Positions 1 to 64,000 of a stretch of 64,000 nt of DNA are shown here, in pieces; within the stretch, counting starts at the first letter, position 1; each line of letters starts with the position of its first letter. The stretch covers positions 1 through 64,000 of IMG/VR virus record IMGVR_UViG_3300005613_000006. The stretch is one strand, 5' to 3'. The notes beneath the pieces are model-generated. The model had not been told where the DNA came from and ran no database searches. It saw only the letters and a list, made by a program, of their open reading frames with translations. The translations under genes were made by a program, and so were the position numbers. Source of the stretch: a virus.

Positions 1-366
1 GGACCCTGTGGCGACCGCCTCCATCCTTCGATAGAACGCCCGACTAGCGGGATGGTGTGGGAACACCTTAATGGTCTTGGTATTGACACGCCGACACGCA
101 AGGCGAAAGAGGCCGCGACCCAGGCCGCGATTCCGATACCTGATGTTGATGAACACGTAGAACGTAGTGGTGGTACGATTCTCTCGCAAGAGTGCCCATC
201 CTACTATGCTACCGCTGTCCAACGCCAGCAGTATCTTATCCCTGTCCTCACGGTAGTCGAGATAGTCTTCCCGAATGTAGTCAAACCCACGCCAACTCAG
301 CGACATTAGCTGCCGCTTTTGGTGGGTACTCAGCTTTCGCTTCGTGGTTGTTCTGTAGCTTATCAC
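1..366 (-). CDS. GNAT-family acetyltransferase (runs off the window edge; absent from the ORF track)
   Basis: Manual translation ...IVGWALLRENRTTTTFYVFINIRYRNRGLGRGLFRL...HPASRAFYRRM contains acetyl-CoA motif A (RxRGxG) and the C-terminal AxxFYxR-like motif. Start is GTG 366 or ATG 306. Confidence 0.75.
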   Translation of the reverse strand, partial: MISYRTTTKRKLSTHQKRQLMSLSWRGFDYIREDYLDYREDRDKILLALDSGSIVGWALLRENRTTTTFYVFINIRYRNRGLGRGLFRLACRRVNTKTIKVFPHHPASRAFYRRMEAVATGS

Positions 367-458
367 GGTCTAGTCCCTCAGTAAGAGCCATGCGATAAAA
401 CCTATGAGGATAAGAAGCCCAATCCCCATAATGGCATCTGGCCAACTTGCTTGTGCTA

Positions 459-767
459 TCAAGTACATCGTATCACCCCTTCTGGCATTGGAGCCGGTTT
501 GGTTTCTCTAGGTTCTGGTGGTTCAATCCCTTCATACGTTGATTCTGTCAACCAGTAAAGACCGTTGAGAGGAACCGTAATTGGTGAAATTACCAGCGAT
601 ATGCTTCGCATAATGGGCGATGGCCCTATTTGGTTTTCTCCAAGGAACCATTCGTGCGTTGGGTCGTTGTTGTAAACGCCCACGGCATTCCTCATCATCA
701 TAAAGTTGCATGGATACATCGCCAAGCAAAGTATGATGACCATAAACCAACCAAAATGAACTCTCAT
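459..767 (-). CDS. hypothetical membrane protein
   Basis: GGAGGAG RBS upstream, hydrophobic N-terminus, abuts neighbours. Confidence 0.6.
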   Translation of the reverse strand: MRVHFGWFMVIILCLAMYPCNFMMMRNAVGVYNNDPTHEWFLGENQIGPSPIMRSISLVISPITVPLNGLYWLTESTYEGIEPPEPRETKPAPMPEGVIRCT

Positions 768-779
768 GGCTTTCTCCTC

Positions 780-1910
780 CTATCTAATCAGTTTCAACCT
801 TTTCAGGTATTCGTTGAACATCCTGCATGGAACACCTTGGTAGTCGCACACAGGACTAAATGTCTCAACCATGCCTTGTGTCATCAACAGGGCTGCTGCC
901 GCAGCCGGGAAAGCTGTAGCCTTCTGCATGGCGGTGAAGCGGCCATCGGCCAGAATCACAAACTCCCTAATTCTCCGCTCTTTAGGAAGCCCGCTCCATT
1001 CCACTTCAACCTTACCCACCACAATATCTTCCGTAATAACCGGACAGTTTTCTTTCAATGCGGTCGTAAACTGTTCTTCGGTGTAGCGATGGTTGTTTAG
1101 TAGATTGTCGAGAATGTCCCAGTGTCCCTTGTAGCGGAGTGTCTGATATTGGGCACTGTGGACGCCTCGGGCCATCAGATTGTGAAGGCTCAGCCCCATA
1201 CCACCCTTCGTATTGAAGGCTTCCAGGTTACCAGCTAACGTAGAGACATGGCGATGGCCACTGAGAGCCGGGGCGGTGGCTTTGACATAAAGAGCTAGAA
1301 AGTCACAGTCTCCCGTATACTCATTGTACAGACCGTTCGGGCTGAACACAATACCATACTTCCAGGGCAACCCCTCTGGGTCACGCGGTAACCCGCCGAC
1401 ACACATAGAGATTTTGGCACCGTCTTCCCGGCCCCTTATCAATTCCTCTGCTATGATAGAGACCCAGCCAGGGGCACAGCCCAAGTCGGTAAAAACCGGC
1501 GACTGTGGAACACTGCGTTCTGGGTAGATGGCGACGGCGTTATTTTGTATGGTCTCTGATACAAATGGATTGCCACCGAGGTCAGCGTATGGGACACCGG
1601 CCCGGTTACACTCTTTGGCAATCTCAATGTTGACATTGTATGGCGCGGCTGAGAATACTAGGTCCAGCGGCTCTCCATCAAAGTCGGTAGGGCTGTTGCT
1701 AGAAACAACCCTGGTACGTTTTGGTTTGTTGATACGCCTATACGCATCAAAACACACATGAGGCGCGTTGTCCACCATTTCGACCACATCCATACCCAAC
1801 TCGATTAGGGCATGAACAATGGCCTCTCCCTGCATACCCCCCGCTCCGATTACTTTGGCCCGTATAATGGTAGCCCCTTTCGTTTTCGCATTTTGTTCTC
1901 TATGGTACAC
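780..1910 (-). CDS. saccharopine dehydrogenase-family oxidoreductase (lysine dehydrogenase / carboxynorspermidine synthase-like)
   Basis: Rossmann VIGAGGMQG, SAAPY, YADLGG, DLGCAPG, VGGLP, FSPNGLYNEY, TLRYKGH and TAMQKATAFP motifs. Start may be slightly downstream. Confidence 0.85.
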   Translation of the reverse strand: MYHREQNAKTKGATIIRAKVIGAGGMQGEAIVHALIELGMDVVEMVDNAPHVCFDAYRRINKPKRTRVVSSNSPTDFDGEPLDLVFSAAPYNVNIEIAKECNRAGVPYADLGGNPFVSETIQNNAVAIYPERSVPQSPVFTDLGCAPGWVSIIAEELIRGREDGAKISMCVGGLPRDPEGLPWKYGIVFSPNGLYNEYTGDCDFLALYVKATAPALSGHRHVSTLAGNLEAFNTKGGMGLSLHNLMARGVHSAQYQTLRYKGHWDILDNLLNNHRYTEEQFTTALKENCPVITEDIVVGKVEVEWSGLPKERRIREFVILADGRFTAMQKATAFPAAAAALLMTQGMVETFSPVCDYQGVPCRMFNEYLKRLKLIR

Positions 1911-2047
1911 TTACCTGTTGCGTTGAAGTGTTTCACTTCTTCGGCAACCTCTCCATGCCGGGGACAAGTAATTCCATCCGGCAGATGGAACCAGCAGCGA
2001 CCTACACAGTGGCCGTCAGCCGTTTGTTCTTTGATTGGGCAGTTCAT
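1850..2047 (-). CDS. small Cys/His-rich hypothetical protein
   Basis: GGAG RBS; C..C..C..CPRH pattern. Confidence 0.5.
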   Translation of the reverse strand: MNCPIKEQTADGHCVGRCWFHLPDGITCPRHGEVAEEVKHFNATGKCTIENKMRKRKGLPLYGPK

Positions 2048-2123
2048 AGTTTGCTCCAGCTAGTTTGGGTGGTACTATCCCATTGCAAAGCTAACAACCT
2101 TGTCAAATCGCTTCGCGTCATAG

Positions 2124-2375
2124 TCACAATCCAAACACAGGTCTGAATGTGGACCCACTGTTCCACCACACTTTGGACAGGTCATTTGGGAACCTCCCTA
2201 TGTAAGTAGTACCAATACCAGCGTTCAAAAAAGAGCCCGGCCCGCCACCAAAATCCAGAGTGTCGGGGATGGCCAAGTTTGCAGCTTCCTGCGTATCTGA
2301 ACGCACAGCACACAAAGCACCGGCCCAGTATCTTCCGCCTTTTCTTTCTCCAATCAAAGCTACGCATGTTACCAC
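2124..2375 (-). CDS. hypothetical protein
   Basis: AGGATAAG-type RBS, in the minus-strand gene string. Confidence 0.5.
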   Translation of the reverse strand: MVTCVALIGERKGGRYWAGALCAVRSDTQEAANLAIPDTLDFGGGPGSFLNAGIGTTYIGRFPNDLSKVWWNSGSTFRPVFGL

Positions 2376-2627
2376 CTTATCCTAGTTCCCATGTCAGCGG
2401 TAATCATAGGTTTCCCCTTTCAAGGTCTCTCAAAATCACCGCCGCGTCAGCTTCGCCTCGCGACTTTACTTTGAGGCTGACGCTCTCGCCCCAACAGGAT
2501 ACGTTTAGTTTTCCAACTGAATCCACTTCGTCATACTCTGCCTGTACCGAGCAGAAACCAGCGGCTCTGACGTAGTGTTCGTTGTTGTCGTTGTACTTCA
2601 CAATCAGTGCGTACAATTCTTCATAAG

Positions 2628-2921
2628 TCATAGTCCCAACGCCTCTTTCAAATCCACCATTTCGTAATCTGGCGCACAACAGCAATCGGCGTCGTTCTGT
2701 GACACATGACGAACGCGAGACTTGCCGACCAGTTCCTTGACCATTTCAACCACGGCTTCGGCCTTCTCACAACCCTTGTCGTGATAGTAGTCACCAAACT
2801 GTCGTATACACTTGCCGTTAACGAATACGGAGATTCCACAATAGTCGCCCCCACAATCTTCGTCGTCGGGGTCATGGTGGATGACCACTTTAATATCGGT
2901 GACCTTTTTTCCCATTTTCAA
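2628..2921 (-). CDS. hypothetical protein
   Basis: AGGA RBS; stop overlaps the start of the next gene. Confidence 0.55.
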   Translation of the reverse strand: MKMGKKVTDIKVVIHHDPDDEDCGGDYCGISVFVNGKCIRQFGDYYHDKGCEKAEAVVEMVKELVGKSRVRHVSQNDADCCCAPDYEMVDLKEALGL

Positions 2922-2962
2922 TTCCTGTTCTATTTGTTTTCAAAATCCGGCAATTACTCGTC

Positions 2963-3211
2963 TTAGCTGTTGCAAGCTAATGGATAATCACAGATTGGTT
3001 CTTGCTCACAAGTGTCGCAAGGTGGTTTCAAATCCTTCACTTCCCCCTTTTTCCTTATCATTAAACACACCCCATCCCTCCATCCATCTCCCCACCATGC
3101 CCACTCATTAGTACCAACAGCGTGAGGATTGTCTTCCTCGCCCTTTCGAGCAGCAAGCCAACCGGCCCGATAGCAGCGGTGCAGGGGATGGTCAGAATTT
3201 TCGTATGGCAT
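2963..3211 (-). CDS. Rmf/CrpP-fold protein (ribosome modulation factor-like)
   Basis: CYRAGWLAARKGEEDNPH...WAWWGDGWRDG matches the Rmf pattern (G-Y/W-x-A...P-Y/H...W-x-x-G-W); GAGG RBS before ATG 3211. Confidence 0.6.
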   Translation of the reverse strand: MPYENSDHPLHRCYRAGWLAARKGEEDNPHAVGTNEWAWWGDGWRDGVCLMIRKKGEVKDLKPPCDTCEQEPICDYPLACNS

Positions 3212-3350
3212 GACTACTTTTCCTCGGTTTTCACCACTGTCTGTTACAACAAGGAGATTAAACGCCAATTAACCCTTTAACTGGCTGTCTGGGCTGGAAC
3301 GGACGGCCCCGAAAGGGGGTCAACCGCTGTCATAAATTGTCCGGTAGTGT

Positions 3351-3438
3351 AGTATAGCACAGGATTCTAAGTTGTCAATCGCTTTTCTCCAAAAAAAATG
3401 TAGGGAAGGTTGACAAGATAGGAGGTCCAGGCTATACA
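3351..3438. promoter_or_regulatory. divergent sigma70-type promoter pair
   Basis: Minus: TTGACA(3378-3373)-N16-TATACT(3356-3351). Plus: TTGACA(3410-3415)-N17-TATACA(3433-3438). Confidence 0.7.
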
Positions 3439-3909
3439 TACTTAGGAGGAAAAATCCTCTTACAAGCCAAACCAGCAAACGGCAACTGAAATCGGGCGGG
3501 CTGGCCGACATTCGTGGTGTTCCACGTCATAACGAGCCCCCTGTAAGAGCCCCTAAATCCTCGGGAGTGCGGATAACCCTGGCCCGAGGCTCGATGTACG
3601 TAAAGGAGGCTAAAGCCTCTAGCCCTGTGGGTGTACCTCGGGAAGTCGCCTAAGCGGCCCTCTCTTTTTTGAGGCCGTAAGGTGCCAGGGGGAGTCTCTG
3701 TAGTTATATCGGGGCTGTTAGGAAAAATTGGTTTTTGGAGCGGCTTCGCCGCAATGTAGGAGGAAAAGGGATGTAAGATACAACTAGTAAGTTGAAAATA
3801 ATTCTTGCGTAGCCCTTGACTTTCTTGATTTGTGGTGTATACTATATTGTAGGAGCGAGGCTGGGTGTAATTTCTACGGGTAGCCCGCTAAGACCTTGTT
3901 CCTCTTTTT

Positions 3910-3982
3910 GGCCTTGTAGTGTAAAGGCAGCACGACTGACTTTGAATCAGTCAGAGGTTGGGTTCAAATCCCCCCGAGGCTT
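3910..3982 (+). tRNA. tRNA-Gln(TTG), weak T-stem
   Basis: Cloverleaf; anticodon arm ACTGA-CTTTGAA-TCAGT; GGTTCAAATCC; only 3 T-stem pairs. Confidence 0.8.
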
Positions 3983-4043
3983 CTGGAGGCTCCGCTTCCC
4001 CAATTTCCCTTCGGCCCGCTCCCCTGCCACAAAGGGGGCATAT

Positions 4044-4114
4044 TGCCCGGTAGTGTAGTGGTAACACGCTGGTCTCTGGAACCAGAAATGTAAGTTCGAT
4101 TCTTACTCGGGCGG
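4044..4114 (+). tRNA. tRNA-Gln(CTG)
   Basis: Cloverleaf; CTGGT-CTCTGGA-ACCAG; GTAAG-TTCGATT-CTTAC. Confidence 0.9.
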
Positions 4115-4162
4115 CTTAATTCAGAGTCAATTTGGTGTATAATATAGTAGGAGAAATCCACT

Positions 4163-4561
4163 ATGAAAATATGCACCAGTTGTCACGAAGAAAAGCCGAA
4201 GTCGGCTTTCTCAAAAAATGCGCGTCGAAAAGACGGGCTTCAAACCGTTTGCAAACAATGCAAGCGTCTATACAATCGCTCTTATTACACCAGTCATAAA
4301 CAAGAGCATCTGGATAAAAACACTCGCATTCGCCAACGCAATCGGGCCTTTCTATCCGAGGTCAAGTCTAATAGTTGCTGTGCCGAGTGTGGTGAACATC
4401 ATCCTGCCACCCTACAGTTTCACCATTTAGATGGAACCGACAAGGACGAGACTATTTCTACTCTCTGCAATAGCCTAGCCTCTATCAATCGCATCAAGGC
4501 TGAGATGGCCAAGTGTATCATTTTGTGCGCCAACTGTCATGCTATTGAACATTGGGGGTAG
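4163..4561 (+). CDS. HNH homing endonuclease
   Basis: CxxC pairs, CAECG...LQFHH...KCIILCANCH; own TGGTGTATAATA promoter at 4133-4144. Confidence 0.85.
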   Translation: MKICTSCHEEKPKSAFSKNARRKDGLQTVCKQCKRLYNRSYYTSHKQEHLDKNTRIRQRNRAFLSEVKSNSCCAECGEHHPATLQFHHLDGTDKDETISTLCNSLASINRIKAEMAKCIILCANCHAIEHWG

Positions 4562-4604
4562 TACCTTTGGCCTGCAAGCAAATTCCATCCAGACTACCTC
4601 TCCT

Positions 4605-4660
4605 ACATTTTTGCTGACTACCATCTATTGCCAGACTTCTCGGGCTGGTTGGGGTATGAC
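4605..4660 (-). repeat. 56-nt conserved non-coding motif, copy A
   Basis: GTC-N21-GTCTGG-N10-TAGTCAGCAAAAATGT; aligns without gaps to 5910-5965 and 11751-11806. Confidence 0.8.
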
Positions 4661-4752
4661 AACAGACTGCTCCCCAGACCCGCCTTTCTAACCACGGCGT
4701 ATGGGGTAATAAGAAACCCCCAAGCGGCGTCCCGCCAGGGGGTTAGTCACGT

Positions 4753-5052
4753 TTAGCCAGGGTGACCGGCCCTGTCAACCAACTGCTCACCTTTCGGGAG
4801 CATGTCACTCAGGTTCTTTTCCCACTTCATCATGGGTGTCGGAACCTTCAAATTCACAGTCTCTTCTTCGACCTCATTTCCAATCTTGAGGCCCTCGATA
4901 AAGGCAGTATACCACACCAGTTGTCTCCCACCCGGAACGCCGCGTTTATAAAACCGGCCTCCGAGGTAGTAACCTACATCAGTGGTGAAGACACCATCGG
5001 GGGTTAGTCGTACAGTGGTGACTTTCATCCACACCCCTCCTCTTTTTCCCAA
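4753..5052 (-). CDS. hypothetical protein (true start probably ATG 5028)
   Basis: ATGA overlap with the upstream gene, GAGGAGG RBS. Confidence 0.55.
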   Translation of the reverse strand: MGKRGGVWMKVTTVRLTPDGVFTTDVGYYLGGRFYKRGVPGGRQLVWYTAFIEGLKIGNEVEEETVNLKVPTPMMKWEKNLSDMLPKGEQLVDRAGHPG

Positions 5053-5297
5053 TTCTCAAAAACAAAACCAGCGCCCCTAATAACATCCCCTACATCGAAG
5101 ACCTCACCATCCTTCGTGCAGGCGTCTGGCGTTTCACGGAACCCACACACGTCCACAATAACGTAGCGGGCGTCTAGGGTTTTACCCCCACCGAATTTTC
5201 CAAGGGCTTGTACGGCGGCATCCATTGGAGTTATCGACAGAATCACGACGGATAGTTCGCCGCTCCACACATACCACTTTGTTTTCCAAATGTCCAT
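5025..5297 (-). CDS. hypothetical protein
   Basis: RBS, coupled to neighbours. Confidence 0.55.
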   Translation of the reverse strand: MDIWKTKWYVWSGELSVVILSITPMDAAVQALGKFGGGKTLDARYVIVDVCGFRETPDACTKDGEVFDVGDVIRGAGFVFENWEKEEGCG

Positions 5298-5909
5298 CCT
5301 ACTTTCCTTTGGCCTTAATGGACCGGCAGAGTTTCATTGCCTTTTTGGTTATGGTGTCGAACGCGAACATTCTTCTCCACGTTTTCTCCATCATCTGTCC
5401 CCACCCACTACACCCATCGTAGGGCTGAGCAAAAGCCGGGGCTTGGCGTCCGACTACTTTCAGCGCGGTGCGTAGTGTGGACCAGCGGTATAGCCTTTTG
5501 TGGGGGGCTCGCCGCCTGCCGTTTGACGATTTTACACGCTTGTCGTTTTCTCATCTGTTTTTTGCCTATTCGAGACATGGGACAATATCTACCATCCACT
5601 CACAATAGTAGTTCTTGCCCTCTGGATTGGTAATGGTCTCAGGCAGGACGCCACAACCGGCCACATCCTTGACGGCCTCTTTTAGCTCGTCCACGCCTTC
5701 AAACTCTTGCACTTCACCGTCTGCAAATTTGACCTTCCACATTTTGGATTCTCCTACGTTCTTTTGAGATTACTGACTATCCTATTATAGCACAGGAACC
5801 GGCTTTGTCAACCCCCAGACTTTTGGATTTGTTGTCAACCCCTCTTGTGGCCACCCCCTCTTCCCTACATTTCTTCCCCCAAATGCTTTTCCCTTACACC
5901 CAGACTACC

Positions 5910-5965
5910 ACATTTTCGCTGACTACTGACCATAACCAGACCGATGGGGGAGGATTGGGTGAGAC
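5910..5965 (-). repeat. 56-nt conserved non-coding motif, copy B
   Basis: GTCTCACCCAATCCTCCCCCATCGGTCTGGTTATGGTCAGTAGTCAGCGAAAATGT, about 65 nt downstream of promoter 6037-6064. Confidence 0.8.
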
Positions 5966-6076
5966 TGAGACACCCATCCGTGCCCCCTCTTCTGGGGCCG
6001 CCGCCTCTTCCCCTCTTCTGGTGTTGCCTATACCCCATTATAGCACGGTGGCCGAACGTGTCAAGGTGTTTTGTCG

Positions 6077-6154
6077 TAAGTCCTTTGGTAGTAAGGGTTT
6101 AGGGCGTGCGGGGCGAGCCCCGGCTGCCGTAAGTCCTTTGCTGTTCACTACTTA
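6077..6154. repeat. paired-palindrome element #1
   Basis: TAAGTCCTT-N7-AAGGGTTTA, 28-bp GC hairpin spacer, TAAGTCCTT-N7-CACTACTTA. Confidence 0.9.
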
Positions 6155-6315
6155 CGTCGATTTCACTGCGTAGTGAACACGCCGGTTTGAGTGAACACCA
6201 ATAAACAAAGCCCCCATTTCTGGGGGCTAAGCCTAACCTTCGTTTTGACTCAGAAGGCCGAGTATAATCCCGACACACACAACCAGGAGGACGAGGATGT
6301 AACCCGCCATACGGG

Positions 6316-7062
6316 CTATACCGCTTGCGTCACGCACACGGCGTCGAACAGGCCGTGCAGCTTTTGCGTGCGGGTGGGTAACTCTGCCAGCGAACTACCC
6401 TTGAGGGTTTCGGTGAAGGCGTTGAACAGCCGCCAACCGTTCTTTCCCTTGAACTCGGGATGATTGGGAGCGTGCCACTGTTCCAGCACCTTGGGAACCC
6501 GCGTTGCGTTAATGGCCCTGCCGCGAAGGGCACGGCACACAATGTCGTGAGCCTGGGCATCCACCAGTTCGGTTTCCTTGTAGGCGTTGATGCGGGCATC
6601 CTGGGCGGTTCGCATATCGACCAAGCGACCGATGGCCTTTTGTACCAAGCCGGGAAGGTCGCGGTTGATGAAACGGGTATGACGACGACCCACAACTACC
6701 TCGGACGAAAACGCGAGGTTGTCGCAAACGAACACGCCAGAACCCAAGCAGATGCCAGCCGGGATGCTTTTGTCGTGCGAGTTACGCAAGCCGAAAACCA
6801 GGGAGTAGTCTTCGTGTTGGGCCTCACCGTTCTCGACCTGAAAGAGGCCGAAGTAACGCAAACCGTCACGATAGATGGCATGCGATTCGTTCACAACACG
6901 CAAGCCGTAGCCCGGCAGTAATTCTCGCAACAGGTCAATCAGCTTGGTGTGGGGGATGGGGCACCAACTCTGGGTGGGTTCCGGTGTTTCGATTCCAATG
7001 AGGGCACTTGCCTCAATCAGACGCGAACGCCCGGTGTCCAAACACAAATTCAAACTTCTCAT
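6316..7062 (-). CDS. DUF932/DUF945-family phage/plasmid protein
   Basis: GLRNSHDKS...GSGVFVCDNLAF and WRLFNAFTE signature; strong RBS and own promoter. Confidence 0.8.
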   Translation of the reverse strand: MRSLNLCLDTGRSRLIEASALIGIETPEPTQSWCPIPHTKLIDLLRELLPGYGLRVVNESHAIYRDGLRYFGLFQVENGEAQHEDYSLVFGLRNSHDKSIPAGICLGSGVFVCDNLAFSSEVVVGRRHTRFINRDLPGLVQKAIGRLVDMRTAQDARINAYKETELVDAQAHDIVCRALRGRAINATRVPKVLEQWHAPNHPEFKGKNGWRLFNAFTETLKGSSLAELPTRTQKLHGLFDAVCVTQAV

Positions 7063-7121
7063 GTCTCAAACTCCTCAAAAAAAACGAAAGGTTAGTTGGT
7101 TGATGCTTTCATTATAGCATA

Positions 7122-7331
7122 TCAGTCGAGATTGTCAAGGGCCTTTGCACAAGGTTCGCAAAGATTTGCTTCCTTGACGGTTTCCCTACCCCTCCCGAGA
7201 ACTATCGTCTTTGGGCCGTACTTGCCCTCCACCACCTTGGTGTAGGTCTTATCACGGGTCTGGATAACCCGCTTGTTTTGGGGGGTGCCATTGGGGGCTG
7301 GCTTATTGCAGCCGTCGCAGATAAAACTCAT
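7122..7331 (-). CDS. small zinc-finger protein
   Basis: CDGC...CEPC; GAGG RBS; own promoter. Confidence 0.65.
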   Translation of the reverse strand: MSFICDGCNKPAPNGTPQNKRVIQTRDKTYTKVVEGKYGPKTIVLGRGRETVKEANLCEPCAKALDNLD

Positions 7332-7472
7332 GGTCGCCTCGTAAGTTAGGATTCAGTTGGTCTACTGTAAGTATAACATAAGAATTGAAAATGTCAAGGA
7401 ACTCCGCACCAGCTATTTTGTATCCGGCTGGACCCTCTTGTTACGTCGGCCACTACTAGCGGCGAACGCCTA

Positions 7473-7546
7473 GCATACCCCCAAGGAATCGAACCCTGCC
7501 ACAGTGGGTTGGAACCACCGTCGCCACCTTGGAACATTGGGGTATG
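7473..7546 (-). tRNA. tRNA-Trp(CCA), atypical D-arm
   Basis: GGTGG-TTCCAAC-CCACT; CAGGG-TTCGATT-CCTTG; acceptor CATACCC/GGGTATG. Confidence 0.8.
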
Positions 7547-7566
7547 TCGGCCCTTGCGGGCCACGC

Positions 7567-7869
7567 TCAGTCGGCCTTGTCGGCGGCGGCTTGAGCCTTC
7601 AACGACGCTGCAATGGCGGCGTAGTCGTTCTTCTGTCGGCCACCCTTGGGTGCGACCTTCGGCTTGAGCAACTGCATGTCGGTGTTTTCCAGGCCCTTGC
7701 GGTACTGTCGCTCACGGCTGGCAAAGTTGCCTTCCTTGAGCCCCATACCTTCGCGAATCTCGCGTCGGGTCTTTCCGGCACGGCAGCCTGCATTGAACTG
7801 CAAGCAGAAGTCGCCAGCACTGATGGTTTCGGTCTTTTCCTTGGTCGCGGTTGCTTTTTCGTCGGCCAT
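7567..7869 (-). CDS. small basic, possibly DNA-binding protein
   Basis: GGAGAG RBS, K/R/A-rich, HTH-like KTRREIREGMGL. Confidence 0.6.
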   Translation of the reverse strand: MADEKATATKEKTETISAGDFCLQFNAGCRAGKTRREIREGMGLKEGNFASRERQYRKGLENTDMQLLKPKVAPKGGRQKNDYAAIAASLKAQAAADKAD

Positions 7870-8002
7870 GTGTGGCTCTCCTATAAAAGCGGATAACGGT
7901 GGTACAGCCTACACTGGCTGTTTCTTTCCCTTATTATAGCACACTTTCCTGATTTGTCAACCATTTTTCTCGCGGCTTTATTAGGATAGTTTTGCTGATA
8001 CA

Positions 8003-8050
8003 AAAAAGAGGTAGGCAACGTGACTAGTCGCGCCGTGTTGCCTACCCCTC
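8003..8050 (-). terminator. intrinsic terminator
   Basis: GGTAGGCAAC...GTTGCCTACC followed by T6 on the minus strand. Confidence 0.65.
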
Positions 8051-8348
8051 ACTTTCGCGGCCCAGAGGCTTGCTTTCCTTGTCGGGAGTGGCGGCTGCTT
8101 GGACTGGCTAAGTGGCTCAGAGCAAGATGATTTGCGACACGATAACCTCACCCTCAACAGGGAAGCCATCGACCAACACGACATACCCCGTAATGAGGGT
8201 TTGGATGTTGGTGTAGGAGTCGTCAATCAACAGTTGGAAGTCGATAATCTCAATCATCATTCTGTTTTCGGTTTGTGGTTTGTTCCCTTCAATACTCCAA
8301 TTATAGCATACCAATCGAATAAGTCAATCGTTTTCTAAGGAATAGTCG

Positions 8349-8398
8349 TAAGTGCTGTTGTGCCAACAACTTACGTCACGCGGGGCTGCAAGGGTTTA
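8349..8398. repeat. paired-palindrome element #2 (internally deleted)
   Basis: Full left palindrome, half spacer, then only AAGGGTTTA; the terminal TTA is the stop of the glycosylase gene. Confidence 0.8.
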
Positions 8399-8965
8399 GT
8401 GCGAGCTATATTTCTTCCACAAGTACAGGTCGAAATCCGCCACACTCACACCATCCGGCAGGAATCGCATGAATTCATCAGCGAGTTCCTTATACCTCTT
8501 GGCACTAGTGGGGGTGGACATCGGTGCATCAACCCCACAATCCCGTAGGAAATGTAGAATGTGAGTATCCAGAATAGGGTAGTCATACCCCTCCCTGCTG
8601 TGGGTCAGAAAGAAATGGGCCGTTTTGTGGCTAACTCCCTTTATCCCCATCAAATCCTCGAACGAACACACAAGAAGGTCGAGGTTGGCAAGGGCAGCAC
8701 TGCGGAGAAAATCCGCCTTCTGATTGTGCGGCGTAATACCACAGCTATGAAGCAACGCGGCGAACTGTCCTATTCCCCTATGTCGGCAATACTTGTTGAT
8801 TGCAGCGAGGTAGTGACGTGGCACCCGTAGCTTCTTGAGTAGCTTGTCAACAGCGGGGGCGATTCTCTTGGCTTGCTTGTTGGCTACACAGATTGAGAAA
8901 ATCAGAAACTCTTCCAACTCCCTCCCATCTCTTTTGTAGTTGGTAATCTTGTTGGGGTCTATCAT
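8396..8965 (-). CDS. HhH-GPD DNA glycosylase/AP lyase (Ogg-like)
   Basis: HhH motif LMGIKGVSHKTAHFFL with catalytic K, PILDTHI, Y.E, DLYLW; start MIDPN at 8965. Confidence 0.8.
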   Translation of the reverse strand: MIDPNKITNYKRDGRELEEFLIFSICVANKQAKRIAPAVDKLLKKLRVPRHYLAAINKYCRHRGIGQFAALLHSCGITPHNQKADFLRSAALANLDLLVCSFEDLMGIKGVSHKTAHFFLTHSREGYDYPILDTHILHFLRDCGVDAPMSTPTSAKRYKELADEFMRFLPDGVSVADFDLYLWKKYSSH

Positions 8966-9202
8966 GCTAATATCTCCACTACTTTCATTTCTTCTGCTAA
9001 TATCCAAGTTCCACCCTGAGATTGTGGGCGATTGAACTTCCGAACCCGTCGCAGTTGTACACGCGCCCACACTCTGCCCTTCTCAGACAGGTGGGGTGCT
9101 ACCTTCTCAATGGTGGCGTGCCAACCGGGGCGATGTGCGTACCCCTTGGTGGGGTGGTCTTCTGCGGGATACCATACCCCAACTCGATACGCAATTGCCC
9201 GC

Positions 9203-9988
9203 TTACGCCCTCGCCCCCCTCTCCTTACGGGAGTAGCCCCCCTCAGACTTCTTAATCTTCTGCCACGCGGAGGCAGCGTCCGACCCCTTCGGTTGGGTGC
9301 CATGCAGCAGAAGGGCGAAGTTCCCCCCAACAGTGGCAGCGTGACTATCATCGTGGTCAATCGGCATAGCCGTTTCATCACGCGAAAAAACTACTTTTGC
9401 GGTACGGATTTCCAGCTTCTTAATCAGGTGGTCATACTTCCCCCCAGCCGAACCAGTCAGCAGGAAGTTGTGAAGCAACACCCCCTTATAGAGGAATGAG
9501 AGGTCATACCCATCGAGGTACAGCCGATGGACAAAGGGTAGACTCTTGGTGTATGCGTAGAACAACACATCGGGACGTTGCTCAGCGGCACGCACAGCCC
9601 CCAATAGGTAGGTATACTTGAAGAAGTCCCCCGCAACGTGGTAGCGAAGCACCTTACACTTGGGGGGTAGACCGGCGAGGATAAGGTCGCAGACTTGCGA
9701 GGGGCCGCGACATGCCTTGATGCACTCCCAGTTCCGCAGACGGTTCTTATACACCGCCGGAAAGAGTACCTCTTGAGAGGCAGAGAAACACCTGAATTGG
9801 GTATATCGTCCGTCCTTGACAGACCGCTTGCCAGCGGCATCGAGTACCACCTTAGAGTGACAGTCCTTCGCACCGGGGCACGTATACCCCGAAAGGAGGT
9901 CGAGACTATAAATCTTCTCCCCCTTAACCAGACCTAGCACCTTACCCAAAGTCTCTATCTTCGCATTAGCTTCCGAGAAGTACAGCAT
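9203..9988 (-). CDS. phage 'gene product 88'-like Cys-cluster protein
   Basis: TCPGAKDC...CFS, LRYHVAGDF, FYAYTK; GGAGG RBS before ATG 9988. Confidence 0.7.
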   Translation of the reverse strand: MLYFSEANAKIETLGKVLGLVKGEKIYSLDLLSGYTCPGAKDCHSKVVLDAAGKRSVKDGRYTQFRCFSASQEVLFPAVYKNRLRNWECIKACRGPSQVCDLILAGLPPKCKVLRYHVAGDFFKYTYLLGAVRAAEQRPDVLFYAYTKSLPFVHRLYLDGYDLSFLYKGVLLHNFLLTGSAGGKYDHLIKKLEIRTAKVVFSRDETAMPIDHDDSHAATVGGNFALLLHGTQPKGSDAASAWQKIKKSEGGYSRKERGARA

Positions 9989-10078
9989 ACCACCCTCCGG
10001 TGTCATAGTGTAGTTGGTTGATGCCCTTATTATACCACCCCAGCGGGGAAAGTCAAGCCCTGTCAAGTCATTTTGTCC

Positions 10079-10156
10079 TAAGTCGTTGCTGTGTAACGGG
10101 TTACGTCGCGCGGGGCTAGCCCCGCTCGCCCTAAGTGCTTACGCCACAACGAGTTA
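10079..10156. repeat. paired-palindrome element #3
   Basis: TAAGTCGTT-N7-AACGGGTTA / 28 bp / TAAGTGCTT-N7-AACGAGTTA; the last TTA is the stop of ORF 10154-10375. Confidence 0.9.
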
Positions 10157-10375
10157 CGTCAAGTTCTGGATGGTCGAGGGTCCAAGTCTCCACAGAAACT
10201 CTTGCAGCCCAATCTCATCATCCATGCTACGGGGCGGCACTGGCAGTTCTCCCATCATGCAGCGATGTCGCCACCCATCAGGGTCGATAATTCTGACGCC
10301 AACAAGTTCCGCCCACTTGTGAGCAGTGTACTCATTATCAGCGTGGTCATACAGCCAATCCAGTAAGTTGTTCAC
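10154..10375 (-). CDS. hypothetical protein
   Basis: IIDPDGWR motif; ends in element #3. Confidence 0.6.
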   Translation of the reverse strand: MNNLLDWLYDHADNEYTAHKWAELVGVRIIDPDGWRHRCMMGELPVPPRSMDDEIGLQEFLWRLGPSTIQNLT

Positions 10376-10575
10376 GGGCGTAACCTTTTGGGCAACTGAT
10401 TGTAGGGAATGTGTAGCGTGTGGCTATCGGGGTGATTCACCTTGCGAACCACAACGGCGGTTGGCGTAATGCGAAGTACCTTTACCTTGAAACGCTGGTA
10501 AAGAAACAGAGCCCGCTGTTCCCTACGGCGTCTAGCGCTTTCAAGAACTATGCGGGCTACTCGCGAGGCTCATAG

Positions 10576-10646
10576 AGGGAAAGGTGGGAATCGAACTCAC
10601 AACCTATTGGTTAACGGCCAATCGCTTGCCTTTCAGCTTCACTCCC
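10576..10646 (-). tRNA. tRNA-Asn(GTT), C33 variant
   Basis: ATTGG-CCGTTAA-CCAAT; GTGAG-TTCGATT-CCCAC. Confidence 0.85.
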
Positions 10647-10980
10647 TTGCGTGTGTTTCTCTGTGGCAATTTGCACACATTAAATCACATTTGTCGAGTT
10701 CTTTTTGAATTTTCTCCCAACTGATTGTCTTGCCTGAGATTTGGAAGTCTTTGCCGTCTGGTTCTCGGTGGTGAAACTCTAGGGCATCAATACACTTATC
10801 GTATCCACAACAAGAGCATTCGCCGCCCAAGTAGTCAATCGCTCTTTGTTTCGTTCGTCGTCGCCAGTTTGTGACGTGTTCAACGCGGCACTTCTTGCAA
10901 CGCCAGCGGTTTGTTTTGCCCTCTGCCACAAATGTGGTTTTACCATGCTTCGGGCATTTTCTCTGTGTGGTTTTTCTCAT
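10639..10980 (-). CDS. HNH homing endonuclease
   Basis: CSCCGY...ALEFHH...KCDLMCANCHRE; TGA stop lies inside tRNA-Asn. Confidence 0.85.
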   Translation of the reverse strand: MRKTTQRKCPKHGKTTFVAEGKTNRWRCKKCRVEHVTNWRRRTKQRAIDYLGGECSCCGYDKCIDALEFHHREPDGKDFQISGKTISWEKIQKELDKCDLMCANCHRETHARE

Positions 10981-11121
10981 ATTCTATTATATACCAAAAC
11001 GGTGTAATTGTATGAGTTACACCACAACATTGTGGAAAGTAGCCCCTTTGGTCCTATCAACCTTCATTACTTCAATTAAGTGCTGTTGGAAAAAGGATTG
11101 TAGGAGCAAGGTGCTACTAAG

Positions 11122-11190
11122 TGGCAGGGGAGGGAGTCGCACCCCCAAGGCTCGGCTTATGGGGCCGTGCTGGAAACTGTTCCCCCTGCG
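11122..11190 (-). tRNA. tRNA-Met(CAT)-like, initiator-type 1:72 mismatch, short D-arm, C33
   Basis: CGCAGGG/CCCTGCC-A; CGGC-CCCATAA-GCCG; T-loop TGCGACT. Confidence 0.7.
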
Positions 11191-11750
11191 TTGTTTATTT
11201 CTTCGGCTTCGGCTTCTTGGGCCTCGGCTTGGGCTTGCGTTTAATCGCTAGGCCCCCTGTCTCCACGAATACGGCTGCTTCGTCGCCGCGTTCGGTCTTC
11301 AATGTTCGTCCGTTGGCCAGCTTGATTTCGATGGTCACTTATTCACCTTCTTGAGTTCGTCGGTGTGGATTAGTGTTCCGTACTCAGCTTCCAATTCTCT
11401 GGCTTTCAATCCCAGCCACATTACAATCGCGAATACCTGATTGCCGTTGTTCTGGAACTTCCTGATTTGTACTCTCTTACCGCGATGGGCACCGCTACCC
11501 CAGTCGAGGCTCACGGTACACTTGTCGCCAATCTTGAAGCCTTTTGTGTCCATATCCCTATTATACACCACTTTCCGGCTTTGTCAACTCATCTTCCTGC
11601 AAAAGCGGGCACTTTGTTTGAGCGTCGGCCACATCCTCAATCTCAGGATTGTCCCTACATTCCACCTTCATCCGGCTTGTTGCCAGAGTATCCACCGGCC
11701 TATGCTCATTCGCTGCACACTTCCAACACATAGCAAACATAATTCGCCTC

Positions 11751-11806
11751 AGATTTTCGCTGACTATTACCCATTGCCAGACCGAGCGGGCTGGATGGGG
11801 TGAGAC
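11751..11806 (-). repeat. 56-nt conserved non-coding motif, copy C
   Basis: GTCTCACCCCATCCAGCCCGCTCGGTCTGGCAATGGGTAATAGTCAGCGAAAATCT, downstream of promoter 11912-11939. Confidence 0.8.
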
Positions 11807-11960
11807 AAAGGCCAGGGCCTACATTGTACGGGTTTTTCGTTTAAGACTCGGGAACCGCAATAGACCGAGCCCCCTGTAAGGGTTCTAGCCAAACCTTTGC
11901 CTCACTCCCCTATTATAGCACACCGCCCCGAATTGTCAAGCGGGATTCTCTGAATCCTCC

Positions 11961-12038
11961 TAAGTGCTTACGCTGCAACACTTTATGCCCGGCGGGGCCA
12001 GCCCCGCTCGTCGTAAGTCCTTATGTGGCAACCACTTA
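11961..12038. repeat. paired-palindrome element #4
   Basis: 53-bp period; the last TTA is the stop of ORF 12036-12284. Confidence 0.9.
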
Positions 12039-12284
12039 TATCACTTTCGGGTCATCTTCATAATCCTCGGGGTATTCGTTGGCCATGTGTAGCAGTTGAA
12101 TGATGGTACCCAGCCCAATCTCTTGTTCTTCTGGGTGGTCTGCGTGTAGTGCCTTGACGATGAAAATATCAGCGGGTAGAGGTTCCCCCTCGGCAACTTT
12201 CTCCCTTACAAGCACCATGCAGGGCTCATACGGGTTGCCACCATCACGGTATTCGGTATCCTCTCCCCACTGAATTTCATACAT
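12036..12284 (-). CDS. acidic hypothetical protein
   Basis: GGAG RBS; ends in element #4. Confidence 0.6.
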   Translation of the reverse strand: MYEIQWGEDTEYRDGGNPYEPCMVLVREKVAEGEPLPADIFIVKALHADHPEEQEIGLGTIIQLLHMANEYPEDYEDDPKVI

Positions 12285-12289
12285 GGTCG

Positions 12290-12691
12290 CTACTCCACGA
12301 TTATGATGGGCTTGGCGTCATCGAGGAACCTAACACCACGGAGGTAGAGAACCACCCTCGCAAGCCAGCCAAGCTTCATCACGTCTTCCGCAATGCCTTC
12401 CTCATAGAAGGACCGGAAGATACCATCAGGGCACAACCCAGTAATGAGAAACTGAGTACGGTCGATAAACCTTGCACGTTCGGATTCCGGCAGAATCGGA
12501 TGCTTGTGCGTGTCACGCACGGAGGTCACCTTGCATAGGCGATTCTTTTCCCCATGCTCAGGCTGGTTGTAGACGAACCGAATCACGTCGCCGGGGCGAA
12601 CCATTCGGAGTCGAGTCGGGCCAGTGAAGACCGGCAGGAACAGGGAAGCGGCAATCAACAGGACAGCCACGACTAACGAAATCTCAAACAT
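12290..12691 (-). CDS. membrane-anchored hypothetical protein
   Basis: AGGAG RBS, own promoter, N-terminal TM helix. Confidence 0.65.
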   Translation of the reverse strand: MFEISLVVAVLLIAASLFLPVFTGPTRLRMVRPGDVIRFVYNQPEHGEKNRLCKVTSVRDTHKHPILPESERARFIDRTQFLITGLCPDGIFRSFYEEGIAEDVMKLGWLARVVLYLRGVRFLDDAKPIIIVE

Positions 12692-12742
12692 GTGCTTTTC
12701 TCCTTCTTGTGTAGTATAGCACGAAAAACGTATTTGTCAACC

Positions 12743-13408
12743 CTACGCGGGTTGCAATTCTTTCTTTACAGCTTTTTTGTAGCACGTTCGCACATTCCCG
12801 TACTCATCTTCTAGACTTGTCCACCCGTCGAAGACGTTACCTATAACGGGGGAGCCGTCACACCCACATTGAACTATGTCGCCGTTGGGTCTGATGATAT
12901 GGTCTTCACACATGCAGAACTTGGCCGACTCGACAATATCCTCGTAATCCTCGCCCTCGTAGTAGGTTTCCAATGCTCGGCCAGTGGCACTGGGTTCTTG
13001 CGTGTCGGTGGTGTTGCGAATCCCAACGGGTTGCCCCCACTGAGAGTTGCCAAGTGCCTCAAACGCACTGACTACTTCGGGGTCAATCTCTTCGTGGTAT
13101 TCATCTTGCGACAACTGAGCCGAAATGGCTTTTTTGTTCGCCAGCTTGGCAAGCATAAGAGCCCGCTTTTTGTTTTTGCCGTTGGTGATAACCAAAGGCT
13201 CGTCAACCGTTGCGACTACCTCAAGCAAGATACGCTCGAAATCGGGATGCACGGTGGGTTCACCACCCCCAATGGCGGCGTAATCGTCTAGACAATCAAG
13301 AGCGGCCAGGAACGTTTTGCGACTCATATCCTCGCCCTTGCCGGGCTCACAGGAAAAGCAGCAGTGGTCACAACGCATATTGCAACGGGTGGTGATTTGG
13401 AGGTACAT
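12743..13408 (-). CDS. radical SAM protein
   Basis: ITTRCNMRCDHC, GGGEPT, ITNG, C-terminal C...PNGDIVQC...IGNV (SPASM/twitch-like). Confidence 0.9.
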   Translation of the reverse strand: MYLQITTRCNMRCDHCCFSCEPGKGEDMSRKTFLAALDCLDDYAAIGGGEPTVHPDFERILLEVVATVDEPLVITNGKNKKRALMLAKLANKKAISAQLSQDEYHEEIDPEVVSAFEALGNSQWGQPVGIRNTTDTQEPSATGRALETYYEGEDYEDIVESAKFCMCEDHIIRPNGDIVQCGCDGSPVIGNVFDGWTSLEDEYGNVRTCYKKAVKKELQPA

Positions 13409-13504
13409 GGTTTCTCTCTCGCTGTGTTGTTCTCTCAATAACTAGAGTATAACACAAGGTTTGAAAAACACAAGGGGAAAAATCAGAAAAATCTCGAAAA
13501 GACG

Positions 13505-13582
13505 TAACCCCTTACCAGCAAAGCAGTTAGGGCGAGCGGGGCTGGCCCCCGGCGTTGTAACCCTATATGCTGTAAGGGTTTA
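13505..13582. repeat. paired-palindrome element #5
   Basis: TAACCCCTT-N7-AAGCAGTTA / 28 bp / TAACCCTAT-N7-AAGGGTTTA. Confidence 0.9.
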
Positions 13583-13658
13583 GGGAAATTTTTGGATTAT
13601 GTCGTCACCGTCAAGATACTTTTGGTGTATAATATAGTAGGGAAAAATTGGCTCCAAA

Positions 13659-14156
13659 ATGAGGTTTATTATGCCACTTACAGCAGTTCCAAGTAAAGAC
13701 AAAATCTCAACACATTTTTATTGTGGGTATTGTGCTGAGTATCTACCCCGTTCCGAATTTTCACCCAACTGTAATAAACAGAGTTGCCGAAAACACAATT
13801 CTTTATATGACAGAATACGGGCCGACAATCTAAAGAAACGAGTGATTGAATATATGGGAGGCAAATGTTGCAGGTGTGGTTATCAGCAATGTATAGCCGC
13901 TCTTGAACTTCATCACCCCAATCCTGTAATTAAAGAAATGGGTTGGGATAAACTCAGAAAGAGAACTTTTGAGTTCATTATCCAACACATTGAAGAACAG
14001 GGTTTGGTTTTGATATGTGCTAATTGTCATCGAGAGGAACACTACGAAGAAGCTACTCTTCCTCAATGGGTGCCCCGAAAATCTGCTCTTGACACTTTGC
14101 ACAAAGGCCAGAAATCCGATACTCCTTTTCATGGAGGGGAGTGCGGAACTCTGTAG
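13659..14156 (+). CDS. HNH homing endonuclease
   Basis: CCRCGY...ALELHH...LICANCHRE; AT-rich; TGGTGTATAATA at 13623-13634. Confidence 0.85.
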   Translation: MRFIMPLTAVPSKDKISTHFYCGYCAEYLPRSEFSPNCNKQSCRKHNSLYDRIRADNLKKRVIEYMGGKCCRCGYQQCIAALELHHPNPVIKEMGWDKLRKRTFEFIIQHIEEQGLVLICANCHREEHYEEATLPQWVPRKSALDTLHKGQKSDTPFHGGECGTL

Positions 14157-14289
14157 CTGGACCACCGCAGCCGATGGGCGGGGGCACGCACATGTTGGCC
14201 CTAATCTGGGCCTCGCGGTCACCCCCGGTCAGGGCATTGATGAGGCCGTTGATTGCCGGTGCTTTCTTCGTGGGTTCTGCCATTACCAA
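14053..14289 (-). CDS. small zinc-finger protein
   Basis: C..GC...EYRISGLCAKCQ..IF; GGAGG RBS. Confidence 0.65.
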   Translation of the reverse strand: MVMAEPTKKAPAINGLINALTGGDREAQIRANMCVPPPIGCGGPATEFRTPLHEKEYRISGLCAKCQEQIFGAPIEEE

Positions 14290-14603
14290 TCCTCCCCATA
14301 ATCGTCAAACTGTCCGTGGTCCCAATCGTCACCACCCATGTAGTCTTGCCACTCGTCATATTCGGACGGCTGACCGTCATCCTCATAAAGGTCGTCGTAC
14401 TCGCCTTCGTCGTACTCGTCGTTCTGCCAGTCGTCGCCCTCGGGGTCGTCGTCACCGAAAACATCCGTAAAGGAAACGGGTTCCTCGGGGTGCTTCTCTT
14501 CCTCGGGGCCGCAGAATAGGCAATCCTCAATAATCGCACCGTTTTCGTCGGCGGAAAAGACTTGACCGCTGCCATCGCAGTTGGGGCACTGATTGTCGGA
14601 CAT
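14283..14603 (-). CDS. zinc-finger protein with very acidic C-terminus
   Basis: CPNCDGSG...CLFC then a D/E/W/Y-rich tail; AGGAG RBS; own promoter. Confidence 0.7.
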   Translation of the reverse strand: MSDNQCPNCDGSGQVFSADENGAIIEDCLFCGPEEEKHPEEPVSFTDVFGDDDPEGDDWQNDEYDEGEYDDLYEDDGQPSEYDEWQDYMGGDDWDHGQFDDYGEDW

Positions 14604-14704
14604 GATAAAACTCCTGTGATTTGGGGCTCTCGTTTCAACACCTGTATTATAGCATGGTGACACGGCACGTCAAGCACAAAATCCAAAAATTCCCAAAGTT
14701 TCCC

Positions 14705-14782
14705 TAAGTGCTTACTGCGTAAGCCTTTACGTCGCGCGGGGCGAGCCCCCGTCGTCGTAACCCCTTATGCCACAAGGGTTTA
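14705..14782. repeat. paired-palindrome element #6
   Basis: 53-bp period; the last TTA is the stop of ORF 14780-14995. Confidence 0.9.
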
Positions 14783-14995
14783 GATGATACCCGCGAGCAT
14801 CAACGCACTCATCACGGTGCCCTTGTTACACTCTTCACACCACCCGTGGCCCTGGTCAGGCTCAACCTCAGTGGTGTACGTACATCCAGGCGTCATGCAG
14901 ATGCCAGGGCTAACGCTGTCGAACGTCGCGTGTTCAAGCATTTCCATCACTTCCATGCCCTCGATGTCTGCCAACAAATCCAGTTTCTCACACAT
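14780..14995 (-). CDS. small zinc-finger protein
   Basis: ICMTPGC...VEPD...WCEEC. Confidence 0.7.
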   Translation of the reverse strand: MCEKLDLLADIEGMEVMEMLEHATFDSVSPGICMTPGCTYTTEVEPDQGHGWCEECNKGTVMSALMLAGII

Positions 14996-15324
14996 AGCTC
15001 ATTCTCCCTTGAGTGTTGCCACCACAGTCCAGCACCGTTCCACATAGTACGCTGCTTGCTCTGCGGCTTCTGCTTCGTTCTCACCCTCAACCCAGTACCG
15101 TGTACCGTCTGCAACGTGTTCCAGTATAATGTACCACATAGTTTCCTCGCCGCCCGAGCGGGCTGGTTTAGCTATTCCAAGTATCGTTGCACACGTCCAC
15201 AATGGCCGCGATAAACACAACGCCGACAAAAAGCATGAGGCCAATCAATACTATTGGGTTACTTACCATGTTTGTATTATAACACCACGATTCAAAAGGT
15301 CAAGAGAAAAAGTAGGAAAAGCCC

Positions 15325-15389
15325 TAAGTCATTGCTGCGTAAGAGTTTATGTCGAGCGTCACCCTAAGTCCTTTTGTGGTAAGGCTTTA
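15325..15389. repeat. paired-palindrome element #7 (spacer hairpin deleted, 40-bp period)
   Basis: TAAGTCATT-N7-AAGAGTTTA / 15 bp / TAAGTCCTT-N7-AAGGCTTTA. Confidence 0.85.
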
Positions 15390-15721
15390 GGCCGTGTTCC
15401 TTTTCGAGGCAAGCCATGTGGTACACCTTGACATCGCAATCAGGGGTAGTACCTTTGGGTAGGCCACCTTTGGTGGGCAGACCACAGAGGGGGCATATCT
15501 CGCGAGGGTCACAATCCGGCATTTTTTTTGATTCTCTCATAATCAATCTGCATTTTCCAACAACAAAGGAAACCAACAACCCACCCTAATAGAAACGCAA
15601 ATCCAGCTAACATGACTAGTCCTTTCTACTGTATAAAAATCCCCCCCGACTACTGTATATCAGTACCATCGGGGGGAACCGAGAGAGTATGGTGGGCGTA
15701 CTCGGTTTTTGTCCCTTGCCC

Positions 15722-15797
15722 GTGTCTAGCGGGTGTCCTGGCCATTAGACGACACTACGCCGGGGAGTCGAACCCCGAATTTCCCGCATTACTCAAT
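15722..15797 (-). ncRNA. circularly permuted tRNA-like RNA (YrlA/Y-RNA-like)
   Basis: GCGGG-AAATT-[CGGGG TTCGACT CCCCG]-GCGTAGTGTC-[GTC TAATGGCCAG GAC]-A-CCCGC: T-arm precedes D-arm, closed by GCGGG/CCCGC. Confidence 0.65.
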
Positions 15798-16218
15798 GTG
15801 TTTCAATCATTTCGGTGGGGCTTGCACCACCCCAAAAGTCGGCCCACTCATCGTCAGACTTATCTACCACGTTGGCGGCATCGGCTTCCACCCCACCGTG
15901 GGGGTCGGTCAACGCTCGGGGGTCCAGAGCATAGCCACGCTTGGCCCACTCATCTACCCTCTTTTGCCGGGCCAGATTATCCTCCCTACGTTTTGCCTCA
16001 TCCTTCTTACGGGTGGCGTTGGACAACCCGGCGAGGGTCTTTTCGGTCCAAGGCCGAATATCGTAAGCGGTGGCCCGACTATTGGGGGTGAACGGCTCCC
16101 CGGTCTCGGGGTCTATCACCTTATCCAATTCGATGGTAAACAGGGCAAATTTGGCAACTTCGGGGCTCAAGTCCTCGGGGCAACCAGTAAACGCGGCAAA
16201 CTCGGAATTGCTAAACAT
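15793..16218 (-). CDS. hypothetical protein
   Basis: own promoter 16251-16278, purine-rich RBS. Confidence 0.65.
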   Translation of the reverse strand: MFSNSEFAAFTGCPEDLSPEVAKFALFTIELDKVIDPETGEPFTPNSRATAYDIRPWTEKTLAGLSNATRKKDEAKRREDNLARQKRVDEWAKRGYALDPRALTDPHGGVEADAANVVDKSDDEWADFWGGASPTEMIETH

Positions 16219-16551
16219 GATTTTCTCTCTTTTCTCTCTCGACTAGTTCTATTCTACCATACTACACGGAATTGTCAAGCGGTTTGTTCTATTTTTTTTC
16301 CGCTGTTTTGCAGGCAGTGCAGACCTTGTAGACCACACCATTGGGGGCTCGACGCTCCACCTGACGACCACCACACACTTTGCACATACCACACCCCCTA
16401 GAGTTGGGATACGCCGAAACCGGCGAGGATTGCCAAAACTGCCGAAACTACCAAAGCTACCATAAATTCGATGACCATGATTTTTTCCTTTCTACCTATA
16501 TTATATACAGCAGGCCGGAAAAATCAATAGTTGAGATTCAGTGTCAAGTTG

Positions 16552-16576
16552 TAAGTCGTTGCCACCACAGTAGTTA
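16552..16576. repeat. single palindrome unit (#8)
   Basis: TAAGTCGTT-N7-CAGTAGTTA. Confidence 0.7.
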
Positions 16577-16696
16577 CGACGAAAAATTTTTTCAAAGTCG
16601 AGTTACTGGACACTTTAGTGAGCAAGAATAACTACCTTTTTATGTTGAGAGTTTGTGTTTTTCCTATTTCTTTGTGTGTGTTTTCTGTTTGTCGAG

Positions 16697-16770
16697 TGAC
16701 CCGTATGGGAGTCGAACCCATATTTCGGGGTTGAAGGCCCCGCGAATTAACCATTATTCAGGAACGGGCC
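16697..16770 (-). tRNA. tRNA-Glu(TTC), C33 variant
   Basis: CGGGG-CCTTCAA-CCCCG; ATGGG-TTCGACT-CCCAT; GGCCCGT/ACGGGTC. Confidence 0.85.
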
Positions 16771-16780
16771 GAAAGCCAAA

Positions 16781-16999
16781 CCCCCCGAGCTTCACTTTGT
16801 ACTTCACACGGGGGGCCACTCCAATCTCTAAGTGGGTACTTACCATCAGGAACTAGCCTGGGCAGCAGGCCCTCTTTCGAGGTATGGAACGTAAGGCTAT
16901 GGTAGTAAATAGAACGAGCTTAACCCTTCACCCCGGTTTGTTAGCCGGGAGCCTACCGCCTCACGACAGTATGGGGACTCGAACCCCACGTTCTATGTA
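16781..16999 (-). ncRNA. candidate structured RNA containing a permuted tRNA-like module
   Basis: No ORF; T-arm TGGGG-TTCGAGT-CCCCA, GNRA hairpins, closing stem ATAGAACG/CGTTCTAT; lies between promoter 17087-17114 and tRNA-Glu. Confidence 0.6.
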
Positions 17000-17403
17000 G
17001 TATGTAGGGGTCTACCCTCCTGCAAATTATCCTCATTGTTTGTGGCCGTCTGCCAGCTACTCACCGGCTGCCACGTCCATTCTCATATTATACCGTATGA
17101 GGCCGGTTTGTCAAGGGGAAAAACAAAGTGAATCGCCGCAGCGTTGTCAACTTGTGTTTTTCTTTCCTTTCTACTGTAATTATACACAACAGAAGCCAAA
17201 AAACAATACAACCCCCCAGATTACCTATGGCTCCGTCGCCGTAACTCCTTTCCCTACAATCACTTACATCAATCAACTATTTTCTACAATCCGAACTGGA
17301 CACCTTGGAAATGTGAATCTGCTCCCACTCTGCGGTGGCCCTTCCTGTGGGGGCGGGTATAGCAGGCTGGATTGGGTAGTACACCAGAGGCTACGCCTCG
17401 TCG

Positions 17404-17481
17404 TAAGTCCTTTGATACCAACACCTTACGTCACGCGGGGCGGGCCGGGCTCGACGTAACCTCTTACGTGGCAAGGGTTTA
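17404..17481. repeat. paired-palindrome element #9
   Basis: 53-bp period; the last TTA is the stop of ORF 17479-17661. Confidence 0.9.
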
Positions 17482-17661
17482 GGTGACCGAGCCACCTTCC
17501 TTCTCTACCACCCGACAGAAGAGATACCACTGGCCCATGTCGGTTATCTCTTGGGCTACCTCTTGACGGGTAACCTCATCCATGAGGTAGAGGTAGGCAG
17601 CACGGGCTACCGTGCGGCTGACGTTGTGGGTAGTGGCGAGGTGTGTGATAGTCTCTCTCAT
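17479..17661 (-). CDS. hypothetical protein
   Basis: AGGAG RBS before ATG 17661 (MRETITH). Confidence 0.55.
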   Translation of the reverse strand: MRETITHLATTHNVSRTVARAAYLYLMDEVTRQEVAQEITDMGQWYLFCRVVEKEGGSVT

Positions 17662-17671
17662 GGTGGTACTC

Positions 17672-18061
17672 CTATGTGGTGGTGCCGTATAGCTTGGCCT
17701 TGCGAGCTTCAATCTTGGCTTGCCGCTTGGCTTGCTCAGCCTGAAAAGCATACACTCCAAACTTCCCATTAGTGAGGACAACTTGCCCATCCAAATCGGC
17801 GTAGTTCTGCACACGCTTGTGCTTACCACTCACGGTGTACTTCTCTTGTGGATTGCGGCCATAACCGTATCGACATGCTTCTGCGAAGGGGGTATGCTTA
17901 CGGGTGAAGAACACATACACGCCAGCGGGGCACTCGAATGTGATGCACACGAATCGCTCGGGGTACTTCAGATTGACGTGCCAGTTCTCCCTCTCAAAGG
18001 GGGTGATGCTGACAATGCGAGCGTCGGTGATTGTGATGGCGGGTTTTGACATGGTGTACAT
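17672..18061 (-). CDS. hypothetical protein
   Basis: AGGA RBS; in operon. Confidence 0.6.
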   Translation of the reverse strand: MYTMSKPAITITDARIVSITPFERENWHVNLKYPERFVCITFECPAGVYVFFTRKHTPFAEACRYGYGRNPQEKYTVSGKHKRVQNYADLDGQVVLTNGKFGVYAFQAEQAKRQAKIEARKAKLYGTTT

Positions 18062-18246
18062 TCCTATATCTGGTTGATTCCAAAGATGGCGAGGATGGCC
18101 AGGATGGCGGCGACGATGAGGGCGATGAGCAGTTCAAAGAATAACATGGTTTTTCTCTCCCTTGTGTGTATGCCTCTATTATAGCCCCCTTTCCCCATAC
18201 GTCAATAGCAAAACCATTTATTTTCTCGGAATTTCCAAAATAGTTG

Positions 18247-18324
18247 TAAGTGCTTACGCTGTAACACTTTACGTCGCGCGGGGCGTCCCCCCCCGGTCGT
18301 AAGTCGTTATCCTGTAACGGTTTA
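18247..18324. repeat. paired-palindrome element #10
   Basis: 53-bp period; stop of ORF 18327-18572 is 2 bp away. Confidence 0.9.
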
Positions 18325-18326
18325 CG

Positions 18327-18572
18327 TCAATCCCATCCTTTGCACCCACAGTAGAATGAGTCCGTCGAATAGGTGGGTCGCTCCCGAAAGAAGGGGAGGC
18401 TCTTGTTGCTCTCCCTCTCTTCCCCACAATAGGCACACGATGCAAACCGTTCGGGGAAGGGGAGGGGCAACTGATTGGGGGCCGCTCTACGGGGGTAGTT
18501 TGGCTCATCCAATGGGTGAGGTTGGCCAGGGCCGGTCTGTTTAGCACAATGCTGGGAGGGTGGCATCTTCAT
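18327..18572 (-). CDS. small zinc-finger protein
   Basis: CAYCG...LPFF...DSFYCGCKGWD. Confidence 0.65.
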   Translation of the reverse strand: MKMPPSQHCAKQTGPGQPHPLDEPNYPRRAAPNQLPLPFPERFASCAYCGEERESNKSLPFFRERPTYSTDSFYCGCKGWD

Positions 18573-19588
18573 ACCTCAAGAGGTAGTCATGGGCAAGGGC
18601 CTGCAACCAGTTGGCCTCGACACACTCATCGTGACCCCTACGGCAGAGCCATACGCAGGCACCCGTGCGATACGATTCGTAGGTCTTGCGGAAGTGCAAG
18701 AGGTATTCGTGCCACTGGGCATCTGTCCACTTGTAAGGCTTGGAAGGTTTCGACATTCTCTCTCTCCTACCCACAGAGGGGGCAATGGGGACCAGCATAC
18801 TTACTACCACACTTGGGGCAGCGGGTATACCGCTTTTCAACTAGCTCGGGATGATTTTCTTCGATGATACGGAAGGCCATACAACGGAGGTCTTCGCAGT
18901 TCTCTGCGTGGTTATTACCTTCGGGGTATTGGCGAACCACTTCCTCGGTTGAGATTTTGGTGATTGCACTGGTCTCAGTGTCGTATTGAAGGTCGGCAAG
19001 TCCAAAGCTGTTAGTCATAGTTAATTCTCTCTTTCGTTACTTCTATTGTAGCATATTCTCAAGGTGTGTCAAGAGGCAAAGACGAATTTTCCGTAATCTT
19101 TTTCGATTTTTCTTTCGGGCTGGCCTACCTCGAACCCCTCCGCTTGGAGTACCTCGCAGAAGTACATCCACTCAGCCATACTGGCCTCACACTCCCCACT
19201 AATGGGGTTCTTGCGAACCAACGCCATAACTACGTCGGCAACGGTATCAATCCCCTCTGTGTAGCGGTATACCATAACGGCGATTTTGCGGCTTACGCCG
19301 TAGTGGTCCATGATATTGTTGACGGTTGCGAACATGTTAGGATGCCTTTCTGTATTCTTGGCAGTTGACCGGCTTCCGGTCCTCTTGGGGGGTTCCGAGT
19401 TGAGCGAAACGACGGTTGCGATACCAGCCGTACCACTTCTGGCGGGGTTCGCCCCGCTCACCGTTTCGTCGTTTTCTTTTTTCGCCATCAACCATTTTTC
19501 TCTCTCATCTACCTTAATTATACGCAACGGATTGTAAAAGTCAAGGGCTGGCGTTTCAGAATCTTTCTTTTTTTTTCATTTCGTGTCA

Positions 19589-19613
19589 TAAGTGCATACT
19601 ATCACACGGGTTA
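19589..19613. repeat. single degenerate palindrome unit (#11)
   Basis: TAAGTGCAT-N7-CACGGGTTA upstream of promoter 19517-19544. Confidence 0.55.
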
Positions 19614-20056
19614 AAACTTTGGGTTTCTTTGAAAGTGTACGAGCGTACACCTCTACTGGACACTTAGTTTTCAAGACAAGAATCCGCATTGGTGGGGGCT
19701 ACCAGAAGGGTAGTTAGAATGGGGAGGGGGTTTTTATGAATAGGCTCGGGGAGTCCCATCCCCCCCGTTTTGCGGGGGGTGGTGTAAACAAAGCAAGCCC
19801 CCTCAGAAATGAAACGACTACTTTTCCGGTTTGTCTTTGCATTCGTGGTAGGCCAACGCAATCGCCGTCGTTGGGTCAGGCATCTTTGTATGCCTCCACC
19901 ATCTTGCCACCGACAGGCCGTGGCTTATCGCCATTGTATACATCAACAGCTTCACCCTGTATCGTCCCCTGCAATAAATACACTGTCTCAGGGTCCAATA
20001 TCCAGCCGTGACACTTAGCTGCGTCTATCAGTAATACTCCAGGCCCATCATCCATA

Positions 20057-20527
20057 TCAGTTCCCCTTCATGCGCACAAACCAACACGTAAACGGCTTTC
20101 GCCTCCGCGTTTTTTTCACCACGTCCCACGGCACCAGTTTCACAGTGCGCTTGCGTATCCACCAGTTGACAGCAAGAAATCCCCTTGTTCCATAGCTAGT
20201 GATAAGGGCAATGTGGTCGTCGCCGTCGTCATACTCAAAGCAGCAAAGCACTGCATTTCCCTTCTCCAACTCAACCTTTATCTGTGCTACCGTCACATCC
20301 TTACGAAACCGAACGGCCCAGTTGTACTCTCGGGCTAGCGCCAGCAGCGTGGCATAGATGAATGGGTCGGGCGAGCCATGAAACGGCTTGCAGTTACACC
20401 GCGTCTTTATCCAGCGGTAGCGCTCACTATCGTAAGCACAGCTTACCCCCGCCCACTTACAGAGGTTCAACAGCGCCACAGGCGCACAACTGTATTCATC
20501 GCGTTGTTTCACGTAGCGGGGCATCAC
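20057..20527 (-). CDS. C39-like cysteine peptidase
   Basis: VKQRDEYSCAPVAL (Q..C) and DHIALI (H), followed by N. Confidence 0.8.
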   Translation of the reverse strand: MMPRYVKQRDEYSCAPVALLNLCKWAGVSCAYDSERYRWIKTRCNCKPFHGSPDPFIYATLLALAREYNWAVRFRKDVTVAQIKVELEKGNAVLCCFEYDDGDDHIALITSYGTRGFLAVNWWIRKRTVKLVPWDVVKKTRRRKPFTCWFVRMKGN

Positions 20528-21077
20528 GCCTCCTCAATCTGTCTTTCAGTCACATCATTCCAACCCGACTTTACTATTTTCCACACCGGGTCATTGGGCA
20601 TTGCGTGTCTCATTAGTGTAGCCAGATGCTCACCTCGCTCCTTCCGGTACAGGTCGATGAGAGCCTCTACCCGCCTCGCCCCATATCTTCTGCTTAAACT
20701 TGTCCACGTTATCCGCAAGATGCCGCTCAAGCATACAGCCCAGCCACGCCCCAATAAAGGTGCCCACAGTGAGCATTGCCATCACCGTGAATATCCACTG
20801 ACCTACTGTTAGTTTAATCAGTTCGCTTTCAATCATGGCGTTTCATAAACCCCACAACAAAGACCATTGTTCCTATAAGAGCCAGCATTATTATGGCAAT
20901 AATGGCATTGACTGCTTGAAATTCACTCTCCATTCTAAAACACCGAAACACATAAACTGCATTCCAGCATTGATGTCGAATGAACATTCAGCCTGTGGAC
21001 TATCGTTATCCTACCAGCGCATGACTACTTCTTCCTTCGGCGCAAGCTGCTCGCCACGTCGTAGATGGCAAAAGCCC

Positions 21078-21794
21078 CTAGTCCGACGATGAACAGCGTG
21101 AAAATGATTCCCGCAATGATTTGACCCATTTCCCTAACCTCCCTACTATTTTCTGACCTATGGTCATGTCTTTCTCAACCAGCGGAACTAGCAGCATAAG
21201 GCTGGCCATTTCTAACTCTTCGATGCCCTCGGCGTCCAGAAAGCCTTCCGGCTTCCAATACCTAGTGTTACCTACCAGGGTAACGCTTTCAGTTTCATTG
21301 CCGTCGTCATCCAGACTCGTACTCATCGAGACCGGATAGAAGCCCGCCTTGCGAATTTGCTCCATCCACATTCGCTTCTCAATAATATCCCCATTCCCCA
21401 GACAGTAGTAGTCTTCATCGTGTTCCGAAGGCTCACTTATTCCGAGGCCAGCGCGGGAGCAGTCGCCCCCCAGTTCATCCAAAATGAACCTCTCCATCTT
21501 CCACATGAACCGGCCTGTGGGGTAGATGCCGTATTCATCGGGGTTGTCGAGCATCTCACTCATCAACTCACAGACAATACCGCGAATTCTTTCATCAGCA
21601 ATCTCTGTGTAGTCGGGCTCGGAGCCAACCATGATGCACTTCTCATCCTTACACTTTTCGTCGTAAGTCTCACCGTCGTAAACCTGGATAAACTCAGGGT
21701 CTACAAATGTCTCTGTGCATATCCACTCAAGCACCTTATCTCGGGTCAGTTCGATAATAGGGTCAGCGAAGACCACAATTCGTAGTTCATTCAT
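21078..21794 (-). CDS. acidic hypothetical protein
   Basis: 238 aa, GAGG RBS, ATGA coupling. Confidence 0.7.
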   Translation of the reverse strand: MNELRIVVFADPIIELTRDKVLEWICTETFVDPEFIQVYDGETYDEKCKDEKCIMVGSEPDYTEIADERIRGIVCELMSEMLDNPDEYGIYPTGRFMWKMERFILDELGGDCSRAGLGISEPSEHDEDYYCLGNGDIIEKRMWMEQIRKAGFYPVSMSTSLDDDGNETESVTLVGNTRYWKPEGFLDAEGIEELEMASLMLLVPLVEKDMTIGQKIVGRLGKWVKSLRESFSRCSSSD

Positions 21795-22114
21795 TCCTCT
21801 GCTCCTAGTACACTGTGTACAAATTTCCTTGTTTTGTCGTCAATGTAAATGGGCTCCTCGCCCTCGGCTTCGCCGGATACGTTACTTGCCAGTATCCGTA
21901 TAAAGCGCCGCCTATCAGTCGCATAGAGATGGCTCTCACCATCATCAAAAGCCCCCAGGCAAGTAGCAAAGCCCTTATAGCTTCTATCATGGCAGCAAGC
22001 CATAAAGTGGATTACTTTAGAGCCGGGCTGGTGACACTTGCAGTCACATGGGTAGTTGGGGTCAATGTAGGTAACTGCATAGACCTTACCCACTTCTATC
22101 TCTTCAAACTTCAT
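21791..22114 (-). CDS. hypothetical protein
   Basis: ATGA coupling, CDCKCH...HFMACC. Confidence 0.65.
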   Translation of the reverse strand: MKFEEIEVGKVYAVTYIDPNYPCDCKCHQPGSKVIHFMACCHDRSYKGFATCLGAFDDGESHLYATDRRRFIRILASNVSGEAEGEEPIYIDDKTRKFVHSVLGAEE

Positions 22115-22632
22115 CCCTCATCCATCACTTCAAAGCGTTCGGTTACGCTATGGTCCCCATCTTGGACGGTGCGTTCAAAGCAGATTTCACGGGCCTTGTC
22201 TAGTATCAAGAGGCTGACAACGGCGGCGAGCAGATTGCTCTCCCCATGTAGGTCATTGATAAGTTCGTCTTCGACACCCTTTCGGACTGCCCTTGCCTTC
22301 TGGGTCTCCGTGGGGGCACCCTGTGGCCAAGGGGGCGGTTGTGGGGCCAACCTGCGTGGCAGCATGGGGTCGCGGTTTTCAACACGGGCTTTCCGTTCTC
22401 GCAACGCCTTCTCTGTATCAGACTCCTCCTTGACCTTTTTCACGCACGGCCCCATGTTGACGTGAACATGATAGAAGGCAATACAGTCATTACACAGTTT
22501 GTACATGCCGCGCGTCTTATCGTGTAGCGCAAACAAATAGGCACTTTTACCACAGTCTTTACACTGGCCCTTTTCTATTGCCATCCCCGTCACAAATAGC
22601 TCGTCGTAGCTAGGTTCATTTACTTCCGCCAT
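22111..22632 (-). CDS. hypothetical zinc-finger protein
   Basis: CKDC...CNDC, overlapping neighbours. Confidence 0.6.
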   Translation of the reverse strand: MAEVNEPSYDELFVTGMAIEKGQCKDCGKSAYLFALHDKTRGMYKLCNDCIAFYHVHVNMGPCVKKVKEESDTEKALRERKARVENRDPMLPRRLAPQPPPWPQGAPTETQKARAVRKGVEDELINDLHGESNLLAAVVSLLILDKAREICFERTVQDGDHSVTERFEVMDEG

Positions 22633-22933
22633 CTTCCATACTCCTTGTTATGGCGTCACCCAAATCATCTTTGGGCACCGCCTCTTGTTCTTCTTCTGCC
22701 ACAAACAGTGTATCCCGCGCCATGTCTCGAATCTTTTGCAACGCCTCTTCCAGAGTTACCTTGCCGGGCACCCGAAGGAGGCTCTCGGTGTATTGCAATA
22801 TGCTACACAGGCCATTGTTCAATGTGGTAGCATTAAAGTCGAGGCACTCAAAAGGGAACCGGCGCTTTGGGCGGGGTTTCGGGGTCGGTCTTGGGTTTGG
22901 TGCTGGCACCTTGTTTGCTTGTGTCTCGTCCAT
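22616..22933 (-). CDS. hypothetical protein
   Basis: AGGAG RBS. Confidence 0.6.
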   Translation of the reverse strand: MDETQANKVPAPNPRPTPKPRPKRRFPFECLDFNATTLNNGLCSILQYTESLLRVPGKVTLEEALQKIRDMARDTLFVAEEEQEAVPKDDLGDAITRSMEDGGSK

Positions 22934-23135
22934 CCTTTGTCTCCTTGTCTAGCTTACAGACTCCTCGGCCTGGGGCCTTTTTCAGCCCTAATTTCTGGCG
23001 TTGTTTACGCCATGCATGTATAGTTATAGCACGTCCAGCAATCTCACTGAGCAGGCGAGCGCCCTCTTCATCAGTGATTTTTCCTGCATTGTCGCGTATA
23101 AACTGTCTCTCAACCTCATTCCACACGCTATTCAT
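22848..23135 (-). CDS. small HTH DNA-binding protein at the strand switch
   Basis: WNEVERQFIRDN...DEEGARLL...RKQRQKLGLKK; AGGAG RBS. Confidence 0.7.
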   Translation of the reverse strand: MNSVWNEVERQFIRDNAGKITDEEGARLLSEIAGRAITIHAWRKQRQKLGLKKAPGRGVCKLDKETKDGRDTSKQGASTKPKTDPETPPKAPVPF

Positions 23136-23208
23136 ATCATTTCTCCTTGATTTTTGCGGCCATTACGGTGTATAATAAAGTAGTCACCTAACATAGAGGA
23201 AGTTCAAC

Positions 23209-23379
23209 ATGTCAGATGAAAACCAATCTACGCCCCCTGAACCAGAAAAACTTGTCTCTAGTGTATTATACACTCAGGGCACGGCGGAAATCAAGAAAAA
23301 AGTGGCCGATGAGCTAAAAGTTCCCGACCCACCCCAAGAACAAGCAGAAGCAGCGCTCGAAAAATTCACAGAGGAATAA
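23209..23379 (+). CDS. 56-aa hypothetical protein (absent from the ORF track)
   Basis: GAGG RBS directly after the late motif; MSDENQ...KFTEE*. Confidence 0.6.
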   Translation: MSDENQSTPPEPEKLVSSVLYTQGTAEIKKKVADELKVPDPPQEQAEAALEKFTEE

Positions 23380-23918
23380 TCCGTGTCCCAGCCAATGCAG
23401 CCAAATAAGCTCACCGCTGGCGGTAACCAAGGAACTGGCACATGTCCCATGTGCGGGAGAAGGGTGGCGCAGTCACAGACTCGCTCCGAAAGGACAAACC
23501 CTCATCGTCCCTACGTTCTTAAAATAGTTACCACGTTTTACCCTTGTGGGTGTAAGCAAGAGCAGACATGAGCTACAAGCTGATACTGTCGCCTGACAAA
23601 GACGACGTTCGGCCACCAGAGTGCGGTGGCAGAAAAAAGATGCACTTAGAGGATGAAGCAGGAGAAGTTTTGGACGCGGTTGTTGTGAAGGTAGAACCTA
23701 CGATAATGACCGTGATAGCACATATTGGAATTACAGACATAGAGGTGAGACAATGAAGGAAAAGATTTGTATTTGGATAGCGAGCCTATTGCCTCGCAAA
23801 GTGTTGGCCCATTGTATCATGCGGGCTTGGAGACTAGCGGAACGGCGCTATGAGGCGCTGGGGGTTGATGAGATTACCTGGGATATGGTAGTTGAATTCT
23901 TGGACGAGGGAGAGTAGC

Positions 23919-24566
23919 ATGAAATGTCCCAAGGGCTACACTGAAGAGGAAGTCCTTGAGGCTCTCAATGGTGCCGTGAACTCGTTAGCCTCTAGCTTTC
24001 GCTTTGGCTACCATGACCTTGAGGATATGAAACAAGAAGGGTTAGTGTTTGGGTTGGAGGTTCTTGAAAAAGAGAAGTTCGACCCGAACCATAGCAGTGG
24101 CAGCGGCTTGAAGAATTTCTTGCGTTACCACATACGCAACCAGTATATCAACATGAAGAGAGACAAGTTTTCTCGTCCCAACTCTCCTTGCAGCGGGTGC
24201 CCCTTTAAGTGCCCCAAAAATCAGACTGAATCTGGATGCGCCGAATTTACTGCTAAGTGCGAGTGCCCAAAGTATGCGGGCTGGGAGAAGCGCAACGCAG
24301 CCAAACGTAACTTAATGGAGTCGTGTAGTGTCGATAGCATACGAAGCCAGACGGAAGTTGCGACAAGTAGCAAACCCCTTGAAAAGATGGAGCGAGATGA
24401 ACTTGTACAACTTGTTGACCGTCATTTACCCGTTGGATTGCGTTCTGATTACCGCCGTATGGTTGAGGGCGTACACCTTCCTAAGCGGCGTCGTGTAAGG
24501 GTTGACGACGCAATTCGACAGATACTCAGGGAACATTATGGCGAAGACGAATTTGAAGAGGGGTAA
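23919..24566 (+). CDS. phage RNA polymerase sigma factor (sigma70-family region 2) with Cys-rich insert
   Basis: DLEDMKQEGLVFGLEVL..EKFDP...LKNFLRYHIRNQYINMKR. Confidence 0.75.
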   Translation: MKCPKGYTEEEVLEALNGAVNSLASSFRFGYHDLEDMKQEGLVFGLEVLEKEKFDPNHSSGSGLKNFLRYHIRNQYINMKRDKFSRPNSPCSGCPFKCPKNQTESGCAEFTAKCECPKYAGWEKRNAAKRNLMESCSVDSIRSQTEVATSSKPLEKMERDELVQLVDRHLPVGLRSDYRRMVEGVHLPKRRRVRVDDAIRQILREHYGEDEFEEG

Positions 24567-25365
24567 ACTTAGTGCCGACGAAGTACAGTTTATCCGTGAC
24601 AATCTGGACACGATGAGTGATGAAGAGATTGGGAAACGGCTTCGCCGCTCTCCTTCTCTCGTCGCTAAATATCGTGGCCAAGAGCCCGAGGCTCAGCGTG
24701 AAGATGACCGCGACCCCATCATAGCGGAGCTACACGCCAAACATTTCTGGCCCGACATCAAAAAGGTGTTGCTGGTTACAGAGATTTCTTTCTTTGAGCA
24801 AGAATGGGCCAAGCTGATTCACCAATTTCAAACCAATGAAATTGTGGCCACTGACGAAAGTATGATACGAGACCTCATTGTTGAGGACATTATGTACTTG
24901 AGGGCGTTGAAAGAGCGTCGTCACGTCATGGTTGAAATCAGCGAACTAGAGCGACAGCTTGAGGTAGAACAGGCTAAGCCGCGAGAACAACGCAATGAGG
25001 CACTAGAGGCTTCAATTCAAACACAGATAACGGCCTTGCTACAGGCCCTACCAACGCTCACCGCAGAGCAAACCAAACATGCGGAGCGCAAAGATGCCAA
25101 GCTGAATCAGTTGAAGGCTACCCGTTCCGCGCGGTTTAAGCAAATAGCCGAAAGCCGCAAGAACTTCTTTGAGTTGACTAAGGAATTAGATACTCGCGTC
25201 AGCCGTGAGAAGGAAGGTCGCTGGATGGAACTTATGCAACAAGGAGGAGACAAGGTGAAGGAGGATTGGGAAGAGTTGCATGAGTATGCAGATGGTACAG
25301 TGGACAGACCTTTGTTGACGCCAGAGGCGGTATTAGCAGAGGATGATAAAGGAGAAGAAGAATGA
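24538..25365 (+). CDS. probable terminase small subunit
   Basis: N-terminal HTH plus coiled coil; upstream of TerL (positional). Confidence 0.5.
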   Translation: MAKTNLKRGKLSADEVQFIRDNLDTMSDEEIGKRLRRSPSLVAKYRGQEPEAQREDDRDPIIAELHAKHFWPDIKKVLLVTEISFFEQEWAKLIHQFQTNEIVATDESMIRDLIVEDIMYLRALKERRHVMVEISELERQLEVEQAKPREQRNEALEASIQTQITALLQALPTLTAEQTKHAERKDAKLNQLKATRSARFKQIAESRKNFFELTKELDTRVSREKEGRWMELMQQGGDKVKEDWEELHEYADGTVDRPLLTPEAVLAEDDKGEEE

Positions 25366-26465
25366 AGGCCATAATTACTGGAGTGACGGGACAAGATGGA
25401 AGCTATTTAGCGGAGCTTTTGGTGGAGAAAGGGTATGATGTTGTTGGGATAGCTCGGCGCAGCAGTACAGATAATCGCCAAAGGTTGCGAGGTCTGAAAG
25501 ACAAGCCTAACTTCCGTGTTGTCGAGGGTGACGTAGGTGACCCTATTTCAATGGATGGCATCATACGGGATAATCCAGATGTCGATGAGGTGTACAACCT
25601 TGCAGCACAAAGTCATGTTGGCACCAGCTTCAAACAGCCAGTGTACACCTGGGATGTAAATGCCAAAGGCCCAGTGTATATCATGGATGCCATCACGAAC
25701 TATGCTCCACATGCGAGGTTCTACCAAGCGAGTACAAGCGAGTTGTTTGGAAACAACTTTAGTGTGGTAGCCGAGCCATTTGGTATTAAGGTGCCAGTGG
25801 TGTCATGCAAGAACGTACAATGCTTTCAGAATGAGACAACTCACTTTGACCCTCAATCTCCCTACGCTGTCGCCAAGCGCGATGCGCATGACATGGTTAA
25901 AATTTACAGAGAAAGAGGGCTCTGGGCCTGCGCGGGCATTCTCTTTAACCATGAGAGCCCAAGGCGGGGCTCAGAATTCGTCACACGCAAAGTGACCCAG
26001 TGGCTTGGGAAGTTCCGACCCTGGTGGTACGAGGCCCGTCTGAAAGAGGAGATTTCGGCTGCGATTCCATACATCCAATGCGAGAAAAGCGGAGAGAAGT
26101 TTCCAAAGCTACGCCTTGGTAATCTGGAGGCGTGTAGAGACTGGGGTTATGCTCCTGATTATGTACAGGGCATGTGGGCAATGATGCAGCAAGATAAACC
26201 AAGAGACTTTGTTCTTGCTACTGGTGAAACACATGGCGTTGAGGAGTTTGTAGAAGAGGCGTTTCATGCAGCGGGAATTCGCCAATGGCGTCGATATATC
26301 TACATTGACCCAGAGTTCTATCGCCCCTGTGAAGTGAACTTCCTACATGGTGATGCTAGCTTGGCGCGTAAGGTATTAGGCTGGGAGCCTAGCGTTACTT
26401 TCAAAGAGTTGGTACGCATCATGGTAAATGCAGACAGGCCAAATGAATGTCTAAGTACACGATAA
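25362..26465 (+). CDS. gmd: GDP-mannose 4,6-dehydratase
   Basis: ITGVTGQDGSYLAE, YNLAAQSHV, FYQASTSELFG, SPYAVAK, GILFNHESPRRG, RDWGYAPDYV. Confidence 0.95.
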   Translation: MKAIITGVTGQDGSYLAELLVEKGYDVVGIARRSSTDNRQRLRGLKDKPNFRVVEGDVGDPISMDGIIRDNPDVDEVYNLAAQSHVGTSFKQPVYTWDVNAKGPVYIMDAITNYAPHARFYQASTSELFGNNFSVVAEPFGIKVPVVSCKNVQCFQNETTHFDPQSPYAVAKRDAHDMVKIYRERGLWACAGILFNHESPRRGSEFVTRKVTQWLGKFRPWWYEARLKEEISAAIPYIQCEKSGEKFPKLRLGNLEACRDWGYAPDYVQGMWAMMQQDKPRDFVLATGETHGVEEFVEEAFHAAGIRQWRRYIYIDPEFYRPCEVNFLHGDASLARKVLGWEPSVTFKELVRIMVNADRPNECLSTR

Positions 26466-26944
26466 TTCGCGACACGCGAGAGAAAGAAAAGAAAGGCTGG
26501 CAATGGCGCAAGTCCATGTACTGTGAAGGTACGGTTGACGGCACCATGAAGACAGGAGACTACACGTTGGAAGGATATGAAGGAGTCCTTACCATTGAAC
26601 GTAAGGGCAGAATCTCAGAGTTCGCCAAGAACATCAATGAGGCTAGGTTTGGTAAGGAATTGGAGCGCATGACGCAGTTCAAACACGCTTACGTAATCCT
26701 TGAGTTTACGATGCGTGACCTATTGAACTATCCAGTGGGCTCAGGAATACCGCGACATAAGTGGCGCTACTTGAAATTCAAGGGGCCGTTCATTTTGAAG
26801 AAGCTGACAGAGATGATGAGGGACTACCCAACAATTCATTTTGTGTTGGCTGGAGATGCGGGAAAAGAGACAGCATCAAGTATTTTCAAACGCATCGTGG
26901 AGAGTGAACGTGCCAACTCTGATTCAACCGGAGGCGAAAGCTAA
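26447..26944 (+). CDS. ERCC4/XPF-domain nuclease
   Basis: IIRDTREK...TGDY...IERKG. Confidence 0.85.
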   Translation: MSKYTIIRDTREKEKKGWQWRKSMYCEGTVDGTMKTGDYTLEGYEGVLTIERKGRISEFAKNINEARFGKELERMTQFKHAYVILEFTMRDLLNYPVGSGIPRHKWRYLKFKGPFILKKLTEMMRDYPTIHFVLAGDAGKETASSIFKRIVESERANSDSTGGES

Positions 26945-29900
26945 ACGCGCCCAACGCAAGTCGCAAGAACAGCGACTACAGCAACTCATTGATGAGTATT
27001 ACATCGGCCTTGGCGATACAACCGAGAAACAAGTCCAAAATATATTGTTGGACACAGAACACGCAGACATAGAGCATCCCATCTACGAGATTCTCGATGT
27101 CATGCGGCAGCCACAGTATTTCTCATACACCTGTCGCCATCTACTCAACATAGAACTGATTCCATTCCAAGTCGCGATTCTACAAGAGTTGTGGCACCGC
27201 AAATTCCCCATGCTCATTATGACCCGTGGTGGAGGCAAGACTTGGATGCTGGCTCTATACGCACTGCTACGTGCCCTGTTTGAACAGGGTACGAAAGTGG
27301 TTGTGGTAGGTGCCGCTTTCCGCCAATCTAAACTCATCTTTGAGTATATGGAACAGTTCTGGCGAGGCAGTCCAATTCTACGAAGTATAGTAGGGATGGG
27401 CAAGCATCAAGGCCCCAAGCGAGACATTGACCGCTGCAACTTCTATGTGGGCGAGTCAGAGATTATCGCTATTCCATTGGGTGATGGTTGTTTGTACACT
27501 AATACTTTAACAACAAACAAAAATGGCTTTGGTTATATTAAACACCCAGCAGAATCCATTTGGGGTAACGGTGAATTTCGTGTTGTAGATGAACATTATA
27601 ATAATGGTGTGAAGCCAACCAAAATTATTAAGACCAACAAGGGTTATGGTTTTGAAGGCACCCACAATCATAAAATGAAAGTGCTACGTAATGGCAGTAT
27701 AGATTTTGTTCGTAGTGACGAAATGGTGATTGGAGACCGTATACTTCTTGACCGCTCGCGTCGTTGGCATGATGGTGATTTTCAATGTACTGATGAACAA
27801 GCATATGCTCTTGGTCTAATGATTGGAGACGGGTGTTGGACTAGTATATATCAATTAAGATTTGCCACAACCACCCCAGGAGAATTTGTTCCATATTTAG
27901 ATTATGTAGCTAGCGGCAACGAGTGGACACAATTAGATGAACAACATTGGCAGTGTTGTGGTAAGGATAATATTAAGAAGTGGATTGATTTTTGGGAATT
28001 AAGAGAAGAATGTCGAACCAAAGACAAAACTTTGCCACCAAAAATTTTATCTGCTAGACAATCGGCAATGACCGCATGTCTACAAGGTCTCTTCGACACA
28101 GATGGACACGTACAAGTTCAAACAACCAAGGGAGGCATGGCCATTACTATTGGCTTCACTAACACCAGTCAGGAACTTGTCCGTCAAATGCAATATATCT
28201 TGTTACACTATGGCATTGTTGCGCATGTTAGTGATAGAGATAGGGATGAGAATTGGAATCATATTTATGAACTTATAATTACTGGTGCAGATGTCAAAAT
28301 CTTTGCAGAACAGATTGGGTTTCGCTTAAAACGTAAACAACAATTGCTTGAAGCTGCTATAGCCAACAAATCACGTTGGGTAAACGCTGACGATATTATT
28401 CCAGGCGTGTTGTCTGACATGGTGCGTATTGCAAGCCAATATCGTGTTCGATGGGGACACAGCAATGCAGATTCAACGGCATGTTCTGCATCTAAATTAC
28501 AAAACTATACCCAGGCCACACGTTCATTGGTGAATAAATTTTTGAATACCTATGGCCATATAGACGACCCACTTATAGCAAAACTACACATACTGAATGA
28601 CGATAACGTTTATTATGATACCATAACGTCCATCGCAGATGGAGAAGCCCACACCTACGACATGCATGTTCCAGACGGACACGAATATTGCGCCGATGGA
28701 TTCTTTAGTCACAACACCAAGATTCGTGGTCTCCGCGCCAACTACGTCCTGGCTGACGAATTTGCATCCATCCCACAGGAAATCTTTGAAGTCGTTATTA
28801 AGGGTTTCGCATCTGTATCCAGTAGCCCCGATGTAAGGGTGAAAGACTTTGGTAGGGTTGCAGCTTTGAAGATGTTGGGATATGATGAGCAAGCAGAGGC
28901 GGCAGAAGAGGAACTTGGTTTTGGCAACCAGACGGTTATCAGTGGAACGGCATACTACTCATTCAACCACTTCTACACTTATTGGAGGCGCTACAAGTCT
29001 ATCATAGAATCAAAGGGCGCAATCAATAGACTTGAGGAAATCTTCCACGGTGAAGTCCCCGAGGGTTTTGATTGGACCGATTACAGCGTCATCAGAGCGC
29101 CATACAAATGCCTACCACGCGGTTTCATGGACGAAACATCCGTCGCCCAATCCAAAGCTACTGTTCATCAATCTATCTACCAGATGGAATACGAGGCTTG
29201 CTTCGCTACCGATAGCGACGGATTTTTCAAGCGTAGTCTTATCGAATCATGTGTAACCAAGGAACCCGTCTTGTTGGCTAGCGGCCCAGTCCAATTCCAT
29301 GCTACTATTAGTGGTTCTCCCAATCTTCGCTACGTTTATGGCATTGACCCTGCTTCTGAAAAAGACAACTTTGCCATAGTAGTTTTGGAAATTCAGGGGG
29401 ACCATCGCCGCATTGTCTATTCCTGGTCTATCAATCGCCAAACACTTCGGGAACGCCTAAAGAACCAAGGCAAGAAACTAGACAAGTCGTTCTATTCCTA
29501 CTGTGCTAGAAAAATCAGACAGTTGATGAAGCGCTTTCCAACTGAGCATATCGGTATGGATACTCAAGGTGGTGGCATCGCCGTGATGGAAGCCCTGCAT
29601 GAAGAAGCCCAGATGGAAGAAAACGAAAGACCCCTGTGGCCATACATCAAACAGGGTGACAAGGATGTGTTCTGGTGGGAAGAAGCCAACAAGCCAACCG
29701 ATGGCGAACCTGGATTCCACTATCTCCACATGGTACAGTTTGCCCAGGCCAAGTTCACAGTGGATGCAAACCACGGCTTGCGTAAAGACTTTGAAGACAA
29801 GACGACCCTGTTTCCCTACTTTGACTCCGCTAGTATTGGTGAGGCGCTTACACAAGACAAGATTATGAATAGAGAATATGACACGATGGAAGACTGTGTT

Positions 29901-30233
29901 ATTGAAATCGAGGAGTTGAAAGACGAACTAGCAACTATTATCCATGACCAGACCAGTGGTGGCCGTGACCGCTGGGACACACCAGAAGTGAAACTGCCGG
30001 GCAACAAAAAGGGTAGGCTCCGAAAGGACCGCTATTCAGCCTTAGTGATAGCAAATATGGTCGCTAGAGTCATGGACCACGGGCTTGAAGGAACTCCGTG
30101 TCCATTTGTAGGCGGCTATGTAGGCCAGAAACGCGGTGGCCAGGGCGGCGGAAGCGGTCGCTTGTACGTAGGACCAGACCATTTGGTAAGCAAAATGACT
30201 GGACTCTATGGAAAAGGTGTGAGTCGCCAGTAA
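26910..30233 (+). CDS. terL: terminase large subunit containing an intein
   Basis: Walker A RGGGKT, Walker B YVLADEF, nuclease YGIDPA; GGAG RBS before GTG 26910. Confidence 0.92.
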   Translation: MPTLIQPEAKAKRAQRKSQEQRLQQLIDEYYIGLGDTTEKQVQNILLDTEHADIEHPIYEILDVMRQPQYFSYTCRHLLNIELIPFQVAILQELWHRKFPMLIMTRGGGKTWMLALYALLRALFEQGTKVVVVGAAFRQSKLIFEYMEQFWRGSPILRSIVGMGKHQGPKRDIDRCNFYVGESEIIAIPLGDGCLYTNTLTTNKNGFGYIKHPAESIWGNGEFRVVDEHYNNGVKPTKIIKTNKGYGFEGTHNHKMKVLRNGSIDFVRSDEMVIGDRILLDRSRRWHDGDFQCTDEQAYALGLMIGDGCWTSIYQLRFATTTPGEFVPYLDYVASGNEWTQLDEQHWQCCGKDNIKKWIDFWELREECRTKDKTLPPKILSARQSAMTACLQGLFDTDGHVQVQTTKGGMAITIGFTNTSQELVRQMQYILLHYGIVAHVSDRDRDENWNHIYELIITGADVKIFAEQIGFRLKRKQQLLEAAIANKSRWVNADDIIPGVLSDMVRIASQYRVRWGHSNADSTACSASKLQNYTQATRSLVNKFLNTYGHIDDPLIAKLHILNDDNVYYDTITSIADGEAHTYDMHVPDGHEYCADGFFSHNTKIRGLRANYVLADEFASIPQEIFEVVIKGFASVSSSPDVRVKDFGRVAALKMLGYDEQAEAAEEELGFGNQTVISGTAYYSFNHFYTYWRRYKSIIESKGAINRLEEIFHGEVPEGFDWTDYSVIRAPYKCLPRGFMDETSVAQSKATVHQSIYQMEYEACFATDSDGFFKRSLIESCVTKEPVLLASGPVQFHATISGSPNLRYVYGIDPASEKDNFAIVVLEIQGDHRRIVYSWSINRQTLRERLKNQGKKLDKSFYSYCARKIRQLMKRFPTEHIGMDTQGGGIAVMEALHEEAQMEENERPLWPYIKQGDKDVFWWEEANKPTDGEPGFHYLHMVQFAQAKFTVDANHGLRKDFEDKTTLFPYFDSASIGEALTQDKIMNREYDTMEDCVIEIEELKDELATIIHDQTSGGRDRWDTPEVKLPGNKKGRLRKDRYSALVIANMVARVMDHGLEGTPCPFVGGYVGQKRGGQGGGSGRLYVGPDHLVSKMTGLYGKGVSRQ
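27489..28715 (+). mobile_element. intein with LAGLIDADG endonuclease (409 aa)
   Basis: G|CLYTNT...GTHNH...LGLMIGDG...LQGLFDTDG...YDMHV...FFSHN|T; AT-richer than flanks. Confidence 0.92.
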
Positions 30234-30287
30234 ATGGTGTATAATAGATTGTATTGCAATACCATTACAATGGAAAGAGACACGGCT

Positions 30288-32558
30288 ATGTCAAAAGAAA
30301 AAGGTGGAATGACCACTAATCGCACCCCCAAGAAGACCAACGAGGGTGCCTATCTACTCACCAGCGGCACAACGCAAGAAGTTATCACGGGTTCCAAGAA
30401 GGCTTTAGAGGCTTACGTCGGTGTGGCAACGGGTGTTGGTGGCGACGACCATCGCTATGGTTCAGCCTATGCCCGAGACACCTACAAAGACACCTCTCCG
30501 AACACGTCCGTTCGCAACCAATTCACACGACAGAACTATGAGTATTTCCGCCCATCGGAAGCCGTCGCGGTCAAGCCCCATGAGATTATCGCTCAGTGCA
30601 TGGAAGCATATCGTCGCGTTGGCATCGTGCGAAATATCATCGACCTAATGGGAGACTTTTGTGTGAAGGGTATCAAGATTACCCATCCAAACCCACGCAT
30701 TCAGAAGTTCTACCGTGGGTGGTTTAAGAAAGTCAGTGGACCCGAGAGGTCCGAACGCGCCGCAAACCTTCTTTATCGTTGCGGCGTTTTTGTTACTAAG
30801 CGAACAATGGCCAAGGTAAATGTTCCAACGGAGCGCTCAATGCGCACCCAAGGTGCAGCCGACCCAGCATTGACACCAGATGAGCCAATGCCCCAACCCC
30901 TAAAGACTCAAAAGCGCAACATCCCTATCCGCTACAACTTCCTCAACCCCCTCTCACTAGAGGTTGTTGGTGGTCCCTTATCTATGTTTGTTGGTAAGCA
31001 ATTCTACGCTTTGAAAATCACGGGCGAACTACGAAGTACCCTGACGGCTCCCAAAAATGAGATGGAAAGAGAACTCATCGCGGCGGTTCCAGCCGAGATT
31101 CGGAACGCCATTGCCAAGGGTCAGAACGTCATACCCCTAGACCAATCCAAGCTACGTTCCCTACACTACAAGAAAGACGATTGGCAAACATGGGCCGACC
31201 CTATGACCTATGCGGTTATGGACGACTTGATTCTCTATGAGAAAATGAAGTTGGCCGACCTTGCTGCTCTTGATGGGGCTATCTCACAAATTCGCGTGTG
31301 GACCCTTGGTGACATAGAGAAAGAGATTTTCCCCACAGACGCCGCTATCAACAAACTCGCTGACATTCTGTTGGCCAACCCAGGCGGCGGTGCATTCGAC
31401 CTCATCTGGGGACCAGAGTTGAAGGTGCAAGACTACCATACCAACGTACATGAATTCTTGGGCAACGAGAAATATGTACCCGTAATGAACGCCATCTATG
31501 CAGGCATGGGTGTTCCTCCTACGTTGACTGGTGCAGCAACCGCCTCTGGTTTCACAAACAACTACATTAGCCTTCAAACCCTTGTTCAACGGTTAGAATA
31601 TGGGCGTGAGCGCTTGATGGAATTCTGGCATCAAGAGATTGAACTAGTGCGACAAGCTATGGGATTTCAGCGACCAGCCCGTATCGAGTTTGACCACATG
31701 ACACTCAGCGACGAGAACGCCGAGAAGGCCCTGATGATTCAGTTGGTAGACAGAGACATTATGACAGTAGAGACACTGTTGGAGAGGTTTGGCGAACATC
31801 CAGAGTTTGAAGAACTACGACATCGCAAAGAGAAGCGCCAGCGCGATTCCAAGTTGCTGCCCGCAAAAGCGGGGCCGTGGCACACCCCCGAGAAGGTGTA
31901 CGAGTTGGTCAAGACAGCCTTGGGTCGTGGTTATGTGAGCCCCGAACAGGCTGGTATCGACATACCAGAAGACTTGAAGGGCGACAAAACTCCATTCCAA
32001 CAACAGATGGATATGATGAGCAAGCGAAATGCTGGCACAAACGGGGGCTCTCCTGGTGACAGTAAGAAGCCCGGCCAGCCGCAGCAAGGGCGTCCTAAGA
32101 ATAGTGGCGATACCAAGCAGCGCCAGCAACGGACTCCTAAACCGGCGGGCGCTGACCAATCGCCGCTCGACTTTATAGACGATACAGCGGCGTTTATGAC
32201 TACCATGTTGTGGGCGCGCGATGCACAGTACAGCATTGCCGAAGCCCTAAATCCTCTCATTTTGGATTTCTACAACAAGAAGAATATGAGGTCTTTGTCG
32301 GCAGAGGAAACCGAAGTCGCTGAGCGCACGAAATTTGCTGTACTATCTAAGCTAACTCCCTTCTGTGAGATTAGCCCCGAGTCTTTGGGCAGCATATTTG
32401 CTGAGCAACCGAAGCTCAACAAGGTATACCGCAAGTTATCTACGAAGCTAACGCAGGGCTGGATTGCAGAGCGCGGTAAGTCTCCTACTGTTGAAGACGC
32501 CCGTTCGATTCAAGCCATCATATACGCCCTGATGAACTCCGATTCAATACCATTGTAA
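30288..32558 (+). CDS. portal protein
   Basis: Follows TerL; YRRVGIVRNIIDLM, IYAGMGVP; long flexible C-terminus. Confidence 0.85.
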   Translation: MSKEKGGMTTNRTPKKTNEGAYLLTSGTTQEVITGSKKALEAYVGVATGVGGDDHRYGSAYARDTYKDTSPNTSVRNQFTRQNYEYFRPSEAVAVKPHEIIAQCMEAYRRVGIVRNIIDLMGDFCVKGIKITHPNPRIQKFYRGWFKKVSGPERSERAANLLYRCGVFVTKRTMAKVNVPTERSMRTQGAADPALTPDEPMPQPLKTQKRNIPIRYNFLNPLSLEVVGGPLSMFVGKQFYALKITGELRSTLTAPKNEMERELIAAVPAEIRNAIAKGQNVIPLDQSKLRSLHYKKDDWQTWADPMTYAVMDDLILYEKMKLADLAALDGAISQIRVWTLGDIEKEIFPTDAAINKLADILLANPGGGAFDLIWGPELKVQDYHTNVHEFLGNEKYVPVMNAIYAGMGVPPTLTGAATASGFTNNYISLQTLVQRLEYGRERLMEFWHQEIELVRQAMGFQRPARIEFDHMTLSDENAEKALMIQLVDRDIMTVETLLERFGEHPEFEELRHRKEKRQRDSKLLPAKAGPWHTPEKVYELVKTALGRGYVSPEQAGIDIPEDLKGDKTPFQQQMDMMSKRNAGTNGGSPGDSKKPGQPQQGRPKNSGDTKQRQQRTPKPAGADQSPLDFIDDTAAFMTTMLWARDAQYSIAEALNPLILDFYNKKNMRSLSAEETEVAERTKFAVLSKLTPFCEISPESLGSIFAEQPKLNKVYRKLSTKLTQGWIAERGKSPTVEDARSIQAIIYALMNSDSIPL

Positions 32559-32623
32559 TAGTATTGACCACAAAACTAGAAAAATAAACACCTATGGTGT
32601 ATAATACAATAAGAGGGAAAATC

Positions 32624-34183
32624 ATGCCAGAACGTATTCCAATCTATACAGCCGAACGCGAAGCGGGCTTAGCCCACGCGATTGCGGCCCCTGATAGCTG
32701 TGCTGTGTCTTTCTACAGTCCGGTAAAGGCCGACACGGTTGAAATATCTAAGGAAGTCCTGGCAAAAATTGAGGAATCTCTAGGTCAGTCAAGTGACAAG
32801 TATGACCTATATCCTGTCAACACTATCCTAGTGTCAACAGGTTGGAACCAGAACGACGACATATTTGCCCGCGAATATACGTGGGCAGCTAGGTTTTCGC
32901 CCGAGGACAAGCCATTCAATTTGGGGCATGACCCCAACAAGATTATCGGCCACATAACTGGTAGGCGTGTCATTGACGCTGACTATCAGCTTATCCCTGA
33001 TGACACAACGACAGAAGATTTGCCGGATAAGTTTCATATCCTCACTTCTGCTGTGATTTATCGTCATATCAGTGGTAGGGATAAGGAACTAACGGCTGAG
33101 ATGGCAGAAATCATCGAAGGTATCCAACGCGGTGTTTGGTACGTGTCAATGGAAGTATTGTTTAACGATTTTGATTACGGGCTCACTGATGCTTTGGGGC
33201 AACAGAGGGTAATAGCTAGGCGCGAAGAAACAGCTTTCTTGACAAAACACTTACGTCGCTACCAGGGTACTGGGCAATACCAAGCATACAGGATTGGTCG
33301 TGTCCTCAAGGGGATGACATTTAGCGGGAAAGGTCTTGTTGAAGAACCCGCTAACCCTGAGAGTATCATTTTCAATGAAGCAACATCCTTTGCGGGTGTG
33401 CTGGCTACACTTGAAGATGAGAGAAGAATTTTTACAACTGTAGCTAATTCTGGAGAAAATTCAATGGCAGAAACCAATGAACTCCTCAAAGAGCAGAATG
33501 AAAGCCTAAAGAAGACTGTGGCTGATTTGGAAAAGAAGATGGCTGATTTTGATGCGAAAGCAGTTCAAGAGAAGCTAGATGCTCTCCAGGCAACCATTGA
33601 CGAGAAGGACGGCGCTATTGCTGACCTTAACGCCAAACTTGAGGCACAGACTGCATCTGAGAAAGAACTGACCGAGGCTGTCGAAACAGCTAAGGCAGCT
33701 ACGGCTGACGCAGAAAAGAAACTCGAAGAGGCGCAAGCAGAACTCAACAAGATTGCTGCCGAAGCAAAGAAGACCGAGCGCGTAAGCGCTTTGGTTGACA
33801 AGGGTGTAGATAAGGCAGATGCCGAATCTATCGTTGAAGAGTTCGATGCCCTTTCCGACGAAAAATTCGAGAAGGTCGTGGCCATGCAAGCCGACTTGGT
33901 TGAAGCCAAGAACGGTTTCATGGACAAGAAGAAAAAGGAAGAGGAAGAGAAGAAGAAGAAGGAAGCTAAGGCGAAAGCTGATGCCGAATCTGATGACTCT
34001 TCTGACGAAGATACCGACGCAGAGGGCGAGGCGGCTGCTGATGGCACTGACCTGGAAGGGGCAGAAGCCGAAGAAGACGCAGACCTGAATGCCGGTGGGG
34101 AAACCGAGGAAGAGGCACAAGCACAAGCAACAGCTAACTTGTCCAACTACCTTGGTAACGTACTTGCAAAAGGCAGAAAGTAA
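32624..34183 (+). CDS. prohead protease / scaffold fusion
   Basis: NQNDDIF, KPFNLGH, YVSMEV, GLVEEPANP; coiled-coil and acidic C-half; in-frame RBS plus ATG at 33464. Confidence 0.8.
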   Translation: MPERIPIYTAEREAGLAHAIAAPDSCAVSFYSPVKADTVEISKEVLAKIEESLGQSSDKYDLYPVNTILVSTGWNQNDDIFAREYTWAARFSPEDKPFNLGHDPNKIIGHITGRRVIDADYQLIPDDTTTEDLPDKFHILTSAVIYRHISGRDKELTAEMAEIIEGIQRGVWYVSMEVLFNDFDYGLTDALGQQRVIARREETAFLTKHLRRYQGTGQYQAYRIGRVLKGMTFSGKGLVEEPANPESIIFNEATSFAGVLATLEDERRIFTTVANSGENSMAETNELLKEQNESLKKTVADLEKKMADFDAKAVQEKLDALQATIDEKDGAIADLNAKLEAQTASEKELTEAVETAKAATADAEKKLEEAQAELNKIAAEAKKTERVSALVDKGVDKADAESIVEEFDALSDEKFEKVVAMQADLVEAKNGFMDKKKKEEEEKKKKEAKAKADAESDDSSDEDTDAEGEAAADGTDLEGAEAEEDADLNAGGETEEEAQAQATANLSNYLGNVLAKGRK

Positions 34184-34198
34184 TAGGAGGTAGCACTC

Positions 34199-34663
34199 AT
34201 GGCACTTAAAGGTGACCGTTATGAAGGCATTACCGACATTAGCTTCTTCATGGACCAAGAAGCTGAGCGTGGTGGTGTTGTGTGTCTAAAGACCGCAGGT
34301 AGTGGTGCTGCTCTTGACCAAGCCCAGGCTGAAGTTGAGTATGCGGCAGACCCATCTGGCTTGATGCCAGTTGGCCTCTTGCTCTGCGATATGGTCGATA
34401 AAAACTTAACCAAGACACATCTGAATTTCCATAAAAACGAAATGCAGAAGGGTGGCAACGTTGTTGTGCTACTCGATGGTTTTGCAGTGACCAATGTTAT
34501 TGATACTGGTGTTAGCGTTGCTGGTGGAGAACTTGCGTATGTTCAAGCCAACGGCGAACTTACTAACACCATTGGCGCTGGTGGCAACGTGGAAGTTGGC
34601 CGTTGGTTCTCATCGAAAGACGAGGACGGATACGCCAAAATCTACGTGAAGTTGCCCAAGTAA
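34199..34663 (+). CDS. head decoration/cement protein
   Basis: AGGAGG RBS, between scaffold and MCP, beta-rich. Confidence 0.7.
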   Translation: MALKGDRYEGITDISFFMDQEAERGGVVCLKTAGSGAALDQAQAEVEYAADPSGLMPVGLLLCDMVDKNLTKTHLNFHKNEMQKGGNVVVLLDGFAVTNVIDTGVSVAGGELAYVQANGELTNTIGAGGNVEVGRWFSSKDEDGYAKIYVKLPK

Positions 34664-34677
34664 AGGAGAGAGAAACA

Positions 34678-35685
34678 ATGGCTGAGAATCAAATCATTGA
34701 ACCAACGCCAGAAATGATTGACCTCCTTCGCAAGAGTGGTAACACGGACGAGAAAATCGCCATTGCCGCTGTTGCTGAGTTGGCTGTCGCTCTCACCACG
34801 CCTTTGCGAGAAGGTATTATGTCGGGCGACATAACTGGCAATATCTACGAAAAAATCAATCTCGAACCCGGCGCAGCCCCAGAATTCCCATTGGACTTCG
34901 TGGCTCCTGGCACCGAGAAGGACTTCGTAGCTTACACTCTACCTAACCACGGTAGAATTCCTGAGCGCAACATCGAAGGTGACTATGTAATGGTCCCCAC
35001 ATACGATGTTGGTTGCTCAATCGACTGGATTTTGAAGTACGCACGCGATGCTCGTTGGGACATCGTGGGCCGCGCAATGCAGGTTCTTCAAGCATCCTTC
35101 ACAAAGAAGACCAACGACGACGCATGGCACACCCTGTTGGCTGCTGCTGTAGACCGTAACATTTTGGTGTACGACTCTGCTGCTGCTGCTGGACAGTTCA
35201 CAAAGAGACTTGTTTCTTTGATGAAGACTGTTATGCGAAGAAATGGTGGTGGTAACAGCACCTCTATCAACCGTGGCAAGCTGACCGACCTTTACGTGTC
35301 GCCAGAGGCTATGGAAGACATGAGGGATTGGGGCGTAGACCAGATTGACGAAATTACTCGTCGTGAAATCTACACCGCTGCTGACGGCACCCTCAATCGT
35401 ATCTTCAACGTAAACCTCCACGACCTTGACGAATTAGGTGTGGGACAAGAGTACCAAAACTTCTTCTTGAATGAGTTGGGTGGTACACTTGAGGCTTCGG
35501 ACGTAGAACTTGTGGTCGGCCTTGACCTTGAGAAGCAAGACAGCTTCGTATGGCCAGTCCGTGAAGAAGTTCACATCCACGAAGACCCCGCTCTCCACCG
35601 TCAGCGACGTGCTGGTTTCTACGGTTGGGGCGAACACGGTTTTGGTGTTCTTGACAACCGTAGAGTCATGGTTGGCTCGTTCTAA
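34678..35685 (+). CDS. major capsid protein (HK97 fold)
   Basis: 335 aa, position, strong RBS, biased codons, followed by a terminator. Confidence 0.85.
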   Translation: MAENQIIEPTPEMIDLLRKSGNTDEKIAIAAVAELAVALTTPLREGIMSGDITGNIYEKINLEPGAAPEFPLDFVAPGTEKDFVAYTLPNHGRIPERNIEGDYVMVPTYDVGCSIDWILKYARDARWDIVGRAMQVLQASFTKKTNDDAWHTLLAAAVDRNILVYDSAAAAGQFTKRLVSLMKTVMRRNGGGNSTSINRGKLTDLYVSPEAMEDMRDWGVDQIDEITRREIYTAADGTLNRIFNVNLHDLDELGVGQEYQNFFLNELGGTLEASDVELVVGLDLEKQDSFVWPVREEVHIHEDPALHRQRRAGFYGWGEHGFGVLDNRRVMVGSF

Positions 35686-35712
35686 GCGAAGAACCGATTG
35701 TTCATCATAAAT

Positions 35713-35759
35713 AGGGAGTTAGCGGCGGCAGCACGCTGTCGCTGCTCCCTCTTTTTTTT
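35713..35759 (+). terminator. intrinsic terminator after MCP
   Basis: AGGGAG..AGCGGCGGC/GCTGTCGCT..CTCCCT plus T8. Confidence 0.85.
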
Positions 35760-35777
35760 GACTTAGGAGAAACAACT

Positions 35778-36266
35778 ATGGCGTGGTCTGACAATATGAT
35801 TCCACTGTTCCGCGCCTATTCGGGTGATGCGGTCGCTCCGTATACATACGACAACGCGCGCGTTGAACAACTACTTGTCTCTGCTGCTCCTATGGTTTTG
35901 ATGGAGTTGGACTTTGATAATGACTACATTGTAGATATAGTAGGCATTAGCATTGCCCCCGACCCAACAGAAACGGGTGAGCAAGACTTTGAAACTTTGG
36001 TTGCGCTCAAGGCTGCTTGTATAGTGGCCATGTCTGAGTATCGCACCGCTGCTGGACAAGCAATGGCGGTTCGCGATGGCCCATCGGCTATCGACACACG
36101 GGCTCGCGTGGCTAGTCTCAAGGAGGTGGCAAAAGACAGGTGTGAAGCGTACAACAGAGCTAGAATGGCCTACGCCCTTGACGGCGGGCTTTCTGGTGCT
36201 GCTATTGTCGGTCCTCATTTAACCGCAGAAAGTGAAGGAGCCGGTGGCTCTGGCCAAGGGAGATAA
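35778..36266 (+). CDS. head-tail adaptor
   Basis: position and size after MCP. Confidence 0.6.
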   Translation: MAWSDNMIPLFRAYSGDAVAPYTYDNARVEQLLVSAAPMVLMELDFDNDYIVDIVGISIAPDPTETGEQDFETLVALKAACIVAMSEYRTAAGQAMAVRDGPSAIDTRARVASLKEVAKDRCEAYNRARMAYALDGGLSGAAIVGPHLTAESEGAGGSGQGR

Positions 36267-36268
36267 TC

Positions 36269-36448
36269 ATGGCATTTGGTGACCCAGTAGTACAAAAGGC
36301 GAAAGCCAGCGAAGAAAGAACCGAGGGCGAGGCTGTTGTCGCTACTCAGCCCGATGGTCAATTTGAATCAACGGACGACCGAGGCAAAGAAATTCCTGTC
36401 CCGGTTGATACAATAAGTGACAAATACAAGAACCGCTTTGACTTTTAA
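36269..36448 (+). CDS. 59-aa hypothetical protein (absent from the ORF track)
   Basis: GGAG RBS; fills the gap exactly. Confidence 0.65.
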   Translation: MAFGDPVVQKAKASEERTEGEAVVATQPDGQFESTDDRGKEIPVPVDTISDKYKNRFDF

Positions 36449-36460
36449 TAGGGGGCTCTC

Positions 36461-37453
36461 ATGTCTGATTATGTGAGAAAGATAAAGCCCGAACCTCCTG
36501 TTGAACCCATGTGGGAAGCGGGTATGGCTGTCGGCTCAGAAGGTGGGGATGGTGCCGATGGTATCCAAACAAACCATGACCGCGCGTATGAACGCGAGGG
36601 TCTACCCGACCTACTAGACGACCGCCTCGACAACCCCGAGGGTTGGCTATGGTCTGTTGACGGTGTTGATAATATCAACGGCAATGTAGACTTCATTGCT
36701 GGCGCTGGCATGTCCATCGTACCGAATAACGTAACGAAGACCATTACGTTCATTGCATCAGGTGGCGGTGGCGACAACTACACTGTAATGTGTAGCTCAA
36801 ATGACACTACGCCTGGATTTCTTGAAGACAAGCTAGTAACAAGCGTCGGAACCAATACTACCGACATACTCGAAACAACTACGCTAAACGACGGTGCCAA
36901 CGAACGAGTTCAGGTTCAGTTGGATACAGATAGACTGCTTCAAACCTACGTTGGCGTTGGTAAAATCGACTTACCACCAGTTGTGTGGGACGATACGACT
37001 GCGGGAGCTACATGGCGCATTATTGGCAAGATTCCAGTTTGGGCTTTCTCGGCCAGTGCCCTTCGCTACATTCGACACACAACTAGGCTTCCCGTAAACG
37101 TAGACCTAACCACTATCAACCCTCGTCTAGTCATTGACTACGCCCCTGCTGACAACCAGACAAGTGGAGACCAGTGCCGCTGGCGCGCTCAGATGACCTA
37201 CATTACAAATGGAGAGTTGTTGACAAAGGCCATTGATGAAACTGTTGCGATAAGCGCTGATGTTCCTACGGCCCAAGACGAGAAGGACTCTGTGGTGATT
37301 GAGTTAGACCGTACTCTTATGGCTGCTGGGGATTTGGTAAGTATTGAGATTAGCCGTAACATATCTCATGTAGACGATGACCGCAACGGCGAAATCTACA
37401 TTTCGTATGTCAAACTTCTCTATGAGAAGGCAGCACTAGACGAAGGTAGCTAA
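36461..37453 (+). CDS. virion fibre-like structural protein
   Basis: INGNVDFIAGAGMSI and DTTPGFLEDKL fibre-type motifs. Confidence 0.55.
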   Translation: MSDYVRKIKPEPPVEPMWEAGMAVGSEGGDGADGIQTNHDRAYEREGLPDLLDDRLDNPEGWLWSVDGVDNINGNVDFIAGAGMSIVPNNVTKTITFIASGGGGDNYTVMCSSNDTTPGFLEDKLVTSVGTNTTDILETTTLNDGANERVQVQLDTDRLLQTYVGVGKIDLPPVVWDDTTAGATWRIIGKIPVWAFSASALRYIRHTTRLPVNVDLTTINPRLVIDYAPADNQTSGDQCRWRAQMTYITNGELLTKAIDETVAISADVPTAQDEKDSVVIELDRTLMAAGDLVSIEISRNISHVDDDRNGEIYISYVKLLYEKAALDEGS

Positions 37454-37464
37454 GGAGAATAAGC

Positions 37465-37863
37465 ATGTCAAAATTAGTTAGAGTACATGACACTGTGGAA
37501 GGCGGCGTTAGTTGGCAGGAACTTCTTCCTGGTGACCTTGGTGGTGGCGGGGTTGGACAAGTAGTAACTGGCACATACACAGGTGACGGCGCAGCAAGTC
37601 AAGCGATTACTGGCTTGGGTTTCAAACCTAAGTACCTCAGAATTTATGAACGCAAGACTACTGCCGCTTCAACGACAAATCCAACCATCACGACAGACAG
37701 AATTATAGACGACCACGTTAGTGGTATGTCGATTGACTGCGACTCCACGTTCAAGACAAGGGCGGGAATCATCATCTCATTGGACGCCGATGGGTTTACC
37801 GTTGGTACAACTAGTACACCAAATGTCAGTGGCACAGTTTACAGCTACGTGGCGATAGGATAA
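37465..37863 (+). CDS. fibre tip-like structural protein
   Basis: GTYTGDG...ITGLGFKPKY...GFTVG...YSYVAIG. Confidence 0.55.
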   Translation: MSKLVRVHDTVEGGVSWQELLPGDLGGGGVGQVVTGTYTGDGAASQAITGLGFKPKYLRIYERKTTAASTTNPTITTDRIIDDHVSGMSIDCDSTFKTRAGIIISLDADGFTVGTTSTPNVSGTVYSYVAIG

Positions 37864-37875
37864 GGAGGCGTAAGC

Positions 37876-38457
37876 ATGAAAGTTTTCTACGACTCGGCTG
37901 ACAACAACCAAGTACAGGCGTTCTACACCTGTGACACAAACTCGACAGCATGGGCGGCATTTAATGAAATCACAGTTGACGACCCTACTCGTCAAGCAGA
38001 GATACTACAATATGGCCGCGATTGTCGTTTGACGATTGTGGACAGTGTGGTGACTGCGGTAGTGCCGTATGACCACCCAACTGACCACAGCCTAGACAAC
38101 CACAAAGCAACGAAGTGCGCGGCGATTGACGCCAAAAGCCAAGAGCTAATAGCTGCGGGTTTTGAGTACAGCGGCAAAACCTTCTCATTATCTGCGAATG
38201 CCCAAATGAAGGTGTTGGGTTTGCGCACTGCCGTACTGGCGGGAGCGTTAGTGGAACCTGACGGTTATCCTATCCCATACGCATGTATGGATGAAACAAC
38301 ATACATAATAGCCGCAGAAGCAGATGTGGTTGGGTTGTTCAACGCTGGATTTGTCCGAATGCAGACCGTCCTCGTTGGTGGCGCGACGCTGAAAGGCGCA
38401 TGTATGGCGGCTGCTGACCAAGCGGCTCTTGACGCAATCGTTGACACCAGAGAATAA
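37876..38457 (+). CDS. DUF4376-like fibre assembly protein
   Basis: GFEYSGKTFSL..AQ...AALDAI C-terminus. Confidence 0.6.
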   Translation: MKVFYDSADNNQVQAFYTCDTNSTAWAAFNEITVDDPTRQAEILQYGRDCRLTIVDSVVTAVVPYDHPTDHSLDNHKATKCAAIDAKSQELIAAGFEYSGKTFSLSANAQMKVLGLRTAVLAGALVEPDGYPIPYACMDETTYIIAAEADVVGLFNAGFVRMQTVLVGGATLKGACMAAADQAALDAIVDTRE

Positions 38458-38465
38458 GGTGAAAC

Positions 38466-39005
38466 ATGAGCGGCAAATTTCCAGCATGGGGCGACTTCGA
38501 CATTCCGACAGAACTCATTGACCTCCATGAGTGGGTGGCTGATGCGTTCATAGACGATGAGTTTGGGCACGACTGTAAGCTTATGTACCCACAGCAAGAC
38601 AGTCAGTGCCCCAACTGTATTCGTGACCCAAAGACCAAGCAATCAAGTGGCATCTACAACGGCACCGGACCACACCCGTTTGAGCCGCACACCGTATGCC
38701 CGTATTGTGGAGGCGCTGGACGAGAAGTCGATAATCCGACTGACCCGATTCGTCTTCGTATCTATTGGGACCGCAAAAGCTGGATTGACATTGGGGTGCA
38801 GTTTGACGTAGCAGACGGCGTAGCTATGACGATTGGCTACATGGTAGACCTTCCAAAAGTAGAGAAGGCAGAATACATAATTTTGGAGAAGCCCGTTGAA
38901 GGCATCCGGCGCTGGGCCGTTGAGAGAGAAGGCGAAGCCGTGCCTTGGGGCTTTCATCACGACCGATACTTCCTACAATATGTGAGGCGATTACGTGGCG
39001 GCTAA
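38466..39005 (+). CDS. head closure/stopper protein with zinc finger
   Basis: CPNC...CPYCGG; position. Confidence 0.55.
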   Translation: MSGKFPAWGDFDIPTELIDLHEWVADAFIDDEFGHDCKLMYPQQDSQCPNCIRDPKTKQSSGIYNGTGPHPFEPHTVCPYCGGAGREVDNPTDPIRLRIYWDRKSWIDIGVQFDVADGVAMTIGYMVDLPKVEKAEYIILEKPVEGIRRWAVEREGEAVPWGFHHDRYFLQYVRRLRGG

Positions 39006-39675
39006 TAGTATAGGGCTAGGGGTACAGTTGAAACTACGTACCCGACCAGCAACCCTACGCAGAGAGATAACGTCAGCCATAGCCAGACAGTTGAATAAGA
39101 GATGGACGCACAACACGGGTTTGCGTGGGGTGATTGATACTGGCGTGTCTAACATTTTGCTACAGGGAATGCAGCGGTCACCCGAATATGATGAATTGAT
39201 TTCAGAAAGCGGCAGACTTCGCCAGGAGTTGGGGTTACCATTTCCAAAAACAATGGTAGACCCCATTGTGCAGAAAGCTGCTGATACTGTACGGGTGGTT
39301 TTCATGCCCTTTCGCTCACAGGGAAGAAGGGTGGTGGGAACAGTGCGTGTAACGGCGCTTCCCAACAACTTTGAAGACCTATTGGTAGCAGAGCCCACCG
39401 GCTCTTATGTCACAGAAGATGGTAAGACTATTCAGTGGCTTGACTGGATGCTTCGGCTTGGCGACCGCATCATTGTGTTGGAACACCGGATTGAATATCG
39501 TCCTGGGCCATCCCGAACAGATTCCTACGTTATGGTTCCTGCTCCCGCGCATGGTTGGAAAGTTCCATCTGAGTATTCTGGCGTAGTTGGAAACAACTTC
39601 ATCACACGGTCGGCTGATGCTGTTGCTCCTCAAATAGGGGATTTCATTGGGCGCAAATTAAGAGGGGCATTGTAA
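38995..39675 (+). CDS. neck/tail completion protein
   Basis: position, basic N-terminus. Confidence 0.5.
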   Translation: MAANSIGLGVQLKLRTRPATLRREITSAIARQLNKRWTHNTGLRGVIDTGVSNILLQGMQRSPEYDELISESGRLRQELGLPFPKTMVDPIVQKAADTVRVVFMPFRSQGRRVVGTVRVTALPNNFEDLLVAEPTGSYVTEDGKTIQWLDWMLRLGDRIIVLEHRIEYRPGPSRTDSYVMVPAPAHGWKVPSEYSGVVGNNFITRSADAVAPQIGDFIGRKLRGAL

Positions 39676-40646
39676 TGGCACTGAGAGACTGGACACGATT
39701 CAAAGGCGTCACGGCACTTGACCGAGACTGGCTAAGTCAGAACGTCTTGTATGGTGTGATAGACTGGGCCAAATGGGCTCTGTTGAACGTCGGTGGTTAT
39801 CAGAATATCGGCCTTGGTCATCCAGGGTTTCTTGGGGGCGACGGAAGCGCCCTACGCTCCGTTACTGACCCCAACTTTACCAATGGTCAAGTCTGGGAAG
39901 GCTTTCGGTCAGATTGGGTTTGGGAGACAGGTATTGACTGGCCTGTTCAGCCCGTGGCAATTACTGGTGTTTGGGTCAACAACACTTTTTCCACTGACAC
40001 AGGAGCCTATCCTCACTACATTGATTATCCCCGTGGTAGGGTGGTGTTTAATAATCCGCTCGGCCCCACTGATTTTGTACATGCAGAGTTTTCCCACCGC
40101 ACGCTAAATGTAGTCAAGTCAGAGGAACATTGGTTTCAAGAGTTGATGTACGATTCATACAGGTATGACCGTGCAGATTATATGACCGCCGGTTCTGGCA
40201 ACTGGGACCAGTTGGCGCAGACACGCAGGCAAATGCCTGTAGTTGGCGTAGAACTAGTTAACCGCCGTGGTTACAAGGGTTATCAATTAGGTGGTGGTCA
40301 ATGGGTGTTCCAAGACATACTGTTTTACGTATGTGCAGAGAATAGCGATGACGCCCGACAATACGCTGACATATTTGCAAATCAAAATGACATGACAATC
40401 TGGATTCCCAATCGTGGTCTTATGAAAGAAGACGCGAGGTATCCGATTGACCTGGATTACCGTGGTGTTCCACTGGCAAATCCCATGCAGTTTCCACAAA
40501 TAGTGGCCCCCACTGGCCAAGGTGGATTCCAATGGCGAAAGGTCCAGTTTACCAACACTCACGAAGATGGCATGGAACCCGTAAATAACTGGTTGTATCG
40601 CCGTGTGGTTCGCTCCTCGTTGGAGATAATCATGGAAAACATCTAA
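39675..40646 (+). CDS. tail terminator-like protein
   Basis: immediately upstream of the tail tube. Confidence 0.5.
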   Translation: MALRDWTRFKGVTALDRDWLSQNVLYGVIDWAKWALLNVGGYQNIGLGHPGFLGGDGSALRSVTDPNFTNGQVWEGFRSDWVWETGIDWPVQPVAITGVWVNNTFSTDTGAYPHYIDYPRGRVVFNNPLGPTDFVHAEFSHRTLNVVKSEEHWFQELMYDSYRYDRADYMTAGSGNWDQLAQTRRQMPVVGVELVNRRGYKGYQLGGGQWVFQDILFYVCAENSDDARQYADIFANQNDMTIWIPNRGLMKEDARYPIDLDYRGVPLANPMQFPQIVAPTGQGGFQWRKVQFTNTHEDGMEPVNNWLYRRVVRSSLEIIMENI

Positions 40647-40705
40647 ATGGTGTATAATAGAGTAGCCTAGCTTCCGTATAAGATAGTTAACAAGGAGATA
40701 GAAAA

Positions 40706-41824
40706 GTGGCTAATAACCGAATTTTCTACGCCTGCCAAAAAGCCGGAATCGCTCCTGCCGCGTCGTATGCGTTTCAGACTATCCGAGGTCTCCAAACCTT
40801 GGGTATCACAACGACATTCAACCTAGAGCAAGTGTTCGAGATTGGTCAACTGGCAATCTATGAAAATATCGAGGGTATTCCCGACGTGGAAGTTACCACC
40901 GAGAAAGTCATGGATGGGTACTCTCCTGTATACTGTCAAGCAACGCAGGGTTCTCCTGACTCTACGTTGGTTGGTCGCTCAAATTCTATCTGCAACCTTG
41001 GTGTTGCTATCTACGCTGACACAGCACAGTCTGCCTATGGCGCTCCTCTACAGGAAGTCCACATGTCGGGTATGTATGTGTCGAGCATTGGATACAACGT
41101 CACAGTTGATGGAAACGCTACTGAAAGTGTAACCCTCGTTGGTAACAACAAAGTGTGGGTTGGTGTCGCAGGCGAAAGCAACGGCACATTCACTGAAGTG
41201 GTTAATCCTGCTGGTGGTAGCATTCAGAATAACAATGACCAGCCAATGGCAATCAGCGGCTCTGGCGGTGTAAACCGTCGAGAGGACGTATTGTTTGGTT
41301 CAGACCTAGTTCGCCATACCATCTTGCCGCCTGAAATTCCAGGCATCATTGACAAGGGGTTGGGAAGTGGTACGAACGAGTTGGACGGCGACGGTCACTA
41401 CGGTGCCCACGTTCAATCCATAAACATTACCGCTGACCTTGGCCGTGAAGAGTTGTTTGAACTTGGTCGAAAGGGTACGTATCACCGATTCGTAACCTTC
41501 CCAGTTGAAGTTACAAGCGAAATCACCCTGATTGGTATTTCTGGTGACATGATTAGTGCCACTGAAGAAGGAATTTACCAAGTATCTGGTAGTGGTGCCG
41601 TTTGTGGTCGATACAACTTGGAAGACCAAGTAGTTATTCTGCGCTTGTGCGAAGGTCTACAGGTAGACTGCGGCAATAAGAACAAGCTGTCAACGGTCGG
41701 CGTGACAGGTGGAGATGCTGGTGGTGGAAACGTAGAAATTACGTACACCTACACGACATTCAACGACATGGATGTTCAGCACCCTCAAGACCCAGACGCA
41801 ACTACACGTCGAGTCATGCCGTAA
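40706..41824 (+). CDS. major tail tube protein
   Basis: Own late motif, strong RBS, terminator after; internal duplication (EQVFEIGQ / EELFELGR). Confidence 0.75.
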   Translation: MANNRIFYACQKAGIAPAASYAFQTIRGLQTLGITTTFNLEQVFEIGQLAIYENIEGIPDVEVTTEKVMDGYSPVYCQATQGSPDSTLVGRSNSICNLGVAIYADTAQSAYGAPLQEVHMSGMYVSSIGYNVTVDGNATESVTLVGNNKVWVGVAGESNGTFTEVVNPAGGSIQNNNDQPMAISGSGGVNRREDVLFGSDLVRHTILPPEIPGIIDKGLGSGTNELDGDGHYGAHVQSINITADLGREELFELGRKGTYHRFVTFPVEVTSEITLIGISGDMISATEEGIYQVSGSGAVCGRYNLEDQVVILRLCEGLQVDCGNKNKLSTVGVTGGDAGGGNVEITYTYTTFNDMDVQHPQDPDATTRRVMP

Positions 41825-41835
41825 ATGCGGAAATA

Positions 41836-41872
41836 GGACGTAGGGGTTTCGCGGCCCCTGCGTCCATTTTTT
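41836..41872 (+). terminator. intrinsic terminator
   Basis: GGACGTAGGGG/CCCCTGCGTCC plus T6. Confidence 0.85.
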
Positions 41873-41887
41873 CACTGGTATTAGGAA

Positions 41888-42229
41888 TTGAACAAGGAAC
41901 TAACGATGAATGAACAGGAACAATCCCTACCCCCTGGACTCAAAGTCCCTCTTGATACGGTCGATGCTGACCAACTGCCTCGTAGTGAACCTCTCAACTA
42001 CGAACTCGTATGCTATCTCGTAGGAGATATGTATATCGAGAACGTCCTGGCCCGTCGTGCCCAGCGTGAACAATTTGAGGCAGTAACTACCCAACTAAGA
42101 GAACTGGCTGATGGTCTAAAGGTAGAGAACGATATGTTAAAGAAAGAGTTGGCCAAGCATGAAGGAATACGAGAAAGAACTCCACCTAGCCAGGATTCTG
42201 TCGGGCCGCGTGAAGGCCACGGTGGGTAA
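41888..42229 (+). CDS. hypothetical coiled-coil protein
   Basis: AAGGA RBS (start probably about 41906). Confidence 0.6.
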   Translation: MNKELTMNEQEQSLPPGLKVPLDTVDADQLPRSEPLNYELVCYLVGDMYIENVLARRAQREQFEAVTTQLRELADGLKVENDMLKKELAKHEGIRERTPPSQDSVGPREGHGG

Positions 42230-43205
42230 AGAGGTTTTCTACGTTGCTCAAGCTACTCCAATACAACGAGCCGAAGCGCATGAAATATACATGGAGATGA
42301 TGCAGAAGACGCGCTTCGATGATATGCTGACCGATGAAGCAATGTGTCAGCAGTTGATGGACAGCGACCTGTGGACAGAGAAGCAACAAAAGGCCCTCGA
42401 TGATGGACCCAAGGTTCTTGAACAACTCAAGGTACAACTGTATCAGGCTCACCGAAAATTTCAAAGTAAACATGTGCGGCTGATACGCAAGCAATTAGAT
42501 AAGACCCGAAAGGGACTTAACAAGCTGCACAACATGCGCCACACAAAGGACGTTATGACTTGTGAGGGCTTAGCCGAGATTGCCAAAGTGGAACACTTGG
42601 TATACAGTGGGGCCAAGAATGTTTCAGACAATCCACGCTTGTTAGATGACAGCGACACACTAAAGAAGGTAACAGCACAATTCCTGCAAGCGCGCGTGCC
42701 GGAAAGAATACTTCGTGAGATAGCGCGTACTGAACCCTGGCGCGGGTTATGGAGTGTGAGTAAAGCAGAGGGCAGTCTGCTAGGTATCCCTGCGGTAATG
42801 GTAACAGAGGACCAGAAAGCGTTAGTGGTTTGGTCACGTATTTATGACAGTGTGTACGAAAGTATGGATTGTCCCGGCGAGCCTATTATCAGAGATAATG
42901 ACTTGTTGGATGGCTGGTTAACGGTACAGCATCGCAAACGTGAGGCTGAACGTAAGAAGAGAGAGGGCGACGAACACGCCAGTAAGGTCAAGAACGCCCA
43001 AGAAGTCTTTATCCCCGTACAGAGCGCTGAAGATGCGCGACGGGTTGAGGCTTTGAATGACCAAAGAGCGAAGCTGTTGAAAGCACAGCGCTCAAAGGCG
43101 TTAGAAAAGAGGGGCACAATTCGCGAGCAAGATATGCCAGACTCACAACTCAAGTTGCGGGCACAGGCTATGGCAGAAGCGAGAGCAGCCGCTAAGAAAA
43201 AGTAA
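42159..43205 (+). CDS. tail assembly chaperone-like protein
   Basis: between tube and TMP; helical. Confidence 0.5.
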   Translation: MKEYEKELHLARILSGRVKATVGKEVFYVAQATPIQRAEAHEIYMEMMQKTRFDDMLTDEAMCQQLMDSDLWTEKQQKALDDGPKVLEQLKVQLYQAHRKFQSKHVRLIRKQLDKTRKGLNKLHNMRHTKDVMTCEGLAEIAKVEHLVYSGAKNVSDNPRLLDDSDTLKKVTAQFLQARVPERILREIARTEPWRGLWSVSKAEGSLLGIPAVMVTEDQKALVVWSRIYDSVYESMDCPGEPIIRDNDLLDGWLTVQHRKREAERKKREGDEHASKVKNAQEVFIPVQSAEDARRVEALNDQRAKLLKAQRSKALEKRGTIREQDMPDSQLKLRAQAMAEARAAAKKK

Positions 43206-43215
43206 GGAGTGAATT

Positions 43216-43617
43216 ATGGAAGAAGGACAGAAGAGACCTTTATCGCACACTCAGCTTAAAGAGTTGAGCGCCAAGGCGAAAGAGGCGAACCGACAGAAAT
43301 ATCTGGAGCAGTCGCGCAAACGCCTTGACAAAATCATGTGTACAAAGATTCGTACATCATTCATCGGGTCTTTGGATGCATTTGAACAGGTGTTTGGTTT
43401 TCTTTGGGGTCATGGCAAGAAAGAAGAAGACAAAACCGAAGAAGAGAAGCAAATGTTCCAGTTGTGGGCACAGGCCCGTACTGAGGTTCTGAACAATGGT
43501 AACAACCAGTTGAGAGGGGCCAGAAATGAAATCGCAAACCATACCGTAAGTTGGAATCGGTATCACTTGGATTTGCCCGTTAAACCTAGAGAAGAGGAGA
43601 ACGACGATGGCGAGTAA
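43216..43617 (+). CDS. hypothetical protein
   Basis: AGGAG RBS. Confidence 0.65.
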   Translation: MEEGQKRPLSHTQLKELSAKAKEANRQKYLEQSRKRLDKIMCTKIRTSFIGSLDAFEQVFGFLWGHGKKEEDKTEEEKQMFQLWAQARTEVLNNGNNQLRGARNEIANHTVSWNRYHLDLPVKPREEENDDGE

Positions 43618-44461
43618 TAAGGATGTTTTTAAGGCTGTTATCGAAGGAAAGCAGCGAGAGTTGGCAATCAAGAGACCCGACCGAAAAATAGGCACACAGG
43701 CCCAGGTCGAGTACAACAAGGCGTTTAGTGCCGCCGTGAAGTCTGGAGCTTTGTTCCGCGAGAAGCTAGAACAAGAGGCTCGGGCACAAGGAGTTTGGAG
43801 CGACGACCAGGAAAAGAAGTATCAGGAGTTGATAAAGAAGGTCAACGAGACTGATATGCGCATCAAAAAGGGTGGTTTCCCGCTGAGTGAAGCGCGCGAC
43901 CTTGCTATTGATATGCGTAAGCTGCGGGGCGACATGAGAGAAATGCTCTCTGGTCGAACACAGCTTGATGTCAACAGTGCCGAGGGACAGGCAGAAAATG
44001 CCCGCTTCAACGCGCTTGTAGCCCTATGTTTGGTGTATAATGATACAGGCAAGCCTGTCTTTGCAACGCTAGACGACTACTTATCACACAGCACCGAAGA
44101 TTATGCCTTTGAGGCTGCATCGCGACTTGGTGCTATGATGTACGGTCTTGATAGTGACTATGAAGCCAATCTGCCAGAGAATAAGTTCCTGGCTGAATGG
44201 AACTTTGTTGATGATAAGTTGCGACTTATCGACAAAAATGGTCACTTGGTCGCCGTTAGCGGCAAACTGATTGATGAAGAGGGACGCTACATTGACGAGC
44301 AAGGCAACTTTGTTGATGTTGATGGAAACCCAATGGATGAAGAGGGTGAATATCAAATAGAACAACAGCCATTCCTCGATGATGATGGCAACCCGATTGT
44401 CAAGGACAAGCCTGCCGAAGAAGAGAAACCAGAGGATGAGGGGCAACCCGAGTCCAAATAA
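43607..44461 (+). CDS. tail assembly chaperone-like protein with DxxGxx repeats
   Basis: directly before TMP; IDKNGH/IDEEGR/IDEQGN/VDVDGN/MDEEGE repeats. Confidence 0.55.
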   Translation: MASNKDVFKAVIEGKQRELAIKRPDRKIGTQAQVEYNKAFSAAVKSGALFREKLEQEARAQGVWSDDQEKKYQELIKKVNETDMRIKKGGFPLSEARDLAIDMRKLRGDMREMLSGRTQLDVNSAEGQAENARFNALVALCLVYNDTGKPVFATLDDYLSHSTEDYAFEAASRLGAMMYGLDSDYEANLPENKFLAEWNFVDDKLRLIDKNGHLVAVSGKLIDEEGRYIDEQGNFVDVDGNPMDEEGEYQIEQQPFLDDDGNPIVKDKPAEEEKPEDEGQPESK

Positions 44462-44565
44462 TAGCGGATAGAGGCTACACTGTCGGTTAGTGCAACGTGC
44501 GAACGGTTTGACCGTTCCGTTACCTTACTGATAGTCTAGCCTCTTTTTCTATAGGCAGGCAGAGA

Positions 44566-47500
44566 ATGGCACAGCAATTCAACATAGTGGCCCAGCTTTC
44601 GTTGCGCGGCCCCACCAATCTAGCACAAGTCCAACGTCGAATCCAAGCCGGTCTTCGCAACATTCGAGCCGATGTTCAGGTTAACATTGGTCGCGGTGCG
44701 CAAAGAGGTCTGCAACGTACCAATCGACAACTGCGCGATGTAGCCAACACACTGGCCTTGGTAACAGGTAATGCCCAGGCGGCTGCCGCAGCATTGACAA
44801 ACGTGGGGGCCGCGTATGGAGCCGCTGCTGGTGGAGGGGCCGCTGCTGCCCGTGGGGCATCACAGACCGCTGGTGCTATGAGCAACGTAGCCGGAGCTGC
44901 TGGCGCTGCAACATCTTCAATGCAAGAGTTCGGTCGCATCAGTGCTTTGGCTGTGCGTCGATTCCTCGCCTTCTCTATTCCCGCTGGTATCGTTGTCGGG
45001 CTCATCGTAAACATTCGACAAGGGGTCAAGGCCGCTATTGACTTTGAGCGCCAGTTGATTAAGGTTGCCCAGGTAACAGGCAAGACTACAGGCTCGCTGG
45101 CAGATTTGACTGGTGAAGTCACCCGTCTAGCCACAACCTTTGGTGTGGCCTCTGCTGACCTGTTGAATGTGTCTCGTATCTTGGCTCAAACAGGCTTGTC
45201 TGCCAAGGACACCGAGATTGCCCTGCAAGCCTTGGCCAAGTCCGACCTCGCTCCTACATTCGATAGCATCGAACAAACCGCTGAAGGTGCCATCGCTGCT
45301 ATGCGTCAGTTCGGCATCGAGGCCAAAGACTTAGAAGCCGCTCTTGGTTCTATCAACGCTGTTGCTGGTCAGTTCGCTGTAGAATCCGGCGACATCACAA
45401 GCGCTCTGCGTCGTACTGGTGGTGCGTTCCAGGCGGCTGGCGGTGAAATCAACGAGTTGATTGCCCTGTTCACATCTGTACGTGCTACCACTCGTGAATC
45501 TGCTGACAGTATCGCCACTGGTTTCCGTACTATCTTCACTCGTATCCAACGACCACGAACCATCGAGTTCTTGAGAGACTTGGGCATTGAGCTACAGGAC
45601 TTGCAAGGACGATTCGTCGGCCCGTTTGAAACGGTGCGCCGCTTGAACTTGGCCCTTCGCGAACTTGACCCGCGAGACGTTCGCTACTCACAAATCATTG
45701 AGCAGTTGGGTGGCTTCCGTCAGGTATCCAAGGTTATTCCATTGATTCAACAGTTCGACACAGCGCAACAGGCGTTGGCTGTAGCTATCGGTGGAACTAA
45801 CTCATTGACCGAAGACGCAGCCACAGCCCAACAGGCATTGGCAGTACAAGCAGCCAAGGTTGGCGAGCAGTTTCAGGCATTGTTCCGTCGTATCACGGGT
45901 AGCTCCACATTCCAAGTAATCGCTCGTTCAGCCTTGCAGTTGGCTAGCGGTTTCTCCAAAGTCCTAGAGACCCTTGAACCACTGTTGCCACTGTTGACTT
46001 CTCTTGTCGGTTTGAAGTTGGCTCAAGTTGGCACACAATTCGGTCTGGGATTTATCGGCGGTCTCCGCAACGTAGGGACGGCTGCTGCGGGAGTAGCGGC
46101 TGCTGGCCCAGGCACACAACAGGCAGCTACGCAACAACAGCGTCAGTCCACCGTGACTACCGCCAACACCACAGCTATCAGCAGCAACACAACCATTCTA
46201 ACAACTCTGAACACCACGCTCACTACGTTGACAACAGCCGTCAACAATCTTACCCAGCGCATCGGCGGCCTGGGGGGTGGTGGTGTGCGGCGTCCAGCCC
46301 GTGGCGGTCGTATTCACAAGTTCGCTCGCGGCGGTTTAGTTCCTGGCGTTGGCAATGGCGATACCGTCTCAGCACAACTAGAGCCGGGTGAGTTTGTTAT
46401 TCGGAAGAAGGCTGTTGAGAGTATTGGCGCTGACCAACTTGCTGGTATGAACCGCAAGGCTGCCGGTGGCCGTATTTCGATTGAGGGCAAGCCCGGCACC
46501 GATTATGCTGGCTTCTTCTTTAGACCTGTTGGTAAAAGAGACTTGAAAGAACGAGCTAGATACAATAGGACGTTTGCCAATGCTCCACGGGTGGCCGACA
46601 TAGCTAATCAAAAGATGCTTGAACTTGGATTCTCTGGGTTGAAAGCAGTTCAACCTGGGGGTGTAATTCCAGTGACCGGAGGTCCAGGTAAGCGCAAAGG
46701 CCCCATAGATTTCAAGGCTCTGGGTGTGACCAAAAAGGGAATGTTCCAACAACTAAAGGCTAGGGGTGCTATTTCACCAAAACAAGCTGAGAGTTCTTGG
46801 GTTCCTACGGCAGCAAACTTTGAAGGTAAAACTGTCAACAAGCAATTCTTTGCATCTGTTAAAGCGGAGGGTGGTGCTGTTGTACGTGGAACAGGCACAG
46901 GCACATCGCGTGTGACGACGGCTGACGTTGGAAGTGCTGAAAAAATTGGCAGACCAGTTGGCATGGGTATTAGCGTAGGGGTTAGAAGCAGATTCAAGAA
47001 AGTCAGTGACGCTTATCTTGTTCGTTTCCTACAGGGATTTACAACTGGAAGAAAGCCAGCCATGCCCAAACCTTTGGGAGGCGGCGCATTGAGCGTGGGT
47101 AAAGCAACGGAGATTATGAACAAGATTGGAGTGGAATCACTACAAGGTGGAATGTTTGAGGGTATGATTGATGCTGTGGCTGGAGGCGTGCAAGCTGGAA
47201 CCGGCAAGGGGGGCTTCTTTGACCATGTAGTGCCCAACATGAAAAACAAAAGAGCGGTCGATAGTTTGTTCAGCGATGACAAGACCATTGACCGTATCAA
47301 GTATGCCGACGCCAAGAGAACAAGAACAAACCAACAAATCTCTAGTCTGGTGAAAAAGGCTGTAAACACCTTTCCAACCGACCGTAATTCTTTCAATGTA
47401 TTGTATGATTTACCCAAAAGGATTACCGACAAGAACAAGGGCAAGCCCAAAAGAATTGAATTAGCTAAAGGTGGCCCAACCACAGACACCGTTCCAGCTA

Positions 47501-50500
47501 TGCTCACCCCAGGCGAGTTTGTTATCAACAAACGTAGCGCCGACGCTATCGGTTTGAACAAGTTGAACCAACTCAATCGCGCCGACCGCAGCGCTGCGGG
47601 TGGTCGTATACAAGGCTTTGCCGATGGTGGTTTGGTGCAGCGTTTCCAGACAGGCGGCCAGACACAAGCAGCCGCCCAACAAGGAGGAAGCGGCCAGGGC
47701 TTGGCTCTGTTGTTTGCCATCACAGCAATCACCAGCGTAGCATCTAGCCTGACAGAAATGGACAGCGAGTTGGGTAAGACCATCAACACGTTGACCCAGT
47801 TCGCCCTCACCATTGTTACCCTTTCTACAGTCATGTCTAGTATCACCGGACTTGCTGGACAGGGAGGCTTGGTTGGAGCTATACAGAGAAGGTCGGCAGC
47901 GGCAGCGGCGGCACAGCAAGCGACGGGCCAACAATATCAACGTGCTGCGTTGCCGCGTGACCCTGGATTGGGTACATATACAAGTCGAGTCAGAGGAAGA
48001 GGGAGACCTTTTGAGGCTGAACGAACTGCCCGAGTGGCACAGCCGGGAGAAATCCCAGGCCAAAGTCCGGCAGACCGTCAAGCCGCGAGACAGGCCGCAC
48101 AAGCCGCAGCCGCGAGAGCCCCGGTTAGGACTCCGCGAGAAGCTGGTCTTGCTCAGGCCCCAACCTTTGGGACTGCACCAAGAAGAACTGTAGACACGGG
48201 CATTGCTCTCGGTGAACAGGCCGCTCGTCAAGACCGCAGAAGATTAACGGCAGGGCCAGGTTTAAGAGCCTTGGGCAGAGGATTGCGTAGAGCCGGTGCT
48301 GGTCTAGGCAGGATGGCTACTAATGCCAATGCAATGGCGGGAGCTGCAAGCGCGGCTACCGCAGCCCTGCTTATCTTTGGTCAGATGATGCAAAAACAAG
48401 CTGTGGAAGCAGCAAAAACTGCCGGTATTCAAAATGATGTAAATGCACTTCGCAAAGCGGAAGTTAAAGCAACCAAGGGCTGGGTTTTGGCCAAGGCTGG
48501 TCTTGGGGCTGGTGCTGGTGCTGCTATTGGTACACTTATAGCTCCTGGTATTGGAACCGCTATAGGTGCAGCTTTGGGTGGAGTCACAGGTGGTTTAATC
48601 GGCGCTTTGACGGACAACACCAAAGAAGTGCGCGCCGCGTTTAGAGCAGGCAGGGTAGAACAAACTACAGAACTTTTGACCGATTCTCTTAAAAGAGTTT
48701 TGACAGACAGAGCTACGCCAGGAGGAGCAGCCACAGCAGGCATTGGACAGGCTATTGAAGCCCAGATGGACGCCATCACCGAAGCTACGCTAGATGGTCG
48801 TAGAGAAGAAGCCGATTCTATACGCAAGGGCCTCAAGGGGCAACTGTCGCAGTTTGAGGCTTTGAGACAGAAGTTGATTGAGTCTAGTGCAAGCGTAGAA
48901 GAACTGGGGCGTGCGGGAAGAGGCGCTGGCAATATCTTGCTGCGACAAATTGCCTTTCAAACCAATCGAAGTTTCGCAGAGCTGCAACGAGAAACAGCCG
49001 AACTTATTCGCCAACACCAAGAGGCCGCTGCCGCTGCGCAACAAGTGTCTATCAGTTTGGGTGTTTTGGCCGACACCGCCCAAGCCACACAAATCTTCGC
49101 TGGGGCTGTGTCCGACTTAGAACAACAGACCAAGCGAGCCGCTGATACTGCCGGTATTTTTGCTGGTTTAGGAGCGGGGCGTGCCTCTGTGCCCGACTTC
49201 AAAGGAATCTTGGGAGCGCGAGCGTTTGAGCGCGCTGCCACTGGCCAAATTACAGAACAACAAGACCCGCAGTTGCGTTTGGCCATACGACAACTGTTGG
49301 GAACAGGCGAAGCTGCACAACGACTAGAGGGAGAAGTTCTGGCTATTGCTCAACTTACCCGAGAGTTGCCAGCCGTTCTGCGGGATTTGGCTAATGCCCC
49401 TCAGTTGGGAACCGAACAAGATTTAACTCGTCAGTTTTCTGACGCCATTACTGAAAAATTCCCACAAGTTGGGGATGAGCTGCTGGTTGTTATGACAGAC
49501 AGCCTGCGTCAAATCCAAAGAGAAGGTGGCCCTCCTGCGTTGATTCGCCGTATTCGTGCTGACGCGCGAAAAGTAGGTAATGAGCTAATTGGTGGGCGCG
49601 CCAACTTCTTGAAAGACTTGGACAAGGTACAACAAAGTTTCAACAACGTCGTCAAAACCATTAGCCAACTACAGAGCCAAGTATTTGACAGCGAAAAGCG
49701 TATTACCGACGCCAGAATCCAAGGGTCGAAGATTGCGCTGGCCAACGAAATTGCCTTGCGCAAGGCTCGACAGATTGAAGACCCCCTTCCATTAGACAGG
49801 CGCGTGGGCGCTATCCGTGAACAACAAGCTCAGAGAGTGGCGTTTACCGGACTTACGGGAGACCAAGCGCAAGACCCGCAGGCTCTTAGCCGTGCTATCC
49901 AAGGGATTACCGCACAAATCTTAGAGGCCCGTCGCCGTCTGTTTGACGCTTCTATCCAATCGCCAGAAGGCATTCAACAAGCCCAAGTAGAATTGGGTCG
50001 ATTGGTCAATACATCGGCTGTGCTTCGACAAGCCTTGCAAAATTTGGCCACCAGCACTGAAGAGTTCGCGGCGGTTCAAGACGAATTGTCTCGTCTACAG
50101 TCTGAACGTCAAGCGAGACAGGACTTTGTGGTTGACTACTTTGGCAGCACTCGACAACAACAAGTTGAAATAACACGCACGTTGGCTCAAACCTTTGTGG
50201 CGGGCACACGTAATTCATTCGATACATTTACAGAGCAACAGCGCATTGCTATTATTCGCTTTGTTAAGACGTTACGACAAGGTGAAAGAATCGCTGCTTT
50301 GCAAGACAGAACGTCGCGAGAGTTCTTGCGTGACGTTATCGGGGGCACTACGTTTATGAGTGGCGCTCCCATCCCGCCGGAGTTGAGCGACTTGTTTGTT
50401 CAACAGTTTGACCCGTCCTCAGAAGAGGAGCAATTAGCCAATACTCTTGAGCGGCTAGCTGAACGCCAAGCTACAGCCAATGAAGAACTTCGCAAGATTT

Positions 50501-53500
50501 TGGGAGACAACAACAATACGTTGGTCAATAATCTCAACAGCGCCAACGCTCAACAAATAGCTGACATGGCTAGTGACCGCGACCAGCTTGTAAATGGGCT
50601 GAATCAATCGTTTGGTAATTTCTTGCAACAGTTTACTCAGAGACAAAACCAATTTACTGCTGCTAGATTTGAAGCCCGTATTACTGGCGTTGAAACAGCC
50701 AAAACAGCCGCCGAGAAAAATCTGAAAGCAGCAGAACTTGCACAGCAGTTTGCGCGCAATTTAGGCTCAGACTTTGCGGGCTTGACGGAATCAGTCAATC
50801 TTATGAGAGACGTTGCGAGAATTTTTGACGATGTGTCCAAAGCGAGGGAGCAAGAGCAAGTACAACCGCGTATCCGAGAAGCTATCGGCAAGATTGTGGG
50901 CGACATTGAAGTTGCTGTGAAGAAGGGCGTAACTGTTCAAGCTGAAGAGTTGGATGCTTTGTTTGCTGGTCAAGCCGAGGCCCTTGGCCCTGAGACCGAC
51001 AGAATGCCGCTCGGAGCCGCTGGTCGTTCTTTGCAATTTGAATTTTTGAGAGAACTGAGTGAGCCTTTCAAAAGACAGCTTAGAGACCGATTGTTGGCAT
51101 ACCAACAAGCTATTGAAGAACCTTTGACTTATTGGGAGTCTGTTAGAGCTGGCCTTGGCGGAGTTGGCCAGGGAGACATCGACATAAGCGATATTGACCG
51201 CCTGCGCCGTCAAGTTGGTCGAGGCACCAAAATTGGTGCAAGGTTTAGGCTTGCCCGTAGAAATGCTGGCGTGGGGGATGTTCGTGGGGCTTTTGCTGTG
51301 AACACTATTAAGGTGTTGGAAGAGAGGGCTCGTAAAAGTAGAGCATCTGTGCAAGAAGACTTGGCTGGTGTTATCGACACCGAAACCACAAAGTTGCAGG
51401 GCAACATATTTGATTGGCGGAAGGCCATCAAAGATTTGGGCATTTCTGTTGAACAGTACGACCAGTTGGTAAGAGGAGACCAAATTGAGTCGATTCAGAA
51501 AATTACTGAACAGCTTCGAGGCATAGATGTTTCCAAACTGCCAGATACAGTTAATTCATTACAGGGAGAACTGGATAAATTGGCCGCAGCCTTGGAGACC
51601 TTTAACGAGAAGGTTGCCGCTGAAAACAAAGAGGCACAACAACTAAACCAGCAGGCGGTGGCCCCGCCAGCCGGTGTTCCTGTTCCACGCCGCGCCCAAG
51701 GTGGCCCCATCTTCCGCAGACGCGGAACCGATACCGTTCCGGCCATGCTGACCCCCGGCGAGTTCATCGTGAACGCCGCTGCCACGCGCCGCAACCTTCC
51801 TACATTGCAAAGCATTAACCGTGGTGTAGATTACAAGGCTGCCGGTGGCTTGGTGCAATACCTACAAGACGGAGGCGCGGCTCAGGATGTGCAGCCGGTC
51901 ATGGCTGACCCCAACACTGGAAGAGAAGTGATTCAACTTCTACGGCAGATTGCTCAAAACACATCGCGGCCAGCTACAAGACTTGCTACAGGAGGCGCAG
52001 TATTCAAGCCGCGCGGCACAGATACGGTTCCTGCTATGCTTACTCCTGGTGAGTTTGTCGTCAACCGCAAAGCAACACAGCAAAACCGAGGGCTCTTGGA
52101 AGCCATCAACAAAGGAAGCAACGTAGTACATGCTGCGGGTGGGGGCGTTGTGTACGCACAAGCTGGCGGCGAGATACGTCTTAGCTCCAACATTCCAACA
52201 CGAGGCCCAATCTGGGAGGCGTATTTGGAATGGGTACAGAGAAAATACCCCGACCTGTTTGACGATGCTCAAACGCCAGAAGATATTAGCAGGGTTGCCC
52301 GTGCAAGAAATAGACCAGAGTTTTCTGAGGAGACTATTGCTGCTCAACGCAGGGGTCAAAAGCCACAGTTTACTGAGCAAGACGTAAACGAACTGCGTCG
52401 TGTTAGCCAACTAAGGGATGAGTTCCGCCAGTCAACAGCTTATCGTGTCGCGGTTGAAGAACAAAAGCTGGCAAACGACAAGCGCAGAGAAGACCGCCGC
52501 GCAGCCAGCGGCATCCTCCCAATGGAACAACGTCTCAAGATGCTTGGTCGTGTTCCGTATGCAGAGAGACAGCGCAGACGGTATGGAGTTCCCTTGGCAG
52601 ACCGTCAAAGGGCTCTTATTCGTAGAAGATGGGCCGAGGCCAACGCTCGTCGGCAAAGACTGGGCAAACGTCCATTGCCACCACCTCCTCAACTACGAGG
52701 CCAAACGGAAGAGGATAAGAAAAGAGAAGAGGCAGCACGAGCGCCACTACAAGTCAAAGACGTTGCGGGTTTCCAGATTCGAGCAATCAACGAGTCGCGC
52801 ATCCGAGAAATCGCACGTTATACTTCATTAACTGGCAGCAACGCTAGGGATGAAGACCAGAAGTTTATTGCCACGCTGACCGGCGATGAAAAGGCTTTTG
52901 GTAGCTATCTATGGAATAAGTCAAGAGACGCCAGGGCAAAAAGCGTAGAAACTGTTACTGACAAGTTGTCTCGCAATGAAATTTTGACGCCTCAAGATAA
53001 CAGCTTGTTGGATAATCTAACTCGGAGTGAACGAGTCGGTATCGAAGCCGACGCGCAGAGACGCAGGAAGAGAGCTAAAGCCGACGCCTTAGCTGCCAAA
53101 CCTCCTGGGCCGCTGTCAGACGAAGAGTTGAACTTCTTTAGAAGTTTGTCTCCGGCTCAAAAAGACTATGTGCTTCAAAAAAGAAGAGCTGAATATATTG
53201 GTATTGCCACTGGTGACGATGTGGATGCGAGGACTGTAGAAATTGACAGGCTGGCTCGTAAAGCGCTCAAATCACCGGACCTATTGACTGAGACAGAACG
53301 AGAGTTCATCAACAACCTAGATGAAGACAGCCGTAAACTTGGAAGCGCGTTGCTGCGGTTAGAACGTAAGCAACAGGTAGACAGGCAACTACGCATCGAC
53401 CAACTGGCTTTGAAACTTCGTTCAAAGATTGCTGCTGAAAGAGATGTGGCTGCTGGGAAAGACATCGGATTTGACCCGAGCGTACTTCCTGATTTAACAG

Positions 53501-54435
53501 ACGATGAGAAACGGTTTTTCAACACTCTCACAGCCGCAGAGAAAGACCGCCTCAAACGTCGAACAGAGGCGGCTCGTCGAGCAGGTTTTAATACCGTAGA
53601 ATTGTTTGCTCGCGGGGGCGTTGTCCCAGGCATCGGTCATCAAGACATAGTTCCAGCTATGCTGACGCCAGGCGAATTGGTGATTCCAAAGAAGCAAGTA
53701 CAGCACATGGCCCAAGGTGGCATCGTACAGTATTTGCAGAATGGAGGGCCAAGCCGCACCACAACCACTACTTTTGACACAAACACTGGTATGCCTATTG
53801 AAGTAATGGCTAAGGTCGATTTGGAAACCAAGGTCGTCAAGCTAGAAGACAACACAGTAATGCTAGACGCTGGTAGCGCAGCCTCTATGGACGCGCTGGC
53901 CGCCGCTCTTGTAGCGTTTGGTCCGTCCAGCACAGCTTTGGCAACGGCGCTGGCCGGTTTTAACGCCGCCGGTCTTACCGAAGCCGTCACGGGATTCAAC
54001 ACTTCAGTTGGACAGTTGACAACCGCACTGGCTCCCCTGACCGCATTGCAAAACCTCAACCTACAACAACCCGTAGCTGAGTTTGGTGGATATGTGTCGG
54101 CGTTCGGCAACCAAGCCGGAGTCTTTGGTCTTCATGTTGGAACCTTTGGCACACAGGTCGCAGGATTTGGAACACAGGTTTCCAATATGCAAAATGCCTT
54201 CAACTCGTTCACCACGAACCTCGACCCATTGATTGGTCGCTTTGAGGAGGTTGTTGGGGGGTTCCCAGACACCGTGGCAGTTACAGTAACACACGGAGAC
54301 CTCAATGTGAACGTCTTTGGTTTGGATGGCTTGTCTGCCGACCTTGAAGACACTCTTGTAGGAGGCATTCAAGACCGCGTGATGGCAGCAGTCAAGGAAG
54401 AGTTTAGGAACTGGGGAACTGAAGGAGGAACGTAA
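44566..54435 (+). CDS. tape measure protein (3289 aa, multidomain)
   Basis: TP901-type TMP core (AIDFERQLIKVAQV...ESADSIATGFRTIFTRI), A/G-rich helices, TM-like segments. Confidence 0.92.
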   Translation: MAQQFNIVAQLSLRGPTNLAQVQRRIQAGLRNIRADVQVNIGRGAQRGLQRTNRQLRDVANTLALVTGNAQAAAAALTNVGAAYGAAAGGGAAAARGASQTAGAMSNVAGAAGAATSSMQEFGRISALAVRRFLAFSIPAGIVVGLIVNIRQGVKAAIDFERQLIKVAQVTGKTTGSLADLTGEVTRLATTFGVASADLLNVSRILAQTGLSAKDTEIALQALAKSDLAPTFDSIEQTAEGAIAAMRQFGIEAKDLEAALGSINAVAGQFAVESGDITSALRRTGGAFQAAGGEINELIALFTSVRATTRESADSIATGFRTIFTRIQRPRTIEFLRDLGIELQDLQGRFVGPFETVRRLNLALRELDPRDVRYSQIIEQLGGFRQVSKVIPLIQQFDTAQQALAVAIGGTNSLTEDAATAQQALAVQAAKVGEQFQALFRRITGSSTFQVIARSALQLASGFSKVLETLEPLLPLLTSLVGLKLAQVGTQFGLGFIGGLRNVGTAAAGVAAAGPGTQQAATQQQRQSTVTTANTTAISSNTTILTTLNTTLTTLTTAVNNLTQRIGGLGGGGVRRPARGGRIHKFARGGLVPGVGNGDTVSAQLEPGEFVIRKKAVESIGADQLAGMNRKAAGGRISIEGKPGTDYAGFFFRPVGKRDLKERARYNRTFANAPRVADIANQKMLELGFSGLKAVQPGGVIPVTGGPGKRKGPIDFKALGVTKKGMFQQLKARGAISPKQAESSWVPTAANFEGKTVNKQFFASVKAEGGAVVRGTGTGTSRVTTADVGSAEKIGRPVGMGISVGVRSRFKKVSDAYLVRFLQGFTTGRKPAMPKPLGGGALSVGKATEIMNKIGVESLQGGMFEGMIDAVAGGVQAGTGKGGFFDHVVPNMKNKRAVDSLFSDDKTIDRIKYADAKRTRTNQQISSLVKKAVNTFPTDRNSFNVLYDLPKRITDKNKGKPKRIELAKGGPTTDTVPAMLTPGEFVINKRSADAIGLNKLNQLNRADRSAAGGRIQGFADGGLVQRFQTGGQTQAAAQQGGSGQGLALLFAITAITSVASSLTEMDSELGKTINTLTQFALTIVTLSTVMSSITGLAGQGGLVGAIQRRSAAAAAAQQATGQQYQRAALPRDPGLGTYTSRVRGRGRPFEAERTARVAQPGEIPGQSPADRQAARQAAQAAAARAPVRTPREAGLAQAPTFGTAPRRTVDTGIALGEQAARQDRRRLTAGPGLRALGRGLRRAGAGLGRMATNANAMAGAASAATAALLIFGQMMQKQAVEAAKTAGIQNDVNALRKAEVKATKGWVLAKAGLGAGAGAAIGTLIAPGIGTAIGAALGGVTGGLIGALTDNTKEVRAAFRAGRVEQTTELLTDSLKRVLTDRATPGGAATAGIGQAIEAQMDAITEATLDGRREEADSIRKGLKGQLSQFEALRQKLIESSASVEELGRAGRGAGNILLRQIAFQTNRSFAELQRETAELIRQHQEAAAAAQQVSISLGVLADTAQATQIFAGAVSDLEQQTKRAADTAGIFAGLGAGRASVPDFKGILGARAFERAATGQITEQQDPQLRLAIRQLLGTGEAAQRLEGEVLAIAQLTRELPAVLRDLANAPQLGTEQDLTRQFSDAITEKFPQVGDELLVVMTDSLRQIQREGGPPALIRRIRADARKVGNELIGGRANFLKDLDKVQQSFNNVVKTISQLQSQVFDSEKRITDARIQGSKIALANEIALRKARQIEDPLPLDRRVGAIREQQAQRVAFTGLTGDQAQDPQALSRAIQGITAQILEARRRLFDASIQSPEGIQQAQVELGRLVNTSAVLRQALQNLATSTEEFAAVQDELSRLQSERQARQDFVVDYFGSTRQQQVEITRTLAQTFVAGTRNSFDTFTEQQRIAIIRFVKTLRQGERIAALQDRTSREFLRDVIGGTTFMSGAPIPPELSDLFVQQFDPSSEEEQLANTLERLAERQATANEELRKILGDNNNTLVNNLNSANAQQIADMASDRDQLVNGLNQSFGNFLQQFTQRQNQFTAARFEARITGVETAKTAAEKNLKAAELAQQFARNLGSDFAGLTESVNLMRDVARIFDDVSKAREQEQVQPRIREAIGKIVGDIEVAVKKGVTVQAEELDALFAGQAEALGPETDRMPLGAAGRSLQFEFLRELSEPFKRQLRDRLLAYQQAIEEPLTYWESVRAGLGGVGQGDIDISDIDRLRRQVGRGTKIGARFRLARRNAGVGDVRGAFAVNTIKVLEERARKSRASVQEDLAGVIDTETTKLQGNIFDWRKAIKDLGISVEQYDQLVRGDQIESIQKITEQLRGIDVSKLPDTVNSLQGELDKLAAALETFNEKVAAENKEAQQLNQQAVAPPAGVPVPRRAQGGPIFRRRGTDTVPAMLTPGEFIVNAAATRRNLPTLQSINRGVDYKAAGGLVQYLQDGGAAQDVQPVMADPNTGREVIQLLRQIAQNTSRPATRLATGGAVFKPRGTDTVPAMLTPGEFVVNRKATQQNRGLLEAINKGSNVVHAAGGGVVYAQAGGEIRLSSNIPTRGPIWEAYLEWVQRKYPDLFDDAQTPEDISRVARARNRPEFSEETIAAQRRGQKPQFTEQDVNELRRVSQLRDEFRQSTAYRVAVEEQKLANDKRREDRRAASGILPMEQRLKMLGRVPYAERQRRRYGVPLADRQRALIRRRWAEANARRQRLGKRPLPPPPQLRGQTEEDKKREEAARAPLQVKDVAGFQIRAINESRIREIARYTSLTGSNARDEDQKFIATLTGDEKAFGSYLWNKSRDARAKSVETVTDKLSRNEILTPQDNSLLDNLTRSERVGIEADAQRRRKRAKADALAAKPPGPLSDEELNFFRSLSPAQKDYVLQKRRAEYIGIATGDDVDARTVEIDRLARKALKSPDLLTETEREFINNLDEDSRKLGSALLRLERKQQVDRQLRIDQLALKLRSKIAAERDVAAGKDIGFDPSVLPDLTDDEKRFFNTLTAAEKDRLKRRTEAARRAGFNTVELFARGGVVPGIGHQDIVPAMLTPGELVIPKKQVQHMAQGGIVQYLQNGGPSRTTTTTFDTNTGMPIEVMAKVDLETKVVKLEDNTVMLDAGSAASMDALAAALVAFGPSSTALATALAGFNAAGLTEAVTGFNTSVGQLTTALAPLTALQNLNLQQPVAEFGGYVSAFGNQAGVFGLHVGTFGTQVAGFGTQVSNMQNAFNSFTTNLDPLIGRFEEVVGGFPDTVAVTVTHGDLNVNVFGLDGLSADLEDTLVGGIQDRVMAAVKEEFRNWGTEGGT

Positions 54436-55130
54436 TGGCTACGGACAACGATGGCATTACGCTATTTATGAACGGTTGGGCTCCGACCGTCAACACATAC
54501 ACAACGCTACATATCGTAGGCGCGTCCACGCCGGGCGCTGAGTTTATCGGAGAGAGCATCCCGCTCTATATCGACAGCCCCGGCACCTTTAATAGCAGGA
54601 CGCTCTACATCGAAGGACACGACCCCTTGGGGCCGTATCGCAACAACAGCATTACGCTTGTCATCAACTCCGAGCCCCCGATGGTGACGGATGCGATTCC
54701 GCTGTATACGACGGCTCCCGAGGGCACAGACGAGTGGCTGCGACTATCCATCAACGGGGAGGGTGAAAACGACGGCTTCTTTCCGATGGGCGAAGGAATC
54801 CCCTTATTCATCAATCGCGTGAATGAAACGCATGTGATGCCCCTCTTCCTCAAGGCGGCAGATGGCGTGGCCAACACGTATGCTCCGCTGTATGTATGCG
54901 GAGCCATACCAGACGACGACAATATCCCACTGGTGATAGAAGGTGCCCAGCCCATCAACACCTTTATCCCGCTGGTCTGCTGGAACGACCCAGTACCACT
55001 GAACACCTTCATGCCGCTGTTGATTTTGGGCGCGATAGGCATAGAGGTAGACTCAATTACACTGGCAATGCCGAACACGCATGGCACAGTGGACGAACCC
55101 AAAGTAATACTCTACACTGACGGACACTAA
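54435..55130 (+). CDS. repeat-rich tail-associated protein
   Basis: many I/M-P-L-Y/F-I repeats at about 14-17 aa spacing. Confidence 0.6.
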   Translation: MATDNDGITLFMNGWAPTVNTYTTLHIVGASTPGAEFIGESIPLYIDSPGTFNSRTLYIEGHDPLGPYRNNSITLVINSEPPMVTDAIPLYTTAPEGTDEWLRLSINGEGENDGFFPMGEGIPLFINRVNETHVMPLFLKAADGVANTYAPLYVCGAIPDDDNIPLVIEGAQPINTFIPLVCWNDPVPLNTFMPLLILGAIGIEVDSITLAMPNTHGTVDEPKVILYTDGH

Positions 55131-55132
55131 TC

Positions 55133-57451
55133 ATGGCAGCAACCGGATATGGAACAGTCGTTTACAACGGCAAACGTATCATCCCTGGTCCGTATGTAAC
55201 GGCTACGAAAGAATACAACCGCACTGAAGACGGTAAGAAGACCAGTGCGAAGATTACATTTACTCTCAACGGCACCCTTGTCGCTTGCCGTGGTTCTGCC
55301 GGTACGTACACAGGCGGCGACTACCCCGCCGACGATACAGGCTGCTGCAAGTTCGAGGACATTCTGGTTAAACAGGACCAGCTTCGAGAACTCTTTGACA
55401 CCGACTATCAATACTTCGAGCTGCGTAGCTATGAAACCGACCCACCATTTGCCGCACATCGCTGGCGCGTTCGGGTTGAGAGTATTGAGTTTGAAGAAGG
55501 CCCGTGGGTTGACAAGTGCGACTATACGGTTGTGCTTACGCACCAGTTGGAAGAGGATGGGCCGGTGGACTTCACCGAAACCTGGACTCTGGAAACCAAC
55601 GACGACGACATCCCATGCACCTACAGGCTGACGCACGATGTCTCTGCTAAGTTTGACGAGTGGTGGAACAGCGTGGGTGGTGACACCGACCCAGGTTTTG
55701 AGCGAGCAATGGACTGGCTCAAGAATCACGTATCAGGATATGATGGCACAACCGGCATCAACAACAGCCGCGTATACGCCCCATCTGTCTACGGTTTTCA
55801 AGTCCCTGTCAGCTTTGATTCATACAACTACACACGCAGCGAGACCATTGACGAGACAGGCGGTTCTTACAGTCTGTCGGAGTCATGGATACTCAGCGAA
55901 GATGCCGCGAGACAAATCGAGAGTATCACGGTCACCAAGACCAGTGAAGAGAACAGGGTAACGGCCTCTGTTGAAGGTACGATTACGCCGCTCCGGCCCG
56001 CAAAGGATTGCGACTGTGAATCAACCGCCGCCGAAGCCCTGTATAACTCAAACGGATTGCCAAGCCAAGCCCTGGTCCGAGCCCAAACAGCCGTCAACTT
56101 CCTGGGTTATGTGGACGAGAACGGCGACCCGGTATCACTGGGCGACTGCATCAAATCCCAGACCACCACATTCAACGACGCCGATTGCAGTATCAGTTAC
56201 TCGTATGAGTTCAGCGATGCGGAGGACGTTGAAGAAACGGTCACGGTCACGGTCTCGAACGACCGGGAGAACTGTGAGAAACAGACAATTAGCGTGTCGG
56301 GCACCCTGCAAGGCTACGACTGTGTTGGTACAACCGCGTGGGAAAACGTCCTTGATAAATGGGCTACAGATTATGGCAGTGGGGCAAATGTCTATGATAT
56401 AGCCAATGCCTATTACAGCGGCACTGGTACATTAGGTACAACCCCAGTATCTACATCTATCACATACAATGAAAGCAACAACCAGCTATCGTTTGAGTAT
56501 GTGTATGACGACTGGCCAGACAACTTCACCCAAGACCTAACTGTAACCGTTGCATATTCTCAGGATGACTGTGGCATAGGAACAGTTACCGTAGAAGGTA
56601 CGTTGAAGGGCCTATGCGACGCCACTGAGGACGCATGGAAGAACGTGCAAGACCAATGGGCTTTGCTTGAGCCAACACTGCTGAGTATTGCTCAAAGCTA
56701 TGAGCCAGACGCCAATCAGTTGGTGCGAACGTCGGTTAGCTACAATGAGTTTGGCAAGACCATTTCGTTCTCTTATGAGTATAGCACGCGCCAAGAAGAT
56801 GCTATTGTGGAGTACACCACAGAGGTATCTGATGCCTTCGACACATGTTTGCAGACCGTCACAGTCTCGGGTAGCGTCAAGGGATACTGCACCGACCCGG
56901 ACGACCCCGACTCTGCCTACAATAACGCCGTCACGGTGTATAATACTGATGTAGCCCCGAACATTTTGACCTGGGCGAATGGTGCGTATACCGGCAGTGG
57001 CTCGCTGGATACGTTGCCCACACGACAGAGCAAGGGTGAGAACAGGCGAACGGGCACCATCACGTTCAGCTTCACATACAACGACCGCCCCGCCAAGTGT
57101 CTGACCGACGTACTAACCGAGTCCATCAACTGGCAGCATCAGCATCCAGGTGATATGTTCGCCATTGTGCCAGTGCTTGGGCGCACCAATGGTCCCATTC
57201 TACAGGACAAGGGCACGGTCAAGGAGATGCGCTCGACCCTGAGTATCGAGGCTACTGTGTGTCCCGTGGGTAGCTGTGACTTTATGACCAACCCAGCGGT
57301 GAAGACTGAAGTAGACGCGCTGGTGGCGTCGGCAGAGGCCAGTCTACAAGCATCGTATACAATAGTGTTCAAAGAGAGTGATTCGGAAGGCTGGAATCCT
57401 TCGACAGGACGATACAGCAGGACTATAACATGGGTGTATGGACAATGTTAG
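55133..57451 (+). CDS. distal tail/baseplate protein with tandem ~90-aa domains
   Basis: repeated (T/I)SVSGTLQG...A...SITYNE...ISYSYEF units; post-TMP position. Confidence 0.65.
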   Translation: MAATGYGTVVYNGKRIIPGPYVTATKEYNRTEDGKKTSAKITFTLNGTLVACRGSAGTYTGGDYPADDTGCCKFEDILVKQDQLRELFDTDYQYFELRSYETDPPFAAHRWRVRVESIEFEEGPWVDKCDYTVVLTHQLEEDGPVDFTETWTLETNDDDIPCTYRLTHDVSAKFDEWWNSVGGDTDPGFERAMDWLKNHVSGYDGTTGINNSRVYAPSVYGFQVPVSFDSYNYTRSETIDETGGSYSLSESWILSEDAARQIESITVTKTSEENRVTASVEGTITPLRPAKDCDCESTAAEALYNSNGLPSQALVRAQTAVNFLGYVDENGDPVSLGDCIKSQTTTFNDADCSISYSYEFSDAEDVEETVTVTVSNDRENCEKQTISVSGTLQGYDCVGTTAWENVLDKWATDYGSGANVYDIANAYYSGTGTLGTTPVSTSITYNESNNQLSFEYVYDDWPDNFTQDLTVTVAYSQDDCGIGTVTVEGTLKGLCDATEDAWKNVQDQWALLEPTLLSIAQSYEPDANQLVRTSVSYNEFGKTISFSYEYSTRQEDAIVEYTTEVSDAFDTCLQTVTVSGSVKGYCTDPDDPDSAYNNAVTVYNTDVAPNILTWANGAYTGSGSLDTLPTRQSKGENRRTGTITFSFTYNDRPAKCLTDVLTESINWQHQHPGDMFAIVPVLGRTNGPILQDKGTVKEMRSTLSIEATVCPVGSCDFMTNPAVKTEVDALVASAEASLQASYTIVFKESDSEGWNPSTGRYSRTITWVYGQC

Positions 57452-57460
57452 GAGTAAATT

Positions 57461-60400
57461 ATGTCGTGTTGCGACTATAATCAAATAGGACCATTCGTAC
57501 AGACTTTGTTTTGTGGAGCCAGCGTCGTCAGTTTTTCTGCTAATGTAGGATGGGACGGCACAGGGGGTTCGCTGTCTGTCGTTGTGGCAGAGGACGATTG
57601 CCCAGGCGAGAAGCTGTACTTCGACGGAGATGGTATTCCTCAAATCCATACTGGGGCAGACCGTTTCAACCCTCCTCCGATTGGTAGTCCTATCTTCTTT
57701 GCCTACGGCACTTTTACCTTTGCCGGTATTGTCAAAAGATGGAACGAAAAAGACAGCGCGACTGGAGCCCTCGAATATCAAATAGAGGTCATGGACCCAA
57801 CCACCATTCTGGACGCTGCAAAGGTTATCCTTAAAGCATACGATGGTCCCACTTATGGCGTGCCCAACTTGGAGAATGTGTTTGGTTGGATTGAATCCAC
57901 ATATCCTAACTGCTATCAAGATGGTGCATTATCTACCGGACCACCTCGCGGTTTCAATCGCAGTCTATTTGACTGGTATCCACCAGCCGAAGGTTATGGT
58001 ACTGCCGTTACCAACGACGCTGGCATTTTGTGGAATCAGGCGCGAGGGGCTCTGATTGACACGATAAACTCTTCGGTTTCCCATGTGTACGGAGGAAACT
58101 TGAAGTATCGAAGTTACAATTATCAGGTTGACCTAACAGACCTCCCTTATTTAGACTCCAATGCATTCATTGGTGGCGATAGTATGAGCGTGTCTGACAT
58201 TATTCGCTATGTTTGTGAATACGCTGGAGCCCAATGGTTTGCAGAACTCATTCCTGTGTCTGGTGGTATTCCAGCGCCTCCCGGCACCAACCCAGAGGAT
58301 GAACTAGCTGGCCATGTTCGTCCTACTGTAGACCTGTATATCAAAATACGTGTTTCATATCGCAAGTTTGCCGAGGCGGGCGCTTTGGCGGTAGACGTAA
58401 ACACTGGTTCTCCTATCAGCAATCGTTTGGGTGCTGGTGCTTTGGGCGGATACATCGGAGACCCACAGTCTGGATGCAAGAGTGGACAGACGCGCGGCTT
58501 GGAATTGGCCGAACGCATTACCAACTCTTTCATGGTAGGAGAGTTTCGGAAAGACCTATGGCAAATTTCCTATGATGGTTCTTGCGATGGTTTTACAGAT
58601 ACCATTTGGCCCTACTGGGGAACAGACCCCGATTCGGGCGAATTGGTTTTGGGTAAGCAGTGCGTGTCGGCAGATAATGACATTGATATTCAAGACGAAG
58701 ATGACGACCACTACTTTGACATCAACATAGATTCTTGGGCGATTGACGGCTTGATTGGTCAGGGGCCATATAGAGTTGCGACTGGAGAGTTGCGGGCTGT
58801 TAAGGATGGCTACGACACCTGGGTAGCATACTTAGCTGCATACAAGGTTGCCATTTTACAAGCACTCAAACTGTCTCCAGAAATTGCTTTGTATGGTCTT
58901 GTTGGCGCTGTGCAAGATTCCGTCAACTCAGGTAAGATTAAGCCAGAGGATTTACAGGGGCCAACCAAGCAGTTTGTTGAATGGGCCGAAGGCCAAAACA
59001 TGAAGAATAATGTATTGGTAGACGCAAACGCTAAGCGTTTGTATGACCATTTGAACACGTATGCACAACAGTATTATGGTCAGAAATACTTGGTGAAATT
59101 ACCTTCTCTATGTACACGCGCCAACCCAAATTCTCTTTGGACAATTCAAACCAACTGGGAGCAAACTGCCTCTGCTTGGTACGAAGGGGCCGTGTTGGGC
59201 CTCGCTGCTGGCAGCCCTGGTTGGAATTGGTTTCGCGACGACGAAGGCCGCATTAAGTGTGTCACACGATTTGCCACTGGCAAACCAATGGACATTAGTG
59301 GCATCGACCTTCCTAAGATATGGGGAGATAACCTGTTTAACATTTGGCTAGAGGCTAGCGAAGAAGGAATTGTGTGGGGGCCTGATGGTGAGCCTCGTAT
59401 GATTATCAGATTAGAAGGCGGTCCAGTGACGCTTATCAATCAAGAAGCAATACCAAATCACTGGAAAATGACCTTGCGTATAATCAACAAGTTCAAAGGT
59501 GACCAAGCTGACCCGCCAATGACTGAACAAGAGTTCCAAGAGCTAATTGACATGGAGGGTATGGACATCAATCAATATGGTCTCCATCCACAGCCCCTCA
59601 TTCCATTGGCGGCAGCCATACCACTACAAAGTTCTAAATTGTGTTACGGTCCTTGGGTCGCCGGAACAGACCCAGCAGTAGGTCCAAGTGGCGCTACGAT
59701 TGCATCGGCTGGTGAAACCGAATACCAACGAGACACTTCGTTTGCCCCGTGGACATTCAGCGGAACGTCTTTGATGAATCTTGCTGGCTACGCCGCCGTC
59801 AATGCGAAGCTGAGCAACTACTACGTTATCGAACAGGGCAACATCAATGTGCCTGGGTCTCCATTATATCGACTAGGAGATACCCTTGTCTTGGGAGGCC
59901 CTGAGATTACTCGTATTGGAGTTGATGTTGGACGAGGAGCTGGTCCTGTTATGACCAATATCCAAGTCAAGACGTTTACCCCCGACTTTGGCAAGCGTGG
60001 TCAGGCATTTGTTGACTCCTTAAAACGCATGGGTAAAGCTGCTACCGCTATTCAATCAGCTAATCGCAAAGCATTTGCAGAGCGTTACAAAGACATAATG
60101 GAGGTATTCCGATTCAAGCTAACCATGCGGTACAAGAGTACCCGCGATGACAACCAAAGTTCTATGCACTTCTTTGGCGGCGAAGCCTTGGATGACCCCG
60201 ACAACGAATACTACACCCGACAAACAATGGCCATAACTGACTTGCGCAAAATTCTGCCCAAGTTGGGTGTCACGACAGGCGGCGGGGGGCGATACAAAGA
60301 GAAGGCCCTGGTTGAGGGTATCGGCTTATTCAGACCAATTAGCACCAAGGCCAACGACGCTGAATGCGGCAAGATGTCCACCTATGACACCAGCCCAGAA

Positions 60401-61852
60401 AGCGGTACTGGTAGTGACCGATTGAACCTAAGTAAAACCACTACTCTGTTCTACAGTAAGGAACAGACGCCTCCAGTTATGTGCCACGAAGACCACATGC
60501 CCATCGTAACTGGTACGCTGAGTCCATTCTTGAGCCCAGGCGGTAAGTCCATCAACGACGTGACAATGGCTCATGCTGATAGCGTTGGCCACGATATTGA
60601 ATACATCGTTCGCGATGGTACATTCCCAGCCCACCTACATATTCGTGAGAATCAGGCAAAGGATGACTATTCTAGCGACCACTGGTACAGAACAGTGGCC
60701 TTGCGTGGCCCACTCGTTTTGTCCGGTTGGGGTTTTGACATCGACAACAAGCCAATTCCAAACGCGGCTGATGGTGGCTCTGAACAAGAGGGCGGTAATA
60801 AAAAGATGCGCTTCCTCAAGAACTGGTTGCGCAAACCTCATACTTGGAAAACCGGGCCGGTTGACCTACGTTGGGATGATGAACGAAAAGTATGGACATG
60901 TGAACGCCCACACAAGATTATCCGCGCGGAACTCTGTGAGAATCTTCCGGCGTGCGGCTGCACAACGGCTAGCATGTTTGGTGAAACCATACAGTTGGAC
61001 AAAGAGGGTACGCAGATTAACTCTACCTGTACATGCGCCAGCGGCCAAATGCCTATCGTTATTCACAACCACGGCCACGGCAATTACCTCAAAGGTCAGA
61101 AAGTAGTGGCATATTGGGACACCACGTTGGAAGGCTACATATTATTGAAGGCTGACAAGCTGACGCTCAAGATTGAGTTTACAGAAACTATGACTGATAG
61201 CACTTCTACACCAGGGAAGGCCAAGATTGTTGACGTGTACGGCGACGAAAATTTGACTTGTACTCCAGAATGTGCAAGCGTCATCAATCAGGAAGTATCA
61301 GTTAAGAACGACATGTCCCATCCAATTTGTATAGGGGCAGTCGCTTATGCAGAAATCATTGGGTGGGATACGAGCAGTATCAAGTTTGTATCTGGTTGGA
61401 ACTCTTTCAGTAAAACGTGTTCGACTGTTTGTTCAGTATATGACAAGCCCGTAGTCATTGTCAAGCAAGCCCGCTTTGCTTCCCTTACTGTTGTTACTGA
61501 CATCAACCTCGTTGAGACTAGTGAGATTGTTGACTACAAGACGGCGACAGCTACGCTTGACCTATCTGATTGCACGATTGAATGTGAGGGTTCCGATTCT
61601 GACTATGGCTGTGATTGTGAATGCACGTTGAATTGTAGCGACATTGAGGTTACGATTACCTACGAGGACGACGAGATGCAATACGAACTCTGTGTCTGCA
61701 AGCGTCAAATCTACTTGCAGTCTGCGTGGAGTGTACAGAAGTGTGCTAAGGTCGATGTCGATGGTGGTGCCCCGACATTCCCAGCCCAGCCTTGGGACTT
61801 GCAGTGTGATTCTGGCGACGTAGATGAGGACTGTGATGGAGGTGGCAGCTAA
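57461..61852 (+). CDS. tail hub / central fibre protein with Cys-rich C-terminus
   Basis: 1463 aa, post-Dit position, WKTGPVDLRWD. Confidence 0.65.
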   Translation: MSCCDYNQIGPFVQTLFCGASVVSFSANVGWDGTGGSLSVVVAEDDCPGEKLYFDGDGIPQIHTGADRFNPPPIGSPIFFAYGTFTFAGIVKRWNEKDSATGALEYQIEVMDPTTILDAAKVILKAYDGPTYGVPNLENVFGWIESTYPNCYQDGALSTGPPRGFNRSLFDWYPPAEGYGTAVTNDAGILWNQARGALIDTINSSVSHVYGGNLKYRSYNYQVDLTDLPYLDSNAFIGGDSMSVSDIIRYVCEYAGAQWFAELIPVSGGIPAPPGTNPEDELAGHVRPTVDLYIKIRVSYRKFAEAGALAVDVNTGSPISNRLGAGALGGYIGDPQSGCKSGQTRGLELAERITNSFMVGEFRKDLWQISYDGSCDGFTDTIWPYWGTDPDSGELVLGKQCVSADNDIDIQDEDDDHYFDINIDSWAIDGLIGQGPYRVATGELRAVKDGYDTWVAYLAAYKVAILQALKLSPEIALYGLVGAVQDSVNSGKIKPEDLQGPTKQFVEWAEGQNMKNNVLVDANAKRLYDHLNTYAQQYYGQKYLVKLPSLCTRANPNSLWTIQTNWEQTASAWYEGAVLGLAAGSPGWNWFRDDEGRIKCVTRFATGKPMDISGIDLPKIWGDNLFNIWLEASEEGIVWGPDGEPRMIIRLEGGPVTLINQEAIPNHWKMTLRIINKFKGDQADPPMTEQEFQELIDMEGMDINQYGLHPQPLIPLAAAIPLQSSKLCYGPWVAGTDPAVGPSGATIASAGETEYQRDTSFAPWTFSGTSLMNLAGYAAVNAKLSNYYVIEQGNINVPGSPLYRLGDTLVLGGPEITRIGVDVGRGAGPVMTNIQVKTFTPDFGKRGQAFVDSLKRMGKAATAIQSANRKAFAERYKDIMEVFRFKLTMRYKSTRDDNQSSMHFFGGEALDDPDNEYYTRQTMAITDLRKILPKLGVTTGGGGRYKEKALVEGIGLFRPISTKANDAECGKMSTYDTSPESGTGSDRLNLSKTTTLFYSKEQTPPVMCHEDHMPIVTGTLSPFLSPGGKSINDVTMAHADSVGHDIEYIVRDGTFPAHLHIRENQAKDDYSSDHWYRTVALRGPLVLSGWGFDIDNKPIPNAADGGSEQEGGNKKMRFLKNWLRKPHTWKTGPVDLRWDDERKVWTCERPHKIIRAELCENLPACGCTTASMFGETIQLDKEGTQINSTCTCASGQMPIVIHNHGHGNYLKGQKVVAYWDTTLEGYILLKADKLTLKIEFTETMTDSTSTPGKAKIVDVYGDENLTCTPECASVINQEVSVKNDMSHPICIGAVAYAEIIGWDTSSIKFVSGWNSFSKTCSTVCSVYDKPVVIVKQARFASLTVVTDINLVETSEIVDYKTATATLDLSDCTIECEGSDSDYGCDCECTLNCSDIEVTITYEDDEMQYELCVCKRQIYLQSAWSVQKCAKVDVDGGAPTFPAQPWDLQCDSGDVDEDCDGGGS

Positions 61853-62154
61853 TGGGTTTCAAGATGAGACAATTAGGTGGTCGGAGTAGTTCCTCGGGGC
61901 CTTCGATTGTTAAGGCAGCCCAGAATTTTAGCAAGGCGGTTGTGAATCATATCAAGGATGGTTTCGAGAAAGTGACGTTGCCTGTATATCAAATCCGCCT
62001 CAATACATGCAACGAATGTGAGGAGTTTTACAGCGAGGGGCGGTGCCTGCATCCTCAATGCGGGTGTTTCTTGTCGAATAAGGCTTGGTGGGCTAGCGAA
62101 AACTGCCCAATAGGAAAGTGGCCGAATCAGGAAAACGGCTCAAATGGTGTATAA
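61852..62154 (+). CDS. small Cys-rich (DUF6171-like) protein
   Basis: RLNTCNEC...C...CGCFL..KA.....CPIGKW. Confidence 0.65.
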   Translation: MGFKMRQLGGRSSSSGPSIVKAAQNFSKAVVNHIKDGFEKVTLPVYQIRLNTCNECEEFYSEGRCLHPQCGCFLSNKAWWASENCPIGKWPNQENGSNGV

Positions 62155-62184
62155 TACAGTAGTTCCAAAACGGAGACAGAGCAA

Positions 62185-62814
62185 ATGGCAAGTATTGACT
62201 TCTATGTGTATACAGGTTCGGATTTCGACCTGTCTCTTGCGGGCTCAGGACTAGGGTTCTACGGCTCAGGAGGCTTCGGTGCTTCTATCGCCGTGGGAGA
62301 ATGGCAAGGTAACACCTACGTCACTGATGGCAACGGCCTCACTCAAGGCCCGCAAGCAAACAACGTAAAATGGCGACACGCGAACAGCGGTGAAGTAGCC
62401 GGTGCGACTGTGCTGAATCTACAGTACATTCCAAACTATCAAGCTACATTGAACCCACGCTTTGTGCATAGCACTGGTGTGAAGGTACAGAATGTTGAGG
62501 CTCGTATCTACGACCGCAACAACATCAATGTTGGGGCCACTGGCGTAACAACCAAGGCCGCAGAATTGATTCACCCATCTGTGTCACAAGCTGTTCAAGG
62601 TTCCGGCGACCCCGCCTGGATTACCCCAGAGGGTTCGGCGGTCACTGTACCGCTAGCGCAAAGCCCAGGTCTATCTGGCCTGTACGCTGGCGATGGTACG
62701 ACCTCATTGGTGCCCGACGACCGCCACGACTGGTATCTGGCATTAAGTGCATCGCCTGACAGCGTTGGGTCGAAGACACAGTATGGACTTTTTGTGAGCT
62801 TGGAGTACCTGTAG
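62185..62814 (+). CDS. virion structural protein
   Basis: late motif at 62145, GGAG RBS, G/S/T-rich. Confidence 0.6.
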   Translation: MASIDFYVYTGSDFDLSLAGSGLGFYGSGGFGASIAVGEWQGNTYVTDGNGLTQGPQANNVKWRHANSGEVAGATVLNLQYIPNYQATLNPRFVHSTGVKVQNVEARIYDRNNINVGATGVTTKAAELIHPSVSQAVQGSGDPAWITPEGSAVTVPLAQSPGLSGLYAGDGTTSLVPDDRHDWYLALSASPDSVGSKTQYGLFVSLEYL

Positions 62815-62921
62815 GGCATACGGAGTTTTCGATTCTTTACGATATTTTACTTGATTTTTCCACCCCTTCTCGTGTATAATAGTAGTAGACAAACACTACT
62901 CTACACGAAAGGGGTTTTCTT

Positions 62922-63716
62922 ATGCCTGGACGACAATGGACGAAGGATGAGGTGGCATTTTTGCGTGAGCATTATCAAACAAAGAGCCTATCTCAGCTTG
63001 CGCAGGATTTAGACAGAACCATGAAGGCAGTGCAACACAAATTGTCTCTGTTGAAATTGGAGCGACCGAAACCGCAGCCGGGAGATGAGTTTCATAGATT
63101 AACCATAGAGGAGTTGTATACTATTCACAAGTATGGTCAACACATCACAATGGCTAAATGCGTGTGTCAATGCGGCAATCAATATGTTGGTAAGTTGACT
63201 GCTATTGTTACGGGACATGTAAAAAGTTGTGGATGTTTGAAAAGGGAAACATCTCGTGATAACGCTATTAAACGCAATTTAACGCATGGTTGTAGCTCCA
63301 CAAAATTGTATAAAGTATGGGCTGGTGCTAAAAATAGGTGTAATAACCCATGTAATGCTTCCTATAATGACTATGGTGGTCGCGGTATTACTATGTGTCA
63401 GAAGTGGCAGGAAGATTTTGACACATTTCAGAAATGGGCATTGGCAAATGGATATGTGGAGGGTTTAACTTTGGACCGCATTGATGTGAATGGTAATTAC
63501 GAACCGAAAAATTGTAGATGGATTACTATGTATGAACAGAGTATGAACCGTCGTAACTCTCTCAAGGTTAGCATTACTGCATTTAATGAAACCAAAAATA
63601 TTCATGCTTGGGTTGAAGATAAGAGATGTGTAGTTTCTACCACTACATTGTGTTATCGCATAGGAGCAGGATGGAAGCCAGAAGACGCCATCACCAAACC
63701 AAGCGAACGCCGCTGA
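62922..63716 (+). CDS. HNH-type homing endonuclease with N-terminal HTH
   Basis: CVCQCG, KSCGC, YGGRGITMC..W..F..F..WA, LTLDRIDVNGNYEPKNCRW. Confidence 0.88.
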   Translation: MPGRQWTKDEVAFLREHYQTKSLSQLAQDLDRTMKAVQHKLSLLKLERPKPQPGDEFHRLTIEELYTIHKYGQHITMAKCVCQCGNQYVGKLTAIVTGHVKSCGCLKRETSRDNAIKRNLTHGCSSTKLYKVWAGAKNRCNNPCNASYNDYGGRGITMCQKWQEDFDTFQKWALANGYVEGLTLDRIDVNGNYEPKNCRWITMYEQSMNRRNSLKVSITAFNETKNIHAWVEDKRCVVSTTTLCYRIGAGWKPEDAITKPSERR

Positions 63717-63740
63717 ACGCCTCAAAAGAAAAGCCCCGTT

Positions 63741-63983
63741 TTACCGGAGCCTTTTGGCATCACATGGCACTTGTAGAATGTAGATTAACGTAGGGACGAC
63801 TGACACGAATTGTGAGAGCCACTTGATTCGTTCAGCGCCCAGGCAGCAAAGCGTGAAACTAATCACGGCCCCATCCCAGTGTTGCGTAGTCAGACACAAA
63901 AACAGTGACACTGCGCCACCGCATATTACCCCCACAGCAATACATAGCCAATCATCTGCGCTCATGTAGTTCTCCACTGGCAA
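63741..63983 (-). CDS. hypothetical membrane protein
   Basis: hydrophobic; may start beyond the window edge. Confidence 0.35.
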   Translation of the reverse strand: MPVENYMSADDWLCIAVGVICGGAVSLFLCLTTQHWDGAVISFTLCCLGAERIKWLSQFVSVVPTLIYILQVPCDAKRLR

Positions 63984-64000
63984 ACAACGCGCACAATAAA

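Follow-up and report, generated by a model that had tools for sequence, protein, structure and literature searches.

A conserved non-coding motif in the early region of a phage clade, possibly a recognition element acting in RNA

What maintains a 56-nt sequence that recurs on one strand of a phage genome outside any evident gene? In the window, which is the whole 64,000-nt stretch of DNA analysed here, the pattern GTCTGG-N10-TAGTCAGCRAAAAT occurs on the minus strand at 4607-4636, 5912-5941 and 11753-11782, as compared to no occurrence in 100 dinucleotide shuffles (three versus zero). The 56-nt spans around it (copy A, 4605-4660; copy B, 5910-5965; copy C, 11751-11806; all minus strand) align without gaps, which bears out a preliminary description of three gap-free copies with identical spacing. 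The same description had noted a box shared downstream of copies A and B; this is GGTAGTCTGG, at 4589-4598 after A and at 5900-5909 after B. Its further partial match at 17365-17382 did not hold up, being a 13-nt blastn match of 92% identity with E = 24 that is absent from the nhmmer and covariance-model results. The whole phage genome of 172,878 bp contains no exact-pattern copies beyond these three; a match with two mismatches at 32978, obtained in the genome-wide pattern scan, is unrelated to the motif. The motif is laid out as GUCUGG-CAAU-AGUCWG followed by an invariant (R)UAGUCAGCGA, and its tail is GCGAAAAU. Of its 56 columns, 16 are the same in 90% or more of the copies, 12 of these being invariant. 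Direct GTCWG sub-repeats (GTCTGG, AGTCWG and TAGTCAG) are present inside the motif.

A covariance model gave 24 matches at E ≤ 2e-4 in the window plus seven further metagenome contigs, and one additional match in L251; recognisable variants of the motif are present in L145, L144 and L251. The three window copies belong to a conserved motif family of one phage clade, and the earlier claim that they are paralogous is supported. Three syntenic positions, corresponding to A, B and C, are kept across phages with proteins that are only 55-61% identical. Between the window phage and L130 the motif is about 96% identical whereas the flanks have diverged. The number of copies per phage varies, with five in L141 and four within 3.6 kb in L139. 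Unit spacings in the relatives are 63, 85, 114 and 254 nt, including an 85-nt unit in L130 and a 63-nt tandem in L139, and L145 has three units; the window copies are single. A consensus promoter lies 19-202 nt upstream of 12 of the 26 copies. All copies share the orientation of local transcription, which is weak evidence because all genes of the region are on one strand.

The motif is non-coding. Among 23 copies no frame is open throughout, frame 3 being open in 18, and column entropies by position modulo 3 (0.71/0.54/0.65) give no 3-nt periodicity. A protein-coding micro-ORF was rejected because every frame contains stops in some copies, frame-breaking indels occur (-1 in five copies, -3 in two and -4 in one) and a start codon is not shared. 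The absence of a shared reading frame had been stated before, and the codon-type conservation expected of a peptide was not seen.

Known RNA families were searched as the preliminary description had proposed, and none described in Rfam matches the motif: a scan of the window with Rfam 15 at gathering thresholds returned four tRNAs only, and an E-value scan of 4300-12200 gave nothing credible at the three copies. One weak P15 match overlaps copy A on the opposite (plus) strand, with E 2.6 and 18 bits as compared to a gathering threshold of 70. Neither ARAGORN nor the Rfam tRNA models call a tRNA or tRNA-like element at any copy. Elsewhere the phage genome, which is cyanophage-like, carries a wcaG RNA. 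Among 185,579 species, with one genome each, no look-alike of the motif was found, and tandem TAGTCAGCGA arrays in that set are unrelated repeats, none of them motif-like. Model R1 has no match in 151 cyanobacterial genomes and BLAST against 301 cyanobacterial genomes gave chance-level matches only, in samples that may not include the host. Complements of the tail are not present beyond chance in the phage and are not enriched in 401 cyanobacterial genomes relative to a reversed-pattern control, a sample outside of which the host may lie. The complements and CRISPR repeats that had been suggested earlier as things to look for, and host homologues, were not found in the phage, the cyanobacterial samples or the species-wide scan, again with the host possibly outside these sets.

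The surroundings of the copies differ. Copy C (class GUCUCACCC; 73.6 bits, E 1.3e-13) lies in the 5' leader of a small ORF. The promoter of this unit, a sigma-70-type consensus match (TTGACA-16-TATAAT with TG; 11912-11939, minus strand), is followed by the predicted 5' end of the transcript, GGGGAGTGAGGCAAAGG (11894-11910, minus strand), which pairs with CCTTTGTCTCACCCC at 11797-11811; the latter includes the first 10 nt of copy C, and the helix encloses a variable insert. Directly 3' of copy C, at a distance of 15 nt from its end, is the ATG (11740) of a 59-aa Cys4 (zinc-ribbon-like) ORF (11561-11740, minus strand). The ORF is conserved in relatives and has no Pfam family. It is kept behind the C-type copies of L130, L141 and L134 (in the last as an N-terminally shortened remnant), and the C-type copies of four phages stop 2-18 nt short of its start codon. 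The Cys4 ORF is also found in L145 and L146 without an upstream motif, and is therefore not an obligate partner.

Copy A (64.8 bits) is situated 50 nt past an intrinsic terminator, a terminator-like hairpin with TTTCTT (4711-4742, minus strand) at the end of the upstream operon that is kept before the A-type copies in L130, L135 and L134. With no promoter to itself and a position past this terminator, copy A would be transcribed by read-through only. Next come AGGAGAGG and an ATG which now opens a mere 15-codon remnant. The distance to this start codon is 21 nt, and A-type copies of the family end 21-28 nt before theirs, directly 5' of the Shine-Dalgarno sequence; for A and C copies taken together the range is 2-28 nt. 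On the plus strand an HNH endonuclease gene (4163-4561), absent here in L130 and L134, is convergent on copy A, as is a pair of tRNA-Gln genes (UUG and CUG, 3910-4115) that is opposite the A-type copies in the window phage, L130, L134 and L135.

Copy B (68.6 bits) lies in a unit without ORFs and is all that is conserved there. Consensus promoters are found at 6037-6064 and 5784-5811 (both minus strand), the second of which closes the unit and has ATAGTCAG just past its -10 box. With no plausible ORF between the promoters at 6064 and 5811, copy B is indeed, as proposed before, essentially the sole content between them. A G-rich segment, GAGGGGGCACGGATGGGTG (5971-5989, minus strand), is a potential pairing partner of the C-rich half. 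The GGTAGTCTGG box 3' of copy B is conserved in L130 and resembles a further repeat unit that has been cut short. In every relative examined the locus behind the DUF932 gene is ORF-free, and in most it has its own consensus promoter. The number of units ranges from one to four, with one in the window phage, two in L130 and at least three in L145 and L251; in L146 and L253 the locus is long, AT-rich and repeat-bearing. There is no terminator after copy B, so that processing would be required to yield a discrete small RNA.

A generic structured small RNA was rejected, as consensus fold, covariation and stability beyond shuffles are all lacking. RNAalifold on 23 copies predicted no consensus pairs in the 56-nt core, the z-scores of 10 units ranged from -0.85 to +0.85 with folding energies indistinguishable from those of shuffles, and a candidate P2 helix has 73% pairing, its covariation being no higher than that of shuffles. 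Pairing outside the core is partly real. For each copy, the C-rich half pairs better with the upstream region that belongs to it than with regions taken from the others (permutation p about 0.02). In C-type units, motif columns 2-10 are paired with the very beginning of the transcript, the inserts in between ranging from 10 to about 100 nt (81.5% of cells paired versus 39-57% when slid, with one compensatory pair). The preliminary description had proposed that the C-rich part of each copy pairs with a different upstream sequence; a convincing partner exists for about half of the family, but the effect is only modestly above cross-pairing controls. Its reading of the copies as paralogous sRNAs is likewise supported in part: they are non-coding and conserved, but the core has no fold of the usual kind, upstream pairing is modest and only copy B stands alone, A and C being located in 5' leaders. 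Without a core fold and with z-scores near zero, what is conserved is therefore sequence with fixed spacing, as direct recognition would give.

We tentatively favour, as a possible rather than a probable explanation, a clade-specific non-coding recognition element that acts in early RNA, as an operator at A and C and as a titrating decoy at B. A putative phage- or host-encoded protein would read (R)UAGUCAGCGA and GUCUGG-CAAU-AGUCWG as a largely unstructured sequence. Since the A and C elements are 2-28 nt before the ribosome-binding site or start codon, binding would set how well the downstream message is translated or how stable it is. RNA from the B locus, with its strong early promoter and one to four units, would bind the same factor and titrate it as decoy or sponge. 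Action at the RNA level, binding by a protein and the division into operator and decoy are what we infer from conservation and placement. Against the model stand the Cys4 ORF of L145 and L146 that has no motif before it, the dependence of copy A on read-through, the lack of a terminator after copy B and the modest statistics of pairing, in which about half of the copies have no convincing partner. A narrower version, in which an RNA-binding protein, perhaps one targeted in host defence or takeover, is split between decoy and mRNAs, either in a self-contained titration circuit or with the decoy directed against a host factor, is rather improbable.

The same features can be read at the level of DNA. 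A site for a phage protein, for instance an early-promoter regulator or an iteron-like replication or organising site with the GTCWG-type repeats as subsites, is somewhat unlikely, and would agree with the core lacking a conserved RNA fold, with the direct sub-repeats, with the origin-like B locus of L146 and L253 and with the position of copy A in a poorly transcribed spot past a terminator. The -35 box of the next promoter follows the motif by 6-27 nt in L134, L140, L141 (three copies) and L143. A TAGTCAG box is found within the promoter spacer in both L140 and L141, and in the window one coincides with the start site of the promoter at 5811. In five to six copies of the relatives the next -35 box begins 6-11 nt past TAGTCAGCG; this also fits a DNA-level role and counts against the recognition-RNA model. 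In the window, however, the copies are not beside promoters (the next one is 105 nt from B and 170 nt from C, and there is none for A), the sub-repeats, spaced by 11, 7 and 18 bp, lack helical phasing, and neither the genome as a whole nor its promoters are enriched in TAGTCWG (26 minus-strand occurrences versus about 22 expected). The specific pairing of the C-rich half with its own upstream sequence, the transcript 5' end included, and the orientation of all copies with transcription also argue against a DNA site. Placement in leaders that follow strong early promoters (a consensus promoter precedes 12 of the 26 copies), few copies per genome, a terminator-punctuated early region, the base-paired 5' end of C-type units, as in 5' stabilisers, and an A-rich single-stranded tail past hairpins, typical of RNase E-type sites, suggest instead a cis signal used during or just after transcription, such as an antitermination or pause element or an endonuclease processing or stability signal of early transcript ends. 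We consider this unlikely, as a conserved two-hairpin structure and any Rfam match, JUMPstart included, are lacking, copy A is past the terminator of its operon facing convergent tRNA genes, and a unit consisting of the signal only (B) and tandem arrays are hard to explain in a purely cis role. HK022 put, lambda nut and ops-JUMPstart likewise occur in few copies, orientation-specific, in leaders after early promoters of terminator-rich regions, and the motif tail may share GGTAG with ops; the phage motif differs by having no two-hairpin fold, boxA/boxB or JUMPstart match and by one copy after a terminator. Membership of the put/nut antiterminators was rejected on the missing core hairpins and the position of copy A, with the placement of B and C being compatible.

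An RNA acting in trans in anti-defence or by base pairing, as a mimic of a CRISPR repeat or type III antitoxin or as an antisense sRNA with a seed in the tail, is doubtful. It would account for the strong early promoter of an ORF-free unit, for copy number changed by insertion or duplication (the 85-nt unit of L130, the 63-nt tandem of L139, the three units of L145) and for an A-rich end similar to type III toxin cleavage contexts. Against it are the tail complements, at chance level in the phage and not enriched in the 401 cyanobacterial genomes, the chance-level model and BLAST matches in the 151 and 301 cyanobacterial genomes (in each case perhaps not those of the host), and the species-wide scan, without a motif copy and with unrelated tandem matches only. 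Mimicry of immunity RNAs has precedents in the solitary CRISPR repeats of Racr (PMC10651486) and the pseudo-ToxI of phage PhiTE (PMC3475682), which are likewise early ORF-free phage loci with repeat numbers varying between relatives. Racr repeats are 28-37 nt and match the host CRISPR repeat in sequence and length, and type III antitoxins or pseudo-ToxI consist of direct repeats in tandem, about 34-45 nt each, that form pseudoknots between toxin cleavage sites and resemble a host array; the phage units are longer (55-114 nt) and show no similarity to CRISPR repeats or antitoxin arrays in the searched genomes, perhaps not those of the host. Highly improbable is a neutral or selfish intergenic repeat spreading in the early region, or a sequence that encodes a short peptide. 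Copy number and position do differ between relatives, as in L141 and L139, and frame 3 is open in most copies, but the syntenic positions despite diverged proteins, a motif far better kept than its flanks and the absence of visible target-site duplications or terminal repeats speak against a repeat, and the indels, stops, unshared start codon and missing codon periodicity against a peptide.

Conserved non-coding elements without an assigned role are numerous in large uncultured phages, and the present motif is an unusually well defined one. If the recognition element serves as a platform for a regulator or host factor, it would represent a new RNA-protein module in early gene control or counter-defence, and the invariant UAGUCAGCGA box would be a handle for fishing out the partner. 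A titration or decoy circuit, if true, would amount to protein-RNA recognition of a new kind, without described relative, and a DNA-acting motif would be a new regulatory or replication site of the phage clade.

Like the orphan Rfam motifs wcaG, PhotoRC and Yfr1/Yfr2, the motif is non-coding and clade-restricted, unlike them it has no Rfam match or supported consensus secondary structure. The logic proposed here for the recognition element resembles that of CsrB/RsmZ and the CsrA-binding leaders, where a recognition sequence is found both at start sites and in ORF-free multi-copy titrating transcripts. Those RNAs present GGA in hairpin loops to CsrA/RsmA, whereas the present motif is encoded by a phage and about 55 nt long with a fixed layout; membership of the CsrB/RsmZ-type sponges was rejected since conservation falls on GUCWG and UAGUCAGCGA boxes rather than on GGA loops. 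The operators of T4 RegA and the gene 32 type are likewise largely unstructured, sequence-specific and near the ribosome-binding site of early genes. They are short and poorly conserved, in contrast to the phage motif with 16 of its 56 columns at 90% or more and with some copies away from ORFs.

The 56-nt motif is present three times in the window, on the minus strand at 4605-4660 (copy A), 5910-5965 (copy B) and 11751-11806 (copy C), and the three spans align without gaps and with the same spacing, as given in the preliminary description. The pattern GTCTGG-N10-TAGTCAGCRAAAAT has three occurrences, all on the minus strand, versus none in 100 shuffles, and a pattern scan of the 172,878-bp genome found it nowhere else. 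Two further details were borne out: copies A and B have the downstream GGTAGTCTGG in common, and apart from copy B, the predicted RNA of which contains the box UAGUCAGCGA, nothing is conserved in the stretch bounded by the promoters at 6064 and 5811. The partial match proposed near 17365 is 13 nt long (E=24), is missed by every profile and is therefore treated as chance.

The motif also occurs in contigs that encode close homologues of the GP88-like protein nearby, among them the metagenome contigs L130 (84% protein identity, four copies) and L134 (61%, three copies). A degenerate pattern of 47 columns led to nine JGI metagenome contigs, and gave no match in IMG/VR and none in a set of genomes that represents 185,579 species by one each. 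Scanning IMG/VR with a 14-base pattern returned chance matches only, and more specific DNA patterns had no match there beyond this genome. Iterated nhmmer searches and R1, a covariance model of the motif, yielded 24 matches at E<=2e-4 across the window and seven other contigs, with one further match in L251; the 165-kb relative G001 and contigs L144-L146 gave no R1 match. Distant relatives harbor recognizable variants at the same locus: three units in L145, each ending in AGUCAGCUA, units ending in GUAGCAAGCCAAA in L251, and repeated AAGUCAAAA boxes in L144. Over 23 copies, G1, U2, A6, A11, C18, U34, U41, A42, G43, C45, A46 and G47 are invariant, and conservation reaches 90% or more of the copies in eight further columns. 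The earlier impression that there is no convincing shared reading frame agrees with the homologues, which show no codon-type conservation. A micro-ORF was rejected on the grounds that no frame is open throughout all copies, a shared start codon is absent, variability lacks 3-nt periodicity and indels break the frame (eight copies have indels, five of -1 and one of -4). As judged from these sequence comparisons, the motif is a real, conserved, non-coding element.

The copies occupy three syntenic positions, and in every copy the orientation of the motif is the same as that of transcription. C-type copies (window, L130, L134 and L141) lie within the 5' leader of one small gene for a zinc-ribbon-like Cys4 protein and end 2-18 nt upstream of its start codon. 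The Cys4 protein was considered as an obligate partner of the motif, an idea that was dropped because its homologues in L145 and L146 have no motif upstream. Its conserved C-terminus (LTKPESGV*, 11560-11587, minus strand) is encoded by sequence that doubles as the next consensus promoter (TTGACAAAGCCGGAAAGTGGTGTATAAT), and its apparent conservation may be promoter conservation. B-type copies are located in an ORF-free locus 3' of a DUF932 gene, and in most relatives this locus is served by a separate consensus promoter; the number of units at this locus is one in the window, two in L130 and at least three in L145 and L251. The extra 85-nt unit of L130 (L130:14602-14686) is of a different motif subclass (GUACUAGCCAAACC...) and is inserted exactly between CATTTG and GGGG (compare window 5866-5868). 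The motif subclasses GUCUCACCC, GUCACAGCY and GUACCAGCCAAACC each recur in different phages, which makes the paralogues old. In the more distant relatives L146 (12740-13700) and L253 (11990-12700), the genomes of which have about 50% GC, the locus following DUF932 is an ORF-free, strongly AT-rich stretch of 0.7-1.2 kb dotted with TAGTC boxes, which may resemble an origin or specify a long non-coding RNA. An element termed paired palindrome, AAGGACTTACG... with a GC-rich hairpin, is found 5' of both the B- and C-unit promoters (6080-6145 and 11960-12035, minus strand), and variants occur 5' of the B-locus promoter in L144 (L144:12160-12250).

A-type copies (window, L130, L135 and L134) are found 11-90 nt 3' of an intrinsic-terminator-like hairpin, with no space for a promoter between hairpin and motif in L134, and are faced by a convergent tRNA-Gln pair in all four cases. 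A Shine-Dalgarno sequence and start codon come next. In L134 this start codon opens a gene of 317 amino acids, of which just a remnant is left in L130 and in the window (15 codons in the latter). A gene for an HNH endonuclease of 132 amino acids (4163-4561, plus strand; PHROG 2255, E 5.6e-37) is located between the tRNA-Gln pair and copy A and is missing there in L130 and L134, a pattern that resembles insertion of a homing endonuclease accompanied by loss of a gene.

The preliminary description regarded the copies as a structured sRNA family. The conserved non-coding family stands, but the label overstates the sequence evidence, since the core has no consensus fold: RNAalifold predicts zero pairs for it. 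An internal helix P2 (columns 13-18 with 24-30) was rejected, being 73% paired with covariation not above shuffles and failing in L251, and an exhaustive all-against-all scan of column pairs for covariation revealed nothing convincing or coherent. For ten units the folding-energy z-scores lie between -0.85 and +0.85; that of the 166-nt C leader (11741-11906) is -1.85. Pairing of the C-rich 5' half with a different upstream sequence in each copy was upheld in part. A copy's own upstream region pairs with the C-rich segment better than those of other copies do (permutation p ~0.02), and about half of the copies rank in the top three. In the four C-type units the predicted 5' end of the transcript (GGGAGUGAG...) can pair with columns 2-10 of the motif, the insert between the two being 10 to about 100 nt long; 81.5% of the cells of this helix pair versus 39-57% when it is slid, with one compensatory change. 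The conserved 3' part is indeed predicted to be exposed, the 3' half of the motif being unpaired in nearly all predicted folds.

The IMG/VR record of 172,878 bp, with the window as its first 64 kb, is rated complete. Its early region (1 to ~22,000) is on the minus strand and consists of short ORFs with tRNAs and terminators; the structural genes are on the plus strand at ~23-64 kb. A genome-wide scan for sigma-70-type promoters (TTGACA-N16-TATAAT with at most one mismatch and a 16-18-bp spacer, most with a TG extended -10) placed all 32 near-consensus promoters on the minus strand and none on the plus strand that carries the structural genes. The nearest cultured relatives of the early GP88-family protein are in Synechococcus phages, and a wcaG RNA motif is found on the minus strand of a tRNA-rich region (L152:3142-3241, a piece of the same genome at 146342-146441; 47 bits, above gathering). 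Other known occurrences of this RNA are in cyanobacteria and marine phages. On these two grounds the phage is probably cyanophage-like. The Rfam gathering-level scan of 64-173 kb gave 25 tRNAs and neither RNase P RNA nor tmRNA. Within the window, Rfam reports a minus-strand tRNA at 10576-10646 (50 bits) missed by ARAGORN and a sub-threshold Tymo_tRNA-like match at 11109-11188 (minus strand, 32.7 bits, E 7e-4); the tRNA-Trp called by ARAGORN at 7473-7545 is merely a weak tRNA-Sec-like match in Rfam.

Searches for partners in possible hosts gave no lead. R1 found nothing beyond chance in 151 cyanobacterial genomes, and BLAST of copy B against 301 such genomes gave chance-level matches only. Complements of the motif tail, its conserved 3' part, are present in 30 of 401 cyanobacterial genomes and are no commoner there than a reversed-pattern control. 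Tandem TAGTCAGCGA sequences, sought across 185,579 species with a single genome per species, turned up at 83 loci; all of these are unrelated repeats, either coding or REP-like, and none is a CRISPR-like array. Within the phage, duplex energies and blastn-short returned only the motif's own antisense, with complements of tail or whole motif not beyond chance. In the literature the tail sequence was met with in primers only.

To judge from the alignments, the motif is conserved as a linear sequence whose internal spacing is fixed, placed either directly 5' of a ribosome-binding site (A and C) or in an early unit of its own that has no ORF (B). We tentatively favour a sequence-specific recognition element in early RNA, a possible though far from assured reading in which the motif in the A and C leaders would act as operator on selected early genes and a putative non-coding transcript of the B locus would titrate. 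TAGTCWG shows no enrichment across the genome, and the idea that it serves as a general operator was given up for that reason. A site acting at the DNA level appears doubtful: the core lacks RNA structure, the motif contains direct sub-repeats and it often adjoins the next promoter, the -35 box of which begins 6-11 nt past TAGTCAGCG in five or six copies of relatives, but the window copies have no such apposition, the sub-repeats are not phased and the upstream pairing is copy-specific.

A cis-acting elongation or processing signal is a little less plausible still; the placement of copies B and C would fit it, but that of copy A does not, and arrays would be left unexplained. An RNA directed at the host, as mimic or antisense, is improbable, since neither similarity nor a target was found in the genomes searched, and a neutral repeat or a peptide is very improbable indeed.

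Rfam, as proposed for checking the copies, has nothing at any of them at gathering or permissive thresholds. The motif does not qualify as a member of an Rfam family, as put/nut, as CsrB or as tRNA-like, and nothing in the genomes searched marks it as ToxI-like. Resemblances noted by eye to hammerhead, pistol and other ribozyme cores, to C/D-box order, T-box, Y RNA and Yfr1 were rejected, the defining cores being missing and Rfam giving no match. The motif belongs to a known kind, the orphan conserved non-coding motif of a phage clade, and is new as a family. Although it has none of the defining features of the Csr family, the proposed logic of an operator combined with a titrating transcript would, by analogy only, be like that of the Csr system.

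Follow-up and report, generated by a model that had tools for sequence, protein, structure and literature searches.

The window, that is the whole 64,000-nt stretch of phage DNA analysed (positions 1 to 64,000 of IMG/VR record IMGVR_UViG_3300005613_000006), contains an early region whose genes lie on the minus strand. As shown in Table 1, this region is interspersed with copies of a 25-bp dyad, TAA-N4-TT-N7-AA-N4-TTA, mostly arranged in pairs that begin at or near the stop codon of the upstream gene and are followed by a sigma70-type promoter.

Table 1. Dyad elements and associated signals of the early region (window coordinates)
Feature	Position	Strand	Remarks
Promoter, TTGACA-16-TATAAT with TG	6037..6064	-	12/12 matches; downstream of 6077 element
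Paired element	6077..6154	-	6077-6101 exact, 6130-6154 one mismatch; GC hairpin core; -35 box starts 12 bp beyond
Hairpin-plus-T-run terminator, canonical	6209..6228	-	only one on minus strand of region; between gene stop 6316 and element
Internally deleted element, 50 bp	8349..8398	-	last TTA is stop of ORF 8396-9070; promoter 8327-8300, 21 bp beyond
Paired element	10079..10156	-	both units exact; contains stop of ORF 10154-10375; promoter 10056-10029, 22 bp beyond
Paired element	11961..12038	-	both units exact; contains stop of ORF 12036-12284; promoter 11939-11912 (12/12), 21 bp beyond
Paired element	13505..13582	-	second unit one mismatch; weaker promoter TTGTGT-16-TATACT about 31 bp beyond
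Paired element	14705..14782	-	both units exact; contains stop of ORF 14780-14995; promoter 14673-14646, 31 bp beyond
Two exact units 40 bp apart	15325..15389	-	GC core deleted; promoter 15303-15276, 21 bp beyond
Single unit	16552..16576	-	one mismatch; about 120 nt downstream of tRNA-Glu; promoter-like site 16527-16500
Single unit, exact	17242..17266	-	strict motif match; not listed in preliminary description
Paired element	17404..17481	-	both units exact; contains stop of ORF 17479-17829; no promoter within 140 nt
Paired element	18247..18324	-	both units exact; stop of ORF 18327-18572 2 bp away; promoter 18205-18178, 41 bp beyond
Weak single unit	19589..19613	-	two mismatches; promoter 19544-19517

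Geometry and sequence of the element

The dyad has 15 exact matches in the window, where shuffles predict 0.06 and gave 1 at most. The phage genome is 172,878 bp long (CheckV, 100% complete); all exact matches are confined to 6.0-18.3 kb of it, and no further exact match was found in the rest of the whole genome. At seven loci (6077, 10079, 11961, 13505, 14705, 17404 and 18247) two units lie exactly 53 bp apart, start to start, and form a rigid paired element of 78 bp. A GC hairpin core, GCGGGGC..GCCCC, is found between the units of six of the seven pairs, and the second units at 6130 and 13558 are each one base off the strict pattern.

Much of this had been noticed in a preliminary description of the window, and the coordinates of the seven 53-bp pairs given there were borne out. 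The internal deletions which it placed at 8349 and 15325 were recovered as a 50-bp copy and as a 40-bp-spaced pair without the GC core, its singles at 16552 and 19589 are present but weak, and its impression that the 40-kb late region is free of elements agrees with the lack of exact matches beyond the early block. The claim that the N4 and N7 positions vary freely did not hold. The half-site consensus is TAAGTCCTT(D), in which T is never used at position 4, A at position 5 or C at position 10, and the consensus dyad including flanks is CG-TAAGTCCTT-N7-AAGGACTTA-CG. The invariant TAA, TT, AA and TTA blocks together with the never-used letters fit direct readout by a protein. Element copies agree at just 3-10 of 15 variable positions, the pair 11961/18247 excepted, in keeping with the earlier view that they are not recent duplications.

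The outermost TTA of the element is the end of the minus-strand ORF at 8396, 10154, 12036, 14780 and 17479, as the preliminary description had stated for these five loci and, at a distance of 2 bp, for 18327; its order of gene stop, element, promoter and next gene is also correct. Family-wide, the upstream ORF ends at -4 or +1 in 44 of 112 element copies. The 6077 element is separated from the gene stop at 6316 by the canonical terminator, indicating that it travels with the promoter and not with the gene end.

Promoter phasing, folding and cassette borders

A promoter of the form TTGAC-N16/17-(TG)TATAAT follows the elements on the minus strand, except at 17404, where a 137-nt non-coding stretch runs on to the single unit at 17242. 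Of the nine loci with a paired or truncated element, seven have a promoter that agrees with the consensus at 11 or 12 of 12 positions. The start of the -35 box lies 12, 21, 22, 31 or 41 bp beyond the element, and the spacer resembles an UP element plus 10-bp modules. Nine strong promoters in the region have no element.

The paired element is present in at least 120 IMG/VR stretches. Among 145 oriented IMG/VR copies, 123 were followed by a promoter scoring at least 10/12, and the distance to the -35 box clustered at about 20, 30-31, 41, 53 and 61-62 bp (Rayleigh p~1e-21 at period 10.5-11). Of 208 copies, 87 have a strict promoter on one side only, and none is flanked by two. Four complete relatives (200-238 kb) contain 8-11 strict pairs each, in one block of 15-18 kb, while the reversed-pattern control gave 0; in five complete genomes the elements are restricted to the early block. 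Each cassette has a promoter of its own. The helical phase in which the element is locked to that promoter points to a regulatory site at the DNA level.

Tests of folding gave no hairpin behaviour for the dyads. With shuffles that ignore the relatedness of the copies, complementarity within units was below the shuffled level (z -3.4 to -5.5), family-wide covariation of left and right arms was absent (z -0.6), and weak positive covariation was detected for the inner pair of half-sites (z 3.5) and the core (z 2.3), so that a long hairpin of RNA or ssDNA may form at the centre. Pairing of left and right arms was not locus-specific (4.7 of 15 positions within a locus vs 4.8 between loci). Predicted RNA folds varied between copies, with z of just -0.5 to -2.1, and were no better than chimeric folds; the central GC hairpin was the only recurrent helix. 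On the sense strand A:C mispairs (188 and 190 for the two units) exceeded G:U pairs (100 and 93), so that the antisense strand would pair better. The U-tract that follows the GC hairpin of an intrinsic terminator has no counterpart in the window copies, which lack a T-run and none of which was called by a terminator scan; lower-GC relatives have just TTT behind the core. No Rfam family matches the element.

Homology breakpoints in related IMG/VR contigs reached 13-16 per 20-bp bin at the element edges vs a background of 3-4, an enrichment of about 4-fold to be read against the fact that gene ends are natural breakpoints anyway. In related phages, gaps holding a unit have three times more breakpoints than other gaps; no close relative of the phage itself was found for comparison. 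This clustering suggests that the elements are cassette seams. The breakpoints fall at both edges, not at one crossover point, which is what homologous exchange inside a shared 78-bp repeat would produce. PF00589 (tyrosine recombinase; the control fired in 14 of 14 genomes) had no match in the complete phage genome of 172,878 bp, and neither had PF00239 or PF01797 (serine recombinase and Y1 transposase), so the attC/integron reading fails.

The preliminary description had taken the element for a cassette-shuffling system, to be checked through gene-content breaks in relatives and a tyrosine recombinase elsewhere in the genome. The first was found as the concentration of breakpoints at element edges; the second is missing. 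Its cassette seams are supported; a dedicated integron/attC or tyrosine-recombinase system is not, for want of recombinase genes and arm covariation, and because of the promoter in each cassette and the phasing. The element is not a new recombination system. Assignment to the REP/REPIN elements, whose hairpin-forming palindromes a RAYT (Y1 transposase) mobilises, was also rejected, there being no hairpin covariation and no PF01797 in the phage or in the high-copy candidate host genome G005.

Dyad units in Planctomycetota chromosomes

Of 26 Thermoguttaceae genomes, 20 carry the unit and 2 the reversed control, and one candidate host genome has 417 unit copies vs 2. A Thermoguttaceae genome carries hundreds of copies of a MITE-like repeat with terminal inverted repeats and two dyad units 56-57 bp apart, and in the high-copy genome the units lie partly inside the MITE-like repeat. 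Half of the exact Planctomycetota matches (12 of 24) sit 1-8 nt past a tRNA or tmRNA gene. Phage-type pairs were not found in the Planctomycetota chromosomes bearing the unit. The occurrence of single units near tRNA/tmRNA 3' ends and in the MITE-like repeat points to a host DNA-binding protein; no HU/IHF gene (PF00216) was found in the phage genome. The host sites beside tRNA genes look like terminator hairpins rather than promoter-upstream sites, and in Spirochaetota a T-run stands behind the same palindrome. Host and phage motifs therefore may not share a reader.

Proposed function and alternatives

We propose, with a probability of about 0.6, that the element forms a composite junction with a regulatory role where early gene cassettes meet, combining candidate docking sites, attenuation of read-through and a recombination seam. 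It looks like a protein-docking, insulating module that doubles as a seam for cassette swaps, not like an integron-like recombination system. The two dyads would be dsDNA docking sites, five helical turns apart, for a protein that is probably a DNA-bending dimer and probably host-derived. A whole number of turns separates them from the UP-like A/T tract and -35 box downstream, which belong to an early promoter close to the sigma70 consensus; the promoter-proximal dyad is centred at about -60, -70, -80 or -90. The GC hairpin between the dyads may attenuate read-through from the upstream cassette. Because the same sequence recurs at many junctions, the shared 78 bp could serve general recombination as a seam where cassettes are swapped, gained and lost, as demonstrated for the PeSLs of T4-type phages. 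The bound protein may activate or repress the early promoters; promoters already so consensus-like should not need activation.

The best of the analogies drawn in the preliminary description is that with the PeSL (promoter-early stem-loop) cassettes of the T4-type phages RB49 and phi1 (Arbiol et al. 2010, PMC2839356). Terminator activity and mini-circles have been demonstrated for PeSLs (PMC2839356). In PeSLs and the present elements alike, a gene stop, an A/T-rich tract, a sigma70-type early promoter of high strength and a poly-G/poly-C stem-loop occur together, and copies crowd into a block of small accessory genes of the early region. PeSLs are seams at which cassettes are inserted, deleted and replaced, as the present elements probably are; here too the A/T-rich tract and the strong promoter lie directly behind the stop of the upstream gene. 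PeSLs have neither a pair of 25-bp dyads at fixed 53-bp spacing nor an upstream site whose distance from the -35 box is quantised in helical turns, and their stem-loop varies in position, inside or beside the promoter. Furthermore, the present phages have long tails and a tape measure protein of 3289 aa, and are unrelated to T4.

Known protein sites upstream of promoters offer further parallels. The IHF consensus is WATCAA-N4-TTR, with kinks 9 bp apart, and IHF/HU sites lie upstream of promoters such as lambda pL and Mu Pe. Each half-site of the dyad likewise reads YAA-N4-TTA, invariant in both halves, with TT and AA steps 9 bp apart, and is placed ahead of the UP-element region, helically phased to the promoter. 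C or T, never G, precedes the AA, and the WAT positions of the IHF consensus are not conserved. IS ends, MITEs and REP/BIME elements, too, typically carry IHF/HU-family sites, in agreement with the contexts of the unit in candidate host genomes. Unlike IHF sites, however, the element's site is two-fold symmetric and always doubled, and the resemblance is one of geometry only. Fis binds at -71, -102 and -143 of rrnB P1, and class I CRP sites are centred at -61.5, -71.5, -82.5 and -92.5; these too are dimer-type sites just upstream of the UP element, spaced by whole helical turns, but the element is unrelated in sequence to either consensus, and its promoters already match the promoter consensus.

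If the 78 nt acted purely as RNA, as a terminator, processing or stabilising structure at early transcript 3' ends, its start at the stop codon, the recurrent GC hairpin, the complementary and weakly covarying inner half-sites and the near absence of canonical terminators elsewhere in the early region would be accounted for, as would the perfect palindrome behind host tRNA/tmRNA genes and its T-run in Spirochaetota. We regard this as unlikely, since dyad pairing is not kept and within-unit covariation is negative, the weak folds differ among copies, the window copies have no U-tract and Rfam no such family. A canonical terminator already lies upstream of the 6154-6077 element, and a 3'-end signal needs no helical register with the next promoter. 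The dyads might instead be operators at which an early or middle regulator encoded by the phage times early transcription or turns it off. Such operator arrays are frequent in phages, the elements are limited to the early block, and the phage encodes at least one HTH protein. This protein, however, belongs to an HNH homing-endonuclease family and to no regulator family, no conserved small DNA-binding gene was found travelling with the elements, and the unit also occurs, without phage-type pairs, in Planctomycetota chromosomes; such an operator is thus improbable.

Far less probable is an integron/attC-like or tyrosine-recombinase core site at which a dedicated recombinase moves cassettes, possibly on folded single strands. 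Like integron attC sites, the elements are imperfect palindromes at cassette boundaries that can contain a stop codon, as the first attC box often does, and the edge breakpoints and the strand bias in hairpin potential would suit this reading. The complete genome nevertheless encodes none of the three enzyme families, the arms do not covary as in a folded strand, the cassettes have their own promoters, unlike those of integrons, which are read from one common promoter, recombination has no use for strict phasing to the promoter, and the breakpoints mark both edges rather than a single crossover. The geometry of the elements is also rigid, in contrast to attC sites, which differ in length. A selfish repeat of the REP, REPIN or MITE kind that has spread across the early region without function for the phage is suggested by the Thermoguttaceae repeat with its two dyad units. 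The phage copies lack terminal inverted repeats, keep an exact geometry although most of their variable positions differ, and always sit in phase between stop codon and promoter; with the RAYT/Y1 transposase absent from the phage and the high-copy candidate host genome, we consider this origin very unlikely.

Within the proposed composite junction, a more specific reading is offered tentatively, as a possibility with the odds against it. The CG-flanked consensus dyad would be the site of an as yet unnamed Planctomycetota DNA-bending protein, marking tRNA/tmRNA gene ends and riding in MITEs, which a large uncultured clade of long-tailed phages co-opted, doubled and helically phased, building early promoters and hot-spots of cassette exchange.

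The motif provides a handle for fishing out the binding protein and a sequence-based host clue for more than 100 orphan phage contigs, and the element offers an insulated promoter, ready for use, to a putative host group poor in genetic tools. If the proposal is true, one short DNA word would connect three matters: how early genes are fired and insulated in a large unstudied clade of 150-240-kb environmental phages, the sites at which these phages exchange accessory genes, and a chromosomal motif of the Planctomycetota, a phylum in which the control of transcription has hardly been explored.

Copies of the element and layout of the early region

Exact matches to the 25-bp unit TAA-N4-TT-N7-AA-N4-TTA were found 15 times in the window, whereas shuffles gave an expectation of 0.06. 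All of them were confined to the window, and none occurred in the rest of the 172,878-bp genome, a single virus record of 49% GC that was rated 100% complete by CheckV and whose first 64 kb make up the window. The dispersed paired element noted in the preliminary description was thus confirmed, with seven loci at the 53-bp unit spacing; all of the loci listed there were present, but the exact single unit at 17242 had been overlooked. With the exception of one pair, the copies had only 3-10 of the 15 variable positions in common, and they are not recent duplicates, in agreement with the preliminary description.

Element copies and other features of the window (element loci by start position)
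Feature	Position	Strand	Remarks
Paired elements	6077, 10079, 11961, 13505, 14705, 17404, 18247		Units exactly 53 bp apart around GCGGGGC..GCCCC
Internally deleted copy	8349
Copy without core	15325
Weak single units	16552, 19589
Exact single unit	17242-17266
Early cassettes	12743-13438, 8396-9070	-	Include radical SAM enzyme and Ogg/HhH-type glycosylase-like protein
tRNA	10576-10646	-	Within early cassette; Rfam call, 50.1 bits; not called by ARAGORN
Tymo_tRNA-like, sub-threshold	11109-11188	-	Within early cassette; 32.7 bits against gathering score of 40
137 nt without ORF or promoter	17267-17403	-	Between paired 17404-17481 and single 17242-17266; could be small RNA or decayed cassette
1130-aa ORF at terminase position	26841-30233	+	Intein with LAGLIDADG domain
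Tape measure protein	44566-54435	+	3289 aa

GC skew and ORFs placed the genes at 1-22 kb on the minus strand. Among the late genes, on the plus strand, are those for a capsid protein, an intein-containing terminase and a tape measure protein of 3289 aa; by these predicted products the phage is long-tailed, and the size of the tape measure protein points to an exceptionally long tail. In the minus-strand direction, every element starts at or adjoining the stop codon of the ORF upstream of it; an A/T-rich spacer and a near-consensus promoter, TTGAC-N16/17-(TG)TATAAT, come next. The distances in the window from the element to the start of the -35 box were 12, 21, 22, 21, 31, 31, 21 and 41 bp. These ORF ends and promoter positions supported the proposed architecture of gene stop, element, promoter and next gene. 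The sole canonical terminator on the minus strand of this region (6228-6209) lies upstream of the element at 6154-6077, so the element there belongs with the promoter. The cassette genes are accessory and encode DUF932, an Ogg-like glycosylase, GP88, a radical SAM enzyme and an HNH endonuclease. The radical SAM enzyme and the glycosylase-like protein may have a role in DNA modification or repair.

The element family and its phasing with the promoter

The strict paired pattern, which has 20 fixed bases, was present in at least 120 IMG/VR stretches. Many of the matches came from contigs 100-240 kb long whose GC content was 34-48%, and among the matches listed a span of 6-12 kb contained as many as six copies. 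Four complete relatives each contained 8-11 strict pairs within one 15-18-kb block, and the reversed control gave 0. The consensus of 145 copies, oriented by their promoters, was gaCc / TAAa.CCTTg...c..AAGgACTTA / GGgC.Ag..gGGccgGCC...tT.GaCG / TAAGTcCTTAt....cAAcgACTTA / cGacaa, followed by an A/T-rich spacer. Megablast and tblastn against 50,697 GenBank phages returned no relatives, and none came from IMG/VR when ORF 21078-21794 was used in a protein-level search; as no close relatives of the phage were found, synteny was tested only among other element-bearing members of the clade. No description of the element was found in the literature.

A promoter scoring at least 10/12 lay within 150 bp of 123 of the 145 oriented copies. 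The distances from the element to the -35 box clustered at 20, 30-31, 41, 53 and 61-62 bp (Rayleigh p~1e-21 at a period of 10.5-11, which is an upper bound on significance because the copies are related to each other). In the shortest distance class the dyad lies directly against the UP-element-like GGATTTTTTAAAGA, and the longer classes contain additional 10-bp modules. Given the 53-bp spacing of the units, both dyads and the promoter lie on one face of the helix. This shared face is the strongest argument for a putative DNA-level partner of RNA polymerase. Neither a recombination site nor a signal for RNA 3' ends would need such phasing. An additional sequence in the promoter spacers of the IMG/VR relatives (L001-L120), which the window's own promoters lack, may represent a further protein site within the promoter.

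Hairpins, proposed protein sites and host copies

Hairpin models in which each dyad, the left unit with the right, or the middle would fold were compared with a protein site on duplex DNA. Complementarity within the units was below that of shuffled pairings (z -3.4 to -5.5), the pairing of left with right units had no locus specificity, and real middles and whole elements folded no better than chimeras. The central GC hairpin was the sole helix common to the RNA folds of seven window copies (z -0.5 to -2.1), and no element matched an Rfam family. Covariation was positive, and weakly so, only between the inner half-sites (z 3.5) and within the core (z 2.3). Save for these signals, the hairpin models were rejected by covariation and by real-versus-chimeric folding. 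The TAA, TT, AA and TTA blocks were invariant and some letters were never present, as direct readout of duplex DNA would predict. In its geometry the unit resembles a symmetric IHF/HU-type site: both halves read YAA-N4-TTA, and 9 bp separate the invariant TT and AA steps. Conservation does not, however, extend to the WAT part of the IHF consensus.

No HU/IHF gene was found in the phage genome. The 166-aa HTH-HNH protein at 143 kb (L282:1138-1638, minus strand) and its paralogue, a 113-aa HNH endonuclease encoded by the cassette gene at 10639-10980 (minus strand) and 47% identical to its C-terminal part, were rejected as readers of the dyad because they belong to the HNH homing-endonuclease family. 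The 113-aa gene had homologues at 15 IMG/VR loci that carry elements and in each of the four complete relatives searched, often in the element block, and it was the most widely shared gene among element-bearing loci. Such homing endonucleases may contribute to the mobility of the cassettes.

The exact consensus unit was found in at least 120 stretches of species genomes against a chance expectation of ~9, which is our own estimate, and intrinsic terminators inflate such counts. Planctomycetota and Spirochaetota dominated the exact-unit matches listed. In Spirochaetota the unit followed tRNA genes immediately and was a perfect hairpin with a T-run. Of 24 exact-unit matches in Planctomycetota, 12 lay 1-8 nt downstream of a tRNA or tmRNA gene; the matches were flanked by CG, like the phage units, and mostly had no T-run. 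A degenerate form of the unit was present in 26 of 300 sampled Planctomycetota genomes (reversed control, 4), and the unit was present in 20 of 26 Thermoguttaceae genomes (reversed control, 2). One Thermoguttaceae MAG, G005, contained 417 copies versus 2, many of them accounted for by a repeat at contig ends and by a ~190-bp MITE-like repeat (e.g. L253-L262) with two units 56-57 bp apart and terminal inverted repeats AGCTCGACTTTTGCCATTTT / AAAATGGCAAAAGTCGAGCT; no RAYT was found in this genome. Phage-type pairs (24-36 bp gap) were essentially absent from 400 sampled Planctomycetota genomes.

These host occurrences support a putative host-encoded reader and a Planctomycetota host and prove neither. 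The perfect host palindromes would also fit a role in termination, with which their location at tRNA ends agrees. The tRNA-adjacent copies were rejected as ends of integrated elements, as their neighbours (PrmC, glyoxalase II and AcrB) are housekeeping genes and no integrase was found beside them. GDP-mannose dehydratase was uninformative as a host clue. In the MAG contigs L121, L149 and L161, long poly-G, poly-C or poly-A runs follow the motif at the contig end and look like sequencing or assembly artefacts.

Probable cassette exchange at the elements

An integron-like mechanism had been proposed, for which a tyrosine recombinase was sought in the rest of the genome. The complete genome was found to contain no tyrosine recombinase, serine recombinase or Y1 transposase, while the controls fired as expected, and the mechanism is not supported. 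Among related IMG/VR contigs, homology breakpoints fell within 25 bp of a unit at twice the expected frequency, with 1.25 breakpoints per gap containing a unit versus 0.42 in plain gaps. Relative to the element, upstream homology ended at -20..0 in 13 cases and at 60..79 in 16, and downstream homology started at -20..19 in 28, against a background of 3-4 per bin. Comparison of L070 with L106 showed insertions of 460-630 bp immediately next to units. The clustering of breakpoints at units supports a role of the elements as cassette seams, and the two-edge pattern is as expected of exchange within a shared 78-bp repeat.

PeSL cassettes of T4-type phages consist of a stop codon, an A/T tract, a sigma70 promoter and a G/C stem-loop, and are shuffled by recombination between copies (PMC2839356). 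The elements described here have the stop codon, A/T tract, promoter and stem-loop in common with PeSLs, and their breakpoint pattern matches such shuffling, but their paired, phased dyads are absent from PeSLs. We give a probability of about 60% to the reading of a composite junction in front of each main early promoter. In this reading, the two phased dyads would dock a DNA-binding protein, probably a host one, the GC hairpin between them would attenuate, and the junction, because it is repeated, would be a hot-spot for cassette exchange.
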